Made by a program: the position numbers and the translations under genes
Shown here: in pieces, positions 1 through 64,000 of the stretch
Position numbering within the stretch: position 1 is the stretch's first letter
How the letters are laid out: each line of letters starts with the position of its first letter
The notes under the pieces: model-generated
What the model was told of the DNA's origin: nothing
Database searches by the model: none
Seen by the model: the letters and a program-made list of their open reading frames with translations, nothing else
From: Candidatus Magasanikiibacteriota bacterium
Lineage (GTDB): Bacteria; Patescibacteriota; Patescibacteriia; Magasanikbacterales; UBA922
DNA length: 64,000 bases
Assembly: GCA_043809645.1 (NCBI GenBank)
Contig: JBDROX010000036.1
Span: forward strand, 1,713 to 65,712
Direction of reading: 5' to 3'

Positions 1-1472
1 AGCAGTTCTGTGAGTGTATCCTGAAAGAGTTTATGATATTCCTTTTCAGTAAGTTTGTCTCTGTGGAAATCAAAATCTACGCATATGGTGATTGTATTCC
101 CTTCAACTTTTAGTAACTTCGACATTTTCAGGATGAATGTTACGGAAGTACTCTGCTTCTCTATAGTCGATAGGAATTCTTGCCAGATGTTCTGAACTTC
201 TTCTAGAGTAAATTTGGCATCTTTTGTAACAATTTGTTTTACCTTTTCCTTAATACCGCCTCTTCTTTTCAGAGGTTCCGGTGTTTCTTCTTTTGGTTCC
301 TTAGTTGTCTCAATATTTGCTAGAGGTTGGTTTGAGCCGTTATCATCAGAGTCATCGTGTGCTTTCGTTTCTTTTGAGACAGATTGTTGACACCAACCAA
401 CGACAGCGATCTCCAGAGGAAGGGAATCTATTGGAGATGACTTTATTTCTGTTCTTCTCTTCATGACAAGATCAATAAGTCTAGAGATTTCATGAGCGTT
501 GTGATTTTGTAATAGACCCTCTAGCTCTTTTTGGACATCCTTACTAATATCAGCGCCTATCCCACCTCCAACTTCAGATCCGAATGACATGATAAGCATG
601 AATCTGAGCAGTTCAATAACTTCATATGAGAAATCAAACATCTGTACGCCAGCTTCTCCAAGTCCTGATAGGAGTTCTATGGCATCCTTTGCTTTTTTCT
701 CTAGTAGGAAAGTAACGAACTGAACAGTTTGTTCAGCGTTGGTGTTTGGAAGGACAATAGAAGCCTTCTCTGCAGTGATATGTTTCTCTCCACTGGCAAG
801 GAGCTGATCGAGGAGGCTAATAGCATCACGGGCGCAGCCATCACTTTTGTTTATAATTCTATCAATGACATCTTGATCTACTTTTACAGACTGATCCTTT
901 ATAATTTTCTTGAGGTGCTCATTCATATCATCATACGGAATTCGCTTGAAAGAGAAGACCTGACAGCGTGAAACAATGGTATCTAGTAACTTGTGTTTTT
1001 CAGTAGTAGCCAATACAAAGACCACATATGAAGGTGGCTCCTCCAGAATTTTGAGAAGTGCATTGAATGCACTCACAGAGAGCATGTGCACCTCGTCTAT
1101 GATGAAGATTTTCTTTTTGGACTTGGTTGGCTGGAACTGAGCATTCTCGATAATATTCTCACGAACATTGTCTACGCCGGTATGACTCGCAGCATCTATC
1201 TCTATCACATCTATTGATCGTGTCTCAGTAATTTCATTGCATGAGCCGCAGTTGTTACATGGTTCAGCCTTCCCATCCTCACGATTTGTGCAGTTCAGTG
1301 CCTTGGCAATGAGTCTGGCACTTGTAGTCTTTCCAACCCCTCGTGGACCACAAAAAAGGTATGCATGTGTTACCTTATCCTTGGAAATTTGATTCGTAAG
1401 TGTTTGTTTGATGTGTTCTTGTCCAACAATATCCTCAAAAGTCTGTGGTCTATAGGTGTGATACAGTGCCAT
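1..1472 (-). CDS. dnaX: DNA polymerase III subunit gamma/tau, 3' part of gene (runs off window start)
   Basis: My own translation of the minus strand from the ATG at 1470-1472 gives MALYHTYRPQTFEDIVGQEHI...GPRGVGKTTSARLIAKALNC...IFIIDEVHMLS (Walker A/B, clamp-loader family); not in the ORF track because it is open to the window edge. Confidence 0.85.
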   Translation of the reverse strand, partial: MALYHTYRPQTFEDIVGQEHIKQTLTNQISKDKVTHAYLFCGPRGVGKTTSARLIAKALNCTNREDGKAEPCNNCGSCNEITETRSIDVIEIDAASHTGVDNVRENIIENAQFQPTKSKKKIFIIDEVHMLSVSAFNALLKILEEPPSYVVFVLATTEKHKLLDTIVSRCQVFSFKRIPYDDMNEHLKKIIKDQSVKVDQDVIDRIINKSDGCARDAISLLDQLLASGEKHITAEKASIVLPNTNAEQTVQFVTFLLEKKAKDAIELLSGLGEAGVQMFDFSYEVIELLRFMLIMSFGSEVGGGIGADISKDVQKELEGLLQNHNAHEISRLIDLVMKRRTEIKSSPIDSLPLEIAVVGWCQQSVSKETKAHDDSDDNGSNQPLANIETTKEPKEETPEPLKRRGGIKEKVKQIVTKDAKFTLEEVQNIWQEFLSTIEKQSTSVTFILKMSKLLKVEGNTITICVDFDFHRDKLTEKEYHKLFQDTLTEL

Positions 1473-1563
1473 AGGAAGATTTTCAGTCGAAAAATTTATT
1501 ATGATTTGAACCAATTATAGCGTACATTTTCCCTAAAGTAAATTGACTTTCCTGGTGCTACTA

Positions 1564-1592
1564 TTGCTTTTCCCCTCTAAGGGTGCTATACT
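1564..1592 (+). promoter_or_regulatory. sigma70-like promoter (TTGCTT-17-TGcTATACT) upstream of the SWIB gene
   Basis: -35 ttgctt 1564-1569, 17-nt spacer, extended -10 tgctatact ending 1592. Confidence 0.4.
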
Positions 1593-1692
1593 GTGGATAG
1601 TTTAAAGGTCAGTCAATTCTATAGGAACATTCTTATTTACTACTTCTGCCCACATACCCAACGGGTAACGGGCGGATAAAACTTAATTTGCT

Positions 1693-1956
1693 ATGCCTAG
1701 AAAAGCAAATCCAGCGCTCATGAAGCCCCTAAAGCTCTCTGCAGAGCTTGAGGAAGTAGTTGGAAAAGGACCATTGCCACGTGGACAAGTTGTCAAGAAA
1801 CTTTGGGAGTACATCAAGAAATATGATCTCCAGAACCCAAAGAACAAGCGAAATATTCTCGCTGATGAGAAGCTAAAAGTTCTCTTTGGTGGAAAGAAAG
1901 AAGTCACTATGTTCGAGATGACGAAGCTCGTCTCTCCACATATGACCAATGAATAG
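1693..1956 (+). CDS. SWIB/MDM2 domain protein
   Basis: 87 aa; PLKLSAELEEVVGKGPLPRGQVVKKLWEYIKKYDLQNP...EMTKLV is typical of the bacterial SWIB domain. Confidence 0.7.
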   Translation: MPRKANPALMKPLKLSAELEEVVGKGPLPRGQVVKKLWEYIKKYDLQNPKNKRNILADEKLKVLFGGKKEVTMFEMTKLVSPHMTNE

Positions 1957-2003
1957 AAAAGAACAGAAATAAAAAAAACACCTCCATTTGGGATGTGTTT
2001 TTT

Positions 2004-3611
2004 TTATTTCACGCGAATAATGATATATCCATCATTTTCAAAAACTATTTCAAAGTCATTGGGCCTATGGGAGACAAAGTTTCTGAAATTTTCTGAAAGT
2101 GGACTAGTCTTCGAACTGAAGATATAGTCTGATTCAAAAATATTGTGCACAGCATGCTGTACAGCGTTAATCTGGTGCATTGTGCTTAGATCCATGCAAG
2201 CCTCTCTCTGGGGGCAATATAGGCCTCTGAGGATCAGATTATACCAGGTCCAGTAGAGATGCTGGTCATAGTTGTACATGAATACAGGATCAAATCCAGC
2301 AATATATTGAATGTCACTATTTTCAAAGAATAGGGGAGCAAAGGAACTCCAGTTCGTAAGGAAAACAGTCTTTCCTTTTGATACAATACTACTCAGCTCA
2401 TCAGTGGCCTCATAAAACTCCTTTTTCTTTTCTAGATCACCAACGGCAATGTTGTTATAAAATATGACAAGGTTTTTACTACAGAAAAAAGTAAGAATCG
2501 CCAAAATGAGAAGAGTAGGTATATTTTTTCTTCTCTTGCTTTGATTATTGATAACCTTAAATACATCATATTTTGATGCCTGCACAAACACATATACAGA
2601 AAGAAGAAATGTCATTGGTACCCAATATTCCACCATACGAGGAACTAACACTGTGGCTACAAGTGATAAAGAGCAGAACGTGAGTAAAACAAATGAATCC
2701 CCATCCAATTTTTTTTCTGAATGAAGGTAAAGAGCCAGAGAGGAGAAAAAAAGGAAAAGAGTAACTGTAATAATATTTCCAAGCATGATAGTAGAGAAGC
2801 TCATGGTTGCCAGTTCAGATCCACTGGGGAGAGTTATGCCGGCAAGTTTCAAATAGAAGATCTCGAATGTATGGACGAGGATAACGTGAGTATATCCAAT
2901 AGTTTGTGGATGCAGAATGAGTCCAAGGAGAACGCCACCAAATACTGATATGATGGGTCTCAGATCAACTATCTTCTTTTCATAATATATCGATATGCTA
3001 AAGAGAAGTGAAAGAAGGAGAAATGGCGCAATGAAGTTGTACATGAGGATGTAGAGCACCGAGAAGAAGAATGCCCAAACATACCTTTTCTTTGAAAGCA
3101 AGTAGAATCCTGCAATCATGAGAGCTATAGATATGACAAATGGTCTACCCAGAAGAATACGGAATGAGAAGATTGTGGATGATAGAAAAAAAAGAAGAGT
3201 TAAAAGAAAATTATGCTCCTTTAGTTTTTTCCACGCTATGAGATAGAAGAAAAGGAAAATAAGAGTAGCCTGAAGTGCACTTACAAGCTTGAGTGAGTTA
3301 ACTGGCCCTAGAAATCTATTTACTTGTCCTGTGATGAAGTGGTGGAGTACATACGGGTCTGCTGGTAGAGTGCTAAAGAAGTGGAATGCAATCCATGGTT
3401 TCACTACAGAAAACTTTCCACTCTCATACACTATTTGGCTATGTTTCGCATGATAGTATGCGTCCGAGCCATAGAGGCCCTCGTGAGCAAACTGTGCATA
3501 CCCAAAGATAGTGCAAAAAAAGAAAAACACCAATAGTGCTCGTACCAATGGTGATTTAAAGACTTTTTTAATTTTGACAGGCAGAAATATAGTGAAGAAT
3601 TGCCTAATCAT
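2004..3611 (-). CDS. large polytopic integral membrane protein (about 12 TM helices plus C-terminal soluble domain); GT-C-like or VirB6-like candidate
   Basis: 535 aa, many hydrophobic helices, first loop motif SDAYYHAK, about 150-aa C-terminal soluble domain; overlaps the next gene by 4 nt (operon). Confidence 0.4.
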   Translation of the reverse strand: MIRQFFTIFLPVKIKKVFKSPLVRALLVFFFFCTIFGYAQFAHEGLYGSDAYYHAKHSQIVYESGKFSVVKPWIAFHFFSTLPADPYVLHHFITGQVNRFLGPVNSLKLVSALQATLIFLFFYLIAWKKLKEHNFLLTLLFFLSSTIFSFRILLGRPFVISIALMIAGFYLLSKKRYVWAFFFSVLYILMYNFIAPFLLLSLLFSISIYYEKKIVDLRPIISVFGGVLLGLILHPQTIGYTHVILVHTFEIFYLKLAGITLPSGSELATMSFSTIMLGNIITVTLFLFFSSLALYLHSEKKLDGDSFVLLTFCSLSLVATVLVPRMVEYWVPMTFLLSVYVFVQASKYDVFKVINNQSKRRKNIPTLLILAILTFFCSKNLVIFYNNIAVGDLEKKKEFYEATDELSSIVSKGKTVFLTNWSSFAPLFFENSDIQYIAGFDPVFMYNYDQHLYWTWYNLILRGLYCPQREACMDLSTMHQINAVQHAVHNIFESDYIFSSKTSPLSENFRNFVSHRPNDFEIVFENDGYIIIRVK

Positions 3612-4291
3612 GCTTTGTGGATAATATTTTCTACAGCACCCCAGCTGCTCTCGCCAGTTTCTGGAATGAGAATAACAACATCATCTCCAGCATTTCCTTT
3701 ATAAAATGTTGCAGATGCTGTCAGGATCTTGTATGGTCTTCCTCCAAAAATAACAGACCAATTTCCGTTCTCATCAGAGACGAGCTCTCCTGTTACACGT
3801 TTTCTGTTTACCTGTTGGATTTGTTTATAGATAAATGAACCTCTATTTGTAATAGTGAGCTTCATGATGTCTCCCTCAACCAGCTTTGATTTACTTGCGT
3901 AGTTCGGTGGAACACTGTATTCCTCTCCATCTTGACCGATCATCTTCTCTCCGGTGAAGACGCCTTCGACAATACGTTCACCACTATCAAAAACTGAGGT
4001 TTCGGGTTGGTCACCAACCATCTTTCTCACTTTCTCACCACCTACAATTCGAAGGAGAGAATCTAGTTGATCCTTGATGCACAGAATACTTTTCTTCACT
4101 TCATCGAGGTCTACATCTTTTTCACTTACTTTTTCTTCTATTGATTCTCGTGTGTTGCCAAGGGTCAGAGGGTTCAGATTTAGACTGTCTTCGTCTAATT
4201 CTGAATTTTGAGTTGGTGGAAAAGTTGGAATATGTTTTCCTTTGAATAGGTCTTTTGCTTTGTCGTCAAGTACGCTATTGATATTGTCCAT
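3608..4291 (-). CDS. hypothetical soluble protein, acidic N-terminus, in operon with the VirB4-like ATPase
   Basis: 227 aa ORF, no TM helix, translationally coupled to the downstream membrane protein gene. Confidence 0.4.
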   Translation of the reverse strand: MDNINSVLDDKAKDLFKGKHIPTFPPTQNSELDEDSLNLNPLTLGNTRESIEEKVSEKDVDLDEVKKSILCIKDQLDSLLRIVGGEKVRKMVGDQPETSVFDSGERIVEGVFTGEKMIGQDGEEYSVPPNYASKSKLVEGDIMKLTITNRGSFIYKQIQQVNRKRVTGELVSDENGNWSVIFGGRPYKILTASATFYKGNAGDDVVILIPETGESSWGAVENIIHKA

Positions 4292-4331
4292 ACACTTTTC
4301 TGTTTATATTTGTTATTTGTTTGTATATTCC

Positions 4332-6899
4332 CTAAAGACTTGCTTCTATAGAGTCAGTATCTGCTTGTCCTTCTGACTCACCAAGCTTTGTCCTTTCCAT
4401 AATCTCTGACTCTACGATCATTTGGTCACGCCCATACTTGAGTCTGGAGAGCTGCTTAATGGCATTTCCAAGTTCTTTATTTCCTTGCATTGGTGGAAAT
4501 GTCTGCATGAGGAATGGTTTTGAAGCAGTATTATCAATTAGGAGTTTTGTATACCAGGAGAACATTGGGGCATTGAGTAGGTCGTACGCACCAAATGTTG
4601 GTGCAAACTCCTTTGCAAGAACCTCTGAATCATCTGGTCCAATGCGGGCAGAGAACATAGTACCAGCATTACCGAGGACTGCGTCACGGATACCAGACCT
4701 TCCTTTGTCGTCTGTCAGCTGACCCATGTATTGATGGGCAATGATAAGGTCTAGCTTATATTTTCGAGCCTCAGATAGGATAGTTGAGATAGAGTCAGTA
4801 ACAAAGTTCTGGAACTCATCTATATAGAGATAAAAATCTTTTCTATCTTCTTCTTCCTGATCAGCCCTAGCAAGGGCCGCCATCTGAAGCTTGGAAACAA
4901 TAATGAGTCCGAGTAGTTTGGCATTTACCTCACCTGTTTTTCCTTTTGCAAGATTCACGAGAAGTATCTTTTGATTATCCATAATATCACGGAAATCAAA
5001 ACCTGACTTTTGCTGACCCATGATGTTTCTCATCATTTCATTCTCTACGAAACGACCAACCTTGGAAATAAGGTAGCCAAGCATTTCTGATTTATGAAAG
5101 TCACTTGTTTTTGCCATTTCCTTCTCCCAGAATGCTCGGACGACTGGGTCTTTTAATTTTTTCAAATAGACTTTTACATAGTCATCATCTGTGAACATGC
5201 GTGGAATATCAATGATAGTCCCTGGGTTATCCAGGTCGGCCATGAGTGTGAGCATCACATTACGCATATTGTGCTCGAACATTGGTCCGATCATTTCCGG
5301 TGGAAAGAGTTTGTAGAAAATTGAGATCATCTCCTGAACCGCGAAGTCTTTCTGATCCTCACTCTTCGCCTCTAACATATTGAGACCAATAGGACGTTCT
5401 GTATCAGACGGATCGAAGATCACAACATCGTCAGCACGTTCTTTTGGTATATGACTGAGGATATACTCAACGAGGTCTCCGTGTGGGTCGATAACACAAA
5501 CTCCTTTTCCTTCATGAATATCCTGGATAGCCATTCTAGATACGAAGACAGACTTACCACCACCAGACTTACCAATAATGTACATGTGTCGCCTCCTGTC
5601 TCCTTCCTTCATGAAAACATTTGTTTTTGAACCCCTATAATCAACATATCCGAGGAGGAGGCCTTCTTTTGGAAGGTTTGATGGGGGTGGGGCTTTTCTT
5701 CCTGTGAGCCATTTGACGTTTGGTGCTTCTGTAGAATGGAGCGGAAGGTGCCAGAATGAGGCCATTTCATCTGTTGTCAGTAGGATCTTTCTCTTCTCAT
5801 CAAAACTCCTGTAGATGAAGTGGCGGATAAGACCAGTTTGCTTTTTTGGAACAATGGCTTGAAAACTATTTCCATATCGATACAGATTGTACTGCCCGAA
5901 GGAGCCTATGAGGTCATCTAGATGGAGCCTGGCAGCCTCTTCCTGATCAGCAACACTCAGAAGTCTAATAGTCACATCCATGCCACCACGACTCAGCTTT
6001 TCCTCAAATCCCTTTAGCATTTCTTCTTCCATACCCGAGAGCTGGTATGGTGTGCCATCTTTTCTTTTCTCAGGATTTTGGAGCGTTTCAGTGAATTCTT
6101 TTGATCCTTTTTGGAAAGCTCTCCCAAATGCACTTCTCTTTGCAATTTGCTCGAACTTCTCACCTTTTTTTATATCACGAACCATCGTTACACCCTGCTT
6201 TCTCCAAGTCTTCACTGCACTTCTGATCACGAACTGTATTGCCATGGAGCTGTTATTGTCCTGATATTTTGATAAGACATTTAGAATGGAAGCTAATGGG
6301 TCTGATTCCATTATTTTGTATGATTTGAAAGGGAAGACACCTTTTTGCTGGGTAGTAAGGTAGGCGCCAACAATTTTACTTTTTTCAGAAAAAATATTGT
6401 AATCCTGAATCTGGTCGATCTGTGCGTGTGGATGCTGTGCATTGATCTGCTGTTCCATGAACGATCGCATCTTATTCGGGATGTCTATGTAGAAATAGAT
6501 CAGACCACCTGTAGCAACTATTTCAAAAGACATGTGGTCATTTCTACCACCAAACCATCTTGAAAATCCTTTTTGTGCTCGGAGGGCTGCTACTGCAGAG
6601 AACAGCGTCTCTGTCATTCCTATTTCCTCCTTTATCTGCTCGAGTCTGTCATCTGTGCTTGCCTGTCCACCGGCTCCTTCTGACTTTCTCTCCTTTGGAA
6701 CGAGGATTTGGAGTACAGACCTGCCAAAGGCTTTGTTTGCTTTTCCACGGTTCTGAATGAGTGTTCGAACCAGGAGGAGTATCGCAAAAACAGTAAAGAC
6801 AATGATGAGAACAATGACAATCCAAAAAAGAAGATTCCCAATTCCAGAGGAATTTAAAAGGTTTGTTTGATTGAAACCAACAAAGAATTGGAAAAACAT
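4332..6899 (-). CDS. VirB4/TrbE/TraC-family type IV secretion-type P-loop ATPase with N-terminal TM helix (VirB3-VirB4-fusion-like layout)
   Basis: 855 aa; N-terminal TM; Walker A YIIGKSGGGKS near residue 445; IDPHGD; Walker B LYIDEFQNF; ARKYKLDLIIAHQYMGQL (the RK...Q motif of T4SS ATPases, AAA_10 / CagE_TrbE_VirB type). Confidence 0.55.
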   Translation of the reverse strand: MFFQFFVGFNQTNLLNSSGIGNLLFWIVIVLIIVFTVFAILLLVRTLIQNRGKANKAFGRSVLQILVPKERKSEGAGGQASTDDRLEQIKEEIGMTETLFSAVAALRAQKGFSRWFGGRNDHMSFEIVATGGLIYFYIDIPNKMRSFMEQQINAQHPHAQIDQIQDYNIFSEKSKIVGAYLTTQQKGVFPFKSYKIMESDPLASILNVLSKYQDNNSSMAIQFVIRSAVKTWRKQGVTMVRDIKKGEKFEQIAKRSAFGRAFQKGSKEFTETLQNPEKRKDGTPYQLSGMEEEMLKGFEEKLSRGGMDVTIRLLSVADQEEAARLHLDDLIGSFGQYNLYRYGNSFQAIVPKKQTGLIRHFIYRSFDEKRKILLTTDEMASFWHLPLHSTEAPNVKWLTGRKAPPPSNLPKEGLLLGYVDYRGSKTNVFMKEGDRRRHMYIIGKSGGGKSVFVSRMAIQDIHEGKGVCVIDPHGDLVEYILSHIPKERADDVVIFDPSDTERPIGLNMLEAKSEDQKDFAVQEMISIFYKLFPPEMIGPMFEHNMRNVMLTLMADLDNPGTIIDIPRMFTDDDYVKVYLKKLKDPVVRAFWEKEMAKTSDFHKSEMLGYLISKVGRFVENEMMRNIMGQQKSGFDFRDIMDNQKILLVNLAKGKTGEVNAKLLGLIIVSKLQMAALARADQEEEDRKDFYLYIDEFQNFVTDSISTILSEARKYKLDLIIAHQYMGQLTDDKGRSGIRDAVLGNAGTMFSARIGPDDSEVLAKEFAPTFGAYDLLNAPMFSWYTKLLIDNTASKPFLMQTFPPMQGNKELGNAIKQLSRLKYGRDQMIVESEIMERTKLGESEGQADTDSIEASL

Positions 6900-6914
6900 A
6901 TGTAAAAAAATCAG

Positions 6915-7502
6915 TTACTTCTTTGGGAAGTACTGATTTTTGAGTGACATAATCTTGTCTGCACGTATCTTCGCTTCTTGTTCTAAGAAAAATATATTAA
7001 TACCTGGCAAAATTTTCAGCCATTCCAGGAGGAGTTTAAAAATACTTTTTACCTTACCCTTCGCAGAACTCAAAATGGCTCGAATTTTGAAAGCCGTTTC
7101 TTCACCTTTTATCTTGAATTCTTGTTGCTGCACTGGTGTGAGTTCCTTGAATGCATCAGCGAGACCATCTTCCATAATTTTCTCAACTTTCATTGTGATC
7201 TCATCTCTAACCTGAGGAACAGCTGTAAGTTTTTTCTTTTTTGTCCGTCTCAATTTCTTTCTCAGAGAATCAATTCCTTGGTCTATAGTTTCAACTTTTT
7301 GTACAGAAGGATCTATTTCTGGGGAGACTTCTGGAACTCTTTGTACTTCTGGTCGTGAAATTTCTGGTATTGTTTCTGAAAGTGGCAGGGTAGTTTCTGA
7401 TATTGGAGATATTAGAGGAGGAACAGCTTCTACTGGGGCTGCCTGAGATGTGTTAAAGTCAAGAACCGGAATCTCTTTTGGGTTTGGGTTTGTTGTAGCC
7501 AT
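6915..7502 (-). CDS. hypothetical protein, Pro/Glu-rich N-terminus, coiled-coil, C-terminal hydrophobic segment
   Basis: 195 aa ORF immediately upstream of the ATPase gene (16-nt gap). Confidence 0.4.
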   Translation of the reverse strand: MATTNPNPKEIPVLDFNTSQAAPVEAVPPLISPISETTLPLSETIPEISRPEVQRVPEVSPEIDPSVQKVETIDQGIDSLRKKLRRTKKKKLTAVPQVRDEITMKVEKIMEDGLADAFKELTPVQQQEFKIKGEETAFKIRAILSSAKGKVKSIFKLLLEWLKILPGINIFFLEQEAKIRADKIMSLKNQYFPKK

Positions 7503-7693
7503 AAGTCACGATGTACAAATCACAAGACACATATCAAAATTAATACAGCATATTGGAGGCATATATTTGATATGTGGAGTGTATTACGTGTTATATAGAA
7601 TAGTATACCAGAAGCAAAGAAAATTGACTATAAGTTTAGTAGAAGTAGTGAAAAATTAAACAGCATTGTGAAACGTACACATGCAATATAATG

Positions 7694-8548
7694 TTACTTT
7701 TCAAAAAAGATGGGAATTTCCAGTGCATCATCATATTTTGGAAGGTCAGATGGATTATCTTTCTGTAGAATAAGTGTTCCACGGTCGTAGAGTGCTGGCA
7801 CCTCGAAATGAAGTTCCCCCTTGAACGGAACGAATTCTTCTGTCATCCATTCATCCTGCGCAGTAATATACCCTTCTGCAATGATTTTACCATCCCAGTC
7901 TGTGAGAATGACAGGTGCATCACCCTCGAAATACCATACTCCTCTGGCTTGTCCAGTGATCTGAAGAGGGCTCGAAATCCCAGTGTTTGGTCGTGGAGAA
8001 TCAATTCGTATACTATCAGCTTTTTCAAGCTCATTTCCAATATTTTCTGTAAATGTTTCCCTACCATGACTACAGCTTCTCGGATAGCTTTCCATGATTG
8101 GATTTTCAGCCTCAACGCAGTCAGAGAATGTTAAAATAGTGGAAGAATCATCTGAGTCAATACTACTTTGAATCAAGTTTTTTGAGAGAAAAAAGAAAAC
8201 AACAATTCCCAGAATAAATAGGCCGAGAAGTACTAGCATCATTTTTTTCTTCAAGTCAATCTCTTTTTTTGTCATCGACCTGAGGTCTTTCTCATGTTTT
8301 TTCTCCAGAGATGCTCCCAAAGCAACGCCGATCGGTAATCCAAGAGCTGGACCTAGGGCAATATTACCAATTGCAATGCCAAAAGGTATGCCAATTGCAA
8401 TGCCAATTGCAATGCCAAGGCTCATGTAGTGACCTTTTGGATGTTTTCCTGTCCTCTTAAATTCCTCCTGTTTTATTTTGAATGCTGGTATAGATACTAT
8501 TCCAATAATAATTATCATTGCGAGAATGAGTAACTGCGCTGTATACAT
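7694..8548 (-). CDS. membrane-anchored protein with Gly-rich TM region and C-terminal Gmad2-like immunoglobulin-like domain
   Basis: 284 aa; GIAIGIAIGIPFGIAIGN repeats; CVEAENPIMESYPRSC motif; SPRPNTGISSPLQITGQARGVWYFEGDAPVILTDWDGKIIAEG...WMTEEFVPFKG matches the Gmad2 Ig-like fold. Confidence 0.55.
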   Translation of the reverse strand: MYTAQLLILAMIIIIGIVSIPAFKIKQEEFKRTGKHPKGHYMSLGIAIGIAIGIPFGIAIGNIALGPALGLPIGVALGASLEKKHEKDLRSMTKKEIDLKKKMMLVLLGLFILGIVVFFFLSKNLIQSSIDSDDSSTILTFSDCVEAENPIMESYPRSCSHGRETFTENIGNELEKADSIRIDSPRPNTGISSPLQITGQARGVWYFEGDAPVILTDWDGKIIAEGYITAQDEWMTEEFVPFKGELHFEVPALYDRGTLILQKDNPSDLPKYDDALEIPIFFEK

Positions 8549-8557
8549 ACTGTTTAC

Positions 8558-9037
8558 TTATTGGATAATAATATTAGTGCTACCTGGAAGTCGCTCTCTA
8601 ATAATCTTGAGATCCTGCTCTGAATATGGATTGCCAGAGAGGCGAAGCCATTTCAATTTTTTTAGATTTCCGATCTCATGTGGAAGTCCTGTAATTCCGT
8701 TGTTTGAGAGGTCGAGGAGTTCGAGATCTTCTAGCTGTCCAACTTCTGCCGGGACGCCTGTCATAATATTGTCACTCAGATCAAGAACTTTTAGGTTTTT
8801 AAGCTTATTAATTTCTGCTGGGATGGCACCGCCAATTTCATTTCCAGAAAGGTCAAGCTCTTCAAGCTTTTTATTCTTGAAAACATCGGCAGGGATTTCT
8901 TTTAGTTCCTGATTGCTGAGATCAAGTTTGAGGCTATTTGCAATTTCGACATCTCCGTCTGTTTCAGCAGTATCATTCAGACTACAGCCAGTGAATAGGA
9001 CGGTGATAGCGATGAGAGGGAGGAGGTATTTTTTCAT
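8558..9037 (-). CDS. leucine-rich-repeat lipoprotein
   Basis: Start chosen at MKKYLLPLIAITVLFTGCS (lipobox LFTGC); at least five LxxLxLSxNxIxGxxP LRR units. Confidence 0.65.
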   Translation of the reverse strand: MKKYLLPLIAITVLFTGCSLNDTAETDGDVEIANSLKLDLSNQELKEIPADVFKNKKLEELDLSGNEIGGAIPAEINKLKNLKVLDLSDNIMTGVPAEVGQLEDLELLDLSNNGITGLPHEIGNLKKLKWLRLSGNPYSEQDLKIIRERLPGSTNIIIQ

Positions 9038-9047
9038 ATATTTTTTA

Positions 9048-9251
9048 TTACGATTTTGGTACGATGCGAGCGAAATACATGCCAAGGAGTACAAGTACCG
9101 TACCAATATACACAACATAATTTGACACTGTATATGATTTTGTTATTATCGAGCCAAGACGGTAAAGAAGGAGAGCAAGACCAATAATAAAAAGGGCAAT
9201 ACCAACTTTTTTAAATTTTACGGGTACGAAACCTGTCGGCTCATTTGGCAT
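9048..9251 (-). CDS. small two-TM membrane protein (VirB2/VirB3-like size class; function unknown)
   Basis: 67 aa, two hydrophobic helices. Confidence 0.35.
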   Translation of the reverse strand: MPNEPTGFVPVKFKKVGIALFIIGLALLLYRLGSIITKSYTVSNYVVYIGTVLVLLGMYFARIVPKS

Positions 9252-9262
9252 ATGAGAAGGTG

Positions 9263-9493
9263 TTACGAATCTTTTTTAAGCAATAAATAGACTCCATAGG
9301 GGAAGAGGGTGAATATGCCAAGAACACCAATAAGACCAACAAAGCCAAGGATAATATTTATCACATGACTAAATGTCGCTACCTCCGGCTCTCTTCCAGT
9401 GATAACATTTGAAATAGAGAATATAACAAGGGATCCAATAATAAGGATGAATGGAAGAGAGATAAAGAGTGGTCCTTTAGTTGTTTTTTTCAT
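9263..9493 (-). CDS. small two-TM membrane protein (VirB2/VirB3-like size class; function unknown)
   Basis: 76 aa, two hydrophobic helices, stop adjacent to the DUF2164 gene. Confidence 0.4.
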   Translation of the reverse strand: MKKTTKGPLFISLPFILIIGSLVIFSISNVITGREPEVATFSHVINIILGFVGLIGVLGIFTLFPYGVYLLLKKDS

Positions 9494-9748
9494 CTATTTT
9501 TGTTTCAAAAGATCTAAATCAATTTCAATATCATCGGAGTGCTGGCGGAGTGCGGCAGATGCATTATCTATACCTTCATTATAGATGTGCTCTCCAATAT
9601 TGTCTAGGAAAAAATCTAGAATTTCTTCAGCAGCGATCACACCGATCTGCTCATCTCGCTCATTATCAAAAAAACTAATAATTTTTTCTATAGAAGTTTC
9701 TCTTTTATCTTTTGGAAGAAAATCCCATTTTCGTTTGATTTCGTCCAT
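9494..9748 (-). CDS. DUF2164-family small protein
   Basis: 84 aa; FFDNERDEQIGVIAAEEILDFFLDNIGEHIYNEGIDNA resembles the DUF2164 consensus. Confidence 0.45.
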   Translation of the reverse strand: MDEIKRKWDFLPKDKRETSIEKIISFFDNERDEQIGVIAAEEILDFFLDNIGEHIYNEGIDNASAALRQHSDDIEIDLDLLKQK

Positions 9749-9764
9749 ATGTGTCGGAAGTTTT

Positions 9765-10823
9765 TTATTGGATAATCACAGGAATCTCGAGTGCATCGTC
9801 ATTTTCTCGCAGGTCAGATGGGTTGTCTTTCTGGAGTATCAGTGTTCCTTTGTCACTATAGCTTTCTTGTTTTTCAAACGTGAGTGTTCCTTTGAATGGG
9901 ACGAAGTCCTCTGTCATCCATTCTCCTTGTGCCACACCAAACCCTTCTGCAATAATGAGTCCGTCCCAGTTTGTAAGAATGATAGGGAAGTCTCCTTCAA
10001 AGAACCATGTGCCACGGGCTTCTCCTGTGATTTGGAGTGGGCTAGAGATGGTTGCGTTTGGGCGAGGGGAGTAGACACGGATGATATTCGTCAAAGCTCA
10101 TGATTCATAGTCAAAAAAGATACTTTCATTGCGTCCCATCTTTAGCAAAACTGAATGTTCAAATTTTTCTACTGTATCTACTACTTCATTATTGGACATC
10201 AGTCCTCTTACAATTTGTTCGTCCTGGATTTGCCAATCTGAAGGATATTGAAAAAAAATACCGAAATTTTCATTTGTATATGAAATCATCTTATCGCTCG
10301 TAGAAGTAATTTTTACCACAGACGAGCACTGACCATCCAGGCATTCGCATGGATACTTCCTATACTTATCACACTCAGAACAATCGCAATCACTTCCCAG
10401 CTTGCAACTAGATGAATAGCTGGCACTCTCTTCTGGGCCTGGAGAGTGGTTCCACATCGGGCAGACGACTACACATCCATTATTTCTGCAGGATGCACTG
10501 TACGGGCAGTTCGATTGGATCGCATATTCCATTGGTACACTACAATCCGAAGATACTTCGCAAGTACTTCCTACAGGTTTTTGAATACTTTCTGTATAGG
10601 CTCTATCTCCATGACGACATTGCCGAGGGTAGCTCTCCATGATCGGGTTTCCAGCGTTCACACATTCTTCGAAGGTGTTTACTACTCCAGAAGGCACCTG
10701 AGGAGCAGAATTATCTCTCCCTTCTCGGACTTTTGGCATGATGAGGAAGAATATAATAAAGACTATGAGAATTCCAGGGAGTATGACAACAATAAAGTTT
10801 TTTATTGTTGGTTTGGTATTCAT
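9765..10823 (-). pseudogene. paralog of the 7694-8548 Gmad2 protein, interrupted by one in-frame TGA (ORFs 10098-10823 and 9765-10094 are in the same frame)
   Basis: N-terminal ORF has TM plus NPIMESYPRQC plus a Cys-rich region; after the stop the frame continues ...DYES*ALTNIIRVYSPRPNATISSPLQITGEARGTWFFEGDFPIIL (Gmad2 domain) collinear with the intact paralog. Confidence 0.5.
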
Positions 10824-10828
10824 AGATT

Positions 10829-11029
10829 TTATTTTTTGCTAGTCCTCTCCACGATTAACAGAAAGTCTACTTTTGCCGTGGCTCCCATGAGTTGGAATGT
10901 TGGTTTTACATTTGGAATGACAGAAAGAACTTCTCCATCGAGATTATTGAGGAACTGCTCCAAATAATCTTGCATATTATCACTCTTGACATCTATACGA
11001 TGCACTTTATATTTCTTTTTTTCTTCCAT
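10829..11029 (-). CDS. hypothetical small protein (first gene of the minus-strand array)
   Basis: 66 aa ORF, 5 nt upstream of the next gene. Confidence 0.3.
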   Translation of the reverse strand: MEEKKKYKVHRIDVKSDNMQDYLEQFLNNLDGEVLSVIPNVKPTFQLMGATAKVDFLLIVERTSKK

Positions 11030-11323
11030 ATGTTTCTATTAAAAATAGTAAGTAGTCTATTTGCTGTTTAGTCTCATAAAAAACATCGACGAAAACATCA
11101 TAGCAGAAATAAGAAATATGGCTCCGTCAGAGGTGTTTCCTTCAAAAAAATAATTAATACTTGGGAGTAAGAATGCGAAAGCGGAGATGAGTCATGGATA
11201 TGGTCCATGAAACCAAGATTATTTTTCTCTGTTCATATGCATATATTAAGAAAAAAATTATGTTAATCCTATTCAGAGTAAATATGCTACGAAAATTCTT
11301 TTCATCTCTTACTACTAAGCTCT

Positions 11324-11554
11324 CTACAATTTTAATTCTTCAATACTTTTATCTAAAGCCTCTTCAATCTCACCCAATGGATCATCAGGTTTTGTGTAAT
11401 CAGGAGGATATACTTTTTCAATGATTTCCTCCAAATCTTTTATAGGATCAGCAGGTTTAGTGTCCTCAACTAATTCATCAATGAAATCCTTCTTTTTTTC
11501 TTTAATTTCTGCATCGGGTGTTTGGGATTTTATCTCTCCCTTCTGTTTTTTCAT
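11324..11554 (-). CDS. hypothetical small acidic protein
   Basis: 76 aa, Glu/Asp/Lys-rich, 4-nt overlap with the cysS start. Confidence 0.3.
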   Translation of the reverse strand: MKKQKGEIKSQTPDAEIKEKKKDFIDELVEDTKPADPIKDLEEIIEKVYPPDYTKPDDPLGEIEEALDKSIEELKL

Positions 11555-12918
11555 AGAACTATATTTTTTATTATTTGCTTTCCTTGATGGTCTTCAATAC
11601 TATACCCAAGCTTTTCAAGCTTATCACGCAATCTATCAGACTCCTCAAAATTCTTCTCATCTCTTGCCTTCTGTCTCTGATCCAGAAGTCCCTGCACTTC
11701 TTCAGGAATAGCAACGTCTCCTTCATGAGAAATGAGGCCGAGGCCGAGGATTTTGTCGAACTTGGTGATCATCTCTTGATTTATGGCTTTCTCCTTCAGT
11801 CCTTTTGACAGAGCAGCAAGTGCCTCTGCAGTATTCAGATTATCTGATAGTGCATCGAAGAATGCCTTCTCCACAAGTGGATCTCCTGGCGCATCTTCTG
11901 GAAGGTCTTTTATTTTTCTTCTGAGATTCTTCAGCCCTTGCTCAGCAGCCTCTATAGCTTCCCAAGAGAACGTGAGCTGCTTACGATAGTGCACCTGCAG
12001 GAGGAAGAATCGATAGGCTAGGGGAGTGAGCCCTTTTTCTTCGAGAGTTGCTAGTGTGAGGAAATTATTTTCTGACTTTGACATTTTATCCTTTTCTGTC
12101 AGGAGGAACTCACCATGCATCCAAACATTCACCCATGGTTTTTTCCCAGTTGCAGCCTCGCTCTGCGCGATTTCATTACTGTGATGCACTGGAATATGGT
12201 CGATGCCACCACAGTGAATATCGAACTGCTCGCCAAGATATTTCGTAGCCATAGCAGAGCACTCTATATGCCAGCCTGGAAATCCTTTTTTCCCAAAAGC
12301 ATCCCATTCCATTTGGCGCGCTCTACCATCCTTAGAAAATTTCCAAAGAGCAAAGTCATGTGCATTTTTCTTTTCACCAATACCCACTCGAGCACCTGCC
12401 TCCAGATGTTGCTTGTCGAGCTGTGCGAGCGCACCATAGTCGTCTATAGTTGTCGTATCAAAATAGATACCGTCAGATGTTTCATAGGTGTGTCCGCCAT
12501 CAATAAGTTTTTGTACGAGATTAATCTGTTCCTGAATATTGTCTGTAGCTTTGCACCAGATGGTTGGCTCTAGAATATTGAGCGCTGCAATGTCATTTTT
12601 AAAGGCCTCTGTGTAGAACTCTGCAATCTCCCATGCTGTCTTTCCTTCACGCTTCGCACCCTTCTCCATTTTATCTTCTCCACTGTCAGCATCATCTGTC
12701 AGATGACCAACATCTGTGATATTCATCACATGATTGACGTCATATCCTTTGTATTTGAGCATTCGACGCAGAATATCTTCGAACACATATGTCCTCAGAT
12801 TTCCCAGATGGGCATAGTGATACACAGTTGGGCCGCAGGTATAGAGGCCGACCTGTTTTCCCTGAATAGGTACAAATTCTTCTTTCTCCCTTGTTCTGGT
12901 ATTGTAAAAATTGAGCAT
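11551..12918 (-). CDS. cysS: cysteinyl-tRNA synthetase
   Basis: 455 aa; CGPTVYHYAHLGN (HIGH region), KMSKS, CysRS-specific zinc-binding cysteines. Confidence 0.9.
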   Translation of the reverse strand: MLNFYNTRTREKEEFVPIQGKQVGLYTCGPTVYHYAHLGNLRTYVFEDILRRMLKYKGYDVNHVMNITDVGHLTDDADSGEDKMEKGAKREGKTAWEIAEFYTEAFKNDIAALNILEPTIWCKATDNIQEQINLVQKLIDGGHTYETSDGIYFDTTTIDDYGALAQLDKQHLEAGARVGIGEKKNAHDFALWKFSKDGRARQMEWDAFGKKGFPGWHIECSAMATKYLGEQFDIHCGGIDHIPVHHSNEIAQSEAATGKKPWVNVWMHGEFLLTEKDKMSKSENNFLTLATLEEKGLTPLAYRFFLLQVHYRKQLTFSWEAIEAAEQGLKNLRRKIKDLPEDAPGDPLVEKAFFDALSDNLNTAEALAALSKGLKEKAINQEMITKFDKILGLGLISHEGDVAIPEEVQGLLDQRQKARDEKNFEESDRLRDKLEKLGYSIEDHQGKQIIKNIVL

Positions 12919-13069
12919 AAAAATTTTTAAAATGATTGGGTTTATTATAGTGTGAATAGGGGAGAGTGTAAAGCATACGGATAATATGGTATAATCGAAT
13001 TAATCAAAATTCTTTGGGGGTTATAAAATATTTTGAATTTATAATTTGGAATTTTGAATTTATTTTATT

Positions 13070-14200
13070 ATGTCATTATTTTCTCACAATCAAGACGCAT
13101 ATCTCGGTATAGACATTGGTGCACATGGAATGAAGTGTGTCGAATTGCACAAGACCAAGGGTCGTCCACAGCTCTGGACGTATGGTATTGCATCAGAACC
13201 ATTGGATATTCATCCCCCTGTGCCTGTTGAGAAGACCCCAGAGCAGCTCATGAAAGAAACAAAGTCTGATGTCCTGGGAGAAGGGCAACAAACTGGTGTG
13301 GCAGTGCCACAGCCGGATGATCCACGTGTAAAGAAGTATGCAGCCATGCTCAAGAACCTTATAGAACAATCAAAGGTTACAACCAGGCAGGCTACAGCAA
13401 GCCTTCCGATTTCAGAAGTTTTTCATACTATGCTTACACTTCCTGTGGTTGAAAAGAAAGATGTGGAAGGAATCATCCAGGCAGAGATTCAGAAGTTTCT
13501 ACATAGGCCTGTGGATGAGATGCAGATCATGCACCAGATGGTGCCAACGGAAAATAAGAATCACATGAGAGTGCTCGTCACTGCTGCCACGAAGAGTATT
13601 ATCTCTTTTTATACAGCCATTTTTCAAAAGGCTGGACTAGAGCTTCGAGAACTCGAGACAGAAGCATTTGCACTAGAGAGATCACTTGTTGGTAGGGACA
13701 CATCAAATGTTTTTATTGTAGACATTGGATCAGAACGCACAAATTTTTTTGTGATTTCAGAAAGTCTCCCAATTATTCATAGAAGTATCAATATTGGAGG
13801 GGACAGACTGACAGCGCATCTCCAAGAAATTCTTGGAGTTGACGCCATAATAGTGGATGAACTCAAGCGAGACATGTCTCGGCTTGGTTCCAGTGATATT
13901 ACATCAGATATCATGGAGCGTATTATCAACCCGATTACAAAAGAAGTAAAGTACAGTCTTGATGTATTTCTAAGACAGAACGGGGAATCAAAGCGTCCTG
14001 AGAAAATTGTTCTCACAGGAGGGTCAAGTGTTATTCCTTATATTGCAAAACGACTCACTGATGAGTTCCAAATAAAGGCGTTTGTCGGAGATCCGTGGGC
14101 ACGTGTTGTACACCAGCAGGGACTCAAGCCTGTCCTAGATGCAATTGGACCAAGGATGGCAGTTAGCATTGGTTTAGCGCTACGCAATATTGTAGAATAG
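13070..14200 (+). CDS. pilM: type IV pilus assembly ATPase-like protein PilM (actin-like)
   Basis: 376 aa; LGIDIGAHGMKCV, VDIGSERTNFFV, INIGGDRLT actin-fold motifs. Confidence 0.75.
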   Translation: MSLFSHNQDAYLGIDIGAHGMKCVELHKTKGRPQLWTYGIASEPLDIHPPVPVEKTPEQLMKETKSDVLGEGQQTGVAVPQPDDPRVKKYAAMLKNLIEQSKVTTRQATASLPISEVFHTMLTLPVVEKKDVEGIIQAEIQKFLHRPVDEMQIMHQMVPTENKNHMRVLVTAATKSIISFYTAIFQKAGLELRELETEAFALERSLVGRDTSNVFIVDIGSERTNFFVISESLPIIHRSINIGGDRLTAHLQEILGVDAIIVDELKRDMSRLGSSDITSDIMERIINPITKEVKYSLDVFLRQNGESKRPEKIVLTGGSSVIPYIAKRLTDEFQIKAFVGDPWARVVHQQGLKPVLDAIGPRMAVSIGLALRNIVE

Positions 14201-14262
14201 TCACAATATTGAATATTTATTTATATTCATGATATACTTTCAGAAGTTAATAAATTATACAT

Positions 14263-14646
14263 ATGGCAAAAAATAAAATACAAGTCCATATCATCGAAGA
14301 TGACACGTTTCTAGTGAATATTTATAAAACAAAGTTTGAGATGGAAGGATTTAGTGTTTCAGTTTCAGAAAATGGAGAGGCAGGTCTTGCTGCTGTAAAG
14401 AAAAAACAGCCAGATATCATTCTTTTGGATATTCTCATGCCAAAGATGGATGGATTCACTGTACTAAAGAAACTAAAGGCAGATAAGAATTTGAAAGACG
14501 TTCCCGTAATACTCCTCACAAATCTTGGGCAGAAGAATGATGTAGAGAAAGGGATTGATTTGGGAGCGGTTGACTACCTCATTAAAGCACATTTTAAGCC
14601 ATCGGAAACTGTGGCAAAAGTCAAAAAAGTTTTAAAACTGAAATAA
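14263..14646 (+). CDS. stand-alone response regulator receiver domain (CheY-like)
   Basis: 127 aa; phospho-acceptor context DIILLDILMP, conserved K near the C-terminus. Confidence 0.8.
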   Translation: MAKNKIQVHIIEDDTFLVNIYKTKFEMEGFSVSVSENGEAGLAAVKKKQPDIILLDILMPKMDGFTVLKKLKADKNLKDVPVILLTNLGQKNDVEKGIDLGAVDYLIKAHFKPSETVAKVKKVLKLK

Positions 14647-14649
14647 TCT

Positions 14650-15105
14650 ATGTTCAAGCTTACTATGAGAAATACAAAGAGTGGATTTACACTCATCGAG
14701 CTCCTTGTTGTTATTGCAATCATTGGATTGCTCTCAACCCTTGCGGTAGTTGCTCTTGGTTCTGCCAGACAGAAAGCCAGAGACTCACTCAGGCTCTCTG
14801 ACCTAAAGGAAATGCAAGTGGCACTCGAGTTGCATTATACTGACAAGAGTTCATACCCTGTACAAGCTGAAGTAGTCACACTAGGAAGTGGAAATTTTGC
14901 ATGTTTAAATATCGATGGTTTTAGTGCTTCTGGTTGTGCCAATCCATACAAAGGAAATATTCCTCAAGATCCAGGTGAGTCAGTCTATCAATATATTTCA
15001 AGTGATGGTTCTTCCTATGCAATATCTGCAATCCTAGAGGGTGAGATCGGCGGCTTGAATGATGGAACAGTGCAGGCATCTCCATCAGGAATATCAAATC
15101 AATAG
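14650..15105 (+). CDS. type IV pilin / pseudopilin (N-methylation prepilin motif)
   Basis: KSG|FTLIELLVVIAIIGLL class III leader peptide. Confidence 0.8.
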   Translation: MFKLTMRNTKSGFTLIELLVVIAIIGLLSTLAVVALGSARQKARDSLRLSDLKEMQVALELHYTDKSSYPVQAEVVTLGSGNFACLNIDGFSASGCANPYKGNIPQDPGESVYQYISSDGSSYAISAILEGEIGGLNDGTVQASPSGISNQ

Positions 15106-15170
15106 CTGTAGTTGAATAGGTGAAACACTCTCCCCTGGAGGGTGTTTTTTTTGATGTAGCATGATATACT

Positions 15171-15938
15171 GTGAACACTATGGAAATACTATTTTCATCT
15201 TTTTTGTTTCTCATCGGGCTCATTCTTGGCAGTTTTTTGAATGCCTGGATCTATAGTCTAAGAGAAGAAATCAGTATCCGGGGCAGGAGATCTATGTGCC
15301 CAGAGTGCAAGAAAGATATTGCTTGGTATGATAATATTCCGGTGCTCAGCTTTTTTCTGTTGCGTGGAACATGTCGACCATGTAAGAATAGTATTTCTTG
15401 GCAATACCCAATCGTAGAGCTCTTCATGGGAATTGTATTTGTCTTTTTAGGCAGCTTTCATCAGCTAGACGTCTTACTCATCGCCAAGGATGGATTTATC
15501 ATCTTCTTCCTTACACTCATATTTGTATACGATCTGCGATATCAGCAGATTCCAGATATTGCTACTATTGCTCCTGCCACTGCAGTATTCATAGTTACAC
15601 TCCTCATGTCACCACTCAGCTGGGCGAGTATGTTGATTGGAGTCGGTGTAGGGGCAAGCTTTTTTCTTCTCCAATTCTTCATTTCAAAAGGGCGTTGGAT
15701 TGGGGCAGGAGACATTAGTCTTGGGGCATTCATGGGTGTGATTCTCGGTTGGCCACTCACTTTTTTTGCTCTCGTCCTCGCGTATATTGGAGGGGCGGTC
15801 CTTAGTGTGGTATTGATTGCACTCAAGAAAACTACAAGAAAAAGTAAAGTACCATTTGGAACATATCTAGCAATAGCAACATGTATCTGTATGTTTTGGG
15901 GTGCGGAAATTGTGAGTTGGTATATTGGACTGATGTAA
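15171..15938 (+). CDS. pilD: prepilin peptidase (A24 family)
   Basis: 255 aa; N-terminal CPEC...CRPC zinc motif and polytopic peptidase domain. Confidence 0.8.
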   Translation: MNTMEILFSSFLFLIGLILGSFLNAWIYSLREEISIRGRRSMCPECKKDIAWYDNIPVLSFFLLRGTCRPCKNSISWQYPIVELFMGIVFVFLGSFHQLDVLLIAKDGFIIFFLTLIFVYDLRYQQIPDIATIAPATAVFIVTLLMSPLSWASMLIGVGVGASFFLLQFFISKGRWIGAGDISLGAFMGVILGWPLTFFALVLAYIGGAVLSVVLIALKKTTRKSKVPFGTYLAIATCICMFWGAEIVSWYIGLM

Positions 15939-15942
15939 TACT

Positions 15943-16539
15943 ATGAATTCAAAGGTAATTGTCTGTGACCTGGATGGAATGATTAATAATAATATCCCGT
16001 TCAGCAAAAAATATTCAAAAAAATTTGGTATTGAGGAATCTATCATGCTTGATTTTTTTTATAATGAATTTCAGGATTGTATTCTTGACCGGGCAGACCT
16101 GAAGGAGGTACTGGGGAAGTATCTCAAAATATGGAAATGGCCAGGAACAGTAGAAGAATTGATTACCTATTGGTTTGAGGATGAGGTAAATCCAGACAAG
16201 GAGACGGTTGAAATAATTTCCACTCTCCGTGGGGATGGATTGATGACGTGTCTTCTCACAAATAATGAACGATACAGAATGAAATTTATGTCAGAGAAAC
16301 TTAACTTTGACAGTATGTTTGAAAAAGTATTTAGCTCTTATGAGATTGGATTCAAAAAACCTGAGCAGGAAGCCTTTTCATATGTATATGAGCATGTGAA
16401 TACAGTTGATTCTCTAGAGAAGAATGACTTTCTTTTCTGGGATGATGATCTAGATAATGTAAAGGGCGCACAAGAATTTGGATTTCAGGCATTTCAATTT
16501 ACAAATGCAAAAGAGTTTGAAGAAATATGCAGAAAGTAG
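15943..16539 (+). CDS. HAD-superfamily hydrolase
   Basis: VIVCDLDGMI motif I (DxD). Confidence 0.55.
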   Translation: MNSKVIVCDLDGMINNNIPFSKKYSKKFGIEESIMLDFFYNEFQDCILDRADLKEVLGKYLKIWKWPGTVEELITYWFEDEVNPDKETVEIISTLRGDGLMTCLLTNNERYRMKFMSEKLNFDSMFEKVFSSYEIGFKKPEQEAFSYVYEHVNTVDSLEKNDFLFWDDDLDNVKGAQEFGFQAFQFTNAKEFEEICRK

Positions 16540-18545
16540 AACAGCACATTAGTAAGCTTCGTGCCCAAATAGATGATCTCAGATACAAGTATCATGTCCT
16601 TAATGATCCTGAAGTAACGGATAAGATGTATGAAGGTCTCGTGGATGAACTTCGAAAGATAGAGTCAGCTCATCCTGAATTCATTACACCAGACTCCCCA
16701 ACGCAGCGTGTCGCCACAGAGCCAAGCAAGAAGTTTCAAAAAGTAGAGCACGTTGCCAAACAGTGGTCTTTGAAAGACGCTTTTTCCAAAGATGACCTAG
16801 AGAAGTGGGAAGAAAGGGTAAAAAAGTTGCTAGAGAAGAAACTTGGTAGTATTCCAAAAGATTTAGATTATACCTGTGAGCTCAAAATTGATGGGCTACA
16901 CATCGTTCTCACATATGAGAAGGGAATTCTCAAAACTGCAGCCACTCGTGGTGATGGAAAGATTGGAGAAGATGTGACTCAGAATATTCGAACCATTGGA
17001 AGCGTTCCGCTCAAACTTAAGAAAGATATTGACCTCATTGCAGAGGGTGAAGTCTGGATGGCTAGCTCTATGCTGGAGAGGATTAATAAGAAGAGAGAAA
17101 AAACAGATGAGCAACCTTTCGCTAATCCAAGAAATGCTGCTGCTGGTACTATTCGTCAGCTAGATCCATCTATTGTGGCGAAAAGAAGACTCTCTCTCAC
17201 TGTCTACGATATTTCTGGTGGAGAGATACCCGAGTCTCAGGAAAAAGAGTTGAAAGATCTCAAGGGTCTTGGATTCCTTACAGACTCTCATTGGAAAGTT
17301 TGCAGGAATATGGATTATGTCATGAAAATGTACGATGCCTGGAAGGGCAAGCTCAAGTCAAATCCATACTGGGTAGACGGACTGGTTATCAAAGTAAATA
17401 AGAGAGAGTACCAGGATATTCTCGGCTACACAGGAAAAGATCCTCGATGGGCAATAGCAATGAAATTCCCAGCAGAGCAGGGGATAACCAAGGTAAAGGA
17501 TATTTATGTGCAAGTAGGCCGAACTGGTGCACTCACACCAGTGGCACTGATGGAGCCTGTACATCTAGCAGGCACTACTGTGACGCATGCAACACTTCAC
17601 AATTTTGATGAGATTGATAGACTGGGGGTGCGAGTAGGAGATACCGTTGTAGTAGAAAAAGCAGGAGACATCATTCCAAAAGTTGTAAGAGTTCTAGAGA
17701 AGATGAGGGTGGGGAAAGAAAAAAAGTACAGAGCACCGAAGAAATGTCCAATCTGTCACAGTGACGTTGTAAAAAAGAAAATTCTTGATAAGAAGCAAGA
17801 AGATTCTGCTGCGCTTTTTTGTGAAAATAAAAAATGTTATGCACAAGAGCTCAGAAGAATAGGACATTTTGTTTCAAAAAAAGCTTTTAATATTGACGGG
17901 ATGGGCAAGAAAATTGTTGAGCAGCTTGTACAGGAAGGGTTAGTTAAAAATGTTGTAGATATCTTCTCGCTCACAAAAGGAGATCTGGAGCCATTGGAAA
18001 GATTTGCAGAAAAGTCTGCAGAGAATCTTGTTGATTCAATCGAGTCTGCTAAGGATGTTACACTTGCTCGCTTTATTTTTGGCCTTGGCGTTCGACATGT
18101 TGGTGAGGAGACAGCCATTGCCCTTGCAAATGTGTTTGGGAGTCTTGAAAAGATTATGTCAGCTAGTCTCGGGGAGCTCACTTCTGTTGAAGATGTTGGT
18201 CCACGGGTTGCGGAATCTCTTAGAGAATATTTTGATCGAAAAGAAAATCAACTACTTGTTTCTGATTTACAGAAAAATGGAGTAAAAATAAAGAGATTAG
18301 AACACAAAGTGAAAGGTAAAAAATTATCTGGAAAAACATTTGTAATCACGGGAACCTTGCAGTTATTCACGCGTGATGAAGCAAAGGATGAGATTCGAGA
18401 GTTCGGTGGAAGTGTTTCTGATAGCGTTAGTAAGAAAACTGACTATGTGGTGGTAGGTGAGAATCCTGGAAGCAAGGCAACAAAAGCAAGGGATCTAGGA
18501 GTGAAATTGCTTAATGAGTCTGAATTTAAGAAGTTGATTAAATAA
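16527..18545 (+). CDS. ligA: NAD-dependent DNA ligase
   Basis: 672 aa; adenylation motif ELKIDGLHI (KxDG), Zn-finger cysteines, HhH region and C-terminal BRCT. Confidence 0.9.
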   Translation: MQKVEQHISKLRAQIDDLRYKYHVLNDPEVTDKMYEGLVDELRKIESAHPEFITPDSPTQRVATEPSKKFQKVEHVAKQWSLKDAFSKDDLEKWEERVKKLLEKKLGSIPKDLDYTCELKIDGLHIVLTYEKGILKTAATRGDGKIGEDVTQNIRTIGSVPLKLKKDIDLIAEGEVWMASSMLERINKKREKTDEQPFANPRNAAAGTIRQLDPSIVAKRRLSLTVYDISGGEIPESQEKELKDLKGLGFLTDSHWKVCRNMDYVMKMYDAWKGKLKSNPYWVDGLVIKVNKREYQDILGYTGKDPRWAIAMKFPAEQGITKVKDIYVQVGRTGALTPVALMEPVHLAGTTVTHATLHNFDEIDRLGVRVGDTVVVEKAGDIIPKVVRVLEKMRVGKEKKYRAPKKCPICHSDVVKKKILDKKQEDSAALFCENKKCYAQELRRIGHFVSKKAFNIDGMGKKIVEQLVQEGLVKNVVDIFSLTKGDLEPLERFAEKSAENLVDSIESAKDVTLARFIFGLGVRHVGEETAIALANVFGSLEKIMSASLGELTSVEDVGPRVAESLREYFDRKENQLLVSDLQKNGVKIKRLEHKVKGKKLSGKTFVITGTLQLFTRDEAKDEIREFGGSVSDSVSKKTDYVVVGENPGSKATKARDLGVKLLNESEFKKLIK

Positions 18546-18567
18546 CCCTTTGTGATAGAATACCTTC

Positions 18568-18861
18568 ATGAAATTGGATAAAGAAGCAATTGAAAACATT
18601 GCATCATTAACACGCCTAGAGCTCTCAGAGCCAGAAAAAGCCATGTATGCCGAGCAGCTCTCGGCTATTTTGGATTACATAGAAAGATTGTCTGAAGTCA
18701 ATACTGACTCCACTAGAGAAACATCTCAGGTTACAGGGCTTGAAGATATTGTACGCGAAGACAAAGCCAAAGATTGTCCTGCAGAGGTGAAAAAGAGAAT
18801 ACTCAATCAATTTCCAGAAAAAGAGAATAATCTCTTGAAAGTTAAGGCAGTGTTTGGATAG
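18568..18861 (+). CDS. gatC: Asp-tRNA(Asn)/Glu-tRNA(Gln) amidotransferase subunit C
   Basis: 97 aa; matches the GatC family; overlaps the gatA start. Confidence 0.85.
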   Translation: MKLDKEAIENIASLTRLELSEPEKAMYAEQLSAILDYIERLSEVNTDSTRETSQVTGLEDIVREDKAKDCPAEVKKRILNQFPEKENNLLKVKAVFG

Positions 18862-20284
18862 TATGAGAGAATTACATACGCTCACAATCAGAAAAGCCCA
18901 TGATGGTCTTAAGAACGGAGACTTCACATCATTGGAGCTCACGAAGGCATGTCTCGGACAAATAAAAAAGCGCAATAAGAATATTAATGCGTTTATTTCT
19001 GTATTTGATAAAGATGCTCTAGAGGAAGCAAGCAAAGCAGATGAGCTTATTTCAAAAGGAAGACAGAAAGTACTAACCGGCATTCCTTTTTCAGTAAAAG
19101 ATGCTATATGTACTCTGGACTCACGATCTACTGGTGCGGCAAAGATATTGGATAATTACAGAGCACCGTATGAGGCTACTGTGATTACAAAAATACGGGA
19201 GCAGAGTGCTGTACTCCTCGGAAAGACGAATTGTGACTCATTCGGGCATGGTGCAAGTAATGAGAATTCCATGTATGGACCTGTGAGGAATCCTCACGAT
19301 GAAAAACGTGTAGCAGGGGGGTCTTCTGGTGGTGCCGCAGCAGCTGTTGCGGACAATCAATGTATATTTTCTATTGCAGAGGATACTGGTGGCTCTATTC
19401 GTCAGCCAGCGAGCTTCTGTGGTGTAGTAGGTCTCAGGCCATCCTATGGAAGAAATTCACGCTATGGAATCATGCCGATGGCAAGCTCCCTCGACACTGT
19501 TGGGCCAATCACCAAGACAGTCGAAGACACTGCGATACTTATGGAGATTATGGCAGGAAAAGATGAAAAAGATGCAACAACATATAGTGACACTGCCCCG
19601 ATGTATACAAAGGAAATCAATAAAAAGGCAAAAAAACTAAACATTGGCATTCCAAAAGAATACTTTGAGGTGGATGGTTTTGATGAAGAAGTGAAGAAAT
19701 CAGTCTTGGCGCAAATCGATACTCTCAGAGAAGCTGGTCATGAGATAACTGAGATCAATCTCCCAATGACAGAGTACGCTATAGCAGTGTATTATATTCT
19801 CGTCCCAAGTGAGGATAGCTCAAACCTAGGGAGATTGGATGGCATTCGGTATGGTGTAAGGGAAAAAGGAAAGAATCTTGGGGGTGTGTATGCGGCGTCG
19901 AGAGCAAAGGGGTTTCCAGATGAAGTGAAGAGGAGGATCATGACAGGGACATTTGCGCTTTCATATGGGTATTACGATGCATATTACAAGAAAGCACAGA
20001 AAGTCAGAACACTCATCAGTCAGGATTTTGAAAAGGCTTTTGAGAATGTTGATCTTATTCTGACTCCAACCGCACCAACAACAGCATTTAAACTTGGTGA
20101 AAAGAAAAATGACGTCATTGCAATGTACCTTGCAGATGTTTTCGTCTGTCCAGCCGCGATAGCTGGACTTCCTGCGATTTCAATTCCAGTAGGAAAGGAC
20201 AACAATGGTCTTCCAATCGGTATGCAGATTATTGGACCAAGACTTGGGGAAATAGAAGTTCTTTCACTTGCAGCTAGAATATAA
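18854..20284 (+). CDS. gatA: Asp-tRNA(Asn)/Glu-tRNA(Gln) amidotransferase subunit A (amidase signature)
   Basis: 476 aa; GGSSGGAAAAVA amidase signature. Confidence 0.9.
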   Translation: MDSMRELHTLTIRKAHDGLKNGDFTSLELTKACLGQIKKRNKNINAFISVFDKDALEEASKADELISKGRQKVLTGIPFSVKDAICTLDSRSTGAAKILDNYRAPYEATVITKIREQSAVLLGKTNCDSFGHGASNENSMYGPVRNPHDEKRVAGGSSGGAAAAVADNQCIFSIAEDTGGSIRQPASFCGVVGLRPSYGRNSRYGIMPMASSLDTVGPITKTVEDTAILMEIMAGKDEKDATTYSDTAPMYTKEINKKAKKLNIGIPKEYFEVDGFDEEVKKSVLAQIDTLREAGHEITEINLPMTEYAIAVYYILVPSEDSSNLGRLDGIRYGVREKGKNLGGVYAASRAKGFPDEVKRRIMTGTFALSYGYYDAYYKKAQKVRTLISQDFEKAFENVDLILTPTAPTTAFKLGEKKNDVIAMYLADVFVCPAAIAGLPAISIPVGKDNNGLPIGMQIIGPRLGEIEVLSLAARI

Positions 20285-20316
20285 ATCTTAATCCTAGATT
20301 TTTAAATATAAATTTC

Positions 20317-21684
20317 ATGAAAAAGGAGACCATCGAAAAATCAAAAAAAGATGCAGAAAAGGATTTTAACTATCTGATAAATGAAACAGGGGAGTATCGT
20401 GATACATGGAGAATATTTCGAATCATGGCAGAGTTCATAGAAGGATATCAATTCCTCTCTAGCCTAGACAAAGAGGTAACTATTCTCGGTTCTGCCAGGC
20501 TTGCAGAAGACCACAAGTATGCGAAGAAGGCTACCGACCTTGGTTTCCTACTTGCAAAAAAGGGATATACGACGATTACAGGTGGTGGTCCTGGTATTAT
20601 GCAGGCAGCGAACAAAGGAGCATTCGAGGCTGGTGGCCAATCTATTGGACTAAATATTCAGCTTCCGTTTGAACAGCGTATCAATCCATATGTAACCAAG
20701 TCGACAGCATTTTACTATTTTTTTACTCGCAAGGTGATGTTGACAAGTCCAGCGCATGCTTTGGTATTCTTTCCTGGTGGATTTGGGACTATGGATGAAT
20801 TCTTCGAGGTTGTTGATCATATTGAGCTTGGAAAAATGTGTGGGGTACCTGTGATCCTCTTTGGGTCTGATTTTTGGAAACCTCTCGTAGAATTTTTGAA
20901 GAAAGACTGTTGTAAAGTCGGTTCTATTCATGTGGAAAAAGTCTCAGAGTGGTTGATAGTCGATAGTGAAGAAGAAGTCTTGGAAGTTATTGAAAATTTT
21001 GATAGATCAAATTATGATAAATGCGAGCTTGCTCCAATGAACTTTCACAAGAACACAAAGGATATTGACTGGAGAATATTTCGAATCATGGCAGAGCTTG
21101 TAGAGGGGTTTGAACTCCTTACCGGTCTTGTCGAGGGTGTCACTGTGTTGGGAACCAAGAGTATGGAAGATGGAAATCCATACTATGATGCTGCATACAC
21201 ACTTGGTAGAGAGCTCGGGAACCATGGCTATGCTGTAGTCACTGGTGGAGCTTCGGGAATTGCAGAAGCTGCTAACAAAGGTGCTATGGAGGTTGGTGCG
21301 GAGTCATATGGTATTGGAATGGAAGTATTTGGGAAGAGTAGGATGAATCAGTATGTGACAAAATCAATATCATTCCGATATCCATTTACCAGAAAGCTGA
21401 TTGTGACAGCCCCATCAAAGGCATTTGTCTTCTTTCCTGGTGGTCTTGGAACTATGCATCAGTTCTTCGAAGTGTTGACCCTCATACAAACAGGAAAGAT
21501 GCAGCAGATTCCTATTATTCTCTTTGATTCATCCTTTTGGGGTGATTTAGATAACTATATTTCAGAAACACTTGCAAAGAATTTTAAGACAATCTCAAAA
21601 AAAGATTGTGAATACTATACAATCGTAGATGATATTGGGGTTGCTATGGATATTATTAAAAAATTTCGAGGAAAAGAGGATTAG
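20317..21684 (+). CDS. tandem-duplicated LOG-family (TIGR00730 / lysine-decarboxylase-like) protein
   Basis: Two collinear modules, each with WRIFRIMAE...GGGPGIM or GGASGIA...RK...PGGFGTMDEF or PGGLGTMHQF. Confidence 0.7.
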   Translation: MKKETIEKSKKDAEKDFNYLINETGEYRDTWRIFRIMAEFIEGYQFLSSLDKEVTILGSARLAEDHKYAKKATDLGFLLAKKGYTTITGGGPGIMQAANKGAFEAGGQSIGLNIQLPFEQRINPYVTKSTAFYYFFTRKVMLTSPAHALVFFPGGFGTMDEFFEVVDHIELGKMCGVPVILFGSDFWKPLVEFLKKDCCKVGSIHVEKVSEWLIVDSEEEVLEVIENFDRSNYDKCELAPMNFHKNTKDIDWRIFRIMAELVEGFELLTGLVEGVTVLGTKSMEDGNPYYDAAYTLGRELGNHGYAVVTGGASGIAEAANKGAMEVGAESYGIGMEVFGKSRMNQYVTKSISFRYPFTRKLIVTAPSKAFVFFPGGLGTMHQFFEVLTLIQTGKMQQIPIILFDSSFWGDLDNYISETLAKNFKTISKKDCEYYTIVDDIGVAMDIIKKFRGKED

Positions 21685-21685
21685 T

Positions 21686-22453
21686 ATGATTCCTTGGTTT
21701 CAGTTCACAGTAGTACATATTGGACCCATACCTATCCAGGTGTGGGGCTTTTTTGTAGCACTTGGAATGCTCGTTTCGATGATGATCATAGCAAAGAGAT
21801 CAAAACAGTATGACCTTAACAAAGAAGTGATGATGGATCTCGGTCTTTGGATGCTTGTCTGTGGGGTTGTCTTTGCAAGACTCTTCCATATTTTCTTTTA
21901 TGAACTAGGCTTCTATATTTCAAATCCTGTCGAGATGTTAAAAATCTGGCATGGGGGCCTTTCATCTTTCGGAGGTTTGTTTGGCGCTCTTATTGTCATA
22001 CCTTTCTATCTCAAGAAAAAAAAGATTAGAAAAAGTGAAATATTGAAAATAGCTGACCTTCTCAGTTTTTCTGCACTGTTTGGGTGGATTATTGGAAGGG
22101 TCGGCTGTTTCATAATTCATGATCATATCGGAAGGAAATCTGGGTTTTTCCTTGCAATTGGGAGTCCTGATGGGTCTAGACTAGAGATGGCACTGTTGGA
22201 AATCATTGCATTGATTCCTTTGGCCTATTTTTTCTTTCTTATGGACAAAAAAAAGAAGTCATATGGTTTCATAACCAGTATGTTGTTCATGTATTATGGT
22301 ATTGTTCGTTTTTTTCTTGATTTTTTTCGTGCCACAGACATCACAGCTGCCGATGTCAGATATCTAGGATTGACCCCAGGGCAATACTTTGCTATTGTGC
22401 TTCTAATCTTTGGGGGGTATCTATACACACGGAGAGTTCGCATAGTGGTCTAG
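21686..22453 (+). CDS. lgt: prolipoprotein diacylglyceryl transferase
   Basis: Start taken at MIPWFQF just after the previous stop; Lgt signature WHGGLSSFGG; 3' end overlaps tRNA-Ser by 23 nt. Confidence 0.75.
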   Translation: MIPWFQFTVVHIGPIPIQVWGFFVALGMLVSMMIIAKRSKQYDLNKEVMMDLGLWMLVCGVVFARLFHIFFYELGFYISNPVEMLKIWHGGLSSFGGLFGALIVIPFYLKKKKIRKSEILKIADLLSFSALFGWIIGRVGCFIIHDHIGRKSGFFLAIGSPDGSRLEMALLEIIALIPLAYFFFLMDKKKKSYGFITSMLFMYYGIVRFFLDFFRATDITAADVRYLGLTPGQYFAIVLLIFGGYLYTRRVRIVV

Positions 22454-22517
22454 TGCACTACCTTGGAAAGGTAGCATACCTGAAAGGGTATCGAGGGTTC
22501 GAATCCCTCACTCTCCG
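22431..22517 (+). tRNA. tRNA-Ser(GGA), class II with long variable arm, no encoded CCA
   Basis: Hand-folded: acceptor GGAGAGT/ACTCTCC, 3-bp D stem GCA/TGC, anticodon stem CTACC/GGTAG with loop TTGGAAA, variable-arm hairpin ATACC/GGTAT, T stem GAGGG/CCCTC. Confidence 0.8.
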
Positions 22518-22569
22518 CTATTTATTTTTTTATTTTACTTAAAGTTTTTGACATAAGCAATTCTGTTCT

Positions 22570-22737
22570 ATGAGTAGAAAAACAGCAGTTCTTCTCATTC
22601 GGATGATAGCGGTTGTCTCTATTGTGAATGCAGTTTCCAACATCTTCGAAGAAGGAAAGATGATGATTTATGATTTAAATGGTATACTACTTGGCGTTGG
22701 TCTTCTCATTGTACCTCTCATGATGGGAAGAAAATAA
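22570..22737 (+). CDS. possible small membrane peptide (55 aa), not in the ORF track
   Basis: ATG ORF MSRKTAVLLIRMIAVVSIVNAVS...LGVGLLIVPLMMGRK with two hydrophobic stretches. Confidence 0.2.
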   Translation: MSRKTAVLLIRMIAVVSIVNAVSNIFEEGKMMIYDLNGILLGVGLLIVPLMMGRK

Positions 22738-22747
22738 CCCAAAGAAT

Positions 22748-23089
22748 ATGCAACCAAAAGTTCTTCTATTGACTTTATTAACATTGGGAGCTATTGGATC
22801 ACTGGGCTATTGGATGTTCACCAGTGGTCAGTACACTATACGTGGCTGGTTTGAAGAGGATGAGTTAGTTCTCGAGCTATATTCTGATGAGGCATATAAT
22901 ATTGCATTTTTGAGTGCTTGTTCTGAAGAGGGGCAAGTAACTCCAGACTTTGAAATAAATGAGGGGACCAGGACATGGTGGTTTGATATGGTTGCTGATA
23001 AACCAGGATGTAATCCAGCGTGTGTTGTTGACGACGTAACAAAAGAAGCTGAAATTAACTGGAGGTGTACAGGGCTCACCCCTCAGTAA
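22748..23089 (+). CDS. hypothetical secreted or membrane-anchored protein
   Basis: 113 aa, N-terminal hydrophobic signal or anchor, followed by a terminator. Confidence 0.35.
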   Translation: MQPKVLLLTLLTLGAIGSLGYWMFTSGQYTIRGWFEEDELVLELYSDEAYNIAFLSACSEEGQVTPDFEINEGTRTWWFDMVADKPGCNPACVVDDVTKEAEINWRCTGLTPQ

Positions 23090-23095
23090 TACAAA

Positions 23096-23131
23096 TAAAA
23101 AAAACAGAACTGATTGCTCTGTTTTTTTATT
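23096..23131 (+). terminator. rho-independent terminator (hairpin plus T-run), usable from both strands
   Basis: acaga-actgattgc-tctgt followed by ttttttt; lies between convergent genes. Confidence 0.5.
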
Positions 23132-23930
23132 TTTTCTTTCTAAATGGAAAAAGAATAATGCTCGCTATCAGAAAATGCAGGACAGAGACAAAAGTAGCAT
23201 ATAAAAAAATGGCAGTGAGAAATCGTAGGTATTGGCTGAGCCCTAGTACCGAAGATGTAATGTTTGATTGTGCAAAAAGAGCAATAGTATTGATGATGAT
23301 AATAATGCACACAATCCAGATAAAACCACTCCACATACCTTTTTGATCCTGTTTGCTCGGTGCTAGGTGAGATGAGACTGCGAAGGAGAGGTATAGGAAT
23401 AACCACCATTTCCATGAACTAGCGTCAAATGCAGAAAGAAATATGCTCCCAACTTGACGTACTGATATCCATATAGAATTGAACGAAGTAAGGTCAGTGC
23501 TTCTCAGTAGGTCAAACATTGCACTAGATCCGGACAAAAAAAATCTAAAGAGAAGGTAGAGTACTCCGGAGCCAAAGATAAGTGGCGCAGCTCCAATAAA
23601 GAAATTGCCAATATTTTGAAAGATACTTTTTTTGTGATAGGAGTGGTTCACGTGTCCCAGTCCACCAGTTTCTTTATTTGGCTTGAAGAGCGACACTTTT
23701 TCAATTCTGTGTAAAAATAACTTCGCAAAAATATAGTGTCCAATTTCATGGATTGGAGTGCCTATGATACCAGTCCACAGAATCCCTTTCCAGCCAACAG
23801 ATTGCATATATTGTTTATGTATATAGCGCTGCAGCTGTGATAAAACATACCCAAAAACAAAAAAAACACCAAATATGCCGAGGATCTGTGTAAGTGAGAT
23901 TTTGAAAAGTATAAAAAGCTGATTTTCCAT
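23127..23930 (-). CDS. polytopic membrane protein with HEIGH zinc-metalloprotease motif
   Basis: 267 aa; GTPIHEIGHYIFAK (HExxH) within a TM region. Confidence 0.4.
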   Translation of the reverse strand: MENQLFILFKISLTQILGIFGVFFVFGYVLSQLQRYIHKQYMQSVGWKGILWTGIIGTPIHEIGHYIFAKLFLHRIEKVSLFKPNKETGGLGHVNHSYHKKSIFQNIGNFFIGAAPLIFGSGVLYLLFRFFLSGSSAMFDLLRSTDLTSFNSIWISVRQVGSIFLSAFDASSWKWWLFLYLSFAVSSHLAPSKQDQKGMWSGFIWIVCIIIIINTIALFAQSNITSSVLGLSQYLRFLTAIFLYATFVSVLHFLIASIILFPFRKKK

Positions 23931-23996
23931 AAGTACTAGAGCAAGTATATCATGAGAATGTATTTAAAAAAACCTGCTTTATAGCAGGTTTTTTCT

Positions 23997-24278
23997 TTAT
24001 TTATTTGGGATAATATTCGCGAACTTTTTTCTCTTCAGAGCACCGTCAAAACGTCTGCGCTGCTTGGTAGTGAATTTCACAACTCCAGCAATCTTTGCAT
24101 ACAGTGTGTCATCCTTACCCTTGCTCACATTCTTGCCTGGATAAATCTTTGTTCCACGTTGTCTCACGAGAACATTTCCAGCTTTCACTGTTTGACCGTC
24201 TCCAACCTTCGTGCCAAGATATTGAGGTTGGGAATCTCTACCAAGCCTGGTGGAACCACCAGCTTTTTTATGTGCCAT
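23997..24278 (-). CDS. rpmA: 50S ribosomal protein L27
   Basis: [16 protein letters not shown]...[14 protein letters not shown]. Confidence 0.85.
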
Positions 24279-24367
24279 ACGTATGTATTGTCACTTCACA
24301 CCCTACAGTGTACTGACAAAGTAGTGTAGAGTGAGCCGCCTCCTGGCGCGGGCCGGGATCGCTAACC

Positions 24368-24826
24368 ATGTCATTGAATTACGAGAAGAGTATAGTAGAT
24401 ATGTGCTCACTTGTCAAGAGTAACATTTTTCTGTATAATTGCTTTGATTATCATCTGAGTATAGCGAAATTTTCCATGTACCCAATCAAATTATATATCA
24501 AAAATTTACCCATTATTATCATGTTTGGGATTTCTGTACTTGTCAATCTTGCAAGCTGGTTTTGGTTGCTTTGGAATATACGTTTTGTAGATGAGCAGAT
24601 ATTTCTTCATTACAATATTCTTTTCGGGGTTGATCTTGTGGGCAATGCACAGAAGATCTTCTATCTTCCACTGCTTGGGCTTTGTATTCTCATTTTTAAT
24701 ACCCTTCTTGGTTGGGTGCTCTTTAGCAAAGATAAATTTGCGGCCCAAGCACTTCACACAGTCTCAGTGTTCTGTCAAATTGCTATTTTTATTTCAAGCT
24801 CAATACTCGTTTTTCTGAATGTCTAA
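24368..24826 (+). CDS. hypothetical membrane protein upstream of ftsW
   Basis: 152 aa (start uncertain), about 4 TM helices. Confidence 0.3.
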   Translation: MSLNYEKSIVDMCSLVKSNIFLYNCFDYHLSIAKFSMYPIKLYIKNLPIIIMFGISVLVNLASWFWLLWNIRFVDEQIFLHYNILFGVDLVGNAQKIFYLPLLGLCILIFNTLLGWVLFSKDKFAAQALHTVSVFCQIAIFISSSILVFLNV

Positions 24827-25928
24827 TATGAGCACTAGAACTATGCAGTCAGACAAGGTACTCCTTATTCTTTTTGGTGTACTTGTTGCATTCGGCATCG
24901 TCATGCTCACGTCAGCAGGCTCGGCTATTGGTTTGGAAAGATTTGATGATAGTTATTTTTTTGTAAAGAGACAGCTTCTCTACGGGCTTCTTCCTGGAAC
25001 ATTTATTTTCTTTCTATGTGTCAGAGTGAGTCTGGACTTTGTGAAGAGAAATGCTTTCTTTATCTTTGTTGTTTGTATATCTTTACTTCTCCTCGTCTTC
25101 ATTCCTGGCATTGGATCTTCTTACAATACTGGCGCAAATAGCTGGCTTCAAATTTGGAATTATTCATTTCAACCTTCAGAATTTGCAAAGTTAGCACTCA
25201 TTATTTTCTTTGCAGCATATCTTGGAAAAAAGAGTGAAGAACTTTTAAATTTTCAACAAGGATTTCTGATGGCTCTAGCTCTTGCTGGGATTCCAATTGT
25301 TTTGGTTGCACTGCAACCAGATATTGGAACTGTTGCGATTCTCTTCGCAATTGTCATAGGAATGCTCTTCGTTGCAGAAGCGAAAATTTTACATATTTCT
25401 CTTCTAGCAGGTGCTGGAATATTTGTTTTTTTCCTTATGACGATCATTGCGCCATACAGGGCTGAGCGACTTACAACTTTTTTGCACCCAGAACTCGATC
25501 CACAGGGAATTGGGTATCAAATTAACCAGTCTTTTATTGCAATAGGCTCTGGTGGTATATTTGGTCACGGACTTGGGCACTCGCGTCAAAAGTATCAGTA
25601 TCTTCCAGAAGTCCATGCCGATAGTATTTTCGCAATTATTGCAGAAGAAATGGGTTTTGTAGTAACTATTGGATTCATTTTACTTCTCGTTTTTATTACT
25701 ATCCGTGGCCTGAAGATTTCGAGGACCGCTCCAGACATGTTTTCAAGGCTTTTGGTAGCTGGTATTATTATTTGGATTGTTGCACAGTCATTTCTTAATA
25801 TTGGTGCAATTGTAGGACTTCTACCTCTGACAGGAGTCCCACTTCCATTCGTGAGTCACGGTGGTACTGCACTAATGATTGCCATGGCCGGCATGGGCTT
25901 TGTCATCAATGTGAGTAGACATACATAA
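24819..25928 (+). CDS. ftsW: SEDS-family peptidoglycan glycosyltransferase FtsW/RodA
   Basis: 369 aa polytopic; FIAIGSGGIFGHGLG and EEMGFV motifs. Confidence 0.85.
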   Translation: MSNMSTRTMQSDKVLLILFGVLVAFGIVMLTSAGSAIGLERFDDSYFFVKRQLLYGLLPGTFIFFLCVRVSLDFVKRNAFFIFVVCISLLLLVFIPGIGSSYNTGANSWLQIWNYSFQPSEFAKLALIIFFAAYLGKKSEELLNFQQGFLMALALAGIPIVLVALQPDIGTVAILFAIVIGMLFVAEAKILHISLLAGAGIFVFFLMTIIAPYRAERLTTFLHPELDPQGIGYQINQSFIAIGSGGIFGHGLGHSRQKYQYLPEVHADSIFAIIAEEMGFVVTIGFILLLVFITIRGLKISRTAPDMFSRLLVAGIIIWIVAQSFLNIGAIVGLLPLTGVPLPFVSHGGTALMIAMAGMGFVINVSRHT

Positions 25929-25929
25929 T

Positions 25930-27000
25930 ATGAAAATTATTCTTTCAGGCGGAGGTACGCTTGGTCCAGTAACGCCACTTCTTGCAATTTATGAAGCGTT
26001 AACAAGAGAATATAAAGACGCTACTTTTATTTGGATTGGAACAAAGGGTGGTCCAGAAAAAGAGATTGTTGAGAAAGCTGGCATACCCTTCATTGCTATT
26101 ACATCTGGAAAGTTGAGAAGGTATATTTCTTTTTGGAACGTCATAGATATTTTTAGAATCGTTATTGGTTTTTTTCGATCTATCGGCATTATGTTTCGCT
26201 ATAGTCCAGATGCCTGTATCTCTGCTGGTGGATATGTTTCAGTGCCATTACACTGGGCAGCCTGGCTCTTTGGCGTTCCTTCTTGGATTCATCAGCAAGA
26301 TGTGCAAGTAGGTCTTTCGAACAGGTTCATGGCACCTTTCGCACGTATAATCACGACTTCTCTAGAGAGTCAGATGAAACTATTTCCAAAAAGAAAAGTA
26401 AAGTGGATTGGAAATCCTGTTAGAAATGAAATTTTGAGTGGATCAAAAGATAGAGCAATGGAGTTGTTTGACCTAAAAGAGGATCTACCTATTATTTTTG
26501 CAACAGGTGGGGGAACTGGGTCGCTACGTGTTAATCAGATGATAGTGGAGGCTGTTGGACATCTCAAGGGCCATGCACAAATTATTCACCTCACTGGAAA
26601 GGAAAGACCTCAAGAACTTGCAGAAAAAGCGCAAAAACATTTTGATTACTATCAGGTTCATCAATTTTTTTCCGAGGAGATGAAACATGCATATGCTGCT
26701 GCTGATATTGTGATATCGCGTGGCGGGTTTGGAACACTGAGTGAACTGGCAGCACTCTCGAAGCCAGCCATTCTTATTCCAAAACATGGTCACCAAGTTC
26801 AGAACGTTTCATTTCTTGCTGAGGCCGGTGCCGTAGAGGTAGTTGATGAAACAACGAAGGATGGAAATTATCTTGCAAGACTTGTAAAGGATTTGATTTC
26901 AGATAAAAATAGAATGATAACGCTCGGAAGTACACTGAACAAGACAATGCCTCTGGCAACAGAGACAAAAATAGTTGGTATATTAAAAAGCATTTTGTAA
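25930..27000 (+). CDS. murG: undecaprenyldiphospho-muramoylpentapeptide beta-N-acetylglucosaminyltransferase
   Basis: MKIILSGGGTLGPVTPLLAI, GT28 fold; 2-nt gap after ftsW. Confidence 0.85.
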   Translation: MKIILSGGGTLGPVTPLLAIYEALTREYKDATFIWIGTKGGPEKEIVEKAGIPFIAITSGKLRRYISFWNVIDIFRIVIGFFRSIGIMFRYSPDACISAGGYVSVPLHWAAWLFGVPSWIHQQDVQVGLSNRFMAPFARIITTSLESQMKLFPKRKVKWIGNPVRNEILSGSKDRAMELFDLKEDLPIIFATGGGTGSLRVNQMIVEAVGHLKGHAQIIHLTGKERPQELAEKAQKHFDYYQVHQFFSEEMKHAYAAADIVISRGGFGTLSELAALSKPAILIPKHGHQVQNVSFLAEAGAVEVVDETTKDGNYLARLVKDLISDKNRMITLGSTLNKTMPLATETKIVGILKSIL

Positions 27001-27153
27001 TCAGAGTGGGAAAAACTAACTATGATAATCCTTATTCTGTCTATAATTATTATCACCACTATTGCTTTGGTCGGCTTCTTTGTTGTTCGGAGCGTCGAAG
27101 ATGATGATTTGAGCGGAAGTTAATCTCATTTTTTTCCTCAACAATAGTAAAAA

Positions 27154-27178
27154 AACCTTGACTATCAAGGTTTTTTTA
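27154..27178 (+). terminator. rho-independent terminator
   Basis: aaccttga-cta-tcaaggtt followed by ttttttt. Confidence 0.55.
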
Positions 27179-27333
27179 CTATATATTAAGCGAAACCATG
27201 GAGGGAGAGATGCAGAATGATCTCATCGCTATGTTTGTAGTCTCCGCATGTCTATTGCTGGTCAGCTGGCTTATCGGCCGATATGCGGCACCATTGGGAG
27301 ATCGGCCATTCCAGTGGGGGCTGAGAGGGTCCT

Positions 27334-27528
27334 ATGAACCTAACACTTGCTATTCTGCTAGCACTACTCCTGGTAGTACTAGTCTGGTGGCAGATCAAGA
27401 CAAGTAGACCGTGGAATCTAATCGTCAGCGGGACGTCGACGATTCTCACGTTCTTTCTCATCACGATCGTTGTTTTTATCATACTCATTGTGAGTGCTGT
27501 TGATAAACAGCACTCACAGGGGTGGTGA
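27334..27528 (+). CDS. possible small two-TM peptide inside a GC-anomalous islet
   Basis: 64 aa MNLTLAILLALLLVVLVWWQ...ILTFFLITIVVFIILIV; overlaps another small ORF (27198-27407). Confidence 0.2.
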   Translation: MNLTLAILLALLLVVLVWWQIKTSRPWNLIVSGTSTILTFFLITIVVFIILIVSAVDKQHSQGW

Positions 27529-27609
27529 GGCACGACAAGGGGGATCCGGATGAAGTGGAGGCGTCTGGATCAAACAAAAAAACATCAGACTATGGTGTTT
27601 TTTTATATT

Positions 27610-29022
27610 CTAGAAAAATCTATCCCATATTGTAACAACGGAGAAGATTCCGAAGAAGATAAAGGAAAATATGATAATGATTCTACGCCAGATCTTTGGT
27701 TGAATTTCTTTTGGAAGCTCGCGGTAGTTTAGCCAATTGACAAGGCCAATGTGAACAAACATACACACAGCATTGATAACAGCACTAAGTATAAGGAGCG
27801 AAAGAGGTTCTGTGAAGCCGAGTGAGAAGACTAAAATACCAAATGCAATCTGTGCCCAGAGGAATGCAAAATAAATCTTCGAAAGATTTATCCTTCTCTC
27901 TTCATGTGATCGAATCGCAGCATAGTTCTCTGACATGATCCTACTTGTAGAATCCATAACTGAGAACTGTGTTGAGAAGAGCATAATTCCCATCAAAATA
28001 AGGAAGATTGATCCAAGTGCTGGAAATGTTTTACTTGCAATGATTCTTCCTTCATTGATAACAAAGTTTATACCTTCTGCATTCCCAGCCAATCCAAACG
28101 TTGTGGAGTAGGAGAGTAAGAGGAGAAAAGACATGGTGATGAGGCCTGTCAGAAAAAACACAAAAAAGTGTTCCTTGTTCACACTCTTCCACCATGATTC
28201 GAATCTACTCAAGTTTTCTTTTGTAGGATGAAACTCAAAACCATTGAGATCAATCTTCTGTTTTGTTCCACCAAAAAGGCCTTTTATTTTTTCTGTGAAA
28301 GCACCCATGCCGTATCCTTTTTCTCGAATATAACTTGATTGTGTAAGATTTAGATTTCCTCCAGCACCACTAAAGGCAAAGGCAGCCAGAAACACTGCTA
28401 TTGGAATTCCAGCTGGGAGGAACCAATATTCGCCTCCTTTTCCAATCAGACCTTGTCCGAGTGCTGCCCAGTCAGCTCCCTTTGCAAAGTATATAGTAAG
28501 AATAAAAACTGAAGGTATGCCGATCAATATAATCAACTTAGCAAATCGCTCGACAGTATTATAGATATATTTTCCAAAACTGAGGATGAGGCCGATCAAA
28601 AGTAAAAACACAATAGCGATGACAGTGCCTGTACCACCAAAGACTGAAGCAAAAAGTGCTCCAGACGAAGCAATAATACCTGGCCACCCAAACCCAATCA
28701 TTGTAGAGAAGATGAGCCAGAATGGGACCCATTTCCACCTCCTTGCAAGACCAATGAAAACACTCTCACCTCTGGCAAGTGAATATCGCTCTATCTCCAT
28801 ATTGATAAAGAACTGGAAAAAAATGCCAACAAGTGCTCCCCATGCAATGCCAAGTCCCCAGTTTGAGGAGAGATACGGCCAGAGAATAACTTCGCCAGAC
28901 CCGAGGCCAAGACCGAGCAGAATGAAGCTTGGGCCGAGGAGCTTGCGAAACGGAGGGGGCTTTGGAATTGATTTTGATTGTTTTTTGAGCATAAAAGCGG
29001 GATTATCTTGACTTTCTAACAA
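27610..29022 (-). CDS. NRAMP/MntH-like divalent metal transporter (distant)
   Basis: 470 aa, about 11 TM; GPSFILLGLGLGSGEVILWPYL...MEIERYSLARGESV parallels the NRAMP GPGFL...DPGN...LLW...LQELSARLG signature. Confidence 0.45.
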   Translation of the reverse strand: MLESQDNPAFMLKKQSKSIPKPPPFRKLLGPSFILLGLGLGSGEVILWPYLSSNWGLGIAWGALVGIFFQFFINMEIERYSLARGESVFIGLARRWKWVPFWLIFSTMIGFGWPGIIASSGALFASVFGGTGTVIAIVFLLLIGLILSFGKYIYNTVERFAKLIILIGIPSVFILTIYFAKGADWAALGQGLIGKGGEYWFLPAGIPIAVFLAAFAFSGAGGNLNLTQSSYIREKGYGMGAFTEKIKGLFGGTKQKIDLNGFEFHPTKENLSRFESWWKSVNKEHFFVFFLTGLITMSFLLLLSYSTTFGLAGNAEGINFVINEGRIIASKTFPALGSIFLILMGIMLFSTQFSVMDSTSRIMSENYAAIRSHEERRINLSKIYFAFLWAQIAFGILVFSLGFTEPLSLLILSAVINAVCMFVHIGLVNWLNYRELPKEIQPKIWRRIIIIFSFIFFGIFSVVTIWDRFF

Positions 29023-29059
29023 AAACAGTATATCATATTCATGTTCATTTCATTCATAT

Positions 29060-29136
29060 GGCCTGGTAGCTCAGCCTGGTAGAGCAGTTGCCTTTTAAGC
29101 AAACGGTCCTGGGTTCGAATCCCAGCCAGGTCACCA
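29060..29136 (+). tRNA. tRNA-Lys(TTT) with encoded CCA
   Basis: Hand-folded cloverleaf; anticodon loop CTTTTAA; T arm CTGGG-TTCGAAT-CCCAG; ends ACCA. Confidence 0.85.
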
Positions 29137-29330
29137 ATTTGATAAGAAAACAAAACCACCTATCTCCTATGTAGGGATTTCTATTCTAGAAATCTACGCG
29201 AGAATTGGGTGGTTTTGTTTTCTACCTTGGAAACCAGCGCTGATGGTGATAGTGGACCAACCAAACACACTGAGAAGAGTATGTAGAGTCAATTGCTGGT
29301 GTGCAATAAATGTGATAAAATAGAATAAAT

Positions 29331-32003
29331 TTGAGGCGTCTTATGAACTTCTACCAACAGACAATAGAAGCAGTTTTTGATCATTTTAAGGTTGATGAAA
29401 AACAAGGTTTGAGTGGTTTAAAAGTGAAGAAAGCGCTGAAGATACATGGCAAGAACGAGCTTCCAAGAGCACGAAAGAAAACAACAAACTTGAAAATCTT
29501 TTTGAATCAATGGAAAAGTCCATTGCTTTTTATTTTGTTGGTTGCTGGCTTCATTAGCGGGCTTCTAGGTGAGTACACTGACATGACAGTTATCCTGCTC
29601 ACTGCAGGGATCAATGCTGCCATTGGATACATTCAGGAGAATAAAGCAAATAGTGCACTAGAAAAACTTCAAGAAATGGTTGCATATCAGGCCACAGTGA
29701 TGAGAGATGGAAAAAAGCTTCAGATAGAAAGTAGTAATCTTGTGCCTGGTGATATTCTTTTCCTAGAGGCTGGAGATAAAATTCAGGCAGATGCAAGAAT
29801 CATCTCCACGGTTGATTTCGAAGTACACGAGGCAGCTCTCACAGGAGAGTCACAGGAAGTGAAGAAGAGCCGAGGCGTGATCAAAGATGAAATCGGCGTT
29901 GCTGATAGATACAACACTGTATTCCGAGGGACTACTGCAGTGAATGGACACGCTGTCGTTGTTGTCATTAATACTGGTGAGGAAACAGAGATAGGGAAGA
30001 TTGCCACAATGGTCAAAGATATTAAAGATGAGGAAACACCTCTTCAGAATCAGCTCAAAAAATTAAGTCAAAAGCTTGGTGCGATCGTCCTTGTCATATC
30101 TTTTCTCATTTTCTTGCTTGGAATTTTTGTCAGCAAGGATACAACAATATTTGAAATGTTTGAGACGGCAGTCGCTATTTCAGTTGCTGCCATTCCTGAA
30201 GGACTCATCATATCCCTGACAGTCATACTTGCAATTGGTATGCAGTTTATCCTGAAACGGAACGCACTTGTTCGACGACTTGTGTCTGCAGAGACACTAG
30301 GGAGTGTCAGTGTTATTTGTACAGACAAGACAGGAACTGTCACAGAAGGAAAAATGAGTGTCACAGAACTTGTTACGAAATCAGAACATCTGGATGTTGA
30401 TGAGCTGAGAGTACTGAATTCAAAAAAGGAGGATAGGCATGCTGAAGCATTATTGGCACTTCGCATTGGCACGCTCTGCAACAACGCAAGTCAGAACAGT
30501 GAGAATATATTTGTTGGTGATACTACAGAGACGGCTCTGGCAGAAATAGGATTCTCTGCTGGCATAAATAAAGTGGATTTGGAGAAAACAGTGAGGCGTA
30601 TTGACGAAATTCCTTTTAGTAGTAGAGAGAAGTACATGGTGACGCTTCATCATGCATCAGACGCTGCTTTCATATATGCGAAAGGTGCTCCAGAAGTCAT
30701 TCTTTCAAAGTGCAGTTACTTGAGTACAGCAGGAGGGAATATAAAACTTGAAAAAAAAGAAAAAGATTGGCTTGAGGATGAAATCAGAAAACTTACTGCA
30801 AAAGGATTGCGAGTACTTGCACTTGCGTACAAGGGTACAGATTTATCTTTGGTAGATCTGGGTTCAGAAGATGAAGAAAATCTAACTTTTGCAGGTATAG
30901 TTGGCCTTTCTGATCCAGTTCGTACAGATGTTAAACAAACAATTGAGGTTGCCCGGCAAGCGGGTATTCGAGTTATAATGGTAACAGGTGACCATGCAAT
31001 GACAGCGCGTGCGATTGCAAGCCAAATTGGACTGCCTTCAGATGATCAGAATGTTGTACGTGGTGATGAGCTGCAAAAGATGAGTGAGAAGAAACTCCTG
31101 CAAGTAGTAACACATGCAAGTGTCTTCGCACGCGTAGATCCAAGGGATAAAATTCGGATTGTGAATGCTCTAAAGAAGAATGGGGAGGTTGTTGCTATGA
31201 CAGGGGATGGCGTGAATGATGCTCCAGCGCTCAAAGGAGCAGACATTGGTGTTGCAGTCGGATCTGGCACTGATGTTGCAAAGGAAGTTGCTGAGCTTGT
31301 GATTCTTGATGATAAATTCCCAACTATTGTTGCAGCTGTAGAGGAGGGGAGAACAATTTATCAAAATATCAAGAAAGTTGTTCTCAAATTACTTTCTGAC
31401 AGTTTTACAGAAGTTATTCTTATCTCAGGCAGTCTCATTGCTGGACTTCCTCTTGCACTCCTTCCTGTTCAGATACTCTGGGTGAATCTCATTGAAGATT
31501 CTTTTCCAAATATGGCGCTTGCATTTGATAAGGGTGACAAGGAAAATATGAAAGATCCTCCACGCAAGAAAGGGGTCTCACTAATTGACAAGGAAATGAA
31601 GGTAATGATTGCTATTGTGACTATTGTTCACGATATTGGGCTCCTTACCGCCTATATCATTCTTTCTAAGATTGGTATGGATATTGCTCTTGTCCGTACT
31701 ATTATATTTGCAGCGCTCGCCACGGATTCACTGATTATTATTTATCCAATACGTAGCATGCGGCACATGCTCTGGCAGATCAATCCTTTTGATAACAGGT
31801 ATCTTACAATGAGTGTACTCCTTGGATTGGGATTGTTAATCCTTAGCATTTATGCACAACCTCTTCAATACTTACTTAAAACAATCCCACTGACGGCAGA
31901 GCATTGGCTCCTAGTGATACTTCTTGGTATAATCGACATTATACTTATCGAAGCCATTAAGGGAATTTTTCTTGTTAAAAATCATCATAAATTAAGTGAA
32001 TAA
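29331..32003 (+). CDS. P-type cation-transporting ATPase (P2-type, Ca2+/Mg2+-ATPase-like)
   Basis: 890 aa; ICTDKTGTVT phosphorylation site, TGES, MVTGD, GDGVNDAPAL, 10 TM. Confidence 0.9.
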   Translation: MRRLMNFYQQTIEAVFDHFKVDEKQGLSGLKVKKALKIHGKNELPRARKKTTNLKIFLNQWKSPLLFILLVAGFISGLLGEYTDMTVILLTAGINAAIGYIQENKANSALEKLQEMVAYQATVMRDGKKLQIESSNLVPGDILFLEAGDKIQADARIISTVDFEVHEAALTGESQEVKKSRGVIKDEIGVADRYNTVFRGTTAVNGHAVVVVINTGEETEIGKIATMVKDIKDEETPLQNQLKKLSQKLGAIVLVISFLIFLLGIFVSKDTTIFEMFETAVAISVAAIPEGLIISLTVILAIGMQFILKRNALVRRLVSAETLGSVSVICTDKTGTVTEGKMSVTELVTKSEHLDVDELRVLNSKKEDRHAEALLALRIGTLCNNASQNSENIFVGDTTETALAEIGFSAGINKVDLEKTVRRIDEIPFSSREKYMVTLHHASDAAFIYAKGAPEVILSKCSYLSTAGGNIKLEKKEKDWLEDEIRKLTAKGLRVLALAYKGTDLSLVDLGSEDEENLTFAGIVGLSDPVRTDVKQTIEVARQAGIRVIMVTGDHAMTARAIASQIGLPSDDQNVVRGDELQKMSEKKLLQVVTHASVFARVDPRDKIRIVNALKKNGEVVAMTGDGVNDAPALKGADIGVAVGSGTDVAKEVAELVILDDKFPTIVAAVEEGRTIYQNIKKVVLKLLSDSFTEVILISGSLIAGLPLALLPVQILWVNLIEDSFPNMALAFDKGDKENMKDPPRKKGVSLIDKEMKVMIAIVTIVHDIGLLTAYIILSKIGMDIALVRTIIFAALATDSLIIIYPIRSMRHMLWQINPFDNRYLTMSVLLGLGLLILSIYAQPLQYLLKTIPLTAEHWLLVILLGIIDIILIEAIKGIFLVKNHHKLSE

Positions 32004-32577
32004 TATGTTGAACAAACCCTATACAGCCAAACTTAGAAAACATATGCTTGGATTTGCGACGAAACGTCGTGATGTGATCAAAATGTCTGGTGATGCACTC
32101 CACCATGCCAAGAGGGCTATTTTTGCTATGCACAAGGATGATCTAAAGGAAGCAGAGGCCAAATTGAAACAGAGCGAGGCACTTTTCAGTGGGCTTCATA
32201 AGAAATTCTCAAAAGATTCAGAAATTACAAATGAAGGATCATACAAAGCAGGCCTAGAAGAGTACGTTGAAGCAAGTCTTTTCTACCAGTTCCTTACAAC
32301 TGGTAGAATGGGAGAGCTGAGGGGTCTAGATATAGTACCACATGTCTATATTGCAGGTATCTGTGATGTTCCTGGTGAACTCTTGCGCTATGCCACTAAA
32401 GCTGCTACAAATAAGGATGAAAAAACAGTAAAAAAATGCGCTGAGATGGCCAAGGAAATAGTAGGAGAACTTATTGAGTTCAACCTGACGAGTTACCTCA
32501 GAACCAAGTTTGATCAAGCAAAACGAGCTGTTCAAAAAATTGAATATATTCAGTACGAACTAAGTCTTCGGAAATAG
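31996..32577 (+). CDS. hypothetical helical protein
   Basis: 193 aa, overlaps the stop of the ATPase gene. Confidence 0.35.
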   Translation: MNNMLNKPYTAKLRKHMLGFATKRRDVIKMSGDALHHAKRAIFAMHKDDLKEAEAKLKQSEALFSGLHKKFSKDSEITNEGSYKAGLEEYVEASLFYQFLTTGRMGELRGLDIVPHVYIAGICDVPGELLRYATKAATNKDEKTVKKCAEMAKEIVGELIEFNLTSYLRTKFDQAKRAVQKIEYIQYELSLRK

Positions 32578-32604
32578 AATCTTAAAAGGAGTGAGTGCCT
32601 CAAT

Positions 32605-33957
32605 ATGATCAAGAAGTTTTTTAAAAAAATTCTTCCAAGACAAGTGTGGAATCTACGTCACCTTTTTTTTGCATGGTACGGTGCTTTTAAGTACAAGCAC
32701 CCCTCGGAAGAACTGGTGGTCATTGGAGTGACTGGTACGAGTGGAAAATCGACAACGACTCACTTTTTAAGACAGATTCTTGAAGAGGCTGGATACACTG
32801 TTGGCTCTCTATCAACAATTGATTTTTATATTGCTGGTGAGTCAACATTGAACGATAGAAAGATGACCATGCTCGGAAAGATGGAAATTCAAAAGTACCT
32901 TCGAAAGATGGTGGACGCTGGATGCAACATTGCAATCATAGAAACAACATCTGAAGGAAGGTTACAGCATCGTCACCGATTTATTAATTATGATCTTATT
33001 GGCCTTACGAATCTCTATCCAGAGCATATTGAATCACACGGAAGTTTTGAAAAATACAAACAAGCAAAGAAAGACATTTTTAACTATGTCTCATCGCGCA
33101 AACACAAGGTTGTGCATGGAAATGACGTTCCAAAAGCATGTGTTGTGAATGCTGCGAGTGAATATGCAGAAGAGTTTTTGGAAACCCACTTTGAAAAAAA
33201 GTGTCTTTTTGCGAGGAATGATGTTGAACTCTTTGCTGAAAAAAAAGATTTTGATAAGAGTCTTGAGTTTGTCATTGGAAGGAATATCGAAGTAAATAGA
33301 GATGGGCTCCACTTTGATACAGATCATACACATATTGATGCACAGCTCTATGGAGAGCATAATATAGAGAACCTCCTTGCAGCATTTACTATTGCCAGGT
33401 GTTTGAATATTGACTGGAAGAAAATTGCAAAGGCTGCCACAAAAGTACGAAATGTCCCTGGAAGAATCGAGTTTATTCATGAAGCAGAAGAAAAGGGATT
33501 TTCTGTCATTGTTGATTATGCTTTTGAACCAGGTGCTATGGAGGCGCTCTATAGTGTAACAAAATTTCTTGATTTCAAAAAAATTATACATGTATTCGGA
33601 TCTACAGGCGGTGGACGTGATAAAGCGAGGAGATTTTCCGTAGGCACATATGTTGGAGAGCAGGCGGATATCTGTATTATTACAGACGAGGATCCATATG
33701 ATGACGACCCAATGCAGATTATAGATGATGTTGCTTCTGCTGTAGAAAATACAGGAAAAAAACTGGATGAAAATCTTTTCAAGATACTATCTAGAAAAAA
33801 AGCAATTCAAAAAGCCATTGATATGGCAAACAGGGATGATCTCATACTCATTACAGGAAAGGGAAGCGAGCAGGCAATGGTGATAACAGGAGGAAAGCTC
33901 ATACCCTGGGATGATAGAGAAGAAGTTCGAAGTGCACTTTTGAGTAAGAATGATTAA
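32605..33957 (+). CDS. Mur ligase family protein, MurE-like, with unusually short N-terminal region
   Basis: VIGVTGTSGKSTT P-loop at residue 38; ETTSEGRLQHRHRF...LTNLYPEHIESHGSFEKYKQAK parallels the MurE EVSSHGL..HR...FTNLSRDHLDYHG...Y..AK block. Confidence 0.6.
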   Translation: MIKKFFKKILPRQVWNLRHLFFAWYGAFKYKHPSEELVVIGVTGTSGKSTTTHFLRQILEEAGYTVGSLSTIDFYIAGESTLNDRKMTMLGKMEIQKYLRKMVDAGCNIAIIETTSEGRLQHRHRFINYDLIGLTNLYPEHIESHGSFEKYKQAKKDIFNYVSSRKHKVVHGNDVPKACVVNAASEYAEEFLETHFEKKCLFARNDVELFAEKKDFDKSLEFVIGRNIEVNRDGLHFDTDHTHIDAQLYGEHNIENLLAAFTIARCLNIDWKKIAKAATKVRNVPGRIEFIHEAEEKGFSVIVDYAFEPGAMEALYSVTKFLDFKKIIHVFGSTGGGRDKARRFSVGTYVGEQADICIITDEDPYDDDPMQIIDDVASAVENTGKKLDENLFKILSRKKAIQKAIDMANRDDLILITGKGSEQAMVITGGKLIPWDDREEVRSALLSKND

Positions 33958-34378
33958 CACATGTATGGAAAGAAGGAGTAAGGAGAAAACGACAAGGAAA
34001 TTCTACAAAACAAAAGTTTTTCTTCTTGTGGTGTTTCTTGGTGCGATTTTTGTGGCAATTAGTTATATACGAGGTTACTATCAGGATTACAAAATAAAGC
34101 AAGAAATCAAGTATCTGAAAGAGGAAGTAAGGACACTGGAGAGTAAGAAAATTGAATCACTCGCAATTCTAGAATATGTCATGAGTGACACCTTCATAGA
34201 AGAGAAGGCGAGGACAGAATTGAACCTAAAGAAACCAGGAGAGCATGTCGCTTTCATATCTAGTGATGGAGACAATGTTTCGAGGGTTGATAGTAATTTC
34301 TACCAAGAGAAAAAAGAGGACTTGAATAATCCAACAAAATGGTGGTATTATTTCTTTGTTAATAAAGAAATAAATTAA
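33950..34378 (+). CDS. ftsB: septum formation initiator (FtsB/DivIC family)
   Basis: 142 aa, single N-terminal TM followed by coiled coil (IKYLKEEVRTLESKKIESL). Confidence 0.55.
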   Translation: MINTCMERRSKEKTTRKFYKTKVFLLVVFLGAIFVAISYIRGYYQDYKIKQEIKYLKEEVRTLESKKIESLAILEYVMSDTFIEEKARTELNLKKPGEHVAFISSDGDNVSRVDSNFYQEKKEDLNNPTKWWYYFFVNKEIN

Positions 34379-34402
34379 TATATTTCATAAATATTCGAAC
34401 CT

Positions 34403-35407
34403 ATGTCAAAAAATGAAGAAAAGAAGAAAAATAATGCCAAGGCACTTGGTCTTGGTTTTATCCTCATTATACTCCTGGCTATTGTCGGAGTGTATATGTT
34501 CTCCTATTCTGGAGTAAAGAAAGCTTCAAGATCAAATTTTGTAGTGAAGAGTGCAACAATATTTGGTATTCCTGCAGCAAAAATTAATGGACAGAAGATT
34601 ACATACAAGGATTATCTCCTCGATGTACAGAGTCTTGAGAGTTTTTATAGCATTAATCCAGAGCAATTCAGCGGTATTACTGATGAAGATCTCTCAAATC
34701 AGGCGCTTTCTAGACTGCTCGCAAACAAAATTATTGGTAGTTGGGCAAAAAAGCTTGATATCTCTGTTACAGATGAGGAGGTAAATAAGGCTGTAGAGGA
34801 AATAGTCGGCGAGTTTGGTTCTCGCGAAGCTACTGAGCAGGAAATTGTTACACAGTTTGGATGGACTCTCGACATGTATATTGAGAGAATACTCAGGCCA
34901 ATTTTACTAGAGCAGAAGATGGATGAGAAGTTTGCAGAGATTGAAAATTTTGAAGAAGGCAACAGCTTCCTCCAGCCAGAAGTGAAAGCAAGCCACATTC
35001 TCTTTCCAGCTGAGACAGAGGCAGGGGAAGATCTTGAAAGGATTCGAGTTGACGCAGAAAAAGTGTTGGAACGTGCTAAGAGTGGAGAAGACTTTGCGGC
35101 TCTTGCAAAAGAATTTGGATCTGACTCTACAAAGGATGTTGGTGGCGACCTCGGTTGGTTTGGATCAGGAATCATGGTTCCAGAGTTTGAGGAGGCAGCA
35201 TTTAATACAGAAGTTGGGGCTGTTGCAGCAGAGCTCGTGGAAACACAGTTCGGACTCCATATCATCAAGGTTGATGATAAGAGAGAGGCAAGAGATTTCT
35301 CTGCGTTCATGAATTCACAACTAAAAGATGCTGATATTAAGATGGTAGCAGATATACCAAACCCGTTTGAGGGACTTTTTGACGATGAAGAAGGTTCAGA
35401 AGAATAA
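34403..35407 (+). CDS. parvulin-type peptidyl-prolyl cis-trans isomerase (PrsA/SurA-like), membrane anchored
   Basis: C-terminal PpiC domain HILF...DLGWFGSGIMVPEFEEAAF...GLHIIKV. Confidence 0.75.
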   Translation: MSKNEEKKKNNAKALGLGFILIILLAIVGVYMFSYSGVKKASRSNFVVKSATIFGIPAAKINGQKITYKDYLLDVQSLESFYSINPEQFSGITDEDLSNQALSRLLANKIIGSWAKKLDISVTDEEVNKAVEEIVGEFGSREATEQEIVTQFGWTLDMYIERILRPILLEQKMDEKFAEIENFEEGNSFLQPEVKASHILFPAETEAGEDLERIRVDAEKVLERAKSGEDFAALAKEFGSDSTKDVGGDLGWFGSGIMVPEFEEAAFNTEVGAVAAELVETQFGLHIIKVDDKREARDFSAFMNSQLKDADIKMVADIPNPFEGLFDDEEGSEE

Positions 35408-35412
35408 ACAAA

Positions 35413-35440
35413 AAAACAACCCGTGAAAGCGGGTTGTTTT
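35413..35440 (+). terminator. rho-independent terminator
   Basis: aacaacccg-tgaaa-gcgggttgtt followed by tt. Confidence 0.55.
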
Positions 35441-35442
35441 AT

Positions 35443-35513
35443 GCGGGATTAGTACAATGGTAGTATATCTGCTTCCCAAGCAGGAGACGCGAGTTCGATT
35501 CTCGTATCCCGCT
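35443..35513 (+). tRNA. tRNA-Gly(CCC)
   Basis: Hand-folded: acceptor GCGGGAT/ATCCCGC, anticodon loop TTCCCAA, T arm GCGAG-TTCGATT-CTCGT. Confidence 0.8.
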
Positions 35514-35535
35514 CACGGTCAAAAAACCTTTGGGT

Positions 35536-35608
35536 GCCACCTTAGCTCAGTTGGTAGAGCAATTCCTTCGTAAGGAAGAGGTCCGGAGTTCGAATCTCCG
35601 AGGTGGCT
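35536..35608 (+). tRNA. tRNA-Thr(CGT)
   Basis: Hand-folded: acceptor GCCACCT/AGGTGGC, anticodon loop TTCGTAA, T arm CGGAG-TTCGAAT-CTCCG. Confidence 0.8.
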
Positions 35609-35612
35609 CAAA

Positions 35613-35650
35613 AAAACAGCCCACCAATAAGAGGTGAGCTGTTTTTAATT
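35613..35650 (+). terminator. rho-independent terminator after the tRNA pair
   Basis: acagcccacc-aataaga-ggtgagctgt followed by ttttt. Confidence 0.55.
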
Positions 35651-35715
35651 TAGAATAATGCAGTGACTCACTGGACATTTTGTAATTTTGTCAACAGTGT
35701 TAGCAGAAGGCTCTC

Positions 35716-35744
35716 TTCAAGCAGGTATTCTGATGTGCTATAAT
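35716..35744 (+). promoter_or_regulatory. candidate promoter for ftsEX (weak -35 TTCAAG, extended -10 TGcTATAAT)
   Basis: 17-nt spacing; -10 at 35739-35744 preceded by TG. Confidence 0.35.
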
Positions 35745-35755
35745 GTCCGTACATT

Positions 35756-36436
35756 ATGATCAGACTCAAGGGAGTAACAAAAAAATATAATCGGCACAGT
35801 ACTGGAGTCGAGAATATTGACCTGCATATAGAGCCAGGTGAGTTTGTGTCGATTGTTGGGCAAAGTGGCACTGGGAAAACAACCATAGTGAAGCTTATTA
35901 TTGCCGAAGAAAAACCATCTCATGGAAAGATTGAAATCGGAGGTTGGGACATATCTAGAATTAAAAATAGGGATATTCCTTTTCTCAGGCGACAGATAGG
36001 TGTTATTTTTCAGGATTTCAAACTATTGGAAAAAAAGACTGTAGAGGAGAACGTCTCTTTTGCTCTGCAGGTTGCTGGGGAGAAGAGTCACCGAATTAGA
36101 CATGTGGTGCCAAAACTCCTGGAAATTGTTGGGTTGAAGAACAAGCAAAGGAGCTATCCACATCAACTATCTGGTGGAGAGCAACAGCGTGTTGTAATTG
36201 CAAGATCACTGGTTCATAGACCGAAAATTCTTGTGGCAGATGAGCCCACAGGAAATCTGGATTCAATCAATACACACGAAATTATCCAGATTTTGAAAAA
36301 GATAAATGAGTTTGGAACTACTATTTTACTTGTTACCCATAATAGGGAAGTTGTGAATCATCTGAGGAAGAGGGTTATTACACTGGATGAAGGAAAAGTA
36401 ATTTCAGATGTAAAAAGAGGAAAATATAGACTCTAA
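35756..36436 (+). CDS. ftsE: cell division ATP-binding protein FtsE
   Basis: GQSGTGKTT Walker A, LSGGEQQRVVIARS ABC signature, Walker B ILVADEPTGNLD. Confidence 0.9.
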   Translation: MIRLKGVTKKYNRHSTGVENIDLHIEPGEFVSIVGQSGTGKTTIVKLIIAEEKPSHGKIEIGGWDISRIKNRDIPFLRRQIGVIFQDFKLLEKKTVEENVSFALQVAGEKSHRIRHVVPKLLEIVGLKNKQRSYPHQLSGGEQQRVVIARSLVHRPKILVADEPTGNLDSINTHEIIQILKKINEFGTTILLVTHNREVVNHLRKRVITLDEGKVISDVKRGKYRL

Positions 36437-36445
36437 AATACGTAT

Positions 36446-37354
36446 ATGGCATCAATTTTTAGAATTATAAAATTTGCTTTTCAGGACATTGTCAGAAATG
36501 CAAGTCTTTCTCTGATGACAATATTAATACTTGTATTGATGTTACTCTCTATTAACACTCTTTTTATTGTAGACGTGCTTACAAAACAAGCAACAGCCTC
36601 TATCAAAGAGCAAATTGATGTAAGTATCTACTTTGACCACGAGGCATCGGACGAGAATATTACTGAAATACGAGATTATGTTTCTGCTTTCCCAGAGGTT
36701 GTAGAAATGAATTTATATACGAAAGATCAGGTGTTGGAAAAATTTAAGGAAGAGCATGCACAGAGTCCAGAAATTTTAAAATCACTCGAAGAGCTGAAGG
36801 AAAATCCACTTGGGGCCACTATGGTAGTAAAAATGAAAAATCCAGGGGACTACAAGAAGATTATCGATGCACTGAGCGTACCAGAATATGAATATATAAT
36901 AGAAGCAAAAACATTTGGAGATACAGAACGTGCTATAAATAAAATTGACACCATTACTACACAAGTAGAAAGATTTAGTCTTGCACTGAGTGCATTCTTT
37001 GCAATTATTGCATTCCTGATCATCTTCAACACTATACGAGTATCTATATTCACACAGAGAATTGAAATAAGTATCAAGAAGCTTGTTGGTGCGACGAACT
37101 GGTTCATTAGAGGTCCTTATATCCTTGTTTCACTTATTTTCAGTATTATTAGTACTGCAATTGCCTACACACTAGTTGTCTTTGGTGCACAATTCCTGGA
37201 TCCATATATTGCTATCGTATTTCAGACTGACCCATTCTTGACAAATTACTTCAAAAGCAATATAATCATGCTGGCTGGTCTACAACTCATTTCAGTTTTT
37301 CTCCTAACACTTGTGTCCAGTATGCTCGCAATGAGGAGACATCTAAGAGTCTAG
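36446..37354 (+). CDS. ftsX: cell division permease FtsX
   Basis: 302 aa, N-terminal TM plus periplasmic domain plus three C-terminal TM helices, directly after ftsE. Confidence 0.85.
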   Translation: MASIFRIIKFAFQDIVRNASLSLMTILILVLMLLSINTLFIVDVLTKQATASIKEQIDVSIYFDHEASDENITEIRDYVSAFPEVVEMNLYTKDQVLEKFKEEHAQSPEILKSLEELKENPLGATMVVKMKNPGDYKKIIDALSVPEYEYIIEAKTFGDTERAINKIDTITTQVERFSLALSAFFAIIAFLIIFNTIRVSIFTQRIEISIKKLVGATNWFIRGPYILVSLIFSIISTAIAYTLVVFGAQFLDPYIAIVFQTDPFLTNYFKSNIIMLAGLQLISVFLLTLVSSMLAMRRHLRV

Positions 37355-37409
37355 AAACGTTTGAAAAGGCAAACTTCTGAGTTTTCTCAGTTGTTTTTTT
37401 GAAAAATAT

Positions 37410-37480
37410 TCCGGGGTCGTCTAATGGTAGGACTCCAGGTTTTGGTCCTGGCTATCGGGGTTCGAATCCCTGCCCCGGAG
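37410..37480 (+). tRNA. tRNA-Gln(TTG)
   Basis: Hand-folded: acceptor TCCGGGG/CCCCGGA, anticodon stem CCAGG/CCTGG with loop TTTTGGT, T loop TTCGAAT. Confidence 0.8.
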
Positions 37481-37566
37481 CTACGTAAAGTTCGCTACGT
37501 TCACAATGTGGCCAGCTCATATAAAAATGATCTTGCTGCGTGGTGACCGAAGGTCACTTTATGCGA

Positions 37567-37965
37567 TCGGCGGTAGCTCAGTGGTAGAGCAGTTGGCTGT
37601 AAAATTGTTTGCAGCCTTCAATGGAAACATTGGAGTGAAAACAAGGTGAATTGCTGGGAGCCCTCTCTCCTGAATTATCAGGTCTGGGTAATCAGCAGCC
37701 AATCCTTTGCGGAGACGCATTCAGGCAACAGGTGTAGAAATATACAGGTCTGCATGCGGCAAGATTTGCGAAGGCAGGTTCAGAGACTATCCTTAATTGG
37801 AGTAGTTCAAAGGTGGTGCACCTTTGAACGAAGCGCCTTGCACCCAAACGCTCTCGACAAGATCGAGTTATTACGTGGGTGATGATATATAGTCCATCCT
37901 TTGGTGAAAGCCAGAGACAAGATGTAACCAATTGGTCGCCGGTTCGAATCCGGCCCGCCGAGCCA
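37567..37965 (+). tRNA. tRNA-Asn(GTT) gene interrupted by a group I intron in the anticodon loop (exons 37567-37600 and 37925-37965, encoded CCA)
   Basis: Exons alone fold as a canonical tRNA: acceptor TCGGCGG/CCGCCGA, D arm GCTC-AGTGGTA-GAGC, anticodon stem GTTGG/CCAAT, spliced loop CTGT|TAA, T arm GCCGG-TTCGAAT-CCGGC, G73, CCA. Confidence 0.8.
37601..37924 (+). ncRNA. group I self-splicing intron (324 nt, ORF-less)
   Basis: P1: exon GGCTGT pairs with internal guide gcagcc (37611-37616), U.G at the splice site; P element aattgctggga (37649-37659); Q taatcagcagcc (37689-37700); R gttcagagactatcc (37779-37792); S gatgatatatagtcc (37881-37895); P7 GACTAT/ATAGTC; terminal G at 37924. Confidence 0.85.
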
Positions 37966-37974
37966 TGAATTTTC

Positions 37975-38020
37975 AAAAAAACATCGCTAACTTTAGATAA
38001 GTTTAGCGGTGTTTTTTTAT
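37975..38020 (+). terminator. rho-independent terminator after tRNA-Asn
   Basis: catcgctaactt-tagat-aagtttagcggtg followed by ttttttt. Confidence 0.45.
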
Positions 38021-38120
38021 GGAGGGAAATCGGATTCGAACTTTATGATTATTTTTTTGAAATTCATGTTATAATATAACCAATAATGAAATTAAAACTA
38101 TTTTATGTCTAAAAAAAATA

Positions 38121-38915
38121 TTGTTTCTTGATTTTTTTAATCCAGGAATGGATTTAATAAGATATTATCATCAGCAACAAGATGCTAAAGTGAAATATGG
38201 TAGTCTTTTCCATGGTGGATCGTTTTTGGAAAATGATTTATACTCATTTGACTGGTTAAATAGATTTGAAAACGCGTGGTTTGGTTTGTATGATGTTATA
38301 TATACATCATCAAAATATACACTCAAATCATGTCCTAAGTCTATACGAAGCAAGTTTAAAGTGTTTCCATGGGGTATGGACGGTATAAAATTTTATGCAA
38401 ATTCTTCTACAAAAGAATGGGGTGTTGTTTTCCCGCATAGATTAAATTCTGATAAAGGTGTGGAGGATTTATTGATAATTATAAAATCAATTCCATATGC
38501 ATCTTTTGCTATTACCGTACCACAAGATTTGAATACACTTACGGAAAATAAATTTTATAAAAAAATTGCTAAGCACAAAAATGTTACTTTTGTCATTAAT
38601 GAGTCAAGAGATCAGCATTTAAAAACACTTTCTAAATCTCGTATTATTTTGAGCTGTGCAAAACAAGAATTGTTTGGTTATTCAGTAATGAAAGGTGTAT
38701 TATCTGGATGCATACCTGTTCTACCAAACCAACTTTGTTATCCAGAATTTTTTGATAAAAAATTTATGTACAAAGATGTTGACGAGGCAATTAATATGAT
38801 AAAAGAATTCATTAAGCAAGATGTGGACGGTGTGGGTGTTAAAAAACTTGATGAGGTAAGAAGGTGTGTATCTTCAATGACTTTTGGAAAGATATTATCC
38901 GATTTTTTTAAGTAA
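38121..38915 (+). CDS. glycosyltransferase-like protein (GT-B C-terminal domain, GT1/GT4-like), N-terminal domain apparently truncated; very AT-rich
   Basis: ELFGYSVMKGVLSGCIPVLPN matches the E-x-FG...EA...G-PV nucleotide-sugar-binding block; only about 100 aa precede it; TTG start in the ORF track, alternative ATG at 38148. Confidence 0.4.
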   Translation: MFLDFFNPGMDLIRYYHQQQDAKVKYGSLFHGGSFLENDLYSFDWLNRFENAWFGLYDVIYTSSKYTLKSCPKSIRSKFKVFPWGMDGIKFYANSSTKEWGVVFPHRLNSDKGVEDLLIIIKSIPYASFAITVPQDLNTLTENKFYKKIAKHKNVTFVINESRDQHLKTLSKSRIILSCAKQELFGYSVMKGVLSGCIPVLPNQLCYPEFFDKKFMYKDVDEAINMIKEFIKQDVDGVGVKKLDEVRRCVSSMTFGKILSDFFK

Positions 38916-38942
38916 TATTTGAAATTAAAAAGTGCACACTCG

Positions 38943-39380
38943 CTAAAAGCATACACTTGACCTCCAAACGCAGACTCCGTCTACAGGATCAATTTTTTGA
39001 ATATGAGGCATAGAATATATATCTATGTCTTTTTTTGCTACAAAGATCAATCCCTTTCGTTTTGTGTAAATTGAATCATGAAAGTGAACTTCAACTTGTT
39101 CGTAGAGTGACCCCTCAAATTCTGTCAGTTTATCTTGTATGTTGTTGAACTCCTTTTCTGATGTATCAAATGTGTTGAACGTTGCCGAAATGAGATGTCC
39201 AGATTCGCAGAGTACTGCGAGTGGGTAAGAATATACACCATTTGGTTCTGTATAGTCTGTAACCCTGTACAGCCAACCTCTGATGAATCCACATATCACA
39301 TGGATAGGCAATGTTCCGCATATTTCACGAAGCAACTCGCTGTTTATCAGTGTTCCATAAAATATGAACGAATTCTGCAT
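38943..39380 (-). CDS. gamma-glutamyl cyclotransferase / AIG2-like family protein
   Basis: N-terminal FIFYGTLINSELL (the GGCT family YGTL motif), 145 aa. Confidence 0.55.
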   Translation of the reverse strand: MQNSFIFYGTLINSELLREICGTLPIHVICGFIRGWLYRVTDYTEPNGVYSYPLAVLCESGHLISATFNTFDTSEKEFNNIQDKLTEFEGSLYEQVEVHFHDSIYTKRKGLIFVAKKDIDIYSMPHIQKIDPVDGVCVWRSSVCF

Positions 39381-39967
39381 TGTAGACTCCTTTTTGTGTT
39401 ATCCGAATAGAGTGCTAACATGTTTTTAGGGTTTTGTCAAGACCCAAGTGGACAAAAACCGTATTGGCCAATACGCTTTTATAAAAAATTTACCGCCAAA
39501 GAAAAACTTGAAATCGCCAAGAAACACCCGACCTCCCCGCAAAAGCGGGGGTGATTGGTTAGGTGCGGCCGCCCCCCTCCGGCCGCACTCATTGTTGGAA
39601 ATGTTTTCGAACTTTCGCGTATTCGCGGAGCCCAGTATAAAAGAAGTTCACTAGGAACTTCTTTTTAATTTCGTATATTGACTTTAATGAAATTTTATGA
39701 TATCTTTGCAAAATCTTTATAGAAAAAGACTATATGTTAAATAAAGTACTAAAAAAATTAAAAGAGTCTGAAATGAAGAATCAGATACGTAGTAGCACTT
39801 CCTCAACGTATGCAGACTACGCCCATACGCTCAATACAAAAAGCTCTGGTTTTCATGCAAAGAAAACAAGTCAGCTAGGTGCTGAAAGGCAACGGAGTAT
39901 AGGCAATAGACAGGGGAAACCAACAAAGAAAACTACATAAAGCTGAATTAGTACTTTTTTTACTTTT

Positions 39968-41011
39968 ATGAATCGAGAGAAAATAATTCAGGAATTTGTC
40001 CCAGGAATACAAAAGTTTCGTTTTGACCAGATAAATAAGGCTCTTTTTGATACTATCTACTCATCTTGGGACGACGTGACGACACTTCCAAAAGAAATGA
40101 AGGCTATTCTTGGTGATAATATCCCTTGGCTTTCATTTCAAGAAAAAGGTTTACATGAAAGTGCCTCACAAGACACATTCAAGGGAATATTTGAAACAGA
40201 TGATGGATTGCTTTTTGAATCAGTACTGATGAAAAATAGAAAGGAGCAGTGGACAATATGTATTTCCAGTCAAGTGGGGTGTGCAATGCGATGTGCTTTT
40301 TGTGCAACCGGTGCAATGGGATTGAAGAGAGGGCTTGAGAGTTGTGAAATTGTTGATCAGTATAGATTCTGGCAAAACTTTCTGAGTGAGCACCCAAACT
40401 TTTCTCAGAGAATTTCTAATGTAGTATTCATGGGAATGGGAGAACCTCTCGCCAATTATGAAAATGTAAAAGCGTCCATTAACACATGGCTGAAATACAC
40501 TGACCTTGGCCCGTCAAAAATTTTGGTTTCAACAGTTGGTATTCTTCCTCAGATGAAAAAATTGCTCACTGATCCAGACTGGCCTGCCACTCGCATTGCA
40601 ATTTCCTTGCACAGCGCAAATCAGCAGAAGCGAGAGGAAATAGTTCCAACAACAACACCAAATTTTCTGAAAGATATAGCAGTCTGGTCTCATGAATATG
40701 AGAAGTTCCGTGGAAATAGAAATCATAAACTTACTTTTGAATATACGCTTATTTCTCATGTCAACGATACACCAGAGCTTGCAGAGGAGCTGGCAAGCTA
40801 TATCGTTAAAACAGCAGTAAGTAAGGTAAATGTGATTCCGTACAATCCAGTGAAAGAAAAAGAATTTTCAAGAGCTGAGAGGGAAAGAATTGATGCATTC
40901 AAGGATATTCTCCGAAATCACGATATTAATGTAACAGAAAGAAAAACAATGGGAGATGACATCGATGCTGCCTGCGGTCAGCTCGTGACACAGAACTCGT
41001 TCTGCACTTGA
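39968..41011 (+). CDS. rlmN: 23S rRNA/tRNA adenine C2-methyltransferase, radical SAM (RlmN/Cfr family)
   Basis: CISSQVGCAMRCAFCATG radical-SAM CxxxCxxC, conserved C-terminal Cys in DIDAACGQL. Confidence 0.85.
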   Translation: MNREKIIQEFVPGIQKFRFDQINKALFDTIYSSWDDVTTLPKEMKAILGDNIPWLSFQEKGLHESASQDTFKGIFETDDGLLFESVLMKNRKEQWTICISSQVGCAMRCAFCATGAMGLKRGLESCEIVDQYRFWQNFLSEHPNFSQRISNVVFMGMGEPLANYENVKASINTWLKYTDLGPSKILVSTVGILPQMKKLLTDPDWPATRIAISLHSANQQKREEIVPTTTPNFLKDIAVWSHEYEKFRGNRNHKLTFEYTLISHVNDTPELAEELASYIVKTAVSKVNVIPYNPVKEKEFSRAERERIDAFKDILRNHDINVTERKTMGDDIDAACGQLVTQNSFCT

Positions 41012-41036
41012 CAAACGTATACTTATCTGCTATACT
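41008..41036 (+). promoter_or_regulatory. sigma70-like promoter TTGACA-17-TATACT for the DEAD-box helicase gene (overlaps the rlmN stop)
   Basis: ttgaca 41008-41013, 17-nt spacer, tatact 41031-41036. Confidence 0.5.
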
Positions 41037-41190
41037 ACTACATTCAATAAAGCCTAGAACTATCTAGGCGGCTCGAATCCTATTGTGTCATTGTGACCTG
41101 CCTGCCGGCAGGTAGGCCTCTACGAACATCGGGTCACAGAGTACCGTTTGGTACTGTGCTCCGCTCATATAGTGGGGTTAGAATATATAT

Positions 41191-42609
41191 ATGACACAAG
41201 ACAAAAACATAGGTAATTTTGATTACCTTGGGATTGGAGAAAAACTTCTGACAATTCTAAAAAACAAGGGTTTTGAAACCCCAACCCCGATTCAACATCA
41301 GGTTATTCCTGCTGCCCTAGAAGGAAAAGATGTGGTAGGCATTGCACAAACTGGGACTGGAAAGACCCTGGCTTTCGGCATTCCGATCCTTGAGAAAATA
41401 CTAAAAGGGAGCGGGCAGGCACTCATTATGGTGCCAACACGTGAGCTTGCACTCCAAGTAGAGGCATCTCTGAAGCAAATCGGAAGTACACTCGGACTCC
41501 GAACAGCTGTCATAATCGGGGGCGTAGCACAGGGAAGACAGGTGCAAAATATTCGAAATAATCCACATGTCATCATTGCAACACCTGGACGTCTAGACGA
41601 CCTCATGAAGCAGGGTCAGTATAAACTAAACAAAGTTGAGATTATTACACTCGACGAGGCAGACAGAATGCTCGATGTTGGATTCCTTCCACAAATCAAG
41701 CATATTTTACAAACTGCACCGCAGAAGAGACAAACCATGCTCTTCTCTGCTACTATGCCGAAGTCTATCTCTTCTCTTGCGAGCCAATTCATGAAGATTC
41801 CTCTCAGAATTGAAATTGCACCCCAAGGAACTTCTGCAGAGCACGTTGAACAGGAAGTATTTGTCATTAGAAAAAATGACAAGATGCGCCTCCTTGACTC
41901 AGTGCTCGAAGAGTATAAGAGTGACAAGACACTCATCTTCTCTCGAACCAAGCACGGTGCAAAGCGTATTGCACGCGAGATCAGAAACATGGGCCACACA
42001 TGTACAGAAATTCATGGAAATCGATCACAGCCACAGAGAGAGAAGGCACTCGAGGGCTTCTCTGGTAGGCGATTCCGTATCATGGTTGCGACAGACATTG
42101 CAGCACGTGGTATTGATGTCAGAGATATTGGTCTGGTACTGAATTTTGACCTTCCAGACAATTCAGAGGACTATGTTCACAGAATTGGAAGGACCGGACG
42201 AGCAGGGCGATCTGGAAAAGCAATCTCATTCATCGACCCATCACAGAAGGCTGATGTGAGTAGAATAGAGAGACTCATCAGAAAATCTCTAAAAGTCCTT
42301 TCTCTTCCACAGCTACCACCACCAAGACCCAAGGCTCCAAAAGAGAATAAACCATTCTCTGGATGGCAACCAAGGCGACAGGGTGGAGGATATGGTGGGC
42401 CAAGAAAACGTCCTGCTGGACACAGCAAGCAAAAACCGTCGTCTAACTACAACAGACGAAATTCTTCGTCTAACGAAACCAAGTCAGAATTTACTCCAAA
42501 AAGAGAAGATAAAAACTGGGATGGCGAAAAACAGAGGGGTAGAGCTCCTTCGAAGAATAAACAAAAACCACAGAGAAGTCGAAATAGCGGGAAGAGGAGA
42601 ACAAGATAA
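41191..42609 (+). CDS. DEAD-box ATP-dependent RNA helicase with Arg/Gly/Lys-rich C-terminal tail
   Basis: Q motif, AQTGTGKT, PTRELA, DEAD in LDEADRML, SAT, HRIGRTGRAGRSG. Confidence 0.9.
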   Translation: MTQDKNIGNFDYLGIGEKLLTILKNKGFETPTPIQHQVIPAALEGKDVVGIAQTGTGKTLAFGIPILEKILKGSGQALIMVPTRELALQVEASLKQIGSTLGLRTAVIIGGVAQGRQVQNIRNNPHVIIATPGRLDDLMKQGQYKLNKVEIITLDEADRMLDVGFLPQIKHILQTAPQKRQTMLFSATMPKSISSLASQFMKIPLRIEIAPQGTSAEHVEQEVFVIRKNDKMRLLDSVLEEYKSDKTLIFSRTKHGAKRIAREIRNMGHTCTEIHGNRSQPQREKALEGFSGRRFRIMVATDIAARGIDVRDIGLVLNFDLPDNSEDYVHRIGRTGRAGRSGKAISFIDPSQKADVSRIERLIRKSLKVLSLPQLPPPRPKAPKENKPFSGWQPRRQGGGYGGPRKRPAGHSKQKPSSNYNRRNSSSNETKSEFTPKREDKNWDGEKQRGRAPSKNKQKPQRSRNSGKRRTR

Positions 42610-42684
42610 AATTAAAAAACAGTCCATGGGGGCTGTTTTTGATTCTATATAGTGTTATACTGAAATCTATAAACAAAAAGTTGT

Positions 42685-43170
42685 ATGCAGATATTTGAAC
42701 TAGATCCGAGTCAGGTAATAACATTAAATGATTATCCTGTGAATAGCGATGATATGCTCATCAAATATTTTCGAATGTGTGAACTTGGGGAGAAGTTGGC
42801 CTTTGTTCCACTCATAAAGAAGAATGCTGTAAAGCCATATTTGAGCGATAATCTAAGAAAAATATTTGAAGTCTTTGAAAAAAAACATGGCAAAGCAGAA
42901 TACTTTATGCTTGATGGGAGCCACAGAACAACAGCATTATCCCTGAGAGGGTCAAAGATACCAGCAATAGTGTATGAAAAAGATAGAGATATTATTGAAG
43001 CAAAGAAACTAGTTGCATCTGGTCAAATTCTTGAAAATGGAACGCTTTATCACACAATGGAGGAGAACTGTAAAATCTTGAATAAACACTTCAACTCAAA
43101 ACCCTATTTTATGACTGTACGGCAAAAAACAAAAAAAATGTTGAATGAAAAGGTTCTGCCAAAGATGTAA
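42685..43170 (+). CDS. ParB/sulfiredoxin-like domain protein
   Basis: FMLDGSHRTTALSLRGSKIPAIVY resembles the ParB-fold DGxHR...IPA motif. Confidence 0.4.
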   Translation: MQIFELDPSQVITLNDYPVNSDDMLIKYFRMCELGEKLAFVPLIKKNAVKPYLSDNLRKIFEVFEKKHGKAEYFMLDGSHRTTALSLRGSKIPAIVYEKDRDIIEAKKLVASGQILENGTLYHTMEENCKILNKHFNSKPYFMTVRQKTKKMLNEKVLPKM

Positions 43171-43177
43171 ACTCCAT

Positions 43178-43678
43178 CTATTTCACTCCATCTATTTCAC
43201 ACCTTCCAACCTTCTTTACCTCTACAACATCACCCTTTTTCAGACCAATCAAAGCTGACCCAAGTGGAGACTGATGTGATATCACGCCTTTCTCAGGATC
43301 TGCCTCAGAAGCTCCCAATATGGTGTAAACTCTCTCACCTTTGGGAATTTTTATTGTTACAGTGCTCCCGAGCTGTACAGTATCACCACCAGTAGGCTCT
43401 ATAACCTCTGCATGATTAATGAGATAATCCACTTTTAGAATTCCGCTGAGTATTCCTCGGAGTTTTCTCTTTGCCTGCTGATATTCTACATTTTCAGAGA
43501 AGTCACCAAGCTCAGCGAGCCTTGCTACTTCACGCGCTGCACCCGGCTTTTTCTTCTTGAGACGAATCAAATCACGCTCCATTTGCTCAAATTTATCCAT
43601 ACTCATGGCATGATCTGTAGGAATTTGGCTGTATTTACCTGGTTTTCTCTTCGGAAGTTGCATAATAGTGCTTGACAA
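43178..43678 (-). CDS. greA: transcription elongation factor GreA
   Basis: N-terminal coiled-coil with ...GDFSENVEYQQAK and C-terminal FKBP-like domain; start probably at an internal Met (MQLP... or MSMDKF). Confidence 0.85.
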   Translation of the reverse strand: MSSTIMQLPKRKPGKYSQIPTDHAMSMDKFEQMERDLIRLKKKKPGAAREVARLAELGDFSENVEYQQAKRKLRGILSGILKVDYLINHAEVIEPTGGDTVQLGSTVTIKIPKGERVYTILGASEADPEKGVISHQSPLGSALIGLKKGDVVEVKKVGRCEIDGVK

Positions 43679-43807
43679 ATAAGTCTAACTAGTATATAGT
43701 TTCATATTCATTGTTACAAGGGATATTTGGTAGGCTCCATCCTATTGATATTAAACCGAAAAAAAGGTAGACTTGAACAAAGGAGTAATCACTAATTTTA
43801 CTAAAAT

Positions 43808-44488
43808 ATGGGACATTTTGATAGAAACAACAGAGGTGCTGGTGGATTCAACAATAGAAATTCTGGTGGAGGAAGCTTCAATAGAGGTGGGGATAGACCT
43901 CAGATGCATGATGCCACTTGCAAGAAGTGTGGAAATTACTGCCAGGTACCATTTCGACCAACAGGAAGTAAACCAGTATTTTGTAGCGACTGTTTTGGTA
44001 AACAAAATGACGGCGGAAGAGGAAGCTTTGGTGGTAGAGGTGACAGAAAATTTGGAAATAAAAAATCTTTTGGCGGTTCTCAAAATATGCACCCAGCAGT
44101 CTGTGATACATGTGGAAATGACTGTGAGGTACCATTTCGACCAACAGGAGACAAGCCAATCTATTGCAGCAACTGTTTTGGAAAAGATTCCAAAAGTGGT
44201 GGCAGTAGTAAAGGTGGCTCATGCAATTGTTCTCCAGAAATTAAAAAACTTGAGGGCAAGATTGATAGCATCCTCAAAACACTTGGTATTCCAGAACCAA
44301 AGAAGTATGTAGCTCCAATAAAGCCAGAAAAGAAAAAAGAAGAATCGAAGAAAGCTGTACCTGCAAAGACAGAGAAGAAAGAGGTAGATACAGATCCTAA
44401 GCCAAAAAAAGTAAAGAAAACAAAAGTAGCACCAAAAAAAGTAAAGAAAGCTGTAAAAAAGAAAGCTGCAACTAAGAAGAAGAAATAG
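43808..44488 (+). CDS. Gly/Arg-rich protein with two tandem CxxC...C zinc-ribbon modules and a histone H1-like Lys/Ala/Pro-rich C-terminal tail
   Basis: CKKCGNYCQVPFRPTGSKPVFCSDCF and CDTCGNDCEVPFRPTGDKPIYCSNCF repeats; tail KKVKKTKVAPKKVKKAVKKKAATKKKK; the overlapping track ORFs (43773-44312, 43751-44092, 43878-44222) are shadows. Confidence 0.55.
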   Translation: MGHFDRNNRGAGGFNNRNSGGGSFNRGGDRPQMHDATCKKCGNYCQVPFRPTGSKPVFCSDCFGKQNDGGRGSFGGRGDRKFGNKKSFGGSQNMHPAVCDTCGNDCEVPFRPTGDKPIYCSNCFGKDSKSGGSSKGGSCNCSPEIKKLEGKIDSILKTLGIPEPKKYVAPIKPEKKKEESKKAVPAKTEKKEVDTDPKPKKVKKTKVAPKKVKKAVKKKAATKKKK

Positions 44489-44554
44489 ACAGAAAAAACA
44501 ACATGAAAAAAACTGTCTCAATGGCAGTTTTTTTCAGTAAGAATTTAAAAGATT

Positions 44555-46342
44555 ATGGAAATTAGAAATATCGCAATTATCGCACACGTCGATCATGGCA
44601 AGACACGCCTAACTGATGCGCTCATGCGCCAGACTGGGATGGTCACAGACGAGAGTGCGAGTATGGACTCGAACGATCTTGAAAAAGAACGCGGTATTAC
44701 TATTTATTCAAAAAATACATCGGTCTTCTATGGGAATACAAAAATCAATATTGTGGACACACCTGGCCATGCTGACTTTGGGTCAGAGGTCGAGCGAGTG
44801 CTCCGCTCTATTGATTCAGTGCTCCTCGTTGTTGACGCACAGGAAGGTCCAATGCCACAGACCAAGTTTGTTCTGAAGAAATCTCTGGAGCTTGGACTCA
44901 AACCTATTGTTGTCCTCAATAAGATCGATAAGCCGGCTGCTAGGCCAGATTGGGCACATGATAAGGTTCTGGAGCTCTTCATGGATCTGGGTGCCACAGA
45001 TGAGCAGCTTGACTTCCACACAGTATATGCAAACGCAAAAGAGGGAATAGCTATGAAGCATCTTGGTGATGAATCAAAGGACCTCGTCCCACTGCTCGAC
45101 ACAATTCTCAAGAACGTCCCGCCTGCAGCAGGTGATGCCAAAAAGCCATTCTCCTTTCAATCATTCAACCTTGCATATGACAGTTATCTGGGTCGTATGG
45201 GTATTGGCAGAGTACACGAAGGAACACTGAAGGTGGGGGAGAAAGTGTTCGTAAAAAAACATTCTGGAGAGATCCTTACTGGCACCGTTGGTAAACTATT
45301 TACATTCGAAGGAATCAGCAGGAAAGAAGTTACAGAAGTTTCCGCAGGGGACATCACCATGATGGCTGGACTTCCGGACATATATATCGGAGACACTATT
45401 TGTGTAGAAAAGGATCAAGAACTTCTTCCGGAAATTAAAATTGATGAACCTACAATTTCTTTAAATTTCCTATTCAACAATTCACCATTTGCAGGAAAGG
45501 AAGGAAAATTTGTAACTAGCAGGCAAATTATAGAGAGATTAAAAAAAGAACTCGAAGTAAATGTTGGTTTGAAGATAGATTTCTCAGAAGTAGACCATAG
45601 CAAAGTCTTTGGAAGAGGAGAGCTCCATATTGCTGTGCTCCTCGAGAATATGAGAAGAGAAGGATTTGAGCTTCAAGTATCACAACCACAGGTTATTATC
45701 AAGGATGTTGATGGAGTAAAGTCAGAACCTTTTGAGGAAGTAACAGTGGATGTACCGAAAAAATTTGAAGGTATTGTGATTGAGAAGCTAGCAAAGAGAA
45801 AAGGGGAAATGCTGAGCATGGCTCCAGAGCAGAGCCAGACTCGCATGATTTACAAAATGCCAACACGTGGACTCCTAGGATACAAAAGTGAATTTGTGGT
45901 AGACACACATGGCGAAGGCATTCTCTGCAGCGAAGTTATTGGATTCCTCCCGCATGTAGGTGAAATCTCAAAACGAGATGTTGGATCCATGATTTCTGGT
46001 GAAACAGGGAAGGTCCTTTCATATGCCCTTGATAATCTCCAAAACAGAGGCGTTCTCTATGTCGCCCCAAATGCAGAAGTCTATGAAGGTCAAGTCATTG
46101 GAAATGCTTCCAAAGGACAAGATATGACAGTCAATCCTATCAAAGGAAAGCATCTGACAAACATGAGGTCATCTGGTGCTGATGCTGCTATTCAACTCAT
46201 ACCACCACTAGAAGTAACACTCGAGCGCGGTATGGAAATCATGGCAGAGGATGAATATCTAGAAATTACCCCAAAAAATATCCGTCTTCGAAAACAAGTA
46301 TTAAAAGAAGTGAGTCGAGTGAAAGCGGGCAGAAAAAAGTAA
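44555..46342 (+). CDS. typA: translational GTPase TypA/BipA
   Basis: AHVDHGKT, DTPGHADF, NKID GTPase motifs; EF-G-like domains. Confidence 0.9.
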   Translation: MEIRNIAIIAHVDHGKTRLTDALMRQTGMVTDESASMDSNDLEKERGITIYSKNTSVFYGNTKINIVDTPGHADFGSEVERVLRSIDSVLLVVDAQEGPMPQTKFVLKKSLELGLKPIVVLNKIDKPAARPDWAHDKVLELFMDLGATDEQLDFHTVYANAKEGIAMKHLGDESKDLVPLLDTILKNVPPAAGDAKKPFSFQSFNLAYDSYLGRMGIGRVHEGTLKVGEKVFVKKHSGEILTGTVGKLFTFEGISRKEVTEVSAGDITMMAGLPDIYIGDTICVEKDQELLPEIKIDEPTISLNFLFNNSPFAGKEGKFVTSRQIIERLKKELEVNVGLKIDFSEVDHSKVFGRGELHIAVLLENMRREGFELQVSQPQVIIKDVDGVKSEPFEEVTVDVPKKFEGIVIEKLAKRKGEMLSMAPEQSQTRMIYKMPTRGLLGYKSEFVVDTHGEGILCSEVIGFLPHVGEISKRDVGSMISGETGKVLSYALDNLQNRGVLYVAPNAEVYEGQVIGNASKGQDMTVNPIKGKHLTNMRSSGADAAIQLIPPLEVTLERGMEIMAEDEYLEITPKNIRLRKQVLKEVSRVKAGRKK

Positions 46343-46384
46343 CATTTTTCAAACATATAAAAATTACCATGATGGGTATTTTTA

Positions 46385-46413
46385 TTGACTATGTATCTTT
46401 TACCGTGTACAAT
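46385..46413 (+). promoter_or_regulatory. sigma70-like promoter TTGACT-17-TACAAT for the RRM-protein gene, followed by an about 130-nt leader
   Basis: ttgact 46385-46390, 17-nt spacer, tacaat 46408-46413. Confidence 0.45.
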
Positions 46414-46544
46414 AGCATTTGTAAGTTTCTTAGATAGAATTGATCACTTTGGTGCGCTCGCGTGGCCACATGTTAGCAGTCAACCGCTATCGACAAGATA
46501 GGTCGCCCTTACACCTAACTTAAACAATATAATCATAGACAACT

Positions 46545-46802
46545 ATGGCTACAAAATTGTACGTTGGTGGTCTTCCATACGAATCTACAGAGGAAGATAT
46601 CAAAGAAGCGTTTGGTGCTGCTGGTACTGTTGTTTCTACTGCTATCGTCATGGACAAGATGACAAATCGTTCACGAGGCTTTGGCTTTGTGGAGATGAGC
46701 TCACCAGAAGAAGCACAGGCAGCTATTGAGATGTGGGATGGAAAAGAATTCCAAGGCCGCACGCTCAAGGTCAACGAAGCAAGACCAAGAGAAGAGCAAT
46801 AG
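46545..46802 (+). CDS. RRM-type RNA-binding protein
   Basis: RNP-2 LYVGGL, RNP-1 RGFGFVEM. Confidence 0.85.
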   Translation: MATKLYVGGLPYESTEEDIKEAFGAAGTVVSTAIVMDKMTNRSRGFGFVEMSSPEEAQAAIEMWDGKEFQGRTLKVNEARPREEQ

Positions 46803-46813
46803 AATTCAAAAAA

Positions 46814-46840
46814 ACAGAGACACGCGAACTCTGTTTTTTT
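46814..46840 (+). terminator. rho-independent terminator
   Basis: acagag-acacgcgaa-ctctgt followed by ttttttt. Confidence 0.55.
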
Positions 46841-46897
46841 ATCCCCAACTGTACCTCTAGAAGATGCTGTGTTATAATCTTCTCATAATAAAAAACT

Positions 46898-47251
46898 ATG
46901 CAAGATATCCAAGAAGTTTTTAGTAGGGTAGAGAAGGCGAAGATGGAAATGAAAGATCTCAAAGTGGCATACAAAGATGCGCTTGAGACATCCCTGGAAT
47001 ACAAGGAAATATCAGACAAGCTTAAGGACCTAAGAGAGAAGAAAAAACAAATAGAAACAACAATCAAAGAGCAGTTTTCAAGTGAGCTTACAAAGATAGA
47101 TGACTTAAAGATCGATATTGCAAGTGATATGGAACTCATCTCTGACATTGCAATGACCAAGATTATGAAAGGAGAGACTGTCGAGGTTTCTGACAAGTAT
47201 GAGAATCAATATGAGCCAATATTTAGTGTGAAATTTAAAAAAGCTAGTTAA
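46898..47251 (+). CDS. hypothetical coiled-coil protein
   Basis: 117 aa, Lys/Glu-rich heptads. Confidence 0.35.
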   Translation: MQDIQEVFSRVEKAKMEMKDLKVAYKDALETSLEYKEISDKLKDLREKKKQIETTIKEQFSSELTKIDDLKIDIASDMELISDIAMTKIMKGETVEVSDKYENQYEPIFSVKFKKAS

Positions 47252-47266
47252 TTAGTGTGAATACCT

Positions 47267-47506
47267 ATGGCAAAAGCAATTGTGTACTCAACACCCACAT
47301 GCCCATACTGCGTACAGGCAAAAGAATATTTCAAGGAAAAAGGAGTTGAATATGAGGATGTAGATGTCTCTACAGACGAAACAAAACAAAAGGAAATGAT
47401 TGATAAATCTGGTCAGATGGGCGTTCCTGTTATTGATCTCAACGGAACAATCATCGTTGGATTTGATAGAGCAAAAATCGAAGAAGTTCTCGGTCAAGAA
47501 AAGTAA
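47267..47506 (+). CDS. glutaredoxin-like / NrdH-like redoxin
   Basis: 79 aa; CPYC active site; thioredoxin fold. Confidence 0.8.
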   Translation: MAKAIVYSTPTCPYCVQAKEYFKEKGVEYEDVDVSTDETKQKEMIDKSGQMGVPVIDLNGTIIVGFDRAKIEEVLGQEK

Positions 47507-47599
47507 AACTACTCGAAAAACAAAGAAAGTGTCTTTTGGCACTTTCTTTGTTTTCTAAGCTATGATAAGATGCTTCTGTTATCTATAACTTTTTAAGGT

Positions 47600-48178
47600 A
47601 TGTCCCGTGAAATTGTATTTGATATAGAAACTATTGGCGATATAAGAAAGCAAGAGACCATGAAAGTCACAGTGGTCTCGATTTATGAATATGAGACAAA
47701 TACCTATACTTCTTTCGAAGAACATGAGTTAGGAAATCTCTGGCCAATTTTGGAAAAAACAGAGCGACTGATTGGCTACAACAGCGAACACTTCGATATT
47801 CCAATTTTGAATAAATATTATACTGGCGACCTCGCCGTACTCCCTCATCTGGATTTACTAAAGGTCATCAAAGAGTCTTGTGGAAAAAGATATAAGCTTG
47901 ATGATGTTGCAAAAGCAACACTACAGATCGGAAAAAGTGCAGACGGACTCAAAGCTATGGAGTGGTTCAAAGAGGGGAAGATCGATAAAGTGAAAGAGTA
48001 TTGTGAGATGGATGTAAAGGTAACGAAAGAGATTTATGATTTTGGTAGGAAAAACAGAATGATATATTACCCAACACTTACAGGTGCAGTCATGCCTATA
48101 GAAGTAAACTTCGAACCAAAAGCTGAATCTCAAGCAGAGGAAGCTCAAAGCGGTATCAACATGACATTACCATTCTAG
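47600..48178 (+). CDS. DEDD-family 3'-5' exonuclease (DnaQ-like, DEDDy)
   Basis: Exo I FDIETIG, Exo II YNSEHFDIPIL, Exo III YCEMDVKVT. Confidence 0.6.
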   Translation: MSREIVFDIETIGDIRKQETMKVTVVSIYEYETNTYTSFEEHELGNLWPILEKTERLIGYNSEHFDIPILNKYYTGDLAVLPHLDLLKVIKESCGKRYKLDDVAKATLQIGKSADGLKAMEWFKEGKIDKVKEYCEMDVKVTKEIYDFGRKNRMIYYPTLTGAVMPIEVNFEPKAESQAEEAQSGINMTLPF

Positions 48179-48873
48179 AACATTTCAAAATAAAGGTTTT
48201 CTTTAGGAACTCCTTTGGCTAAGAGGAGTTTTCTTGTATCTTGGACCATTTGGGGACTTCCACATATATAATACTGTGATTCAGTCATAGCGTCTTCTAG
48301 ATGATCTGTGACTCTACCAGAATGGCATTCTGGATCAGAATTGTCCCCAGATAGACAAAAAGCATATTCAAAATTTTCATACGCACACCTGAGCTGATCC
48401 AATTCTTTTTTCCAAAAAATTTCCCTACTATTTCGAACTCCAAAGAAAAGTTTGAGATTATTCTTTGTTTTTTCATTCTCAATAATATTTCGGATCATCC
48501 CAAAAATTGGTGTTATACCAACACCGGCTCCAATAAACACAAGGTTAGATTCCTCCTCACTGCAAGTGAATCTCCCAAGTGGCTCAGATATCTTGGCCGC
48601 ATTGCCTGCAGACATATTTGAAAAATACTCAGAAGCACTACCGCCTTCCTCTATTTTTATACAAAAGTGAAGTGCATCATCAGTATTGATGGAGCACAAT
48701 GAGTATGATCGCTTAATAAAGCCACCGTCTCTTAAAATAAAGAACTGGACAAATTGACCAGCCTCAAATTCAAAGCCATCAGGCTTTGAAAAGTGCAGTT
48801 CAATGACATTGTGTGTTAGCTGCCTTTTTTCCAAAAGTGTAATAGTATGTGTTTTCATCTTGATTATTGACAA
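48175..48873 (-). CDS. FNR-family FAD/NAD(P)-binding oxidoreductase (ferredoxin reductase-like)
   Basis: RSYSLCS (RxYS FAD motif), FIGAGVGITP NAD(P) glycine-rich loop. Confidence 0.6.
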   Translation of the reverse strand: MSIIKMKTHTITLLEKRQLTHNVIELHFSKPDGFEFEAGQFVQFFILRDGGFIKRSYSLCSINTDDALHFCIKIEEGGSASEYFSNMSAGNAAKISEPLGRFTCSEEESNLVFIGAGVGITPIFGMIRNIIENEKTKNNLKLFFGVRNSREIFWKKELDQLRCAYENFEYAFCLSGDNSDPECHSGRVTDHLEDAMTESQYYICGSPQMVQDTRKLLLAKGVPKENLYFEMF

Positions 48874-48961
48874 TAGAATAAAAAAAGGATAGACTAATAT
48901 AATCTCTTTTTTGCTAAATATAGCGAAAAGTGCATAAAGATCATATCACACACCTGTATAT

Positions 48962-50215
48962 TTGAAAAGTATGAATCCAAAGAAAGAAGTTTACCTCGAC
49001 TATGCTGCAACTTCCCCAGTAGCAGATGAAGTACTTGGGGCGATGGAGCCATATTTTTCTGTTCATTTTGGTAACCCATCGTCTATCTATAGTCGCGGAC
49101 TGGAAGCCAGAACTGCAGTGGGTGAATCAAGAAAAACAATTGCCTCATTTCTTGGAACTACAGCAGACACCATATTCTTCATGAGTGGTGGAACTGAGTC
49201 AATTAATACTGCAATTTTTGGAGCCGCAAGGAAACATAAGGAATATGGAAATCATATCATTACTACCGCGATAGAACATAAAGCTGTACTGAATTCATTA
49301 AAGGCTTTAGAAAAAGAAGGCTTTGAAGTTACTTATCTCCCTGTTGATAAACACGGCCTCGTGACTGCACAGCAAATTATGGGTGCCATAACAAATAAAA
49401 CATTACTTATCAGCATCATGTATGCAAATAATGAAATTGGTTCTATAGAACCAATTGCTGACATAGGAAAAGAAATACTAAAATTTAAAAAACATAATGA
49501 ATCAATATATCCACTCTTTCATACAGATGCATGCCAGGCCACAAACTATCTCGATATGCATGTAGAAAAATTACACGCAGACCTTCTCTCATTCAACGGA
49601 TCCAAAATGAATGGTCCAAAAGGCTGCGGTGTACTCTATATGAGAAGGGGAGTAAAAATAGAACAGATGATATATGGTGGTTCTCAGGAATTTGGCTTTC
49701 GTGCTGGAACAGAGGATGTGCCAAGTATAGTGGGAATGGCCAAAGCAGTTGAGCTCATCATGCAAAATGGAGAAAAAAATGCAAATAAAGTAAGGAAACT
49801 CCGAGATTATTTTTGGGAAGAAACTCAGAGAGCAGTACCAAAAATCATGCTCAACGGGCCTGCGCTAGAAGACACAGACAAAAGGTTGCCAAATAATCTC
49901 CATATATCTATCCTTGATATTGAAGGAGAAGCACTACTCCTATATCTAGATGAAAAAGGAATTATGTGTTCCACAGGGAGCGCCTGTAATTCCAGTTCAC
50001 TCGAACCTTCCCATGTGCTCACAGAGTGTGGGCTTCCATATGAATATGCTCATGGAACACTTCGATTTACTCTGGGGGCATCAACAACCAAAGAAGAAAT
50101 CGACTATGTTATTGATCATCTCCCTGGAGTTGTTGAAAAACTTAGAAAGATGTCACCTGTTAATCTAGAAATTGACCATACAGACAATACGCATGCACAG
50201 TATCATCAGAAATAA
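48962..50215 (+). CDS. cysteine desulfurase (class V aminotransferase, IscS/NifS-like)
   Basis: PLP-lysine region SFNGSKMNGPKG, active-site Cys loop STGSACNS. Confidence 0.9.
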   Translation: MKSMNPKKEVYLDYAATSPVADEVLGAMEPYFSVHFGNPSSIYSRGLEARTAVGESRKTIASFLGTTADTIFFMSGGTESINTAIFGAARKHKEYGNHIITTAIEHKAVLNSLKALEKEGFEVTYLPVDKHGLVTAQQIMGAITNKTLLISIMYANNEIGSIEPIADIGKEILKFKKHNESIYPLFHTDACQATNYLDMHVEKLHADLLSFNGSKMNGPKGCGVLYMRRGVKIEQMIYGGSQEFGFRAGTEDVPSIVGMAKAVELIMQNGEKNANKVRKLRDYFWEETQRAVPKIMLNGPALEDTDKRLPNNLHISILDIEGEALLLYLDEKGIMCSTGSACNSSSLEPSHVLTECGLPYEYAHGTLRFTLGASTTKEEIDYVIDHLPGVVEKLRKMSPVNLEIDHTDNTHAQYHQK

Positions 50216-50216
50216 T

Positions 50217-50879
50217 ATGGAAAAAGAGAAAAAAAACCAAGAAGCAAAAATACTAGACCTTCAGGGCAATGAATGGCTTTATTCTGATATTGTGAAAGAT
50301 CATTTTTTCCATCCTAGAAATATTCTTTTCCCAGGAGAAGAAGATAGTTTTGATGCCGATGCTGTTGGGAGAGTAGGTTCTCCAGCTTGTGGTGATGAGA
50401 TGGTACTATGGATTAAGATAGACAAAGAGTCAGAGAAAATTACTGACTGCAAATGGCAAACGTTTGGTTGTGGCAGTGCCATTGCATCTACATCCATGCT
50501 TTCTGAGATAGTAAAGAAAGATGGAGGCATGACAGTGGATGATGCTATGAAGCTCAAGCCCCAGGATATTATTGTTGAGCTCGGTGGACTCCCTAACAGA
50601 AAAATTCATTGTAGTGTCCTCGGAGACAAGGCCCTCCATAGTGCAGTCAATGATTGGTTTCGTAAGACTGGTCAGCATGTTAGAGTTGTGAGAACAGGCG
50701 CAAAAATAATTGACAAAGATCTCAATATTACAGACAAAGATATTGAAGAGGCAGTTCTCGAAGGTGCAACAACTGTAGAGGAAGTCCAAAGAAAATTAAA
50801 AGTCGGAGTTGCAAAACCAGAGTCTATTCCAGAAATTGAACAATTGATTAGATTTTATTCAGAAAAATACTATGGTTAA
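50217..50879 (+). CDS. NifU/IscU-like Fe-S cluster scaffold with C-terminal extension
   Basis: IscU cysteines GSPACGDEM, FGCGSAIAS, HCSVLGD; start taken at MEKEKK after the desulfurase stop. Confidence 0.75.
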   Translation: MEKEKKNQEAKILDLQGNEWLYSDIVKDHFFHPRNILFPGEEDSFDADAVGRVGSPACGDEMVLWIKIDKESEKITDCKWQTFGCGSAIASTSMLSEIVKKDGGMTVDDAMKLKPQDIIVELGGLPNRKIHCSVLGDKALHSAVNDWFRKTGQHVRVVRTGAKIIDKDLNITDKDIEEAVLEGATTVEEVQRKLKVGVAKPESIPEIEQLIRFYSEKYYG

Positions 50880-51171
50880 AAAAGTACGAGTTTGTAGAAG
50901 CAGAACATGTGATGTGTTTGATTCAGAAAAAATTCTTAAAAAAATTGAAAAAGAAACAAACTTGAAAGCTGGAGAAAGCAATGATACAATTGATCTGGAT
51001 ACATGTGGATGTCTTGGGTACTGCCATAGATCACCAAACGTTGCTATTGATGATAATAATATTATATATGAAGCAGGTATTAAGACAGTCATGGAAGAGA
51101 TAGAGAGCGGTGGTGAGGCCATGGATATTCAAGACAAAGATGTGGATAACATACTTCAACAATATTCATAA
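50872..51171 (+). CDS. thioredoxin-like [2Fe-2S] ferredoxin
   Basis: VCRSRTC ... CGCLGYC cysteine pattern. Confidence 0.55.
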   Translation: MVKKVRVCRSRTCDVFDSEKILKKIEKETNLKAGESNDTIDLDTCGCLGYCHRSPNVAIDDNNIIYEAGIKTVMEEIESGGEAMDIQDKDVDNILQQYS

Positions 51172-51174
51172 TAT

Positions 51175-51462
51175 ATGGAAAAAGTAGAAGATCAATTTTC
51201 AGACGATATTTCCGTAGGAAAGCGTAACAAAGGAAAAATTAGAAAGATTATTGTTGACAGAGAAGCGTGTATTGGCGCCAGAAGCTGCACTATTGTTGCA
51301 GAGAATCTCTTTGCTATGGATGATGAGAATCTGGCCTATGTTGTGGATGGAGATTTGAATGAGGTTGACGAAGAAACTATCAAGCTTGCTGCGCAGGCAT
51401 GTCCTGTTCTTGCTATTCACCTTTTTGGTGAGGATGGTAAGAAACTCTTTCCAGAAGAATAA
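51175..51462 (+). CDS. small single-cluster ferredoxin
   Basis: DREACIGARSC ... AQACPV. Confidence 0.55.
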   Translation: MEKVEDQFSDDISVGKRNKGKIRKIIVDREACIGARSCTIVAENLFAMDDENLAYVVDGDLNEVDEETIKLAAQACPVLAIHLFGEDGKKLFPEE

Positions 51463-51523
51463 TAGTTTTCAAATAAAATAGGGAGGCCGTGGTATCACGG
51501 TTTTTTTCATTTAGTAAAGCAGT

Positions 51524-52537
51524 ATGCATAAATTTATTGCAGAATACATCTGGATAGATGGTCAGAAACCAACGGCAAAGCTAAGATCGAAAACAAAAAT
51601 ACTAGATCATCCAATAGATAGTCTAGACGATATTCCACAGTGGGGTTTTGATGGATCGAGCACAGAACAGACCACTGATGCGAATAGCGACTGCCTTCTC
51701 GACCCGGTGAAATTTTTCAAAGATCCAGTACGTAGAGATGGGCATGTTCTCGTCCTCTGCGAGGTTATGAACCCAGATGGTTCGCCACATAGTAGCAACA
51801 CTCGAGCAAGACTCAGAGAATTGGCAAGGAAACATGAGAAGGAAGAGGCGCTTTTTGGTATAGAACAGGAATATACACTTTTTGATGGAGTATCACCTCT
51901 TGGGTGGCCAGATAGAGGTTTCCCAGCGCCACAGGGTGGATATTACTGTGGTGTGGGTGCTGATGAAGTGTATGGAAGAGAAATAGTAGAGGAACATCTT
52001 CAGGCATGCCTAGATGCTAATATCCGCATATCAGGAATCAATGCAGAGGTGATGCCCGCACAGTGGGAATATCAGGTCGGGGCTATTGGACCGCTAGAGG
52101 TAGCCGATCAGCTCTGGATTTCTCGTTGGTTACTGTATAGAATTGCAGAAAATCACAAGGTGAGTGCAACACTATACCCAAAACCAATCAAAGGTGATTG
52201 GAATGGTGCAGGAGCACACACGAACTTTAGTACGAAGAAAATGAGAGAGACTGGAGGGATTGAAGTGATCAATGAAGCATGTAGAAAACTAGAACAGAGA
52301 CACAAAGAACATATAAAAATCTACGGTGCACATAACAGAGAACGTCTCACTGGACTCCATGAGACATGCTCGATAGATGAATTCCGCTATGGCGTGAGTG
52401 ACAGGGGGGCGTCCATTAGAATCCCGTTGATGACGCAGAATAATGGATATGGATATCTCGAAGACAGAAGACCTGCGGCGAATATGGATCCATATCAAGT
52501 TTGCAGGGTGATGCTTGAAACAATTTGTGGAGAATAA
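51524..52537 (+). CDS. glnII: glutamine synthetase type II (eukaryote-like GSII)
   Basis: EYIWIDG, GIEQEYTLF, YYCGVGAD, NAEVMPAQWEYQVG, NGAGAHTNFS, DRGASIRIP; near-collinear with eukaryotic GS over about 340 aa. Confidence 0.85.
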   Translation: MHKFIAEYIWIDGQKPTAKLRSKTKILDHPIDSLDDIPQWGFDGSSTEQTTDANSDCLLDPVKFFKDPVRRDGHVLVLCEVMNPDGSPHSSNTRARLRELARKHEKEEALFGIEQEYTLFDGVSPLGWPDRGFPAPQGGYYCGVGADEVYGREIVEEHLQACLDANIRISGINAEVMPAQWEYQVGAIGPLEVADQLWISRWLLYRIAENHKVSATLYPKPIKGDWNGAGAHTNFSTKKMRETGGIEVINEACRKLEQRHKEHIKIYGAHNRERLTGLHETCSIDEFRYGVSDRGASIRIPLMTQNNGYGYLEDRRPAANMDPYQVCRVMLETICGE

Positions 52538-52539
52538 AA

Positions 52540-52568
52540 ATAACCCGCCAATTAGGTGGGCTATTTAA
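52540..52568. terminator. bidirectional hairpin terminator between the convergent GSII and clpB genes
   Basis: cccgcc-aatta-ggtggg flanked by A/T runs; the clpB stop abuts the hairpin. Confidence 0.5.
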
Positions 52569-55203
52569 TTGCAATTTTTCCTTTCTCAATATCCACAGTT
52601 AGTTTCTTTCCCTCTGGAATCTTCTTCTGAAGTATTTCCATAGCTATTCTGTCGAGGAGTTCAGTCTGGATAATGCGCTTGAGCGGCCTTGCACCAAGAT
52701 TTGGATCAAAGCCTTTCTTTCCAAGCCAATCTCTAACTTTTTTTGATACCTCGAGCTCAATATGTTTATCTGTAAGTCTTGCAAATACATACTCGAGCTG
52801 CAAGTCAACAATTTCTCGTATTTGAATCTTATCGAGTGGATGAAACGTAATAATTTCATCAATTCTATTCAAAAACTCAGGTTTGAAATGTCCCCGAAGT
52901 CCGTCCGTGATTTTCTCTTTCATCTTCTCTTGCTTCTCTTGCTTCTCTGATTTTCCATTCATCTTGGAGCCAAAACCAAACTCACCAGAGCTACCCATCT
53001 GCATAATGACGTCACTGGCAATGTTACTCGTCATGATGATAACAGTATTTTTGAAGTTTACCTTTCGACCCTTGGCGTCTGTGAGTTGTCCATCTTCTAG
53101 GATCTGGAGCATCATATTGAACACATCTGGATGTGCTTTTTCTATTTCGTCAAACAGCACAACGCTGTATGGTCTGCGCCTGACAGTTTCTGTGAGCTGA
53201 CCACCTTCGTCATATCCAACATATCCAGGAGGAGACCCAATCATCTTGCTAGTTGCATGTCGCTCCATATATTCACTCATATCAACTCGAACCAGTGCTT
53301 CTTCGTCGTTGAACATGAACTCAGCAAGAGCACGTGCCATCTCTGTTTTACCAACCCCAGTCGGACCCATGAATAGAAAAGATCCAATAGGACGCTTCTC
53401 TTCGCTTACACCTGCACGAGAACGCCTGATTGCATTAGAAACAGCTGAAATCGCCTCTTTTTGACCTATAACACGCTTTCCAAGATCATCCTCCATGTGA
53501 ATGAGCTTCTTAAGATCATCCTCAAGCATCTTTGTCACAGGAATACCAGTCCATCTGGACACAACACCAGCAATATCTTCTTCTGAGACTTCTTCTTTTA
53601 GAATTGCTTTGTCTTGTTGTAAATTTAAGAGCTTATTCTCAAGTTTCTTAATTTTCTCTTCAATCTTAGGGACATCCCCATAACGGATCTCTGCGACTTT
53701 TTGGAGATCACCCTTTCTTTCCATGATTTCAGCTTTTTGCTTCAACTCATCTATCTCTTTTCTATGTTTTCTGATAGCAGTAATGATCTCTTTTTCATTT
53801 CTCCACCTGAGCTCAAGTTCATCGCTCTGTTCCTTTAAATTTGCAAGTTCTTTTTTGAGATCAGCCTCACGAGCTTTTGATTCTTTATCTTTTTCTTTTG
53901 TAAGCGCTCGGAGTTCAATCTCTATCTTCATGATTTTTCGTTTTAGCTTGTCCAGATCATCTGGCATAGATTCGATCTCCATACGAAGAGCAGACGTTGC
54001 CTCGTCAATGAGATCGATTGCCTTGTCTGGGAGAAAACGGTCAGAAATATATCTACTCGAAAGTTTTACTGCGGAAACAATTGCTGGATCAGTGATACGA
54101 ACACCATGATGAATCTCATATTTTTCCTTGATCCCACGCAGGATTGCAATAGCATCTTCTTCACTCGGTTCTCTTACTAATACGGGTTGAAATCTGCGCT
54201 CAAAAGCAGCATCTTTTTCAATATGTTTCTGGTATTCCTTCAGCGTCGTCGCTCCTACGGTATGAAGCTCACCGCGAGCAAGAGCTGGCTTCAGCATATT
54301 AGACGCATCCACGGCACCTTCTGAGCTCCCTGCACCAACAATACCGTGAAGCTCATCGATGAAAAGAATTATTTTTCCAGCAGAATCTGTTACTTCTTTT
54401 AGCACTGCCTTAAATCGCTCTTCAAATTCTCCACGGAACTTGGTCCCTGCGATGAGAGAACCAATGTCTAGAGCAATAAGTTCTTTATCTTTCAGACTTT
54501 CCGGGACATCACCGTTCACAATTCTCTGTGCAAGGCCCTCAGCAATGGCAGTTTTTCCTACACCAGGTTCACCAATCAGAACTGGATTATTTTTTGTTCT
54601 ACGTGTGAGCACTTGCATTACTCTTCGGATCTCATCATCACGCCCAATCACAGGATCCATTTTTTCCTGTCTTGCGAGCTCTGTAAAATTCTTTCCATAT
54701 TTCTCTAGTGCCTGGTACTTAGATTCTGGAGTAGGGGAGTCAACCTTTTGCGAACCACGAACTTTTGCCAAGACTTTGAGAACTTCTCTGTGTTGCACTC
54801 CCTGGCGTGAAAGTGCATCACTCACCGGATTCTTATTTGTAAGAAAAGCAAGCAGGAGATGCTCAACGCTAATATAGTCATCTCCCATTTTCTGAGATTC
54901 CTGACTTGCAGTGTTGAGTATGAATAGCATGGCCTGCCCCATCATAATCTGGCTCATATCACCACCGCCTGAAGCATTATCTTGCTTTGGAAGGGAATCA
55001 ACCATCTTTTGAACATCCCCAGATAGCTGCTCTATATTTACCTCAAGTTTTTTAAGAACAGAGAGAACAAGACCATCAACTTGCTGAATAAGAGATAAAA
55101 AGAGGTGTGGAGGTTCTACTTGCTGCTGTCTATTGGCATTCGCGAGAAGAGCAGCATCCTGAAGTGCTTCTTGTGATTTTTGTGTAAAATTTTGTGGAGG
55201 CAT
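52561..55203 (-). CDS. clpB: ATP-dependent chaperone ClpB
   Basis: 880 aa; two AAA+ modules (GEPGVGKT and GPTGVGKT) with a middle coiled-coil domain. Confidence 0.9.
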
Positions 55204-55346
55204 AAAAAAGGTTTACAATACTATGAAGGCTAACCAGGCTTGAAAGGCTAGAATTAGCAGTCATAAGGACTGAGTGCTAGGTACTATAACACACTAGCCA
55301 AAGATGTCAATCTGTGTTAGGATTATACCATAATTAGCAGTCAACT

Positions 55347-55913
55347 ATGCCAAAAAAATACAGAATTTTCATAGCATTTCCAGTGTCAGATGAAGTAAGG
55401 GAAGAGCTTCTGTCCGCACAAAATAAGCTTGTAGAACTCAATAAAAAATCTCATATCAAGTGGACAAAAAGAGACCTCTTTCATATAACGCTTGAGTTCA
55501 TTGGTGATGCAGAAGCCTATCAAGTGGAAGGGATTATGGATGCTCTTAGTAAAATTTCAAAAAACTTTCATGCATTTGACTATTGGCTCGATCGCTTAGA
55601 TGAATTTCCAAATAAATCTCAACCAAATATTTTGGTTGCAAAGGTCAAAGGAGAAAAGAGAGCCAACCATGCGATACATGATAAACTCAGTGAATCTCTG
55701 CAAGAGCTTGGTCTTCTGGATGTCTTGCATGACTGGACACCACACGTAACCATTGGAAGAAATAGAAATCAAGAGGATATTGTAGGACTGGGAGATGTAG
55801 AGCTAAAAAAGGTAATATGGAATGTTAATAGTATCCAGCTGATTGAAAGTAGGCTTACTTCCAGCGGACCAATATACGATGTTATTGAGACATACAATTT
55901 AATTGGAAATTGA
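55347..55913 (+). CDS. thpR: RNA 2',3'-cyclic phosphodiesterase / 2'-5' RNA ligase family (2H phosphoesterase)
   Basis: Two H-x-T/S-x motifs: FHITLEF and PHVTIGR. Confidence 0.7.
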   Translation: MPKKYRIFIAFPVSDEVREELLSAQNKLVELNKKSHIKWTKRDLFHITLEFIGDAEAYQVEGIMDALSKISKNFHAFDYWLDRLDEFPNKSQPNILVAKVKGEKRANHAIHDKLSESLQELGLLDVLHDWTPHVTIGRNRNQEDIVGLGDVELKKVIWNVNSIQLIESRLTSSGPIYDVIETYNLIGN

Positions 55914-55942
55914 TTTTTTTACCCTCCACTTTAGTTTTCCAT

Positions 55943-56695
55943 ATGACTGAGATTCTCGGAGTACGAATTGATAATATAGATAAAGATCAAGCACTCAAAC
56001 AAGTGAATGATTTTTTGGATTCAACAGATCAACACAAAATCTTCACCCCAAATCCAGAGATGCTTGTAGATGCTGATAAAAATGAAAAATTTAGATATAT
56101 ACTCAACTCAAGTTCACTTAATATCTGCGATGGAATGGGAATTCAGCTTTTTTCAAAAGAAAAAGTACAGCGTATCCCTGGAGTAGATTTCATGCTTGAG
56201 ATTTGCAAGACTGCTGAAGAGAGAGAAAAAAGTGTTTATCTACTCGGAGGTGGCAAAAGTGATGGAACTACTGGGACAGAAAAAGAGCTTAAAAAACGTT
56301 TTTCAAAGCTAGATATTGTAGGCTCTTGCCAAGGTCCAGATATATCAAGCTCTCTTGAAGTGGACGAGAGAGAAAACAGCTCTGCAATTACAGACATCTC
56401 CCATGCATCACCTGATATACTTTTTGTTGCCTTCGGTCACAGGAAGCAGGAATGGTGGATCAATACCTTTCTAAAAGACCTCCCTTCTGTTACAATAGCC
56501 ATGGGAGTCGGGGGTGCTTTTGATTACATCGGCGGGTCTGTAAAGAGAGCCCCAAAATGGATACAAAAAGTAGGATTTGAGTGGTTTTTTCGCTTGATAA
56601 ATCAGCCAAAAAGAATAAAAAGAATTTTTAAAGCTGTTTTTATATTTCCATATTTAGTATTGAAAGAACGCTATGCTTCCAAAAGAAGTAAGTAA
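55943..56695 (+). CDS. WecB/TagA/CpsF-family glycosyltransferase (GT26)
   Basis: Start at MTEILGVRI; conserved C-terminal EWFFRLINQPKRIKR. Confidence 0.7.
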   Translation: MTEILGVRIDNIDKDQALKQVNDFLDSTDQHKIFTPNPEMLVDADKNEKFRYILNSSSLNICDGMGIQLFSKEKVQRIPGVDFMLEICKTAEEREKSVYLLGGGKSDGTTGTEKELKKRFSKLDIVGSCQGPDISSSLEVDERENSSAITDISHASPDILFVAFGHRKQEWWINTFLKDLPSVTIAMGVGGAFDYIGGSVKRAPKWIQKVGFEWFFRLINQPKRIKRIFKAVFIFPYLVLKERYASKRSK

Positions 56696-57434
56696 ACACA
56701 TAAAGAAACTCCATCAAAAAAAATTCCGACATGAGTTTCAGGAATTTCTTGTTGAAGGTGTGAAGGGGGTATATGAAAGTCTTATTGCGGACACCGAGGT
56801 AATGGCTATCATTGTAGAAGAAAAGAGGAAGGATGAGCTTGATTTTTCAGATATTATTAGCAAGGCAAAAAAACAGGATGTTGACGTCTTCTTCTGTGCA
56901 CATGGAGACATTGGAGAGATCAAAACAACCGACACATATCCCGGTGTTCAGGCAATAGTAACAACACCAGACACATACCTGGCTGGTATTCAAAATTCTA
57001 GCCCAATACTCTGTCTCGATGGGATCCAGGATCCAGGAAATCTCGGAACAATGATTCGAACCGCTGACTGGTTTGGTATTCCAAATATTCTTCTTTCAGA
57101 AAACTCAGTGGACCCGTACAATCCAAAAACTGTCAGAAGTACTATGGGTTCGCTTTTCCATGTCAGTATTGTAGAGAGTAAAGATATTATTATTGACCTT
57201 GAAAAACTAAAAGAAAAGAATTACTCAGTGTTTTCCTTGTCCACAGAAGGCCGGCCATTAGATAAGGAAAAGCTAGTAAAACATGAATCAGTGTACATTT
57301 TCGGAAGTGAATCTCACGGAGTAAGAAAGGATCTTGTAGACATGTCTGACGAGCTCTATAGCATTCCAGGAAAAGGGAGGGCTGAGTCACTCAATGTTGG
57401 CGTTGCTGCCGGTATTATACTATCCTATTTGTAA
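56673..57434 (+). CDS. SpoU/TrmH-family RNA 2'-O-methyltransferase
   Basis: ILCLDGIQDPGNLGTMIRTADWFG and SLNVGVAAGIIL SPOUT motifs. Confidence 0.8.
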   Translation: MLPKEVSKHIKKLHQKKFRHEFQEFLVEGVKGVYESLIADTEVMAIIVEEKRKDELDFSDIISKAKKQDVDVFFCAHGDIGEIKTTDTYPGVQAIVTTPDTYLAGIQNSSPILCLDGIQDPGNLGTMIRTADWFGIPNILLSENSVDPYNPKTVRSTMGSLFHVSIVESKDIIIDLEKLKEKNYSVFSLSTEGRPLDKEKLVKHESVYIFGSESHGVRKDLVDMSDELYSIPGKGRAESLNVGVAAGIILSYL

Positions 57435-57447
57435 ATAGAAAAGATTT

Positions 57448-58901
57448 ATGACAAAGACTAGATTTGCTCCAAGTCCAACAGGATTCCTGCATATAGGAGG
57501 TCTTAGGACTGCACTCTTTGCGTACCTCCATGCAAAGAAATCTGGAGGAATATTTTTACTTCGAATAGAGGATACTGACAGAGAAAGGTTCGTAGAGGGT
57601 GGTATGGAAAATATTCTCAATTCACTCTCCTGGGCTGGCATCACACCTGATGAGGGGGTTGTGCAGAACAAAAATGGCAACATTGTACAAAAGGGTGAAC
57701 ACGGGCCATATATTCAGTCAGAGAGAAACGATATTTATAATGAACATATCCAAAAACTTCTGGATAGTGGGCACGCATACCATTGTTTTTGTAGTAGGGA
57801 AAGGCTTGGCGAGGTGAGAGAAGAGCAACAAAAAAACAAACAGCCTACACTCTATGATGGACACTGTAGAAACATGTCTGAAAATGAAGTCAAGGAAAGA
57901 TTAGAAGAACAAGATGTACAGCATGTTATCCGTCTAAGAATCCCGGAAGAGGGTACAACGTCTTTTGAAGACAGCATTAGAGGCACAGTTAAATTCAAAA
58001 ATAGTCTAATCGATGATCAAGTGCTCCAGAAGTCTGATGGATTCCCAACCTACCATCTCGCAAATGTTGTTGATGATCATCTCATGGAAATTACACACGT
58101 CATCAGAGGAGAGGAGTGGCTTTCTTCAACTCCAAAGCATATTCTTCTGTATCAATTTTTTGGATGGAAAGTGCCAACCTTTGCACATCTTCCACTTCTG
58201 ATCAATGAACAGAAGCAGAAGTTGAGTAAACGTCATGGTGACGTCTCTGTAGAAGACTTCAAAGAAGCCGGCTATCTTCCAGAGGCACTTGTAAATTTCG
58301 TTGCGTTTCTCGGTTGGAACCCTGGTGACGAGAGAGAAATATTTACTCTCAGCGAACTCACAGATGAGTTTGATCTTTCAAAAGTCCAAAAAGCAGCAGC
58401 TGTTTTCAACAGAGAGAAGTTAAATTGGGTAAATAAACACTATATTTGTCAGATGGAACCAGATTTCCTTCTTGAGGCAACGAAACCTTTCTTTCAAAAT
58501 GCAAATCTCGACCTGTCCGTCGTCCGTCGTCCGTCGTCGAACTGGAGCAGGGAAGAGCGGAAACTTTAAAAGCTCTCGTTGAAGAAACAGCTTTTATCTT
58601 TGCAAAAAATCTAGAGTATCAGTCAGAGCTCCTTGTCTGGAAGAAGAGTACAACAAAAGATGCCAAAGAAAAGTTAGAAGAGCTTATGGATTTCTTTGAG
58701 ACCATTGAAAAGTGGGAGGAGGTAGAACTAAAAACAATGAAATGGATCCAAGACAATGGCTACGGAAATGGTGACGTCCTCTGGCCAATGCGAGTTGCTC
58801 TTTCTGGAAAGAAGAATTCCCCAAGTCCATTTGAGATAGCACAAGTACTTGGGAAAGGCGTGTCACTAAAAAGAATCTCAGCCGCAATTGAGGTATTATA
58901 G
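57448..58901 (+). pseudogene. gltX: glutamyl-tRNA synthetase split by a frameshift at a gtccgtc x3 heptanucleotide tandem repeat (58515-58535)
   Basis: N-terminal ORF (57448-58569) has HIGH-like PTGFLHIGG and KLSKRHG; the frame then switches and the +0 frame continues ...ELEQGRAETLKALVEE...WPMRVALSGKKNSPSPFEI (anticodon-binding domain, ORF 58686-58901); removing two repeat copies (14 bp) restores ...NANLDLSVVELEQGRAE... Confidence 0.7.
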
Positions 58902-58923
58902 AGGATTGTGATATACTATTCTC

Positions 58924-60177
58924 ATGATTAAAAAGATACTCTTCACAAGTATTCTCTTTTGCGGACTGCTGTCAGTTCCTTTTTTTGTATCTGCTGATGA
59001 ACAAGAGACTAACTATACAGGAGGGAATACTCCTGAGATTAATACTCTCAACCAAGAAATTGAAAAGAAGAGAGAAAAAGTAAAACAACTTGAAGAAAGT
59101 ATTGCTGAGTATAAAGAAAAAATTAAGGAAAAGAAAACAGAGGCTGTGTCTCTTTCAAACCAGATGGCAATTCTCGATAACCATATTGCTCAGGTTGAAC
59201 TAGACATAGAGGCAACTACAGAAAAGGTTGAAACAATCAAACTTGAAATAGAATCCCTGCAGTTAGCGATCGAAGACAAAGAATCTGATATAGCCAGACA
59301 GAAAGCAATTCTTGCTGAATTTATTAGAACCTTGCACCAAAATGAGGATAGAAATATTATTGAAATCATGGCAGCCTATGATGATTTCTCTGAATTTTAT
59401 GATCAGATACAGTATCTGGAAACAATAGAGCGTGATATTACTCAGAGTCATAGATCTCTAAACGTTGCAAAAACAGAGCTCGAAGACAAGAAAGAGGCTG
59501 GAGAGGAAAGACATGTTGCCTATGCTGATATTAAGGATAAACTGGAGAATAAAAAGCAGGATCTTGAAGAACAAGTAAAATATAAGGAAGACCTCATGAT
59601 ACAGACACACGCATCAGAACTCACATTCAAAGTACTTTTGTCGAACCTAAAGAAACAGTATGAAGGTGTTGAGCGAGAAATAGTTGGTATTGAACAGGAA
59701 GTTCGTAGAAGATTAGAGGATCAGAACAAGCTCGACCAACCAGAAGTTAACTTTGATGGAAAACTCAGCTGGCCTACACCAAGCCACTACGTTACTGCGT
59801 ATTTTCATGATCCAGACTACCCATACCGACACATCTTTGAACATAACGCAATCGATCTTAGGGCAGGGCATGGAACCCCAATACGAGCAGCTGCATCAGG
59901 ATATGTTGGAAGGGCAAAATTCTGTTCTACCGCATCATGCTATTCTTATATTATGTTAATCCACTCCGGCGGTCTTTCTACTGTCTACGGACATATCAAT
60001 AACATCACAGTGAGTGCCGACCAGTTTGTGACAAGAGGGGATATTATAGGATATTCTGGAGGAACCCCCGGGACTGTTGGGGCTGGACCATTTGTCACAG
60101 GACCCCACCTTCACTTTGAGGTGAGAAAGAATGGTATTCCTATCAATCCATTGAGCCACCTTGTGAAGGACTACTAG
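58924..60177 (+). CDS. M23-family peptidase with N-terminal signal peptide and long coiled-coil (EnvC/LytM-like)
   Basis: GHGTPIRAAASGYV...YGHINNI...GPHLHFEVRKNGIPINP M23 motifs. Confidence 0.8.
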   Translation: MIKKILFTSILFCGLLSVPFFVSADEQETNYTGGNTPEINTLNQEIEKKREKVKQLEESIAEYKEKIKEKKTEAVSLSNQMAILDNHIAQVELDIEATTEKVETIKLEIESLQLAIEDKESDIARQKAILAEFIRTLHQNEDRNIIEIMAAYDDFSEFYDQIQYLETIERDITQSHRSLNVAKTELEDKKEAGEERHVAYADIKDKLENKKQDLEEQVKYKEDLMIQTHASELTFKVLLSNLKKQYEGVEREIVGIEQEVRRRLEDQNKLDQPEVNFDGKLSWPTPSHYVTAYFHDPDYPYRHIFEHNAIDLRAGHGTPIRAAASGYVGRAKFCSTASCYSYIMLIHSGGLSTVYGHINNITVSADQFVTRGDIIGYSGGTPGTVGAGPFVTGPHLHFEVRKNGIPINPLSHLVKDY

Positions 60178-60791
60178 TAGGGGATTGGGGAGCTCTAGAT
60201 CTTTAGTGTCGCACAATATAGTGCGTCTTTTTATTTCATTTTTTAAATATGCCACTAAACCATAAAACGATAAGGAGAGCAAGTGTCACCACGTTAATAA
60301 AGTATTGGTAAATAGTTTCAAGATTTAATTTTTTAAAAATTGAATTTTGTTTTATTTCAGAAATTATATTATCTTAAGTGCAATTTCTCTATGCAAAATG
60401 AATATTTTTAAGGGGGTACCGTATGGGAGCAAGACCTCTGCTACACATGCTAGAATATTCATAAAGAATATTTATGAAAGGGAGCAGTATGACTTTACCT
60501 AGGTGATTTTAGTAGACTTTCTGTGGTGTCGCAAAATGTAGTTATTCTTACCATGTTTTGTAGGTCGCAGAAAACTTAGAATATACAATTAAAAAGATTG
60601 CACAACTATGATAATATGAAGAAAGTTAATACATATTAAAGGCAGTAAACTACGGGGGTCGTAAACAAACAAAGTGACAGGATAGAATTAAGTAAACATT
60701 TGAGATTTTATACTACATGTCGCATAAGGTACATTGTGCGACAACAGATATTTAGCTGCGTTATGAGCTTTTTTAACCACTTCCCCACCAG

Positions 60792-61802
60792 CTACATCCA
60801 ATATACTTTATCTAGAAATCTAAGATCAATATACTGCAAACTATCTCGAGAAATATCTTGATCTAATACAGATTCAAGATTAAGTATTTGTTCGTCCATT
60901 GGATTTGAGAGACGAACCCTGAGACTCCACCCCTCCCCCGTTTTGATACTTGCATCTCCCAAAGAATTTTCAAGTATGAGATATACATAACTAATATCGG
61001 AATCAAATTTTAAATAGTGATGCCACTGGAGTATTTGATTGACAGACTCAGTAGAAAGAACCATCTCGTTAATAATACTTTCCTCCCCTCTCATATCATA
61101 TACTACTGGGTACTCACCAAATTCTTTTTGTAACATACTCGCGCTCGGAATATGTTCTCTGCTCACAATTTCTTCACTTGTTATTTCATCACCAAATTCA
61201 TCTGTAGAGGTCACAATTTTCTTCTCAATAATCCACTCACTTTCTTCAACAAGCTTCAAAACTTCTGTTACCTTTCCATCAGAACCAACATATGTATACT
61301 TTTTACCATTATCATAGATGAGTGTAGAAATTTTCTCTTCTACTGCAATAGAGACTGTATTGGGAAATTCTTTTTTTACAATCACTTCTCTGAGGGCATA
61401 CCTTTCAGACAAAATTTGTTCTACTTCTATCTCATGAAAACCAAAGTAGGTTCCTCTCGATAAAAAAATGAAAAAATGTGAATCTGTAATGCCACGAATA
61501 GCTGCCAGGATATCGTCTTCTTGAATCCTCTGTAGCCCTTCGATATGGATATGTTTCAGTTGAAAAAAGGGATGATAAAAAATCGTCCCTATAATACCAA
61601 TAACACATACAAGTACTACAGACAATTGAAACTTAACTTTTCGGTACCAGGAAATTCCCTTTTCAAAATGAGGATTAGTTTTTCTAAATTTATAGGCAAA
61701 ATCACGCTCACTACGAAATACTCTTTTCTCAGAAGACAGATGTTTTTTTGTTTTCTTAATACGTTTTCCGAGCTTTCTCTTGATTTTATGTCTATTAAAC
61801 AT
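60792..61802 (-). CDS. ftsQ: cell division protein FtsQ/DivIB
   Basis: Basic N-terminus, single TM, POTRA-like IHIEGLQRIQEDDILAAI. Confidence 0.65.
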   Translation of the reverse strand: MFNRHKIKRKLGKRIKKTKKHLSSEKRVFRSERDFAYKFRKTNPHFEKGISWYRKVKFQLSVVLVCVIGIIGTIFYHPFFQLKHIHIEGLQRIQEDDILAAIRGITDSHFFIFLSRGTYFGFHEIEVEQILSERYALREVIVKKEFPNTVSIAVEEKISTLIYDNGKKYTYVGSDGKVTEVLKLVEESEWIIEKKIVTSTDEFGDEITSEEIVSREHIPSASMLQKEFGEYPVVYDMRGEESIINEMVLSTESVNQILQWHHYLKFDSDISYVYLILENSLGDASIKTGEGWSLRVRLSNPMDEQILNLESVLDQDISRDSLQYIDLRFLDKVYWM

Positions 61803-61804
61803 AG

Positions 61805-62854
61805 TTAGAAACCGCGTTTTATTCTCCTAAGTGTTTCTATTCCCCAAGTAAGCCAGTAAAATTTTGAAAGTGGTAGATCCTGACATGGGACGAGGTTCTT
61901 CTGATTTCCCCCAAACCCTTTCTTGAAGTGAGTAATACCGTGAAAAGGATGGTCTTTTGGTGCACCAGATGGTGCAATGCCCCATAGGTTATACTTCGAC
62001 ATTGGCCTCTTCATAGACTCTTTTATGACTTCCCACTGCACGGCGTAGGAAGTCGGAAGCCTCTTATCCAAACCAAGGGAGGCACTATGACGATAGTTGG
62101 CCATTGATCCGAAAAACATAACAATTGCAGAAGAGTCAAGTCTTCCATCAGGGAGGTAGGCTTCGAATATTACTACCTCTCCTTCCTGTACGAACGCATG
62201 GAACTCATCAGAAATATACTTGGCAGAAAAACGTTGAAAATTATGTCTCTTGGCAACAACTGTATGCATGCCATTGAGACGAGCAAGGGCCTCATCATCA
62301 GTATGCATTTCCACTCGTACACCTTCCCTACTACATCTTCGTATGAGATTTCTATGATTCTTGTTCATAGCAGACAGTAGACTATCTTGGTCTTTTTCAA
62401 GATCAAGTATCCACGTGACTTCTGCAAGGGTATGGATTGGAGCGTCTCTGAATCCTGCTTTGAGGAAGGCACCCCTGGTCTCAGCTGTATCTTCCAGAAA
62501 TGGACTCATTCGTATAAAGTGATATTTATTATCTTTTGCAAATCTTTTCAAAAAATCAACAAGGGTGGAAAATGCAGACTCAAAATCTTTTTTACCATGC
62601 ATCAGAGAATCATCAAAAACAGGACCGTATGGAACGTAAAGAAAATTTCCTCTGCGAGCATGTGTACTCAAAACAAGGAAACCTGCAATTAACTCATTAT
62701 TTTCATTATACAATCCAAAAATCCAACTGCCCTCCTTCATTTGATTATAAAAGTCTCCATAAGAAGGAGACTGAACAAAAAGAGTGTTCGATTGGTGAAG
62801 AACAAATTCTTTCCATTCTCCTTTGTGTTCAATTTCTTTAACGTACATAGTCAT
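61805..62854 (-). CDS. FemAB-family peptidoglycan interpeptide-bridge aminoacyltransferase
   Basis: 349 aa; FemAB (GNAT-like tandem) pattern; C-terminal HFKKGFGG. Confidence 0.7.
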   Translation of the reverse strand: MTMYVKEIEHKGEWKEFVLHQSNTLFVQSPSYGDFYNQMKEGSWIFGLYNENNELIAGFLVLSTHARRGNFLYVPYGPVFDDSLMHGKKDFESAFSTLVDFLKRFAKDNKYHFIRMSPFLEDTAETRGAFLKAGFRDAPIHTLAEVTWILDLEKDQDSLLSAMNKNHRNLIRRCSREGVRVEMHTDDEALARLNGMHTVVAKRHNFQRFSAKYISDEFHAFVQEGEVVIFEAYLPDGRLDSSAIVMFFGSMANYRHSASLGLDKRLPTSYAVQWEVIKESMKRPMSKYNLWGIAPSGAPKDHPFHGITHFKKGFGGNQKNLVPCQDLPLSKFYWLTWGIETLRRIKRGF

Positions 62855-64000
62855 TTACTATACGAGCAATATACTTCGCATCTTTTACTTCTATATATCT
62901 GTTTGTTGGTAGGTTTATTGATTGTTTAGAATATTTTTCTGCATTTGGGCATGAGCCTGCAGTGTATACTGTTGCATTCATATCAATGTCACATGGTGCA
63001 AGGACAGTATCATACCAAGAACCAAGGATTACACCCATTTCCTTTGCCTTCTGTAGCAACTCCTTTGGATTGTCTACAAAAAGTGTATATCGAAGCGTTG
63101 GGGTACCAATTGCCACTTTCTGTTTTTGTATATCACCCAATTCTTTATCGTAGACCTCTTTCATATCACTCCTATGTTTATTTACTTCATCGACCCCATC
63201 AATCTGATTGATGAGTATAGCACAAAGAGCATTCGGAAGCGAAGACGGATAGATATGTAGAGGGAGACCATTCTTTTCTTTTCTGTGAACAATTGTATTT
63301 AGAATATTGAGTTTCTTGAAAATCCAGAGAAGCCACTTCCCCACCCCCAAATGGTAGAACTTTTTTCCTATGTAAAAAAGTGGAAAATGTGCCAAGTGCT
63401 GAAATACTGAAAGCAAAGATGGTTTTTTTAGGGAAGAAAGCTCATTCTCTATTACTTTCGCAAGTTCTTGAGATTTTGTAGAAAGCGCACCTCCGCGAGC
63501 AGACGAGAGCGACTTATCAGCTCCAAAACTATACATTCCAATATCGCCAAATCTTCCAAGGAGAGCTCCCTTATGTGTAACACCGAAAGCATGTGCACAG
63601 TCTTCTATAGTCTTTATGCCACTATCTTTTACCACAGAAAGCAGTTCTTCCAACTTTGCAGGCTGCCCAAAGGTGTGCTGAATAATAACACAGGAGGTAT
63701 TGTTAGTAAGTTTAGACTTTAGGTCAGATGGATCCATATTTAAATCTGGGCCAATATCAATATACAACGGTGTTGCCCCAACCTGCTTTATTGCATTTAC
63801 CACAACAACACATGTATATGCTTGCACAGCTACGATATCTCCTTCTTTTACACCAAGAGATTTCAGTGCATAGTATAGTGCACTTCGACCACTATCAAAT
63901 GTATAACAGTACTCAACCCCAAGATAATTTTTCAGTTTCTTAGTAACTTTCTCCTCAAATACTCCATATCTCCATATATTCCATTTCAGTGGATTAAAGA
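62838..64000 (-). CDS. DegT/DnrJ/EryC1/StrS-family PLP-dependent sugar aminotransferase, 5' partial (reading frame stays open to the window end)
   Basis: Track ORF starts at an internal GTG; my manual upstream translation of the same frame gives FNPLKWNIWRYGVFEEKVTKKLKNYLGVEYCYTFDSGRSALYYALKSLGVKEGDIVAV (DegT N-terminus) with no stop before position 64000; PLP-lysine region YSFGADKSL. Confidence 0.75.
   Translation of the reverse strand, partial: FNPLKWNIWRYGVFEEKVTKKLKNYLGVEYCYTFDSGRSALYYALKSLGVKEGDIVAVQAYTCVVVVNAIKQVGATPLYIDIGPDLNMDPSDLKSKLTNNTSCVIIQHTFGQPAKLEELLSVVKDSGIKTIEDCAHAFGVTHKGALLGRFGDIGMYSFGADKSLSSARGGALSTKSQELAKVIENELSSLKKPSLLSVFQHLAHFPLFYIGKKFYHLGVGKWLLWIFKKLNILNTIVHRKEKNGLPLHIYPSSLPNALCAILINQIDGVDEVNKHRSDMKEVYDKELGDIQKQKVAIGTPTLRYTLFVDNPKELLQKAKEMGVILGSWYDTVLAPCDIDMNATVYTAGSCPNAEKYSKQSINLPTNRYIEVKDAKYIARIVNDYVR

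Follow-up and report, generated by a model that had tools for sequence, protein, structure and literature searches.

A cluster of GC-rich hairpins ahead of the rlmN operon in a Candidatus Magasanikiibacteriota contig: a possible orphan small RNA in the remnant of a glycosyltransferase cluster

The window analysed here, a stretch of 64,000 nucleotides (64 kb) from a Candidatus Magasanikiibacteriota bacterium, contains a cluster of about 200 bases of GC-rich hairpins, closed by a terminator, in the intergenic region ahead of rlmN. The question raised by this locus is what these hairpins represent. The original prediction, made from the sequence alone, offered three answers, namely a structured small RNA, a riboswitch or leader for rlmN, or the terminal structure of a putative islet. 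To our knowledge there are few or no experimentally supported small RNAs (sRNAs) in Patescibacteria, where regulatory RNAs are almost uncharted. The reading we prefer, with a rough probability of 40%, is that the plus strand of the stretch may encode a structured orphan sRNA of about 185 nt, specific to the lineage and transcribed independently.

The genes around the stretch are the following (all positions are those of the window):

38121-38915, plus strand: remnant of a glycosyltransferase gene, truncated at its 5' end, 264 aa compared with about 342 aa in homologs
38943-39380, minus strand: GGACT/AIG2-like gene of 145 aa, convergent with the glycosyltransferase remnant, with the Shine-Dalgarno sequence AAAGGAG 7 nt before its ATG
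39734-39940, plus strand: gene for a conserved small basic protein of 68 aa, preceding rlmN, which starts at 39968

rlmN had been taken as the downstream neighbour of the hairpins, but the 68-aa ORF sits before it. By tblastn this ORF has matches of 46-56% identity in the closest relative, L001, where it lies downstream of rlmN, and in L005 and L006, where it lies just upstream. RlmN places the source MAG in Candidatus Magasanikbacteria (CPR), and the nearest RlmN among 5.8 billion proteins is only 76% identical.

The stretch itself, with the promoter-like sites around it, consists of these parts:

39412-39440, minus strand: putative promoter of the GGACT-like gene, read from the sequence (TTGACA at 39440-39435, 17 nt, TGt-TAGCAC)
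39449-39477, plus strand: weak promoter-like site from a relaxed scan (TGGACA, 17 nt, TACGCT; 8/12)
39460-39475, both strands: perfect 16-bp palindrome, CGTATTGGCCAATACG
39484-39533, plus strand: A-rich 5' segment that contains two CGCCAA(A)GAAA repeats and is largely unpaired in the centroid fold
39535-39550, plus strand: hairpin 2, CCCCGC/AAAA/GCGGGG, six G-C pairs; 39534-39551 with a U·G pair
39563-39588, plus strand: hairpin 3, GTGCGGCCG/CCCCCCTC/CGGCCGCAC, nine Watson-Crick pairs; 39562-39589 with a G·U pair
39616-39627: hairpin 4, CGCG/UAUU/CGCG; 39613-39630 with U·G, U-A and U·G pairs, this extension on the plus strand only
39639-39665, plus strand: hairpin 5, AAAAGAAGTTC/ACTAG/GAACTTCTTTT, resembling an intrinsic terminator; 39639-39669 with its T-run
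39678-39706, plus strand: promoter-like site for the operon of the 68-aa ORF and rlmN (TTGACT, 17 nt, TG-a-TATCTT)

The hairpins of the original prediction, here hairpins 2, 3 and 5, are real, and small corrections apply to each. The first, ccccgc-aaaa-gcgggg, had been placed at 39537-39552 instead of 39535-39550. The 9-bp stem of the second stands, but its loop has 8 nt instead of 7 and the whole hairpin covers 39563-39588 instead of 39564-39588. In the last one both the stem and the T-run hold, but the coordinates are 39639-39665 (T-run to 39669) and not 39641-39669. The tandem motif given as ttcgcg-tat-tcgcgg is found as TTCGCG-TA-TTCGCG, which is at the same time the hairpin CGCG/TATT/CGCG. 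The palindrome had not been mentioned before. The 8-nt loop of hairpin 3 is C-rich (CCCCCCUC) and carries the only C6 run of the window together with one CCUCC; a second CCUCC in the 5' flank and arm of hairpin 2 brings two such motifs within 45 nt.

The ORF 39448-39654 had been called the only one in the region; two more short ORFs are present, at 39420-39554 (plus strand) and 39589-39711 (minus strand), and none of these ORFs has a Pfam match. The candidates for coding sequence are:

39420-39554, plus strand: 44 aa
39448-39654, plus strand: 68 aa
39589-39711, minus strand: 40 aa
from a GTG at 39527, minus strand: 33 aa

On the plus strand hairpin 5 shows the arrangement of an intrinsic terminator, a stable stem-loop and then a U-run. 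Its stem of 11 bp is A/T-rich with 3 G-C pairs, the loop has 5 nt, and T5 and AATTT follow, whereas the minus strand offers only T4-A beyond the stem. A consensus terminator scan did not list hairpin 5, in our reading because its maximal stem takes up four T residues. Hairpins 2 and 3 are followed by no U-run on either strand (3' sequences GTGATTGG and TCATTGTT on the plus strand, AGGTCGGG and CTAACCAA on the minus strand) and are thus not ordinary terminators.

Upstream of the hairpins, the site at 39449-39477 is the sole promoter-like site on the plus strand, and its spacer is covered by the 16-bp palindrome. A putative transcription start near 39484 would follow from this site. The palindrome is listed here as a possible operator common to the two divergent promoters, since its centre is some 25-30 bp from the -35 box of the GGACT-like promoter, on the upstream side. 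A TTGAC-like -35 box also occurs at a similar distance in most homologous loci. The 10-bp core of the palindrome, ATTGGCCAAT, is seen once more among 89 loci, in L032, where it lies 70 nt before the GGACT-like gene; this recurrence is isolated and at most suggestive.

Perfect GC-rich hairpins are scarce in the window, with only about eight distinct examples in 64 kb, two of which sit 13 nt apart in the stretch. The patterns of hairpins 2 and 3 occurred in none of 100 shuffles of the window. In windows of 100 nt the GC content of the stretch peaks at 0.61, the maximum of the whole window (mean 0.397, sd 0.062); this equals or exceeds the values of the tRNA genes of the window (0.51-0.57) and exceeds that of a structured DEAD-box helicase leader further downstream, while values of 0.55-0.59 also occur in several of the window's coding regions. 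The plus strand of the stretch folds with z = -3.34 over 236 nt and z = -4.21 over 189 nt, and none of 200 shuffles folds as well; the minus strand, at z = -1.81, is not significant. The GC maximum and these plus-strand values (z -3.3 to -4.2) mark the stretch as statistically unusual.

Further indications of strand come from the stems. Hairpins 2, 3 and 4 are extended by the G·U pairs T39534·G39551, G39562·T39589, T39615·G39628 and T39613·G39630, which exist on the plus strand only and are A·C mismatches on the minus strand. By our own estimate the chance of such a plus-strand extension is about 1/6 per stem, or about 0.005 for three out of three. This asymmetry, the z-scores of the folds and the better T-run of the plus strand together point to an RNA read from the plus strand. 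In the four stems of hairpins 2-5 all 30 Watson-Crick pairs are intact, with zero mismatches.

The stretch belongs to no known RNA family. A search of the whole window with Rfam 15 at gathering thresholds gave no match in 39350-39760, and no family emerged from that region at E <= 10 either, where the best score was that of the DUF3577 RNA (17.1 bits compared with a gathering threshold of 42.6, E = 1). No second copy of any hairpin was found in the 64 kb by pattern search and blastn. Comparison with phages by blastn returned chance matches only, in AT-rich parts of the query, and comparison with plasmids returned zero. Neither JGI metagenomes nor viral contigs contained the two-hairpin pattern (0 matches in each), and viral contigs also had 0 matches to two further segments. 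The pattern of hairpin 3 was matched 33 times in 185k species genomes, the source MAG not among them; all matches were in GC-rich taxa such as Streptomyces and Acidobacteriota, none in CPR bacteria, and they are generic GC hairpins. A single-sequence covariance model of the stretch with its four stems, run on 54 loci, recovered only the stretch itself, apart from one weak match in L001, which is an ordinary bidirectional terminator, CCCGC/AAAA/GCGGG. The ORFs of the stretch had no translated match in 56 loci.

For the history of the locus, 44 metagenome loci anchored on the glycosyltransferase were fetched and searched by tblastn. In at least 16 metagenome loci, homologs of the GGACT-like protein with 26-46% identity sit directly behind the glycosyltransferase in the same convergent arrangement, and 3 of 11 members of the family match the Pfam family GGACT (PF06094). 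A word-indexed protein search had made this protein seem an orphan, and its family was found by tblastn on the glycosyltransferase-anchored loci. Longer contigs, from other CPR bacteria, contain the full cluster of four genes in this order:

gene 1: GT2 + BpsA_C, 627 aa
gene 2: ATP-grasp_3 + AdoMet decarboxylase, 462 aa
gene 3: glycosyltransferase
gene 4: GGACT-like gene, on the opposite strand

The glycosyltransferase remnant of the window aligns to residues 80-341 of its homologs with 51-54% identity, so that about 79 N-terminal codons are gone, and the C-terminus, ...ILxDFFK*, is conserved. On this comparison the window keeps only the truncated tail of the four-gene cluster, and the two upstream cluster genes are gone.

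In 13 homologous clusters the region ahead of the GGACT-like gene lacks the hairpins. These 13 upstream regions have in common only a ribosome-binding site and the TTGAC-like -35 box; the rest is unrelated and mostly AT-rich. A bump of GC content in L017 was considered as a counterpart of the stretch and set aside, as it is not significantly structured; descent of the stretch from a decayed GGACT-like or other cluster gene was also considered, and tblastx and tblastn gave noise only. As judged from these loci, the stretch is not part of the glycosyltransferase/GGACT-like module.

The GGACT-like gene and the stretch together form a segment of 728 bp that is bracketed by a 52-bp imperfect inverted repeat, with arms about 80% identical:

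38882-38932, both strands: left arm, the last 11 codons of the glycosyltransferase and 17 bp of flank
39661-39713, both strands: right arm, an inverted copy of the 3' end of the glycosyltransferase gene, holding the promoter-like site 39678-39706

When the left arm is aligned with the reverse complement of 39661-39713, 41 of 53 columns are identical. The score of the repeat is 22.5, whereas the null gives 7.3 +/- 1.1 and the highest score among 3000 random pairs was 13. The right arm reads F-A-K-I-S-*, compared with F-G-K-I-L-S-D-F-F-K-* in the glycosyltransferase; since the C-terminus of the glycosyltransferase is ancestral, the right arm is the decayed inverted copy of the gene end. The inverted repeat is not present in 29 homologous loci and is unique to this genome. 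As the right arm reaches 39713, the sequence up to this position is inserted remnant and not the ancestral upstream region of rlmN; placed in this way, the hairpins are internal to a lineage-specific remnant, near its right edge. The promoter-like site before the rlmN operon would then have originated from the end of a gene. Hairpin 5 directly adjoins the right arm on its inner side, in the same way that the terminator of the glycosyltransferase/GGACT-like pair adjoins the left arm, and hairpin 5 may have descended from the terminator of a lost inverted gene copy. The 30 intact stem pairs, next to a repeat that has diverged by about 20%, suggest selection on the hairpins or a younger age.

The suggestion that the hairpins are the terminal structure of an islet is correct insofar as they lie inside a lineage-specific insert near its right edge; an att-type repeat, a target-site duplication, a recombinase and a second copy were not found. 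No recombinase, transposase or integrase is encoded among 20 neighbouring proteins, in about 12-16 kb on either side. The end of a tRNA-targeted integrative island was considered as well, and neither a repeat of either tRNA 3' end near 39400-39730 nor an integrase was found.

The proposed riboswitch or leader of rlmN did not hold. Eight relatives were compared at rlmN (L001, L004, L005, L007, L008, L009, L011 and L012). In L001 the order is ftsE, ftsX, tRNA-Gln, a tRNA with a group I intron, a terminator and rlmN, with about 110 bp before rlmN; in the window the distance from the tRNA terminator to rlmN is longer by about 1.9 kb. In the other seven relatives different genes precede rlmN, at a distance of 8-110 bp. 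No similarity to the stretch was detected upstream of rlmN in the eight relatives by blastn or the covariance model, the regions being short and unrelated. The structured 5' leader of the DEAD-box helicase gene, which lies 1.4 kb further downstream, served as a positive control: it is recognisably conserved in L004, where its promoter, several sequence blocks and a hairpin carrying compensatory changes can all be made out, which shows that functional leaders are detectable at such an evolutionary distance. The terminator, the site 39678-39706 and the 68-aa ORF all lie between the stretch and rlmN, an arrangement that does not agree with a 5' UTR of rlmN. Because the upstream regions of the eight relatives are short and unrelated, and with no Rfam match at hand, the rlmN leader or riboswitch reading fails.

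The structured small RNA, the remaining suggestion of the original prediction, is plausible on the strength of the fold and of the strand-specific structural signs, although it is not conserved in the relatives. From structure, rarity, strand asymmetry, terminator and context, all observed, we infer a transcript, its 5' end and a function. Transcription would start near 39484 from the weak promoter, in which the 16-bp palindrome overlaps the spacer; the 5' part of the RNA would be A-rich and single-stranded, to be followed by three very stable hairpins (39534-39551, 39562-39589 and 39613-39630), and the RNA would end at about 39668 at the intrinsic terminator 39639-39669, upstream of the site from which the 68-aa ORF and rlmN would be transcribed separately. 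The gene would lie in what is left of a glycosyltransferase/GGACT-like cluster after partial deletion and rearrangement. The exposed C-rich loop CCCCCCUC(C) and the second CCUCC could pair with G-rich or Shine-Dalgarno regions of mRNAs, and an anti-Shine-Dalgarno mode of action may be entertained as speculation. A duplex scan of 54 start regions for partners of the C-rich loop gave no convincing target; only 3 of the 54 contain a Shine-Dalgarno core, with the start codons used being crude. Compared with what is generally expected of a trans-acting sRNA, the terminator is present, the promoter is weak (8/12), and no conservation was found, the nearest RlmN being 76% identical; at best, the stretch is an unconserved sRNA that ends in a terminator. 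A narrower form of the same idea, a young sRNA restricted to strain or genus, born in the debris of a polyamine/glycosylation cluster, with an anti-Shine-Dalgarno-like loop and an operator common with the GGACT-like gene, is unlikely in this full combination.

The main rival is that the hairpins are a non-functional scar of the rearrangement and deletion that destroyed the four-gene cluster, which we consider possible, if rather unlikely. The hairpins would then be, for example, terminators or intergenic structures of lost genes, or a short foreign GC-rich patch, with a role that is at most, perhaps, to insulate transcription units. The locus is certainly wrecked, with about 79 N-terminal codons of the glycosyltransferase and two upstream cluster genes lost, and hairpin 5, adjoining the decayed inverted glycosyltransferase 3' end, is maybe the terminator of the lost copy. 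The stretch is unique and unconserved, L001 has rlmN 110 bp past the tRNA terminator and nothing of the stretch, CCCGC/AAAA/GCGGG serves there as an ordinary bidirectional terminator, and sequences like hairpin 3 are common as terminator-type hairpins in GC-rich bacteria. A neutral relic should, however, decay in an AT-biased genome, whereas no other 100 nt of the window are as rich in GC as this stretch, and its stems have kept every pair next to a repeat that is about 20% diverged. The absence of T-runs on both strands of hairpins 2 and 3 does not fit ordinary terminators, the consistent plus-strand G·U asymmetry would be unexpected for junk, and no residual likeness at the protein level to the cluster genes or the GGACT-like family is seen. 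That the stretch acts in cis on the 68-aa ORF and rlmN, as a 5' leader or attenuator with read-through from about 39484 and hairpin 5 as a regulated terminator, is improbable. Such a role would agree with the common orientation of stretch and operon, with the position of the terminator 65 nt before the 68-aa ORF, and with the sequence GAACUU (39609-39614), which could act as a weak anti-terminator by pairing with the terminator's 5' arm; this alternative pairing is just 6 bp long, though, and the operon has its own promoter-like site between the terminator and the 68-aa ORF. Moreover, no riboswitch, T-box or leader of Rfam is matched, the orthologs of the small ORF and rlmN in the eight relatives have gaps of 8-110 bp and no such structure, and the sequence up to 39713 is, from the right arm, inserted remnant.

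Little probability is also given to an element acting at the level of DNA, be it a set of protein-binding or recombination sites, a low-copy REP- or MITE-like palindrome, or an invertible segment. The significant inverted repeat around the 728-bp segment, the perfect 16-bp palindrome with a 10-bp core recurring upstream of one homologous gene, the place of the insert beside tRNA genes, a classic integration hot spot, and the general resemblance of intergenic GC-rich palindromes to REP elements would all be in keeping with it. The single copy of each hairpin in 64 kb, the lack of a target-site duplication and of an att-like repeat of a tRNA 3' end, and the lack of a recombinase or transposase among the 20 neighbouring proteins speak against it; the repeat, missing from 29 homologous loci, is explained at about 80% identity of its arms as a decayed gene-end duplicate, and the G·U asymmetry favours RNA over DNA. 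A leader of the GGACT-like gene on the minus strand, or a gene for a small protein, is very improbable. On the minus strand the palindrome is followed by T5, in the manner of an attenuator, 75 nt before the GGACT-like gene, but the TTGACA promoter of that gene (39440-39435) lies downstream of all hairpins on this strand, the fold (z -1.8) is not significant and the G·U pairs turn into A·C mismatches. The 33-aa ORF is preceded on the minus strand by GGGGAGG, with a strong GGAGG 4 nt before the GTG, partly sequestered in hairpin 2; this spacing is too short for a Shine-Dalgarno sequence, the peptide has no clean membrane helix, and the short ORFs have neither a Pfam match nor a translated match in 56 loci.

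Several other known elements were considered and rejected. An integron attC site would have paired core sites and an integrase, which were not found; dif and oriC were dismissed from the sequence; the architecture is wrong for SRP or 6S RNA, which had no Rfam match; and retron and TnpB/IscB guide RNAs had no partner gene. An adaptor or fold-back artefact of assembly is unlikely, as the arms are only 80% identical and no known adaptor was matched.

If the preferred sRNA is transcribed, it would add an orphan sRNA to a phylum of tiny genomes, where it would be an early concrete candidate if indeed few or none are known, and it would mean that new RNA genes arise from the wreckage of lost gene clusters, in a rearrangement scar. 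If the stretch is a relic, it is a marker of recent rearrangement: the locus records the truncation of a cluster of GT2-BpsA_C, ATP-grasp-AdoMet decarboxylase, glycosyltransferase and GGACT-like genes, and perhaps also how gene-end debris came to serve as promoter of the rlmN operon. In either case, a new rlmN riboswitch has been removed from the possible readings by the tests.

Among known systems, REP/BIME palindromes and MITEs share with the stretch the short, perfect, GC-rich palindromes clustered between genes with inverted repeats nearby, but the stretch occurs once in 64 kb, and neither a RAYT or transposase nor a target-site duplication accompanies it. Invertons likewise have an inverted repeat around a segment, here of about 730 bp, that holds promoters; they differ from this locus, in which the 52-bp arms are only about 80% identical, one arm is simply a gene's 3' end, no invertase turned up in the neighbourhood, and the promoter-like site for rlmN is inside an arm and not between the arms. 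GC-rich islands in AT-rich genomes are a classical heuristic for finding non-coding RNAs. The local peak of 0.61 over a background of 0.40 follows this pattern, but the heuristic is much weaker at a genome GC of 40% than at about 30%.

The sRNA reading is closest to RsaE/RoxS of Firmicutes, in which C-rich motifs pair with Shine-Dalgarno regions (PMC6158497). Both are broadly of small size, with stable hairpins and a 3' intrinsic terminator, and the stretch likewise has two C-rich motifs (CCUCC and CCCCCCUC), one of them in a loop, and stands alone between divergent genes. RsaE is conserved across a phylum, whereas the stretch is conserved in no relative and its host is a CPR bacterium; no match to RsaE was obtained in Rfam at E <= 10, and there is no similarity in sequence or by covariance model. 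The stretch is thus not a member of the RsaE/RoxS family, but by analogy it may work in a similar way.

Comparison with the homologous loci L090, L091 and L017 identified the 'islet' at 38121-39380 of the window, which carries the glycosyltransferase remnant and the GGACT-like gene, as the truncated end of a four-gene cluster conserved in CPR bacteria. The cluster consists of a gene with GT2 and BpsA_C domains, a gene combining ATP-grasp_3 and AdoMet decarboxylase, a glycosyltransferase gene and a convergent GGACT-like gene; these domains suggest a polyamine-linked chemistry. Of these four genes, the window retains only the GGACT-like gene and the final three quarters of the glycosyltransferase gene. 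The features recorded here and elsewhere in the window are as follows.

Features of the window, with the corresponding positions in related loci
27000-27610: ORF-poor gap, about 600 bp, GC up to 0.58
37567-37966 (+): tRNA gene split by a group I intron (37591-37916), focused Rfam scan
38105-38123: candidate frameshift site at the new 5' end of the glycosyltransferase (ATG 38105, A8 run 38111-38118)
38882-38932 and 39661-39713: 52-bp imperfect inverted repeat, statistically significant
38943-39380 (-): GGACT-like gene, 145-aa start
39463-39472: 10-bp palindrome ATTGGCCAAT; L032 4316-4325
39734-39940 (+): small basic protein gene; L001 6637-6831, L005 4801-4992
41005-41192 (+): promoter and structured 5' leader of the DEAD-box helicase gene; L004 6035-6222

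The assembled ORF of the glycosyltransferase begins at TTG 38121. If the A8 run were one A shorter, translation from the ATG would give MSKKILFLDFF... and continue in the frame of the truncated glycosyltransferase; the run may thus reflect a sequencing error or a frameshift at a slippery site. The GGACT-like gene is publicly annotated with 118 aa, from a start 27 codons too late; the 145-aa start is preceded by a GGAG ribosome-binding site, and the longer protein includes IFYG(S/T)L, the invariant motif of its family.

The inverted repeat was found in this genome only. The glycosyltransferase gene contributes its 3' end as one arm, and a decayed inverted copy of that end forms the other, where the rlmN operon now has its promoter-like site. 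The palindrome ATTGGCCAAT precedes the GGACT-like gene by 70-90 nt both in the window and in L032, the most divergent of the homologous loci, and is absent elsewhere across 89 loci; it may be a shared putative operator or a coincidence.

The split tRNA gene was not detected by ARAGORN, nor was its intron (approximately 330 nt) in the whole-window Rfam scan; the focused scan scored Intron_gpI at 82.1 bits. In L001, the rlmN locus of the closest relative, a tRNA-Gln is followed by the same intron-bearing tRNA (intron score 68 bits). The small basic protein (63-68 aa, no Pfam family) stays near rlmN in Magasanikbacteria and switches sides, being encoded upstream of rlmN in the window and in L005, a locus of another relative, and downstream in L001.

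The helicase leader follows a perfect sigma-70 promoter (TTGACA-17-TATACT) and is about 150 nt long and strongly structured (z -4.7). The blocks GGCTCGAATCC and ATCGGGTCACA are kept in L004, the rlmN locus of another relative, where one hairpin differs by compensatory changes. No Rfam match was obtained at gathering thresholds, and the leader may represent an undescribed helicase leader motif in Magasanikbacteria.

The gap at 27000-27610, without long ORF or convincing Rfam match, contains a perfect 13-bp hairpin (27489-27518) and two short ORFs of 69 and 64 aa that resemble membrane peptides. The CCCGC/AAAA/GCGGG hairpin of the GC-rich stretch recurs exactly at L001 8093-8106, between convergent genes and flanked by A- and T-runs, and there acts as an ordinary bidirectional terminator.

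Follow-up and report, generated by a model that had tools for sequence, protein, structure and literature searches.

What does a small bacterial protein bind when it combines two cysteine-rich modules with Gly/Arg-rich segments and a lysine-rich tail, and to which family does it belong? The gene that raises this question lies within the 64,000-nt stretch of DNA analysed here (the window), and the earlier note on it proposed a nucleoid- or RNA-binding protein of a family that it could not name. The ORF is present as that note described. A protein identical to its product (100%), MFH1286849.1 from a Candidatus Magasanikbacteria MAG, is already deposited at NCBI under the CxxC-x17-CxxC family name. 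Homologs number 2233 at E <= 1e-3, and because the N-terminus is conserved among them the start codon and the frame are fixed. Judged by the Pfam match given below and by these homologs, 43808..44488 is a real gene, and a chance ORF is excluded.

The signals around the gene (Table 1) suggest that it is its own transcription unit, reaching from a near-consensus promoter-like site to a strong terminator. The promoter-like site, which lies in the intergenic region shared with the divergent greA gene, is a consensus match only, as the region contains three such matches where 2.5 are expected from shuffled sequences. Between the start codon and the Shine-Dalgarno-like AAGGAG lies a weak AGTAA...TTACT hairpin; folding of the leader does not reach significance (z = -0.9). 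The terminator hairpin has a folding energy of -17.7 kcal/mol (z = -5.6), and none of 200 shuffles folds as well. Rfam matches within the window were tRNAs only, with none near the gene, and the protein has no match in the PHROGs phage families.

Table 1. Coordinates of the gene, its signals and the parts of its product in the window
Feature	Position	Strand	Description
Promoter-like site TTGACA-17 nt-TATAGT	43672..43700	+	11/12 consensus positions; ~108 nt upstream of ATG
Shine-Dalgarno-like AAGGAG	43780..43785	+	22 nt before start codon, unusually long; read from sequence
CDS of zinc-module protein	43808..44488	+	226 aa + stop; pI 9.86; 24.4 kDa; CxxC-x17-CxxC (zf_Tbcl_2) domain protein
N-terminal motif MGHFDR	43808..43825	+	family consensus MGNFxR; common to CPR bacteria and DPANN archaea
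Gly/Arg-rich (RGG-like) segment 1, aa 7-32	43826..43903	+	from composition; predicted disordered, pLDDT < 50
Zinc module 1, aa 33-64	43904..43999	+	MHDATCKKCGNYCQVPFRPTGSKPVFCSDCFG; pLDDT ~90
Gly/Arg/Lys-rich linker, aa 65-93	44000..44086	+	from composition and AF2; predicted disordered
Zinc module 2, aa 94-125	44087..44182	+	MHPAVCDTCGNDCEVPFRPTGDKPIYCSNCFG
Gly/Ser-rich linker, aa 126-141	44183..44230	+	contains non-conserved SCNC
Conserved amphipathic helix (predicted)	44231..44284	+	SPEIKKLEGKIDSILKTL; family consensus LNxKLDxIL
Lys/Ala/Pro/Val/Glu-rich tail, aa 160-226	44285..44485	+	predicted disordered; ends ...KKVKKTKVAPKKVKKAVKKKAATKKKK, KKKK last
Intrinsic-terminator hairpin	44501..44538	+	A-tract, 14-bp stem, U-tract; ~17 nt before typA start codon

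The protein begins with MGHFDR. The two modules follow, each with a Gly/Arg-rich segment in front of it, and after module 2 come a short helix and a tail of 67 residues. The GG/RG-rich low-complexity stretch reported in front of each module is borne out by composition, residues 1-32 being 28% G and 16% R and residues 65-93 31% G, 10% R and 14% K. The two modules form a clearly homologous pair, but to call them near-identical was too strong since 22 of 32 residues (69%, counted manually) agree; over 75 nt the corresponding DNA repeat has 83% identity, and the starts of its two copies are 183 nt apart. A scan of the window for the pattern CxxC-x17-CxxC in real reading frames finds it exactly twice (43919 and 44102), and it comprises Cys38, 41, 59 and 62 in module 1 and Cys99, 102, 120 and 123 in module 2. 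These eight cysteines are invariant in an alignment of 74 sequences. Each module has five invariant cysteines (CxxCGxxC ... CxxC) and not four, the overlooked fifth being Cys45 and Cys106, respectively, and the whole protein has 12. The helix motif reads KLEGKIDSIL, and in the alignment of homologs K151 is invariant while D153 and L159 are nearly so. The tail consists of 42% K, 12% P, 10% A and 10% V with a net charge of +20, and its coding DNA contains an internal exact 18-nt direct repeat.

Profile searches supply the family name that had been missing. PF23477 (zf_Tbcl_2, Pfam) matches with 108.9 bits (cut-off 27; E 9e-32) and TIGR04272 (CxxC-x17-CxxC, NCBIfam) with 106.2 bits (cut-off 36), each in two stretches, and no enzyme family was matched. 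By these matches the protein is a member of an already catalogued, functionally uncharacterised family. A literature search found one relevant paper only that names the CxxC-x17-CxxC domain. It reports that two small proteins of Methanosarcina mazei with this domain, A00184 and A01980, bind zinc according to ICP-MS, and it counts the M. mazei proteins of this type among the small proteins detected with the greatest confidence (PMC12704099). They share the cysteine spacing and the VPF(R/K)P core with the modules described here. They are also small and domain-centred (PMC12704099), whereas the window protein has two modules, RGG segments and a lysine tail and goes beyond them in the MGNFxR motif, the conserved helix and the fifth invariant cysteine of each module.

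A sister domain to zf_Tbcl_2 is zf_Tbcl (PF13451, 'probable treble clef domain'), another small Cys4 domain that is functionally uncharacterised. Proteins of ~90-110 aa from Chloroflexi and Firmicutes (loci L078, L086, L087 and L089) carry it in direct fusion with zf_Tbcl_2; according to the Pfam search it is absent from the window protein. A text search of the article library for the zf_Tbcl names and accessions gave no paper. In the supplements of the Southlakia Tn-seq paper no annotation matched, and no ortholog was identified there.

An AF2 model of the full-length protein, with the metal left out, predicts that the folded parts are two Cys4 modules of ~32 residues and one short amphipathic helix only, the rest being disordered. 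In the full-length model both modules reach a pLDDT of ~90 and the helix (142-158) 80-90, and the remainder stays below 50-60. Module 1 has strands at 34-37 and 44-47 and a helix at 60-66 starting at C59/C62, and module 2 is built likewise. The first CxxC lies between the two beta-strands and the second at the start of the helix; the model of the module alone has the beta-hairpin, but DSSP assigns no helix to it. The predicted fold is treble-clef-like. In a zinc ribbon both cysteine pairs sit on beta-hairpin knuckles of a three-stranded sheet, and the label of zinc ribbon given earlier does not agree with the position of the second CxxC in the full-length model. The modules match zinc_ribbon_6 and Zn_ribbon_8 weakly in Pfam, under the cut-offs of these families.

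No structural neighbour of the module was significant, and the weak Foldseek matches were PHD, CW and FYVE fingers. In the PDB, phmmer with the protein and hmmsearch with a profile of 109 module sequences found no solved relative, the best match being thymidine kinase lasso regions at E > 1. The letters FCS in PVFCSDCF recall the FCS, TRASH, L24e and YacG fingers, and this likeness was rejected as none of them occurs in the top 25 Pfam families by number of weak matches to the 109 modules. The best secondary similarities of these modules are to ZZ and to zinc_ribbon_6 (RCHY1-type). Such fingers mostly mediate protein contacts, which together with the Foldseek neighbours could suggest modules for protein-protein contact or zinc buffering, combined with charged tails for solubility or a chaperone-like task and with no role in nucleic acid binding, for example as a chaperone of basic ribosomal proteins or as a zinc reservoir. 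The 12 cysteines in 226 residues, and the acidic tails of DPANN orthologs, which resemble those of histone or ribosomal-protein chaperones, would be in line with this. All of the similarities to ZZ, zinc_ribbon_6, PHD, CW and FYVE are, however, far below significance, and a polyanion binder would be expected to have just such a basic composition, rich in RGG and K, as the CPR proteins show (pI 9.9). Zinc-homeostasis genes show no recurrent linkage in the neighbourhoods described below, with Fur found once. A function outside nucleic acid binding is improbable, and a nucleic-acid-binding role appears to be the most reasonable reading of the protein.

The module is widespread. Its profile matches 6825 clusters (50% identity), and species-representative genomes gave at least 588 confirmed loci, from most CPR classes, DPANN, Thaumarchaeota and Methanosarcinales. 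The architecture is kept in thousands of proteins from Patescibacteria (CPR), and MGNFxR, the RGG segment, two or three modules, the LNxKLDxIL helix and the K tail recur in the best 120 homologs. We define the combination 'MGNFxR - RGG - module - LNxKLDxIL' in CPR and DPANN as a subfamily, which is our own grouping and not a curated one. When compared with 73 homologs and 80 loci, the window protein fits it with MGHFDR, its RGG-like segments, C45/C106 and KLEGKIDSIL. Linkers rich in Arg/Gly or Arg/Asp accompany the module in unrelated archaeal subfamilies too, and the module together with an Arg-rich disordered region is therefore a recurrent unit. No domain fusions to DEAD-box, CSD or RRM were found among the best 150 representatives or the 80 loci.

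The tail had been likened to linker histones and Hc1. With regard to composition the comparison stands, as the C-terminal domain of linker histone H1, chlamydial Hc1 and the lysine-rich extensions of actinobacterial HU and TopA are likewise K/A/P/V-rich, basic and disordered, and a lysine tail is found in most CPR members. It does not stand for the conserved core of the family. DPANN orthologs retain the N-terminus, the RGG segment, the module and the helix, and several CPR and Woesearchaeota members end directly after the helix. Because the DPANN orthologs carry acidic (Asp/Glu-rich) tails or none, the histone-like tail is not the defining part of the family.

This bears on the main rival to an RNA- or ribosome-associated role, namely a nucleoid protein that compacts DNA. 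The tail would neutralise the charge of DNA in the manner of H1 or Hc1, and modules and helix would add contacts and bridging. With a charge of +20 the tail would have an affinity for DNA at least equal to that for RNA, and a few dedicated nucleoid proteins are possibly enough for small CPR genomes. One relative has ybaB-recR-dnaB in its vicinity, and a second one has a SWIB gene. A precedent is Streptomyces DdbA, in which a basic H1-like part is joined to a DksA-like C4 zinc finger (PMC3643593). Against a nucleoid function, the part that resembles histones is the least conserved one, no Pfam match to a linker-histone (winged-helix), Hc1 or HU domain was obtained at E <= 1, and no nucleoid or replication family is evident among the 25 most recurrent neighbour families of the 80 loci. 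Segments of the RGG type are also more characteristic of proteins that bind RNA. We consider a nucleoid role unlikely, and between nucleoid and RNA the recurrent neighbours, as indirect evidence, lean towards RNA or translation.

In the window the gene is flanked by greA (43178-43678, minus strand) and typA/BipA (44555-46342, plus strand). The second gene upstream encodes a DEAD-box helicase, and typA is followed by a gene for an RRM protein. The place between greA and typA behind an intergenic region of its own, pointed out in the earlier note, is correct for the window but is not general and is confined to close relatives. The full greA - gene - typA arrangement was found at one of 80 surveyed loci (L010), and another (L053) retains the divergent greA alone. 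A conserved operon of these three genes was rejected, as five individually inspected relatives have entirely different neighbours and two archaeal contexts are likewise unrelated to the arrangement.

For the survey, every ORF within +-6 kb was included in an unbiased clustering. Among its 80 loci, which are not phylogenetically independent of each other, ABC ATPases are found at 14, ten of them with two-domain proteins of 455-519 aa, of which a representative was confirmed as ABC-F. Cold-shock domain (CSD) genes are found at nine loci, two of these archaeal, and encode plain proteins of 63-67 aa save for one archaeal protein of 124 aa. DEAD-box helicases occur at 7/80 loci, def at 4/80 and typA at 3/80, and at L067 a CSD gene, the zinc-finger gene and a DEAD-box helicase are consecutive. 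Other genes from the window, taken as controls, hardly ever recur there, and 40 of 50 (including those for CysRS, LigA, GatA, a Mur ligase and ClpB) match none of the 80 loci. Recurrent neighbours outside an RNA theme are a small GIY-YIG protein (seven loci) and an HI0933-like flavoprotein (six).

The tightest neighbour is greA, found at five of the 80 loci, always within 400 bp, in at least three CPR classes and in varying orientations, and it points to transcription and not to RNA remodelling. The DksA/TraR zinc finger binds the secondary channel of RNA polymerase, as GreA does, and the CxxC-x17-CxxC spacing of the modules equals that of the DksA/TraR signature. A transcription factor acting on RNA polymerase is suggested by this linkage and spacing, and also by the label of RNA polymerase subunit that UniProt gives to one family member in M. 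mazei (PMC12704099). On the other hand, greA is missing from 75 of the 80 neighbourhoods, and the CxxC-x17-CxxC family is also common in archaea, which are without GreA. The residues between the cysteine pairs differ from those of DksA/TraR, the sole predicted helix has 17 residues where DksA has a long coiled coil, and the top 25 Pfam families by number of weak matches to the 109 modules do not include zf-dskA_traR. Homology was rejected when hhalign of the module profile against a hand-entered E. coli DksA sequence gave a probability of 0.75% over one aligned column. We regard an RNA polymerase factor as improbable.

There is about an even chance that the protein is a zinc-stabilised, multivalent binding protein associated with RNA or the ribosome. 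Each Cys4 module would be held in shape by one Zn2+, as the zinc-binding archaeal relatives suggest, the RGG-like segments and the lysine tail would make many weak electrostatic contacts with nucleic-acid backbones, and the conserved helix might serve self-association or the docking of a partner. Modules, segments and helix together would then give a multivalent RNA binder of low specificity. From the neighbourhoods, such a protein might be an RNA chaperone or a factor associated with the ribosome, at work in Patescibacteria beside BipA, ABC-F ATPases, cold-shock proteins and DEAD-box helicases. Of the ribosome-biogenesis factors that are usual elsewhere, CPR genomes have about half, and the study that reports this includes bipA and the ABC-F gene yheS among such factors (PMC12641178). 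It is a tentative and rather doubtful extension that the ultra-small prokaryotes of CPR and DPANN have in this protein a lineage-wide RNA chaperone or a factor for ribosome biogenesis or translation, which would work with ABC-F, DEAD-box, CSD and BipA proteins and, in CPR, partly offset the halved set of classical factors. The K-rich tails in CPR and the D/E-rich tails in DPANN would in that case tune the same core to different partners, and the presence of this core in both groups would go back either to inter-domain transfer or to convergent retention in episymbionts.

The outcome is a defined subfamily and a testable hypothesis and not the discovery of a system of a new kind. A large part of bacterial diversity is accounted for by Patescibacteria, in which the majority of conserved small proteins are without an assigned role. 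If the protein is an RNA or ribosome factor, it would be an extra component in their reduced gene-expression machinery; if it is merely a generic binder of DNA or RNA with a basic charge, it would be of local interest.

Parallels in design are found in eukaryotes. FET proteins have the order RGG, RanBP2-type zinc finger, RGG. The plant protein AtGRP2 is an RNA-binding protein with a CSD and CCHC zinc knuckles placed among Gly-rich regions (PMC11602973), and the window protein shows a similar alternation. The likeness to both is one of architecture only, as they have no sequence relation or detectable fold relation to the window protein, which is without CSD and RRM according to Pfam. A further likeness to the plant CSD proteins might be seen in the CSD and DEAD-box genes that are repeatedly found beside the gene. 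An RNA- or ribosome-associated protein of this kind would be a bacterial case of the 'zinc finger plus RGG' design, which is otherwise familiar from eukaryotic RNA-binding proteins.

The open reading frame at 43808-44488 on the forward strand is a real gene and encodes a 226-residue member of the CxxC-x17-CxxC family. With both of its modules it scores well over the cut-offs of two catalogued domains: 108.9 bits against 27 for Pfam PF23477 (zf_Tbcl_2, 'probable treble clef zinc finger') and 106.2 bits against 36 for NCBIfam TIGR04272 (CxxC-x17-CxxC domain). An identical protein from a Candidatus Magasanikbacteria MAG is deposited at NCBI as MFH1286849.1, 'CxxC-x17-CxxC domain-containing protein'. 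The family that the earlier note could not name is thus already catalogued and the protein already deposited under its name; no new type of system is involved. That note described the protein correctly overall, but the modules it called near-identical share 69% protein identity by manual count (83% DNA identity across 75 nt, spacing 183 nt), and it overlooked a fifth invariant cysteine in each module (CxxCGxxC...CxxC). The computed pI of the complete protein is 9.86.

Gene order and features of the protein and its surroundings (window positions; aa, residues of the protein)
Feature	Position	Strand	Remarks
DEAD-box helicase	41191-42609	+	First in gene order; own RG/K-rich tail
161-aa ORF	42685-43170	+	Between DEAD-box helicase and greA
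greA	43178-43678	-	Divergent from the gene
Promoter-like site	43672-43700		Near-consensus TTGACA-17-TATAGT, in the 129-bp spacer common to gene and greA
N-terminal motif	First residues		MGHFDR
Gly/Arg-rich stretch	aa 7-32		aa 1-32: 28% G, 16% R
Module 1	aa 33-64		MHDATCKKCGNYCQVPFRPTGSKPVFCSDCFG
Second Gly/Arg/Lys-rich stretch	aa 65-93
Module 2	aa 94-125		MHPAVCDTCGNDCEVPFRPTGDKPIYCSNCFG
Gly/Ser linker	After module 2		Before short segment
Short segment	Between linker and tail		SPEIKKLEGKIDSILKTL
Tail	C-terminal, 67 residues		42% Lys, net charge +20
Strong hairpin	44501-44538		Flanked by A and U tracts; z = -5.6; 0/200 shuffles fold as well
typA/BipA	44555-46342	+
Single-RRM protein	46545-46802	+	85 aa, directly after typA

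The translated frame is the correct one, since strong protein conservation from the first residues onward fixes both frame and start. Long alternative-frame ORFs overlap the gene (43773-44312, forward strand; 43751-44092, 43878-44222 and 44219-44521, reverse strand) and a comparable one turns up in six of the related loci because the nucleotide sequence is conserved; they are by-products of low-complexity coding sequence and give no evidence for a second gene. An exact 18-nt direct repeat within the lysine tail (CCAAAAAAAGTAAAGAAA, 44402-44419 and 44432-44449) suggests that the tail has grown by slippage or duplication. The promoter-like site, together with the strong hairpin standing between the gene and typA, makes the gene most likely monocistronic. 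The sole Shine-Dalgarno-like AAGGAG (43780-43807 region, forward strand) lies unusually far upstream of the ATG, at 22 nt, and a weak AGTAA/TTACT hairpin between the two could bring them effectively closer. The fold of the leader had no significance against shuffles, and an Rfam search matched no family near the gene.

In AlphaFold2 models (74-sequence alignment) the predicted fold is limited to the two small Cys4 modules (pLDDT about 90 for both) and one helix at residues 142-158 (pLDDT 80-90); everything else is predicted to be disordered. The first CxxC of each module is flanked by two short strands and a short helix starts at the second, an arrangement that points to a predicted treble clef rather than the zinc ribbon proposed earlier. 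The hairpin was reproduced in a model of the module alone. Sub-threshold Pfam likeness of the module was weak (zinc_ribbon_6 and ZZ fingers). Two candidate relatives of the module were rejected: the FCS/TRASH/L24e type was absent among the 25 Pfam families most often weakly matched by the modules, and the DksA/TraR finger, with its identical cysteine spacing, reached an hhalign probability of 0.75%. In the literature searched, one relevant paper names the domain: two small Methanosarcina mazei proteins carrying it bind zinc by ICP-MS and were among the small proteins detected most confidently, while a role in transcription was mere speculation by the authors (PMC12704099). By analogy with these archaeal relatives, the present protein would also bind zinc.

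The modular architecture is conserved and widely distributed in Patescibacteria (CPR) and archaea. At E <= 1e-3 a large protein database contained 2233 homologs. The best 120 range from 173 to 344 aa, and all of these that bear an organism name come from Patescibacteria. The module profile found 6825 clusters at 50% identity out of 1.84 billion representatives, and at least 588 loci were confirmed across genomes sampled at one per species. The top hits share an MGNFxR start, an RGG-rich segment, two modules (three in 7 of the best 120), a Gly-rich linker, a helix of consensus LNxKLDxIL with invariant charged residues including K151, and a K/A/P/V/E tail terminating in KKKK. The MGNFxR motif is common to two domains of life. 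All 247 modules of the best 120 homologs contain the fifth cysteine (C45 and C106 in the present protein), as do most of the DPANN and Thaumarchaeota loci inspected; the members inspected from Thermoplasmatota, Heimdallarchaeaceae and Chloroflexi lack it.

Eighty related loci (designated L) cover Magasanik-, Uhr-, Falkow-, Buchanan-, Peri-, Peregrini-, Sacchari-, Davies-, Dojka-, Beckwith-, Lipton-, Nomura- and Kaiserbacteria, Moraniibacteria and Paceibacterota, archaea (DPANN, Micrarchaeota, Nitrosopumilus and other Thaumarchaeota, Methanosarcinales) and a few Chloroflexi and Firmicutes. Seven MAGs labelled 'uncultured Gammaproteobacteria' (L013, L024, L033, L042, L044, L045, L084; binchicken series and similar assemblies) carry typical CPR-type copies with MGNF start and K tail, and these labels are probably wrong. 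In DPANN orthologs the MGNFR start is followed by the RGG segment, a single module and the helix, after which the protein either stops or runs into an Asp/Glu-rich tail; in L041, L051, L058, L059 and L079, each matched at about position 6001, a strongly acidic tail replaces the lysine tail after LNxKLDKIL. Some CPR members also lack the tail. Two to five modules in series with Arg/Gly-rich or Arg/Asp/Ser-rich linkers occur in Thermoplasmatota, Heimdallarchaeaceae and Thaumarchaeota. Two proteins of Nitrososphaerota/Nitrosopumilus (L036 and L039; 298 and 397 aa), with 2-3 modules parted by Arg/Asp/Ser-rich repeats, have an additional C-terminal Cys-containing region (…GGKTCSNCGF…VFCLNCN…) that matched no Pfam family. 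The Chloroflexi/Firmicutes proteins L078, L086, L087 and L089 (~90-110 aa) carry a sister domain, zf_Tbcl (PF13451), fused straight onto zf_Tbcl_2, and have neither RGG segment nor tail. The recurrent unit of the family is therefore a zinc module plus an Arg-rich disordered segment.

The histone-like tail noted earlier is a lineage-specific addition. Judging from composition, RGG and Lys segments would bind polyanions. With the tail acidic or absent in some orthologs, a role as nucleoid protein is rather improbable. The neighbourhoods, the RGG character and the dispensable basic tail instead point to RNA as the main ligand, so that of the 'nucleoid- or RNA-binding' proposal the RNA side is favoured. 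The helix may serve self-association or docking.

The placement between greA and typA is true in the window, but there is no conserved operon: neighbours were quite different in five relatives inspected singly and likewise in two archaeal ones. All ORFs within +-6 kb in the 80 loci were clustered, with no preselection of families. ABC ATPases were found in 14 loci (ten are two-domain, 455-519 aa; a representative was confirmed as ABC-F), cold-shock-domain (CSD) proteins in nine (two archaeal), DEAD-box helicases, a small GIY-YIG protein and a histidine kinase in seven each, an HI0933-like flavoprotein in six, response regulators in five, peptide deformylase in four and typA in three. Stand-alone RRM proteins are uncommon in bacteria, and the RRM neighbour occurred in just one locus. 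No homolog of the 161-aa ORF was found in the 80 loci, and it had no Pfam/NCBIfam match. The tightest 'RNA chaperone' cluster seen is at L067 (5574-7935), where CSD protein, zinc-finger gene and DEAD-box helicase are consecutive and co-directional. In the window's own helicase some 120 C-terminal residues form an R/G/K/S/P-rich extension (…RRQGGGYGGPRKR…GKRRTR), similar in composition to the disordered segments of the zinc-finger protein.

As a control, 50 other window genes were queried against the 80 loci; 40 had no match, including CysRS, LigA, GatA, a Mur ligase and ClpB, and more than one match was seen only for paralog-rich families (FtsE-type ABC ATPase, P-type ATPase, response regulators, SpoU methylase). 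A gene present once or twice in some 1 Mb of genome would, by estimate, give about one chance match across 773 kb of flanks. The excess of ABC-F, CSD, DEAD-box and greA, and with it the enrichment in translation- and RNA-related genes, therefore looks real, although the 80 loci are not phylogenetically independent. According to a recent survey, CPR genomes have only around half as many ribosome-biogenesis factors as is usual, and the factors it recognises include bipA, rhlE-type helicases and yheS, an ABC-F gene (PMC12641178).

A role in binding or as a chaperone, associated with RNA or the ribosome, has about an even chance of being correct. A factor directed at RNA polymerase and linked to GreA would suit the greA neighbours, each within 400 bp, but these number five of 80 loci and we regard it as unlikely. 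The GIY-YIG and HI0933-like neighbours are recurrent with no obvious link to RNA. Given a basic composition of the sort expected for binding polyanions, a role without nucleic acids is likewise unlikely.

Elsewhere in the window, two large ORFs on the reverse strand (2004-3611, 535 aa; 27610-29022, 470 aa) had no Pfam match at E <= 1e-5, and an 855-aa protein with T4SS coupling-protein/TrwB-like domains (4332-6899, reverse strand) lies near a leucine-rich-repeat protein (8558-9118, reverse strand).

The earlier observation is confirmed and its interpretation partly supported and sharpened, giving a concrete and testable hypothesis for a protein of microbial dark matter that is widespread and probably abundant. 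The architecture of the CPR/DPANN subfamily and its neighbourhood associations appear to have no earlier description in the literature searched. Its closest functional analogies are of architecture only, and eukaryotic RGG-ZnF-RGG proteins are among them. The others are the plant CSD/Gly-rich/zinc-knuckle proteins of the AtGRP2 type (PMC11602973).

Follow-up and report, generated by a model that had tools for sequence, protein, structure and literature searches.

In a 64,000-nucleotide stretch of DNA from Candidatus Magasanikbacteria (hereafter the window), a gene for a class II glutamine synthetase (glnII, encoding GSII/GlnII) proved to be an accessory gene of its lineage, present or absent at one fixed junction. 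The source name places the host in the Patescibacteria/Parcubacteria group (CPR), in keeping with the preliminary description of this DNA, which had spoken of a reduced-genome bacterium. The enzyme is an ordinary, already-annotated GlnII of a well-known family, and the gene is not peculiar to the window genome: an identical protein, MFH1286860.1, encoded on a 75,248-bp contig of a Candidatus Magasanikbacteria MAG, carries the name 'glutamine synthetase GlnII' at NCBI, so the window GlnII is already on record. What is new is the pattern of presence and absence of glnII among close relatives, and only that. We think it very probable that the gene encodes a functional bacterial GlnII with a role in supplying amide-donor glutamine in a CPR cell, and that it is a native accessory gene forming its own transcription unit, probably gained once and then lost repeatedly.

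According to the usual description, CPR/Patescibacteria lack most amino acid biosynthesis, so lineages that retain a glutamine synthetase (GS) help to define what these cells need from hosts or neighbours. Our literature searches returned no paper pairing Magasanikbacteria with glutamine synthetase, only generic mentions for CPR, Patescibacteria or Parcubacteria together with GS, and rhizobial MLSA papers for GlnII together with horizontal transfer. Patchy GS in Patescibacteria is nevertheless already recognised, since a genus of Saccharimonadia has been found to be enriched in glnA compared with its family, a pattern read as expanded amino-acid capacity (bioRxiv 10.64898/2026.09.16.751625). 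That case resembles ours in that GS occurs in only some members of a Patescibacteria lineage, but it concerns another CPR class, uses the generic KEGG assignment K01915 with no GS class stated, and includes no fixed-slot analysis (bioRxiv 10.64898/2026.09.16.751625).

The product is a class II enzyme of bacterial type

The gene and its two domains lie as follows.

51524..52537, + strand: glnII coding sequence, class II glutamine synthetase, 337 aa (ATG-to-stop ORF; NF041605; 4bax match; MFH1286860.1)
51539..51775, + strand: N-terminal beta-grasp domain, residues 6-84, including D43 (Pfam PF03951, Gln-synt_N)
51827..52534, + strand: catalytic domain at the C-terminus, residues ~102-337, bearing the two-metal site (Pfam PF00120, Gln-synt_C)

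Both domains of the GSII architecture were recovered by Pfam, the beta-grasp domain at 46.1 bits (cut-off 33.4) and the catalytic domain at 63 bits (cut-off 24). Against NCBIfam, the protein passed the cut-off of the 'glutamine synthetase GlnII' equivalog NF041605 (521.7 bits versus 500, E = 7e-157), with residues 4-336 aligned to model positions 3-330 of 333, while it fell far below the cut-offs for GSI (TIGR00653, 68.4 versus 429.15 bits) and GSIII (TIGR03105, 38.2 versus 470 bits). Placement in a class other than GSII, which would have spoken against the preliminary description, was therefore not what these models returned.

Comparison with solved structures led to the same assignment. All 16 solved GSII sequences scored between 362 and 463 bits. 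The best was 4bax, which we take to be the Streptomyces coelicolor GSII (the entry itself is titled 'glutamine synthetase'), and it aligned at 463 bits and 61.5% identity, residues 4-335 on residues 4-335 of a 344-aa chain, with one 2-residue gap. Second came yeast 3fky (407 bits), followed by GSII chains from plants, insects and mammals (362-377 bits). GSI chains, on the other hand, reached only 25-49 bits in partial alignments over the catalytic core. At 337 aa the protein also lies within the size range of solved GSII chains (~330-380 aa) and is collinear with them from end to end. The claim that the product is collinear with GSII rather than GSI thus holds, and the six sequence blocks on which it had been based are all present: EYIWIDG at residue 7, GIEQEYTLF at 112, YYCGVGAD at 140, MPAQWEYQVG at 177, NGAGAHTNFS at 227 and DRGASIRIP at 293. 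By these comparisons, the product of 51524..52537 is a class II glutamine synthetase (GSII/GlnII) of bacterial type and not a GSI, and its match to GSII is far outside chance.

The preliminary description had also called the enzyme 'eukaryote-type', which is right as to class II but not as to affinity. The nearest relatives are bacterial (68-74% identity, 336-338 aa) and come from Thermoanaerobaculia and other Acidobacteriota, Marinimicrobia/Fidelibacterota, Binatia and other CPR genomes, along with two MAGs labelled Gammaproteobacteria, whereas yeast, maize and Drosophila GSII are 52-54% identical to the window protein. In a neighbour-joining (NJ) tree, all bacterial sequences, including the window GlnII, were separated from the three eukaryotes with 100% bootstrap, although support inside the bacterial clade was only 43-53%. 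Because identities to bacterial enzymes are higher, at 61.5% for 4bax and 70-74% for Acidobacteriota, Marinimicrobia and other CPR, and the split from eukaryotes is fully supported, 'eukaryote-type' is best read as a mere class label; the window protein groups with bacterial GlnII and not within a eukaryotic subclade.

The protein resembles 4bax and other bacterial GlnII in size, two-domain layout and catalytic residues, and like them has no adenylylation motif. It differs in its host, a CPR/Patescibacteria cell with a genome of presumably ~1 Mb and not a free-living actinomycete or rhizobium, and in that glnII is accessory in this lineage and occupies a variable slot; we saw no evidence of GlnR- or NtrC-type control at the window gene. 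Eukaryotic cytosolic GSII (3fky, yeast; 2d3a, maize; 7cpr, Drosophila; 2ojw, human) has the same class, fold and active-site residues but carries ~15-40 extra N-terminal residues, such that the alignments begin at chain residues 17-44. Dodecameric bacterial GSI (GlnA, TIGR00653) belongs to the same superfamily and has the same chemistry but is ~450-480 aa long and has an adenylylation loop, which the 337-aa window protein lacks.

The active site is conserved

We aligned 85 GSII sequences, of which 80 came from GTDB loci and four from the PDB, the last being the window protein. Sixteen catalytic or ligand residues of the window protein fall in invariant columns. Six of these, E114, E116, E175, E182, H232 and E313, correspond one-to-one to E129, E131, E192, E199, H249 and E330 of maize GS1a, which we take from the maize structure literature to be the two-metal site. 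The other ten are D43, N227, G228, S236, R274, E280, R294, R299, R315 and R316, among which D43 aligns with maize D56, and R274, E280, R294, R299 and R315 match the maize ligand set R291, E297, R311, R316 and R332. Residue roles (metal, ATP and glutamate ligands) are presumed here after structural work on the maize and human enzymes and on GSI. Scans with PROSITE-style patterns placed a GLNA_1-like signature at residues 42-59 and an ATP-site-like pattern, KPIKGDWNGAGAHTNFS, at residues 220-236; the GSI adenylylation-site pattern had no match in the protein. The gene is intact, and nothing in its sequence suggests a pseudogene or an altered substrate.

GS-fold paralogues with changed substrates are known in bacteria, as in the Streptomyces GlnA2-4 group, and the window protein does match an NCBIfam model for gamma-glutamylputrescine synthetase, albeit weakly (41 versus 650 bits). 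We nonetheless regard it as highly improbable that the protein is a ligase for another substrate (a gamma-glutamyl-polyamine or -ethanolamide synthetase) or a regulatory pseudo-enzyme. The known altered-substrate paralogues are GSI-like and not GSII, and D43, S236, E280 and all of the metal, ATP and glutamate ligands are common to the window protein and characterised GSII. With the GlnII equivalog cut-off passed and the ligands invariant, we rejected this reading.

The gene is native to the window genome

The surroundings of glnII and the borders of the slot in which it lies are listed below.

48962..50215, + strand: NifS-like cysteine desulfurase (Pfam; best NCBIfam match NifS, below the curated cut-off)
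50172..50879, + strand: NifU scaffold (Pfam; best NCBIfam match NifU, below the curated cut-off)
50872..51171, + strand: thioredoxin-like 2Fe-2S ferredoxin (Pfam)
51175..51462, + strand: single-cluster 4Fe-4S ferredoxin, bounding the glnII slot on the left (Pfam Fer4_13/Fer4_15)
52561..55203, - strand: clpB, convergent with glnII, bounding the slot on the right; comparative anchor (Pfam ClpB domain set)

The window has a coding density of 87% and a composition that is uniform across its 64 kb. Its genes include those for type IV pili, a T4SS-like system, peptidoglycan synthesis and cell division, along with many ORFs that belong to no Pfam family, a content that fits a CPR genome. An Fe-S assembly block (48962..51171, + strand) precedes the 4Fe-4S ferredoxin gene (Fd), so that glnII sits next to an Fe-S and ferredoxin cluster, just as the preliminary description had noted; the cluster lies immediately upstream on the same strand. 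The full order is NifS, NifU, two ferredoxins, glnII, clpB (opposite strand), LigT, WecG, SpoU and GluRS.

The corresponding order, NifS-(NifU/SUF)-Fd-glnII-clpB(-)-WecG-SpoU-GluRS, recurs at L010 (a Patescibacteria MAG), L020 (a Magasanikbacteria MAG), L081 (a JGI contig with the closest GlnII homologue), L085 and L100. Besides the window genome, five CPR genomes in total have glnII between a 4Fe-4S ferredoxin gene and a convergent clpB. Identities of neighbouring genes among the syntenic CPR loci, 39-77%, bracket the 66-78% of GlnII; at L010 and L020 they are 39-76%. In one further CPR genome, L014, the gene is located at another place, flanked by a DsbA-like gene and rpsB-tsf.

Some features could point to a contaminant, a fragment assigned to the wrong bin or a xenolog acquired very recently rather than a true CPR gene. 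High identities extend outside the CPR (74% to P0061, which has a non-CPR context, and 73% to Thermoanaerobaculia), and glnII has a somewhat higher GC content (0.446) than the window has on average (0.399; z = +1.66). That GC content, however, is comparable to that of other conserved genes in the window, such as those for the DEAD-box helicase and CysRS, and the codon usage of glnII is indistinguishable from that in the rest of the window (log-likelihood z = -0.07), so the comparison with neighbouring genes that had been proposed came out in favour of a native gene. In addition, glnII lies mid-window in 64 kb of even composition. Decisive here is the synteny: both flanks are 39-77% identical to the corresponding genes in CPR MAGs and metagenome contigs that were assembled independently. 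Synteny, codon usage and uniform composition led us to reject contamination, which we consider next to impossible, and glnII is native to this genome.

glnII is present or absent at a single junction among close relatives

To compare relatives, ClpB served as the anchor in metagenome contigs, and gene content beyond the clpB stop codon was scored. The in-group was defined by a ClpB at least 71% identical to that of the window together with the WecG-SpoU-GluRS flank, which gave 19 distinct evaluable loci; among the syntenic relatives the clpB product is 71-77% identical. Only 3 of the 19 relatives carry glnII (L085, L096 and L100, the last being the same as L020). In five others (L084, L088, L093, L097 and L101), the ferredoxin gene and clpB are separated by an empty gap of 51-186 nt; in a further five, the slot is filled by unrelated ORFs; and the remaining 6 of 19 lack the ferredoxin gene as well as glnII. 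No glnII lies near any of the more distant loci, those with ClpB 56-67% identical.

In a tree of ClpB sequences, genomes with glnII are intermingled with genomes that lack it, although one clade of six is wholly glnII-negative (100% bootstrap). The closest contrast is between L085, which has glnII, and L088, which does not: the two are sisters with 100% bootstrap and their ClpB proteins are 94.7% identical. DNA homology between them ends shortly after the stop codon of clpB and is regained at that of the ferredoxin gene. In L085 the slot spans 1.7 kb and holds glnII plus a 97-aa ORF, whereas in L088 the two stop codons are 84 nt apart, with a hairpin in between, making this a clean indel. A search at E <= 1 found no pseudogene remnants of glnII in the glnII-negative slots. 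Given the unrelated ORFs that fill it in other relatives, the Fd|clpB slot may be a hot spot for gain and loss.

Such clean presence and absence between sisters offers a handle on the stepwise loss of nitrogen self-sufficiency. As a more speculative reading, which we hold to be possible but doubtful, the variation at this single junction could be a live step of genome reduction within one Magasanikbacteria lineage, in which genomes that keep glnII would still be self-sufficient in glutamine, given glutamate and ammonia, and those that have deleted it (L088, as against L085) would depend fully on glutamine from a host or community. If so, the Fd|clpB slot would be a natural experiment in the metabolic dependency of CPR bacteria and could serve as its marker.

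Origin of glnII

Most likely, glnII entered the Fd|clpB slot once in an ancestor and was later lost repeatedly. The GlnII copies in the slot are about as diverged as the ClpB copies (CPR-CPR GlnII identity 66-78%, ClpB 72-78%), which favours an old insertion followed by repeated loss, since similar divergence is what co-inheritance predicts. The gene lies at one junction and in one orientation in six genomes. Moreover, a leave-one-out CPR profile gave the highest score for each of the eight CPR GlnII sequences, with margins of +12 to +50 bits; as this profile is also a generalist for outsiders, we do not claim that the CPR sequences are monophyletic.

The same data leave some room for independent insertions, in which the Fd|clpB junction would be a recombination hot spot and different Magasanikbacteria would have acquired glnII several times. 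Unrelated ORFs occupy the slot in L089/90, L091, L099, L102 and L110, and glnII-negative genomes have no remnants of the gene. Grouping of the CPR GlnII sequences received 0% NJ bootstrap, their nearest neighbours vary from one sequence to the next, and CPR-specific signature residues are absent, as they are in random quartets. Among glnII-positive genomes, pairwise GlnII and ClpB identities do not covary (rho = 0.13), albeit over a narrow range. Because CPR monophyly has no tree support, we give repeated insertion at a hot spot some weight but judge it unlikely overall; beyond the shared position, the profile scores and the matching divergence, the identity gaps to putative donors are only 1-2%, which is within noise.

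Whether it was gained once or more often, a lateral origin of glnII is plausible. The CPR sequences and those of Acidobacteriota (Thermoanaerobaculia), Marinimicrobia/Fidelibacterota and Binatia form one tight, star-like clade at 68-78% identity, compared with 61% to 4bax and 53% to eukaryotes, and glnII may have been transferred within this bacterial clade. In the flanks of single non-CPR loci that happened to contain a match to a window gene, identities of housekeeping proteins were far lower than those of GlnII (BipA, 45% at L027; DEAD-box helicase, 46% at L070; FtsE, 27-33% at nine loci), which suggests transfer between phyla, as the tightness of the clade also hints. Outside the CPR, the genomic contexts of these close homologues are wholly different, with the ferredoxin/Fe-S/ClpB frame found at 0 of 79 non-CPR loci.

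The ferredoxin gene is probably a neighbour rather than an operon partner

Two hairpins delimit glnII in the window.

51480..51507, + strand: hairpin followed by a U-tract, terminator- or attenuator-like, in the 61-nt spacer between the Fd stop and the glnII ATG (sequence and RNA fold)
52544..52560, strand not assigned: G+C-rich, terminator-like hairpin CCCGCC-AATTA-GGTGGG within the 23 nt that separate the stop codons of the convergent genes glnII and clpB (fold, -10.1 kcal/mol)

The upstream hairpin has 12 bp and a folding energy of -15.8 kcal/mol (z = -4.15), and none of 200 shuffled sequences was as stable. Analogous hairpins with U-tracts separate the ferredoxin gene from glnII in L010, L081 and L085, and in L010 an extended -10 box, TGCTATAAT, lies 3' of the hairpin and before glnII. 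This hairpin-plus-U architecture is the sole recurrent feature of the glnII upstream regions of four CPR loci, which otherwise show no sequence conservation (mean column identity 43%). Matches of the leader to Rfam families, glutamine riboswitches included, were at chance level in a search at E <= 10 and far under the gathering scores. From this arrangement, glnII is likely transcribed separately from the ferredoxin gene, as a unit of its own between that gene and clpB, although a hairpin just 5' of glnII could also block expression instead of permitting it.

In the window and in L010, L020/L100, L081 and L085, the gene directly 5' of glnII, in the same orientation, encodes a 4Fe-4S ferredoxin, and an FNR-like flavoprotein is encoded nearby. 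One might thus suppose that glnII belongs to an Fd/Fe-S operon and is coupled to ferredoxin redox chemistry, for instance as half of an Fd-dependent GS-GOGAT cycle. Yet the hairpin and U-tract intervene at four loci, the ferredoxin gene still lies beside clpB in five relatives that lack glnII, and no gene for GOGAT or GDH turned up in the window or the flanks examined. A ferredoxin of this type was near none of the 79 non-CPR GlnII loci, and the GS reaction requires no electron donor. We consider functional coupling very unlikely. Because hairpins intervene and the ferredoxin gene abuts clpB where glnII is missing, the adjacency, although real and conserved, looks positional rather than operonic.

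Proposed role in glutamine supply

The predicted GlnII would ligate ammonia to L-glutamate at the expense of ATP, via gamma-glutamyl-phosphate, at the two-metal site. Solved GSII enzymes are decamers of two pentameric rings, and given the 61.5% identity to 4bax, an entry with 10 chains, the window enzyme may well form the same assembly, with each active site between adjacent subunits. Its most likely job would be to make glutamine from scavenged glutamate and ammonia for use by amidotransferases, rather than to assimilate nitrogen in bulk. Patescibacteria are reported to lack ammonium transporters (PMC13274591), so ammonia entry would be passive.

Among the amidotransferases that might draw on this glutamine, GatCAB (for Gln-tRNA and Asn-tRNA) is partly encoded in the window, and GlmS, PyrG and GuaA are assumed. 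Two window features bear on GatCAB.

18568..20284, + strand: gatC-gatA, Glu-tRNA(Gln)/Asp-tRNA(Asn) amidotransferase subunits, a likely glutamine consumer (TIGR00135, TIGR00132)
37410..37481, + strand: tRNA-Gln (anticodon TTG), substrate of the indirect route (ARAGORN, Rfam)

Both subunits pass their cut-offs (gatC, TIGR00135, 61.1 versus 47.1 bits; gatA, TIGR00132, 568.3 versus 481.1 bits). Among the 61 window ORFs scanned, the sole match to tRNA-synt_1c (GluRS/GlnRS-type) is a gltX-type GluRS, which scores 40.8 against a threshold of 425.8 on the glnS model. Together, gatC, gatA, a bacterial-type GluRS and tRNA-Gln make up what is, by sequence, the indirect, glutamine-consuming route to Gln-tRNA. 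The window also encodes MurE, MurG and FtsW, and the cell would therefore need GlmS, another user of glutamine.

GlnII outside CPR genomes and small ORFs beside glnII

Two GlnII proteins encoded in MAGs labeled Gammaproteobacteria (loci L001 and L052) grouped with the copies from Patescibacteria-type (CPR) genomes in our bootstrapped neighbor-joining tree, and both gave their top score with the profile built from the CPR copies. The surroundings of the two genes are not CPR-like, with GC contents of 0.52 (L001) and 0.45 (L052) and with neighbors encoding an M17 aminopeptidase, an F420 ligase-like protein and a subtilase. These copies may represent a further transfer event, or the bins may be mislabeled.

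The slot between glnII and clpB also houses small ORFs in L085, a ClpB-anchored glnII-positive relative, and in L010, a Patescibacteria MAG locus that shares the window's gene order around glnII.

Small ORFs between glnII and clpB
L085, 9731..10024: one ORF of 97 aa
L010, 11205..13053: three ORFs of 121, 107 and 188 aa

A Pfam scan of the 107- and 188-aa ORFs of L010 returned no family.

Ferredoxin and Fe-S genes across relatives

Upstream of glnII, the thioredoxin-like 2Fe-2S ferredoxin and the 4Fe-4S ferredoxin are encoded by separate ORFs with 3 nt between them (window 50872..51462), whereas in the Magasanikbacteria MAG locus L020 the two are fused in a single 215-aa ORF (L020, 9182..9829). 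The Fe-S machinery of the window and L010 consists of NifS/NifU only; that of L020 and of L081, the JGI contig with the closest GlnII homologue, comprises NifS together with SufB/D/S/C, and in L081 an Rrf2 regulator accompanies the Fe-S genes.

A frameshift in the GluRS gene

A frameshift splits the GluRS gene (window 57448..58897) in two. The product matches the gltX_bact equivalog at 503.8 bits, and its alignment to the 497-aa L010 homologue places homologue residues 1-356 in one frame and residues 371-497 in another. At the junction (window ~58516..58540) lies a tandem repeat of about 3.5 copies of gtccgtc; as the unit is 7 nt long, gain or loss of one copy shifts the frame. The repeat is absent at the equivalent position in L010 and L020. 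The frameshift is either an artifact of assembly or strain mixture or genuine slippage in an essential gene.

Other genes in the window

The lowest GC of the window, 0.339 compared to ~0.40, falls at 38001..40000, where the ORFs at 38121..38915 and 38943..39380 match no Pfam family. Elsewhere, several further genes were annotated.

Further annotated features of the window
2004..7502 (region): T4SS coupling protein-like (TraG/VirD4/TrwB), 855 aa
7694..9118: leucine-rich-repeat protein (186 aa) and adjoining protein with a Gmad2 immunoglobulin-like domain
13070..15938: type IV pilus cluster (PilM-like protein, response-regulator receiver, N-methylation-motif pilin, prepilin peptidase)
20317..21684: tandem LOG protein, 455 aa, two LOG/"lysine decarboxylase-like" domains (TIGR00730, SLOG)
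31996..32577: Translin-family protein, 193 aa (PF01997, 76.8 bits)
43808..44488: treble-clef protein, 226 aa, in which the domain PF23477 ("probable treble-clef zinc finger") occurs twice (108.9 bits)

Three ORFs flanking the T4SS coupling-like gene (535, 227 and 195 aa) match no Pfam family. The leucine-rich-repeat and Gmad2 proteins may be surface or host-interaction proteins, and the type IV pilus cluster has the same gene order in L010. The tandem LOG gene lies immediately downstream of gatC-gatA, and the PF23477 protein gene is flanked by greA and typA/bipA. Translin is an RNA/DNA-binding family known chiefly from eukaryotes and archaea; here, its gene directly follows that of a P-type cation ATPase, with an 8-nt overlap.

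Follow-up and report, generated by a model that had tools for sequence, protein, structure and literature searches.

In the window, by which we mean the whole 64-kb stretch of DNA that was analysed, the reading frame of gltX, the gene for GluRS, is broken at a short tandem repeat. The locus thus raises the question of whether the organism carries an inactivated gltX, makes GluRS from an interrupted gene in some unusual way, or has an ordinary gene that the deposited sequence misrepresents. The following features are involved in the break.

57448..58569 (+): gltX 5' frame, 373 aa, MFH1286865.1 (ORF list, Pfam, NCBI protein match)
58476..58901 (+): downstream open frame, rest of the anticodon-binding domain (translation, Pfam, tblastn)
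58515..58539 (+): heptanucleotide tract, (GTCCGTC)x3 + GTCG, site of the frame change (TRF, regex scan)

The tract consists of three perfect copies of a 7-base unit followed by GTCG (GTCCGTC GTCCGTC GTCCGTC GTCG), read in the context ...GAC CTG TCC GTC GTC CGT CGT CCG TCG TCG AAC.... TRF reported a repeat of period 7 at 58515-58538, with 3.4 copies and 100% matches. A tblastn search with the repaired protein matched the DNA at 57448-58539 in frame 1 and at 58515-58898 in frame 3, both at 100%, and the two matches overlapped only in the tract. TRF, the ORFs and tblastn thus agree with the first-pass annotation of this DNA that the frame of gltX switches exactly at the perfect heptanucleotide tract of 58515-58539. 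The 5' ORF (57448-58569) encodes the catalytic domain and the first anticodon-binding helix, followed by frame-shifted residues and a stop codon, a TAA that sits ten codons past the tract, and the homology of the downstream frame spans from the tract to the stop codon at 58899-58901. Position 58686, which had been put forward as the start of the anticodon-binding domain, is merely the first ATG of the downstream frame, the homology beginning within the tract, and the exact sequence of the 71-aa ORF from this ATG is absent from the protein collection. The 373-aa fragment is identical to MFH1286865.1, named by NCBI 'MAG: glutamate--tRNA ligase [Candidatus Magasanikbacteria bacterium]'. The gene after the gltX fragment encodes an M23 peptidase, MFH1286867.1, and this accession numbering implies an MFH1286866.1 in between, at about 58570-58923 of the window, presumably corresponding to the C-terminal part of gltX.

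The tract is compositionally foreign to the genome, with 7 CpG in 25 nt and a GC content of 72% as against 40% GC and a CpG o/e of 0.59 for the genome, and it uses the rare codons TCG (5%), TCC (9%) and CCG (11%). The two-unit 14-mer GTCCGTCGTCCGTC occurs at a single site in the window, where shuffles expect 0.03, and a regex scan of the 64 kb detected no other perfect tandem repeat of at least three copies with a unit of 4, 5, 7, 8, 10 or 11 bases. No heptamer repeat was found in the gltX loci of relatives. Its GC- and CpG-rich, rare-codon make-up and its absence from all relatives suggest that the tract is evolutionarily young. None of the scenarios considered below accounts for how the tract arose.

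The repaired protein scored 552.8 bits against TIGR00464 (gltX_bact; cutoff 289.95), covering profile positions 2-465 of 470, a full-length match that depends on the frame repair. Pfam placed tRNA-synt_1c at residues 3-327 and the start of Anticodon_2 at residue 342 (about 58471), and the downstream frame matched profile positions 18-141 of 141 of Anticodon_2 (E=4e-30). The break is located about 16 residues into the anticodon-binding domain, past its first helix, and in the AlphaFold2 model it falls in the predicted connection following that helix (H338-351). The proposal that the catalytic core and the anticodon-binding domain are in different frames is accordingly right about the frames, though Pfam and AlphaFold2 put the break inside the anticodon-binding domain. 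An identity as GluQRS/YadB was also considered and rejected, because the repaired protein stayed under the cutoffs of the GluQRS models, with 246.9 bits against 276.7 for TIGR03838, and because the DNA downstream still encodes an anticodon-binding domain, in a different frame.

The 119 closest relatives (58-70% identity) all have gltX as a single ORF, of 482-511 aa. The downstream frame of the present gene is free of stop codons over 141 codons and keeps 16 of the 16 invariant C-terminal columns of the family alignment, which excludes an old pseudogene or long-standing decay. Both halves keep every invariant residue of the family, and any inactivation is thus either not real or extremely recent.

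GluRS is reported to be present in all bacteria, and two GluRS genes or copies occur in some bacteria or phyla (PMC3927822). The window also contains genes relevant to the role of GluRS in this organism.

18568-18861 (+): gatC (Pfam GatC 1-66/66)
18854-20284 (+): gatA (Pfam Amidase 1-445/445)
37410-37481 (+): tRNA-Gln (UUG) (ARAGORN, Rfam)

The full matches to GatC and Amidase bear out the first-pass annotation in its statement that gatCA are present. A non-discriminating GluRS has tRNA-Gln as its second substrate, and the GatCAB route depends on GluRS. The presence of gatCA and tRNA-Gln fits a non-discriminating GluRS feeding the indirect Gln-tRNA pathway, and the enzyme is probably of this type. 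In the 64-kb window, gatB is absent, and is not adjacent to gatCA. The search for a second gltX that had been recommended for the genome was carried out over the window by tblastn, and neither a second gltX nor glnS was detected there. In the place directly after gatC-gatA, where one could anticipate gatB, the ORF at 20317-21684 (+) encodes 455 aa, with a weak DprA-like match besides two matches to Lysine_decarbox (LOG)/SLOG.

To judge whether the interruption may be attributed to the consensus or to the organism, the repairs that restore the frame are to be compared. The frame is open with 1, 4 or 7 units, and any net change of +1 or -2 nt also restores it. Loop length, taken as the residue count separating FFxNA from LEQGR, was compared with that of the 119 closest relatives, and a profile HMM built from the same 119 relatives was used to score the repaired variants.

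One unit (-14 bp): loop of 8 residues; 829.7 bits
Four units (+7 bp): loop of 15 residues; 838.0 bits
Seven units (+28 bp): loop of 22 residues; 837.0 bits
Net +1 nt: loop of 13 residues; 836-839 bits (range joint with net -2 nt)
Net -2 nt: loop of 12 residues; 836-839 bits (range joint with net +1 nt)
119 relatives: loop of 13-37 residues, median 17, none of 12 or fewer

The first-pass annotation had held that a single copy gives a seamless protein and that the present state is a +14-bp expansion of it. Removing 14 bp does open the frame, but the resulting loop is shorter than that of any relative, and the family profile HMM scores this repair 8.3 bits under the four-unit repair. Furthermore, an expansion from one to three units needs two slips, the first of which already breaks the frame, whereas four units become three by a single slip, in a perfectly periodic stretch of 31 nt. 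Of the in-frame histories, the expansion of a single copy is thus the least supported, and the absence of one unit is the most economical account. The four-unit product aligns essentially gap-free with relatives, as in NANLDLSV-VRRPSSVVELEQGR versus NANLQSSI-FNLEDVIHLEQGR of relative P0014. In AlphaFold2, both products were predicted to fold well, with a mean pLDDT of 92.6 for four units and 89.4 for one unit and five-model ranges of 89.0-92.6 and 78.0-89.4, respectively, a weak preference of the models for four units. Read-through of the frame alone is insufficient to choose a repair, and the relatives favour the addition of one unit over the removal of two. However, many +1-nt and -2-nt variants score like the +7-bp repair, so that the profile does not single out one true allele; it disfavours the removal of 14 bp only and does not separate the gain of a unit from point indels.

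The quality of the surrounding sequence bears on both of the leading explanations. About 65 other ORFs of the window were scanned against Pfam, and none of the approximately 50 with a match looks split; the intact ORFs include those for CysRS, LigA, FtsW, MurG, ClpB, BipA, a P-type ATPase, GatA, Lgt and IscS/NifU-type proteins. The window contains 24 homopolymer runs (A8, T8, G6 or C6), and several of them lie within ORFs that stay open, indicating that the sequence does not have the errors of a noisy long-read consensus. Apart from gltX, no gene of the window is visibly broken. A DegT aminotransferase (62838-63827) was considered as a second broken gene, its Pfam match starting at profile position 71, and was rejected, as its frame merely runs off the end of the window. 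A protein search for the same species yielded nothing above about 70% identity besides the deposited fragment, and a search of genome contigs for relatives of gltX gave 20 loci among the matches listed, with at most 67% identity and without the source MAG. Scans of metagenome contigs with the exact flanks and a variable gap, and with a degenerate back-translation of ELEQGRAETLKALVEE, each gave 0 matches. The collections searched thus yielded no independent sample of the species.

Several other features of the window are recorded here as observations in their own right.

4332-6899 (-): 855-aa VirD4/TrwB-like coupling ATPase, separate from the pilus cluster
7694-8548 (-): ORF with a Gmad2 Ig-like domain, adjoined by an LRR protein (8558-9118); at 8367-8418 within the ORF, an imperfect in-frame 12-nt repeat, CCAATTGCAATG x4.3, 80% matches
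13070-15938 (+): type IV pilus cluster, with PilM, a response regulator, an N-methyl prepilin and a PilD-type A24 peptidase
31996-32577 (+): Translin-family protein (PF01997 2-205/205, E=3e-21), in a CPR bacterium
43171-43200: perfect 14-bp direct repeat, ACTCCATCTATTTC x2.1, 1 nt past a 161-aa ORF (42685-43170, +) and overlapping the 3' end of the convergent greA (43178-43678, -)
51524-52537 (+): glutamine-synthetase-like ORF, 337 aa (Gln-synt_N full, Gln-synt_C 13-157/344), ending 24 nt before the convergent clpB
10839-11550, 39399-39946 and 60178-60791: stretches of 550-710 nt without an ORF of at least 90 codons, a tRNA or an Rfam match at gathering score

The glutamine-synthetase-like ORF could be a short form of the enzyme or a truncated gene. 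The Translin family is, to our knowledge, mainly eukaryotic and archaeal.

Considering the loop lengths, the profile scores and the state of the two halves, we lean towards the reading that gltX of the organism is intact and that the deposited consensus holds a wrong repeat number. We propose the following scenario. The gene would be an ordinary single-ORF bacterial gltX with a short GTCCGTC tract in the variable loop that joins helices 1 and 2 of the anticodon-binding domain, and the deposited MAG consensus would carry an out-of-frame unit count of 3. Four units (+7 bp, loop ...NLDLSVVRRPSSVVELEQGR...) would be the likeliest count in the functional allele; seven are possible, and one is less likely. 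The wrong count may have entered by a local assembly error, since in a de Bruijn graph of k ~21 a tract of four or more units would form a cycle and the longest cycle-free path would hold exactly 3 units; alternatively, at a site that was heterogeneous or had low coverage, the consensus may have followed reads that were not representative. The tract, the frame change, the intact state of the two halves, the poor fit of the one-unit repair and the k-mer arithmetic are shown, whereas we infer both the origin of the error in assembly and the true copy number.

The arithmetic of k-mers is compatible with the first of these routes. Three units make the largest tract without a repeated k-mer for k=18-24, and k-mers are repeated up to k=24 with four units and up to k=45 with seven. 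The smallest k of MEGAHIT, SPAdes and IDBA-UD is usually about 20-21. Chen et al. (2020; PMC7111523) described the wrong repeat number as a common assembly error in MAGs and found 13 local errors in a 1.13-Mb CPR genome, one of them in a repeat-containing gene; at that rate, about 0.7 errors are expected per 64 kb. Three considerations weigh against a miscount. Modern short-read assemblers work with a final k and a read length that both exceed 24-31 nt, and would be expected to get a tract of this size right unless coverage is low. That the remainder of the window is clean equally fits a real isolated mutation. Finally, an in-frame allele of several copies is hard to derive, because the way from one to four units crosses out-of-frame states of an essential gene, so that such an allele must arise through out-of-frame intermediates or by an unusual single 21-bp event.

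The second explanation, which we regard as possible though clearly less probable than a miscount, is that the frameshift is a genuine and very recent slipped-strand mutation, most simply one in which a four-copy allele lost a unit. It may be a deleterious or hitch-hiking variant in the population, or may be tolerated through a second gltX on another contig of the genome, two GluRS genes being known from some bacteria (PMC3927822). Perfect tandem tracts are the classic substrate of replication slippage, the GC- and CpG-rich, rare-codon composition of the present tract indicates youth, and the surrounding assembly, with no other broken gene or homopolymer frameshift, suggests that the consensus is generally accurate. 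Against this explanation, no decay is seen in the downstream part, and a tract of only 3-4 units slips rarely, so that an out-of-frame majority is unexpected. GluRS is moreover essential and here also feeds the GatCAB route to Gln-tRNA, and a second gltX was not found in the 64 kb. Genomes of this group are about 1 Mb in size with little redundancy, which counts further against a genuine slip.

Three further explanations take the three-copy sequence as real, and we consider them unlikely even when taken together. The first is that full-length GluRS is made by recoding, either by a -1/+2 ribosomal frameshift within the tract or by a hop of 14 nt from the GTC-GTC codon pair at 58519-58524 to the identical pair at 58533-58538, and we consider this very improbable. 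The perfect conservation of the downstream frame despite its being out of frame would be accounted for, and the repeat provides identical take-off and landing codons exactly 14 nt apart, though such matched GTC codons are a trivial consequence of the repeat. The homology confines the possible frame change to 58504-58541. Inspection of this interval revealed no X XXY YYZ slippery heptamer and no homopolymer run for transcriptional slippage, and the predicted RNA fold of 58490-58640 was no more stable than those of shuffles (z=+0.25), so that neither the slippery heptamer nor the stimulatory RNA structure of programmed -1 frameshifting is present. For bypassing of the T4 gene 60 type, the stop codon adjacent to the putative take-off codon and a significant structure are likewise absent. 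A hop would yield the same product as the one-copy repair, with its poorly fitting 8-residue loop, and none of the 119 relatives has a split gene.

The second of these explanations is that the tract is a contingency-type, phase-variable switch of GluRS, serving for example as a bet-hedge in growth or dormancy, which we find about as hard to credit as recoding. Because 7 is not divisible by three, gains and losses of units within the ORF would indeed move the gene through in-frame states (1, 4 or 7 copies) and out-of-frame ones. However, the target is a housekeeping gene rather than one for surface structures, restriction-modification or LPS, the repeat is missing from all relatives, and an off state would be lethal and could not revert. 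The first-pass annotation had listed an artefact, heterogeneity and a contingency-like switch as the possibilities, and this was the right set to weigh, with the switch disfavoured because gltX is a housekeeping gene, the tract has 3.4 units only and the window has no other such tract.

The least credible explanation is a functional split GluRS, in which the 373-aa N-terminal protein and a separately translated C-terminal piece act in trans. In its favour, naturally split aminoacyl-tRNA synthetases are known, and C-truncated E. coli GluRS is reported to keep its specificity for tRNA-Glu and to be stimulated by the free distal domain (Dubois et al. 2009). The split reading is countered by the lack of an ATG, GTG or TTG codon in the downstream frame between 58476 and 58686, hence of a start codon at the split point, by the loss of about 48 conserved residues including the invariant LEQGR helix on starting at 58686, by the position of the cut within a domain, after its first helix, and by the conservation of such a split in 0 of the 119 relatives. 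A Shine-Dalgarno-like motif is found upstream of only 3 of 46 genes, which renders evidence on a restart uninformative either way. The leaders of the 46 start sites are AT-rich, and initiation appears to be largely independent of Shine-Dalgarno pairing.

Returning to the favoured reading, a miscounted repeat, its consequences concern the public record. The record splits an essential gene, and the listed 373-aa 'glutamate--tRNA ligase' is probably not the real protein; in a CPR lineage that has been little sampled, a split of this kind can bias estimates of completeness as well as pseudogene and metabolic calls. If the three units are instead real and dominant, an essential single-copy synthetase would need recoding or a backup, making this an interesting case. 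With a single gltX, a true and dominant three-copy state would imply a ribosome shift or hop, or a reversible throttle on GluRS through tract length, which we regard as highly doubtful. Were the three units real, the junction peptide SVVELEQGR would point to a hop and SVVRRPSSNWSR to the truncated product, and SVVRRPSSVVELEQGR would be unexpected. Both a miscount and a recent slip are known phenomena, and the break most likely reflects one of these two and no new biological mechanism.

The locus can be compared with several known systems. Contingency loci of Haemophilus, Neisseria and Campylobacter resemble the present locus in having a perfect non-triplet repeat within an ORF, where a change of one unit toggles the frame, as the 7-nt unit in 3.4 perfect copies inside gltX would do. 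They differ in usually having many more units, several loci per genome, and dispensable surface or restriction-modification genes as targets, whereas here a single tract lies in an essential gene that is neither dispensable nor environment-facing and is the only such locus in the 64-kb window. With the bypassing of T4 gene 60 and programmed -1 frameshifting, as in dnaX, this locus would share the need to read an essential product across a discontinuity, and identical codons flank a short gap; the present locus differs in having no heptamer, take-off stop or stimulatory structure, and its discontinuity is conserved in no relative. The 373-aa product resembles GluQRS/YadB and experimentally C-truncated GluRS in being approximately a catalytic core without a working anticodon-binding domain, but the gene is a clear gltX orthologue and the missing domain is still encoded immediately downstream. 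Compared with the bacterial non-discriminating GluRS that acts with GatCAB (TIGR00464), the deposited ORF stops after 373 residues, without most of the anticodon-binding domain, whereas the repaired protein matches the equivalog end to end and is accompanied by gatC, gatA and tRNA-Gln, with no GlnRS seen in the window. In comparison with the short-tandem-repeat assembly errors of MAGs (PMC7111523), the error here is a putative one and a tract of 24-31 nt would normally be expected to be resolved at large k; the likeness is that a wrong unit count would corrupt a coding gene in an otherwise clean CPR-type MAG.
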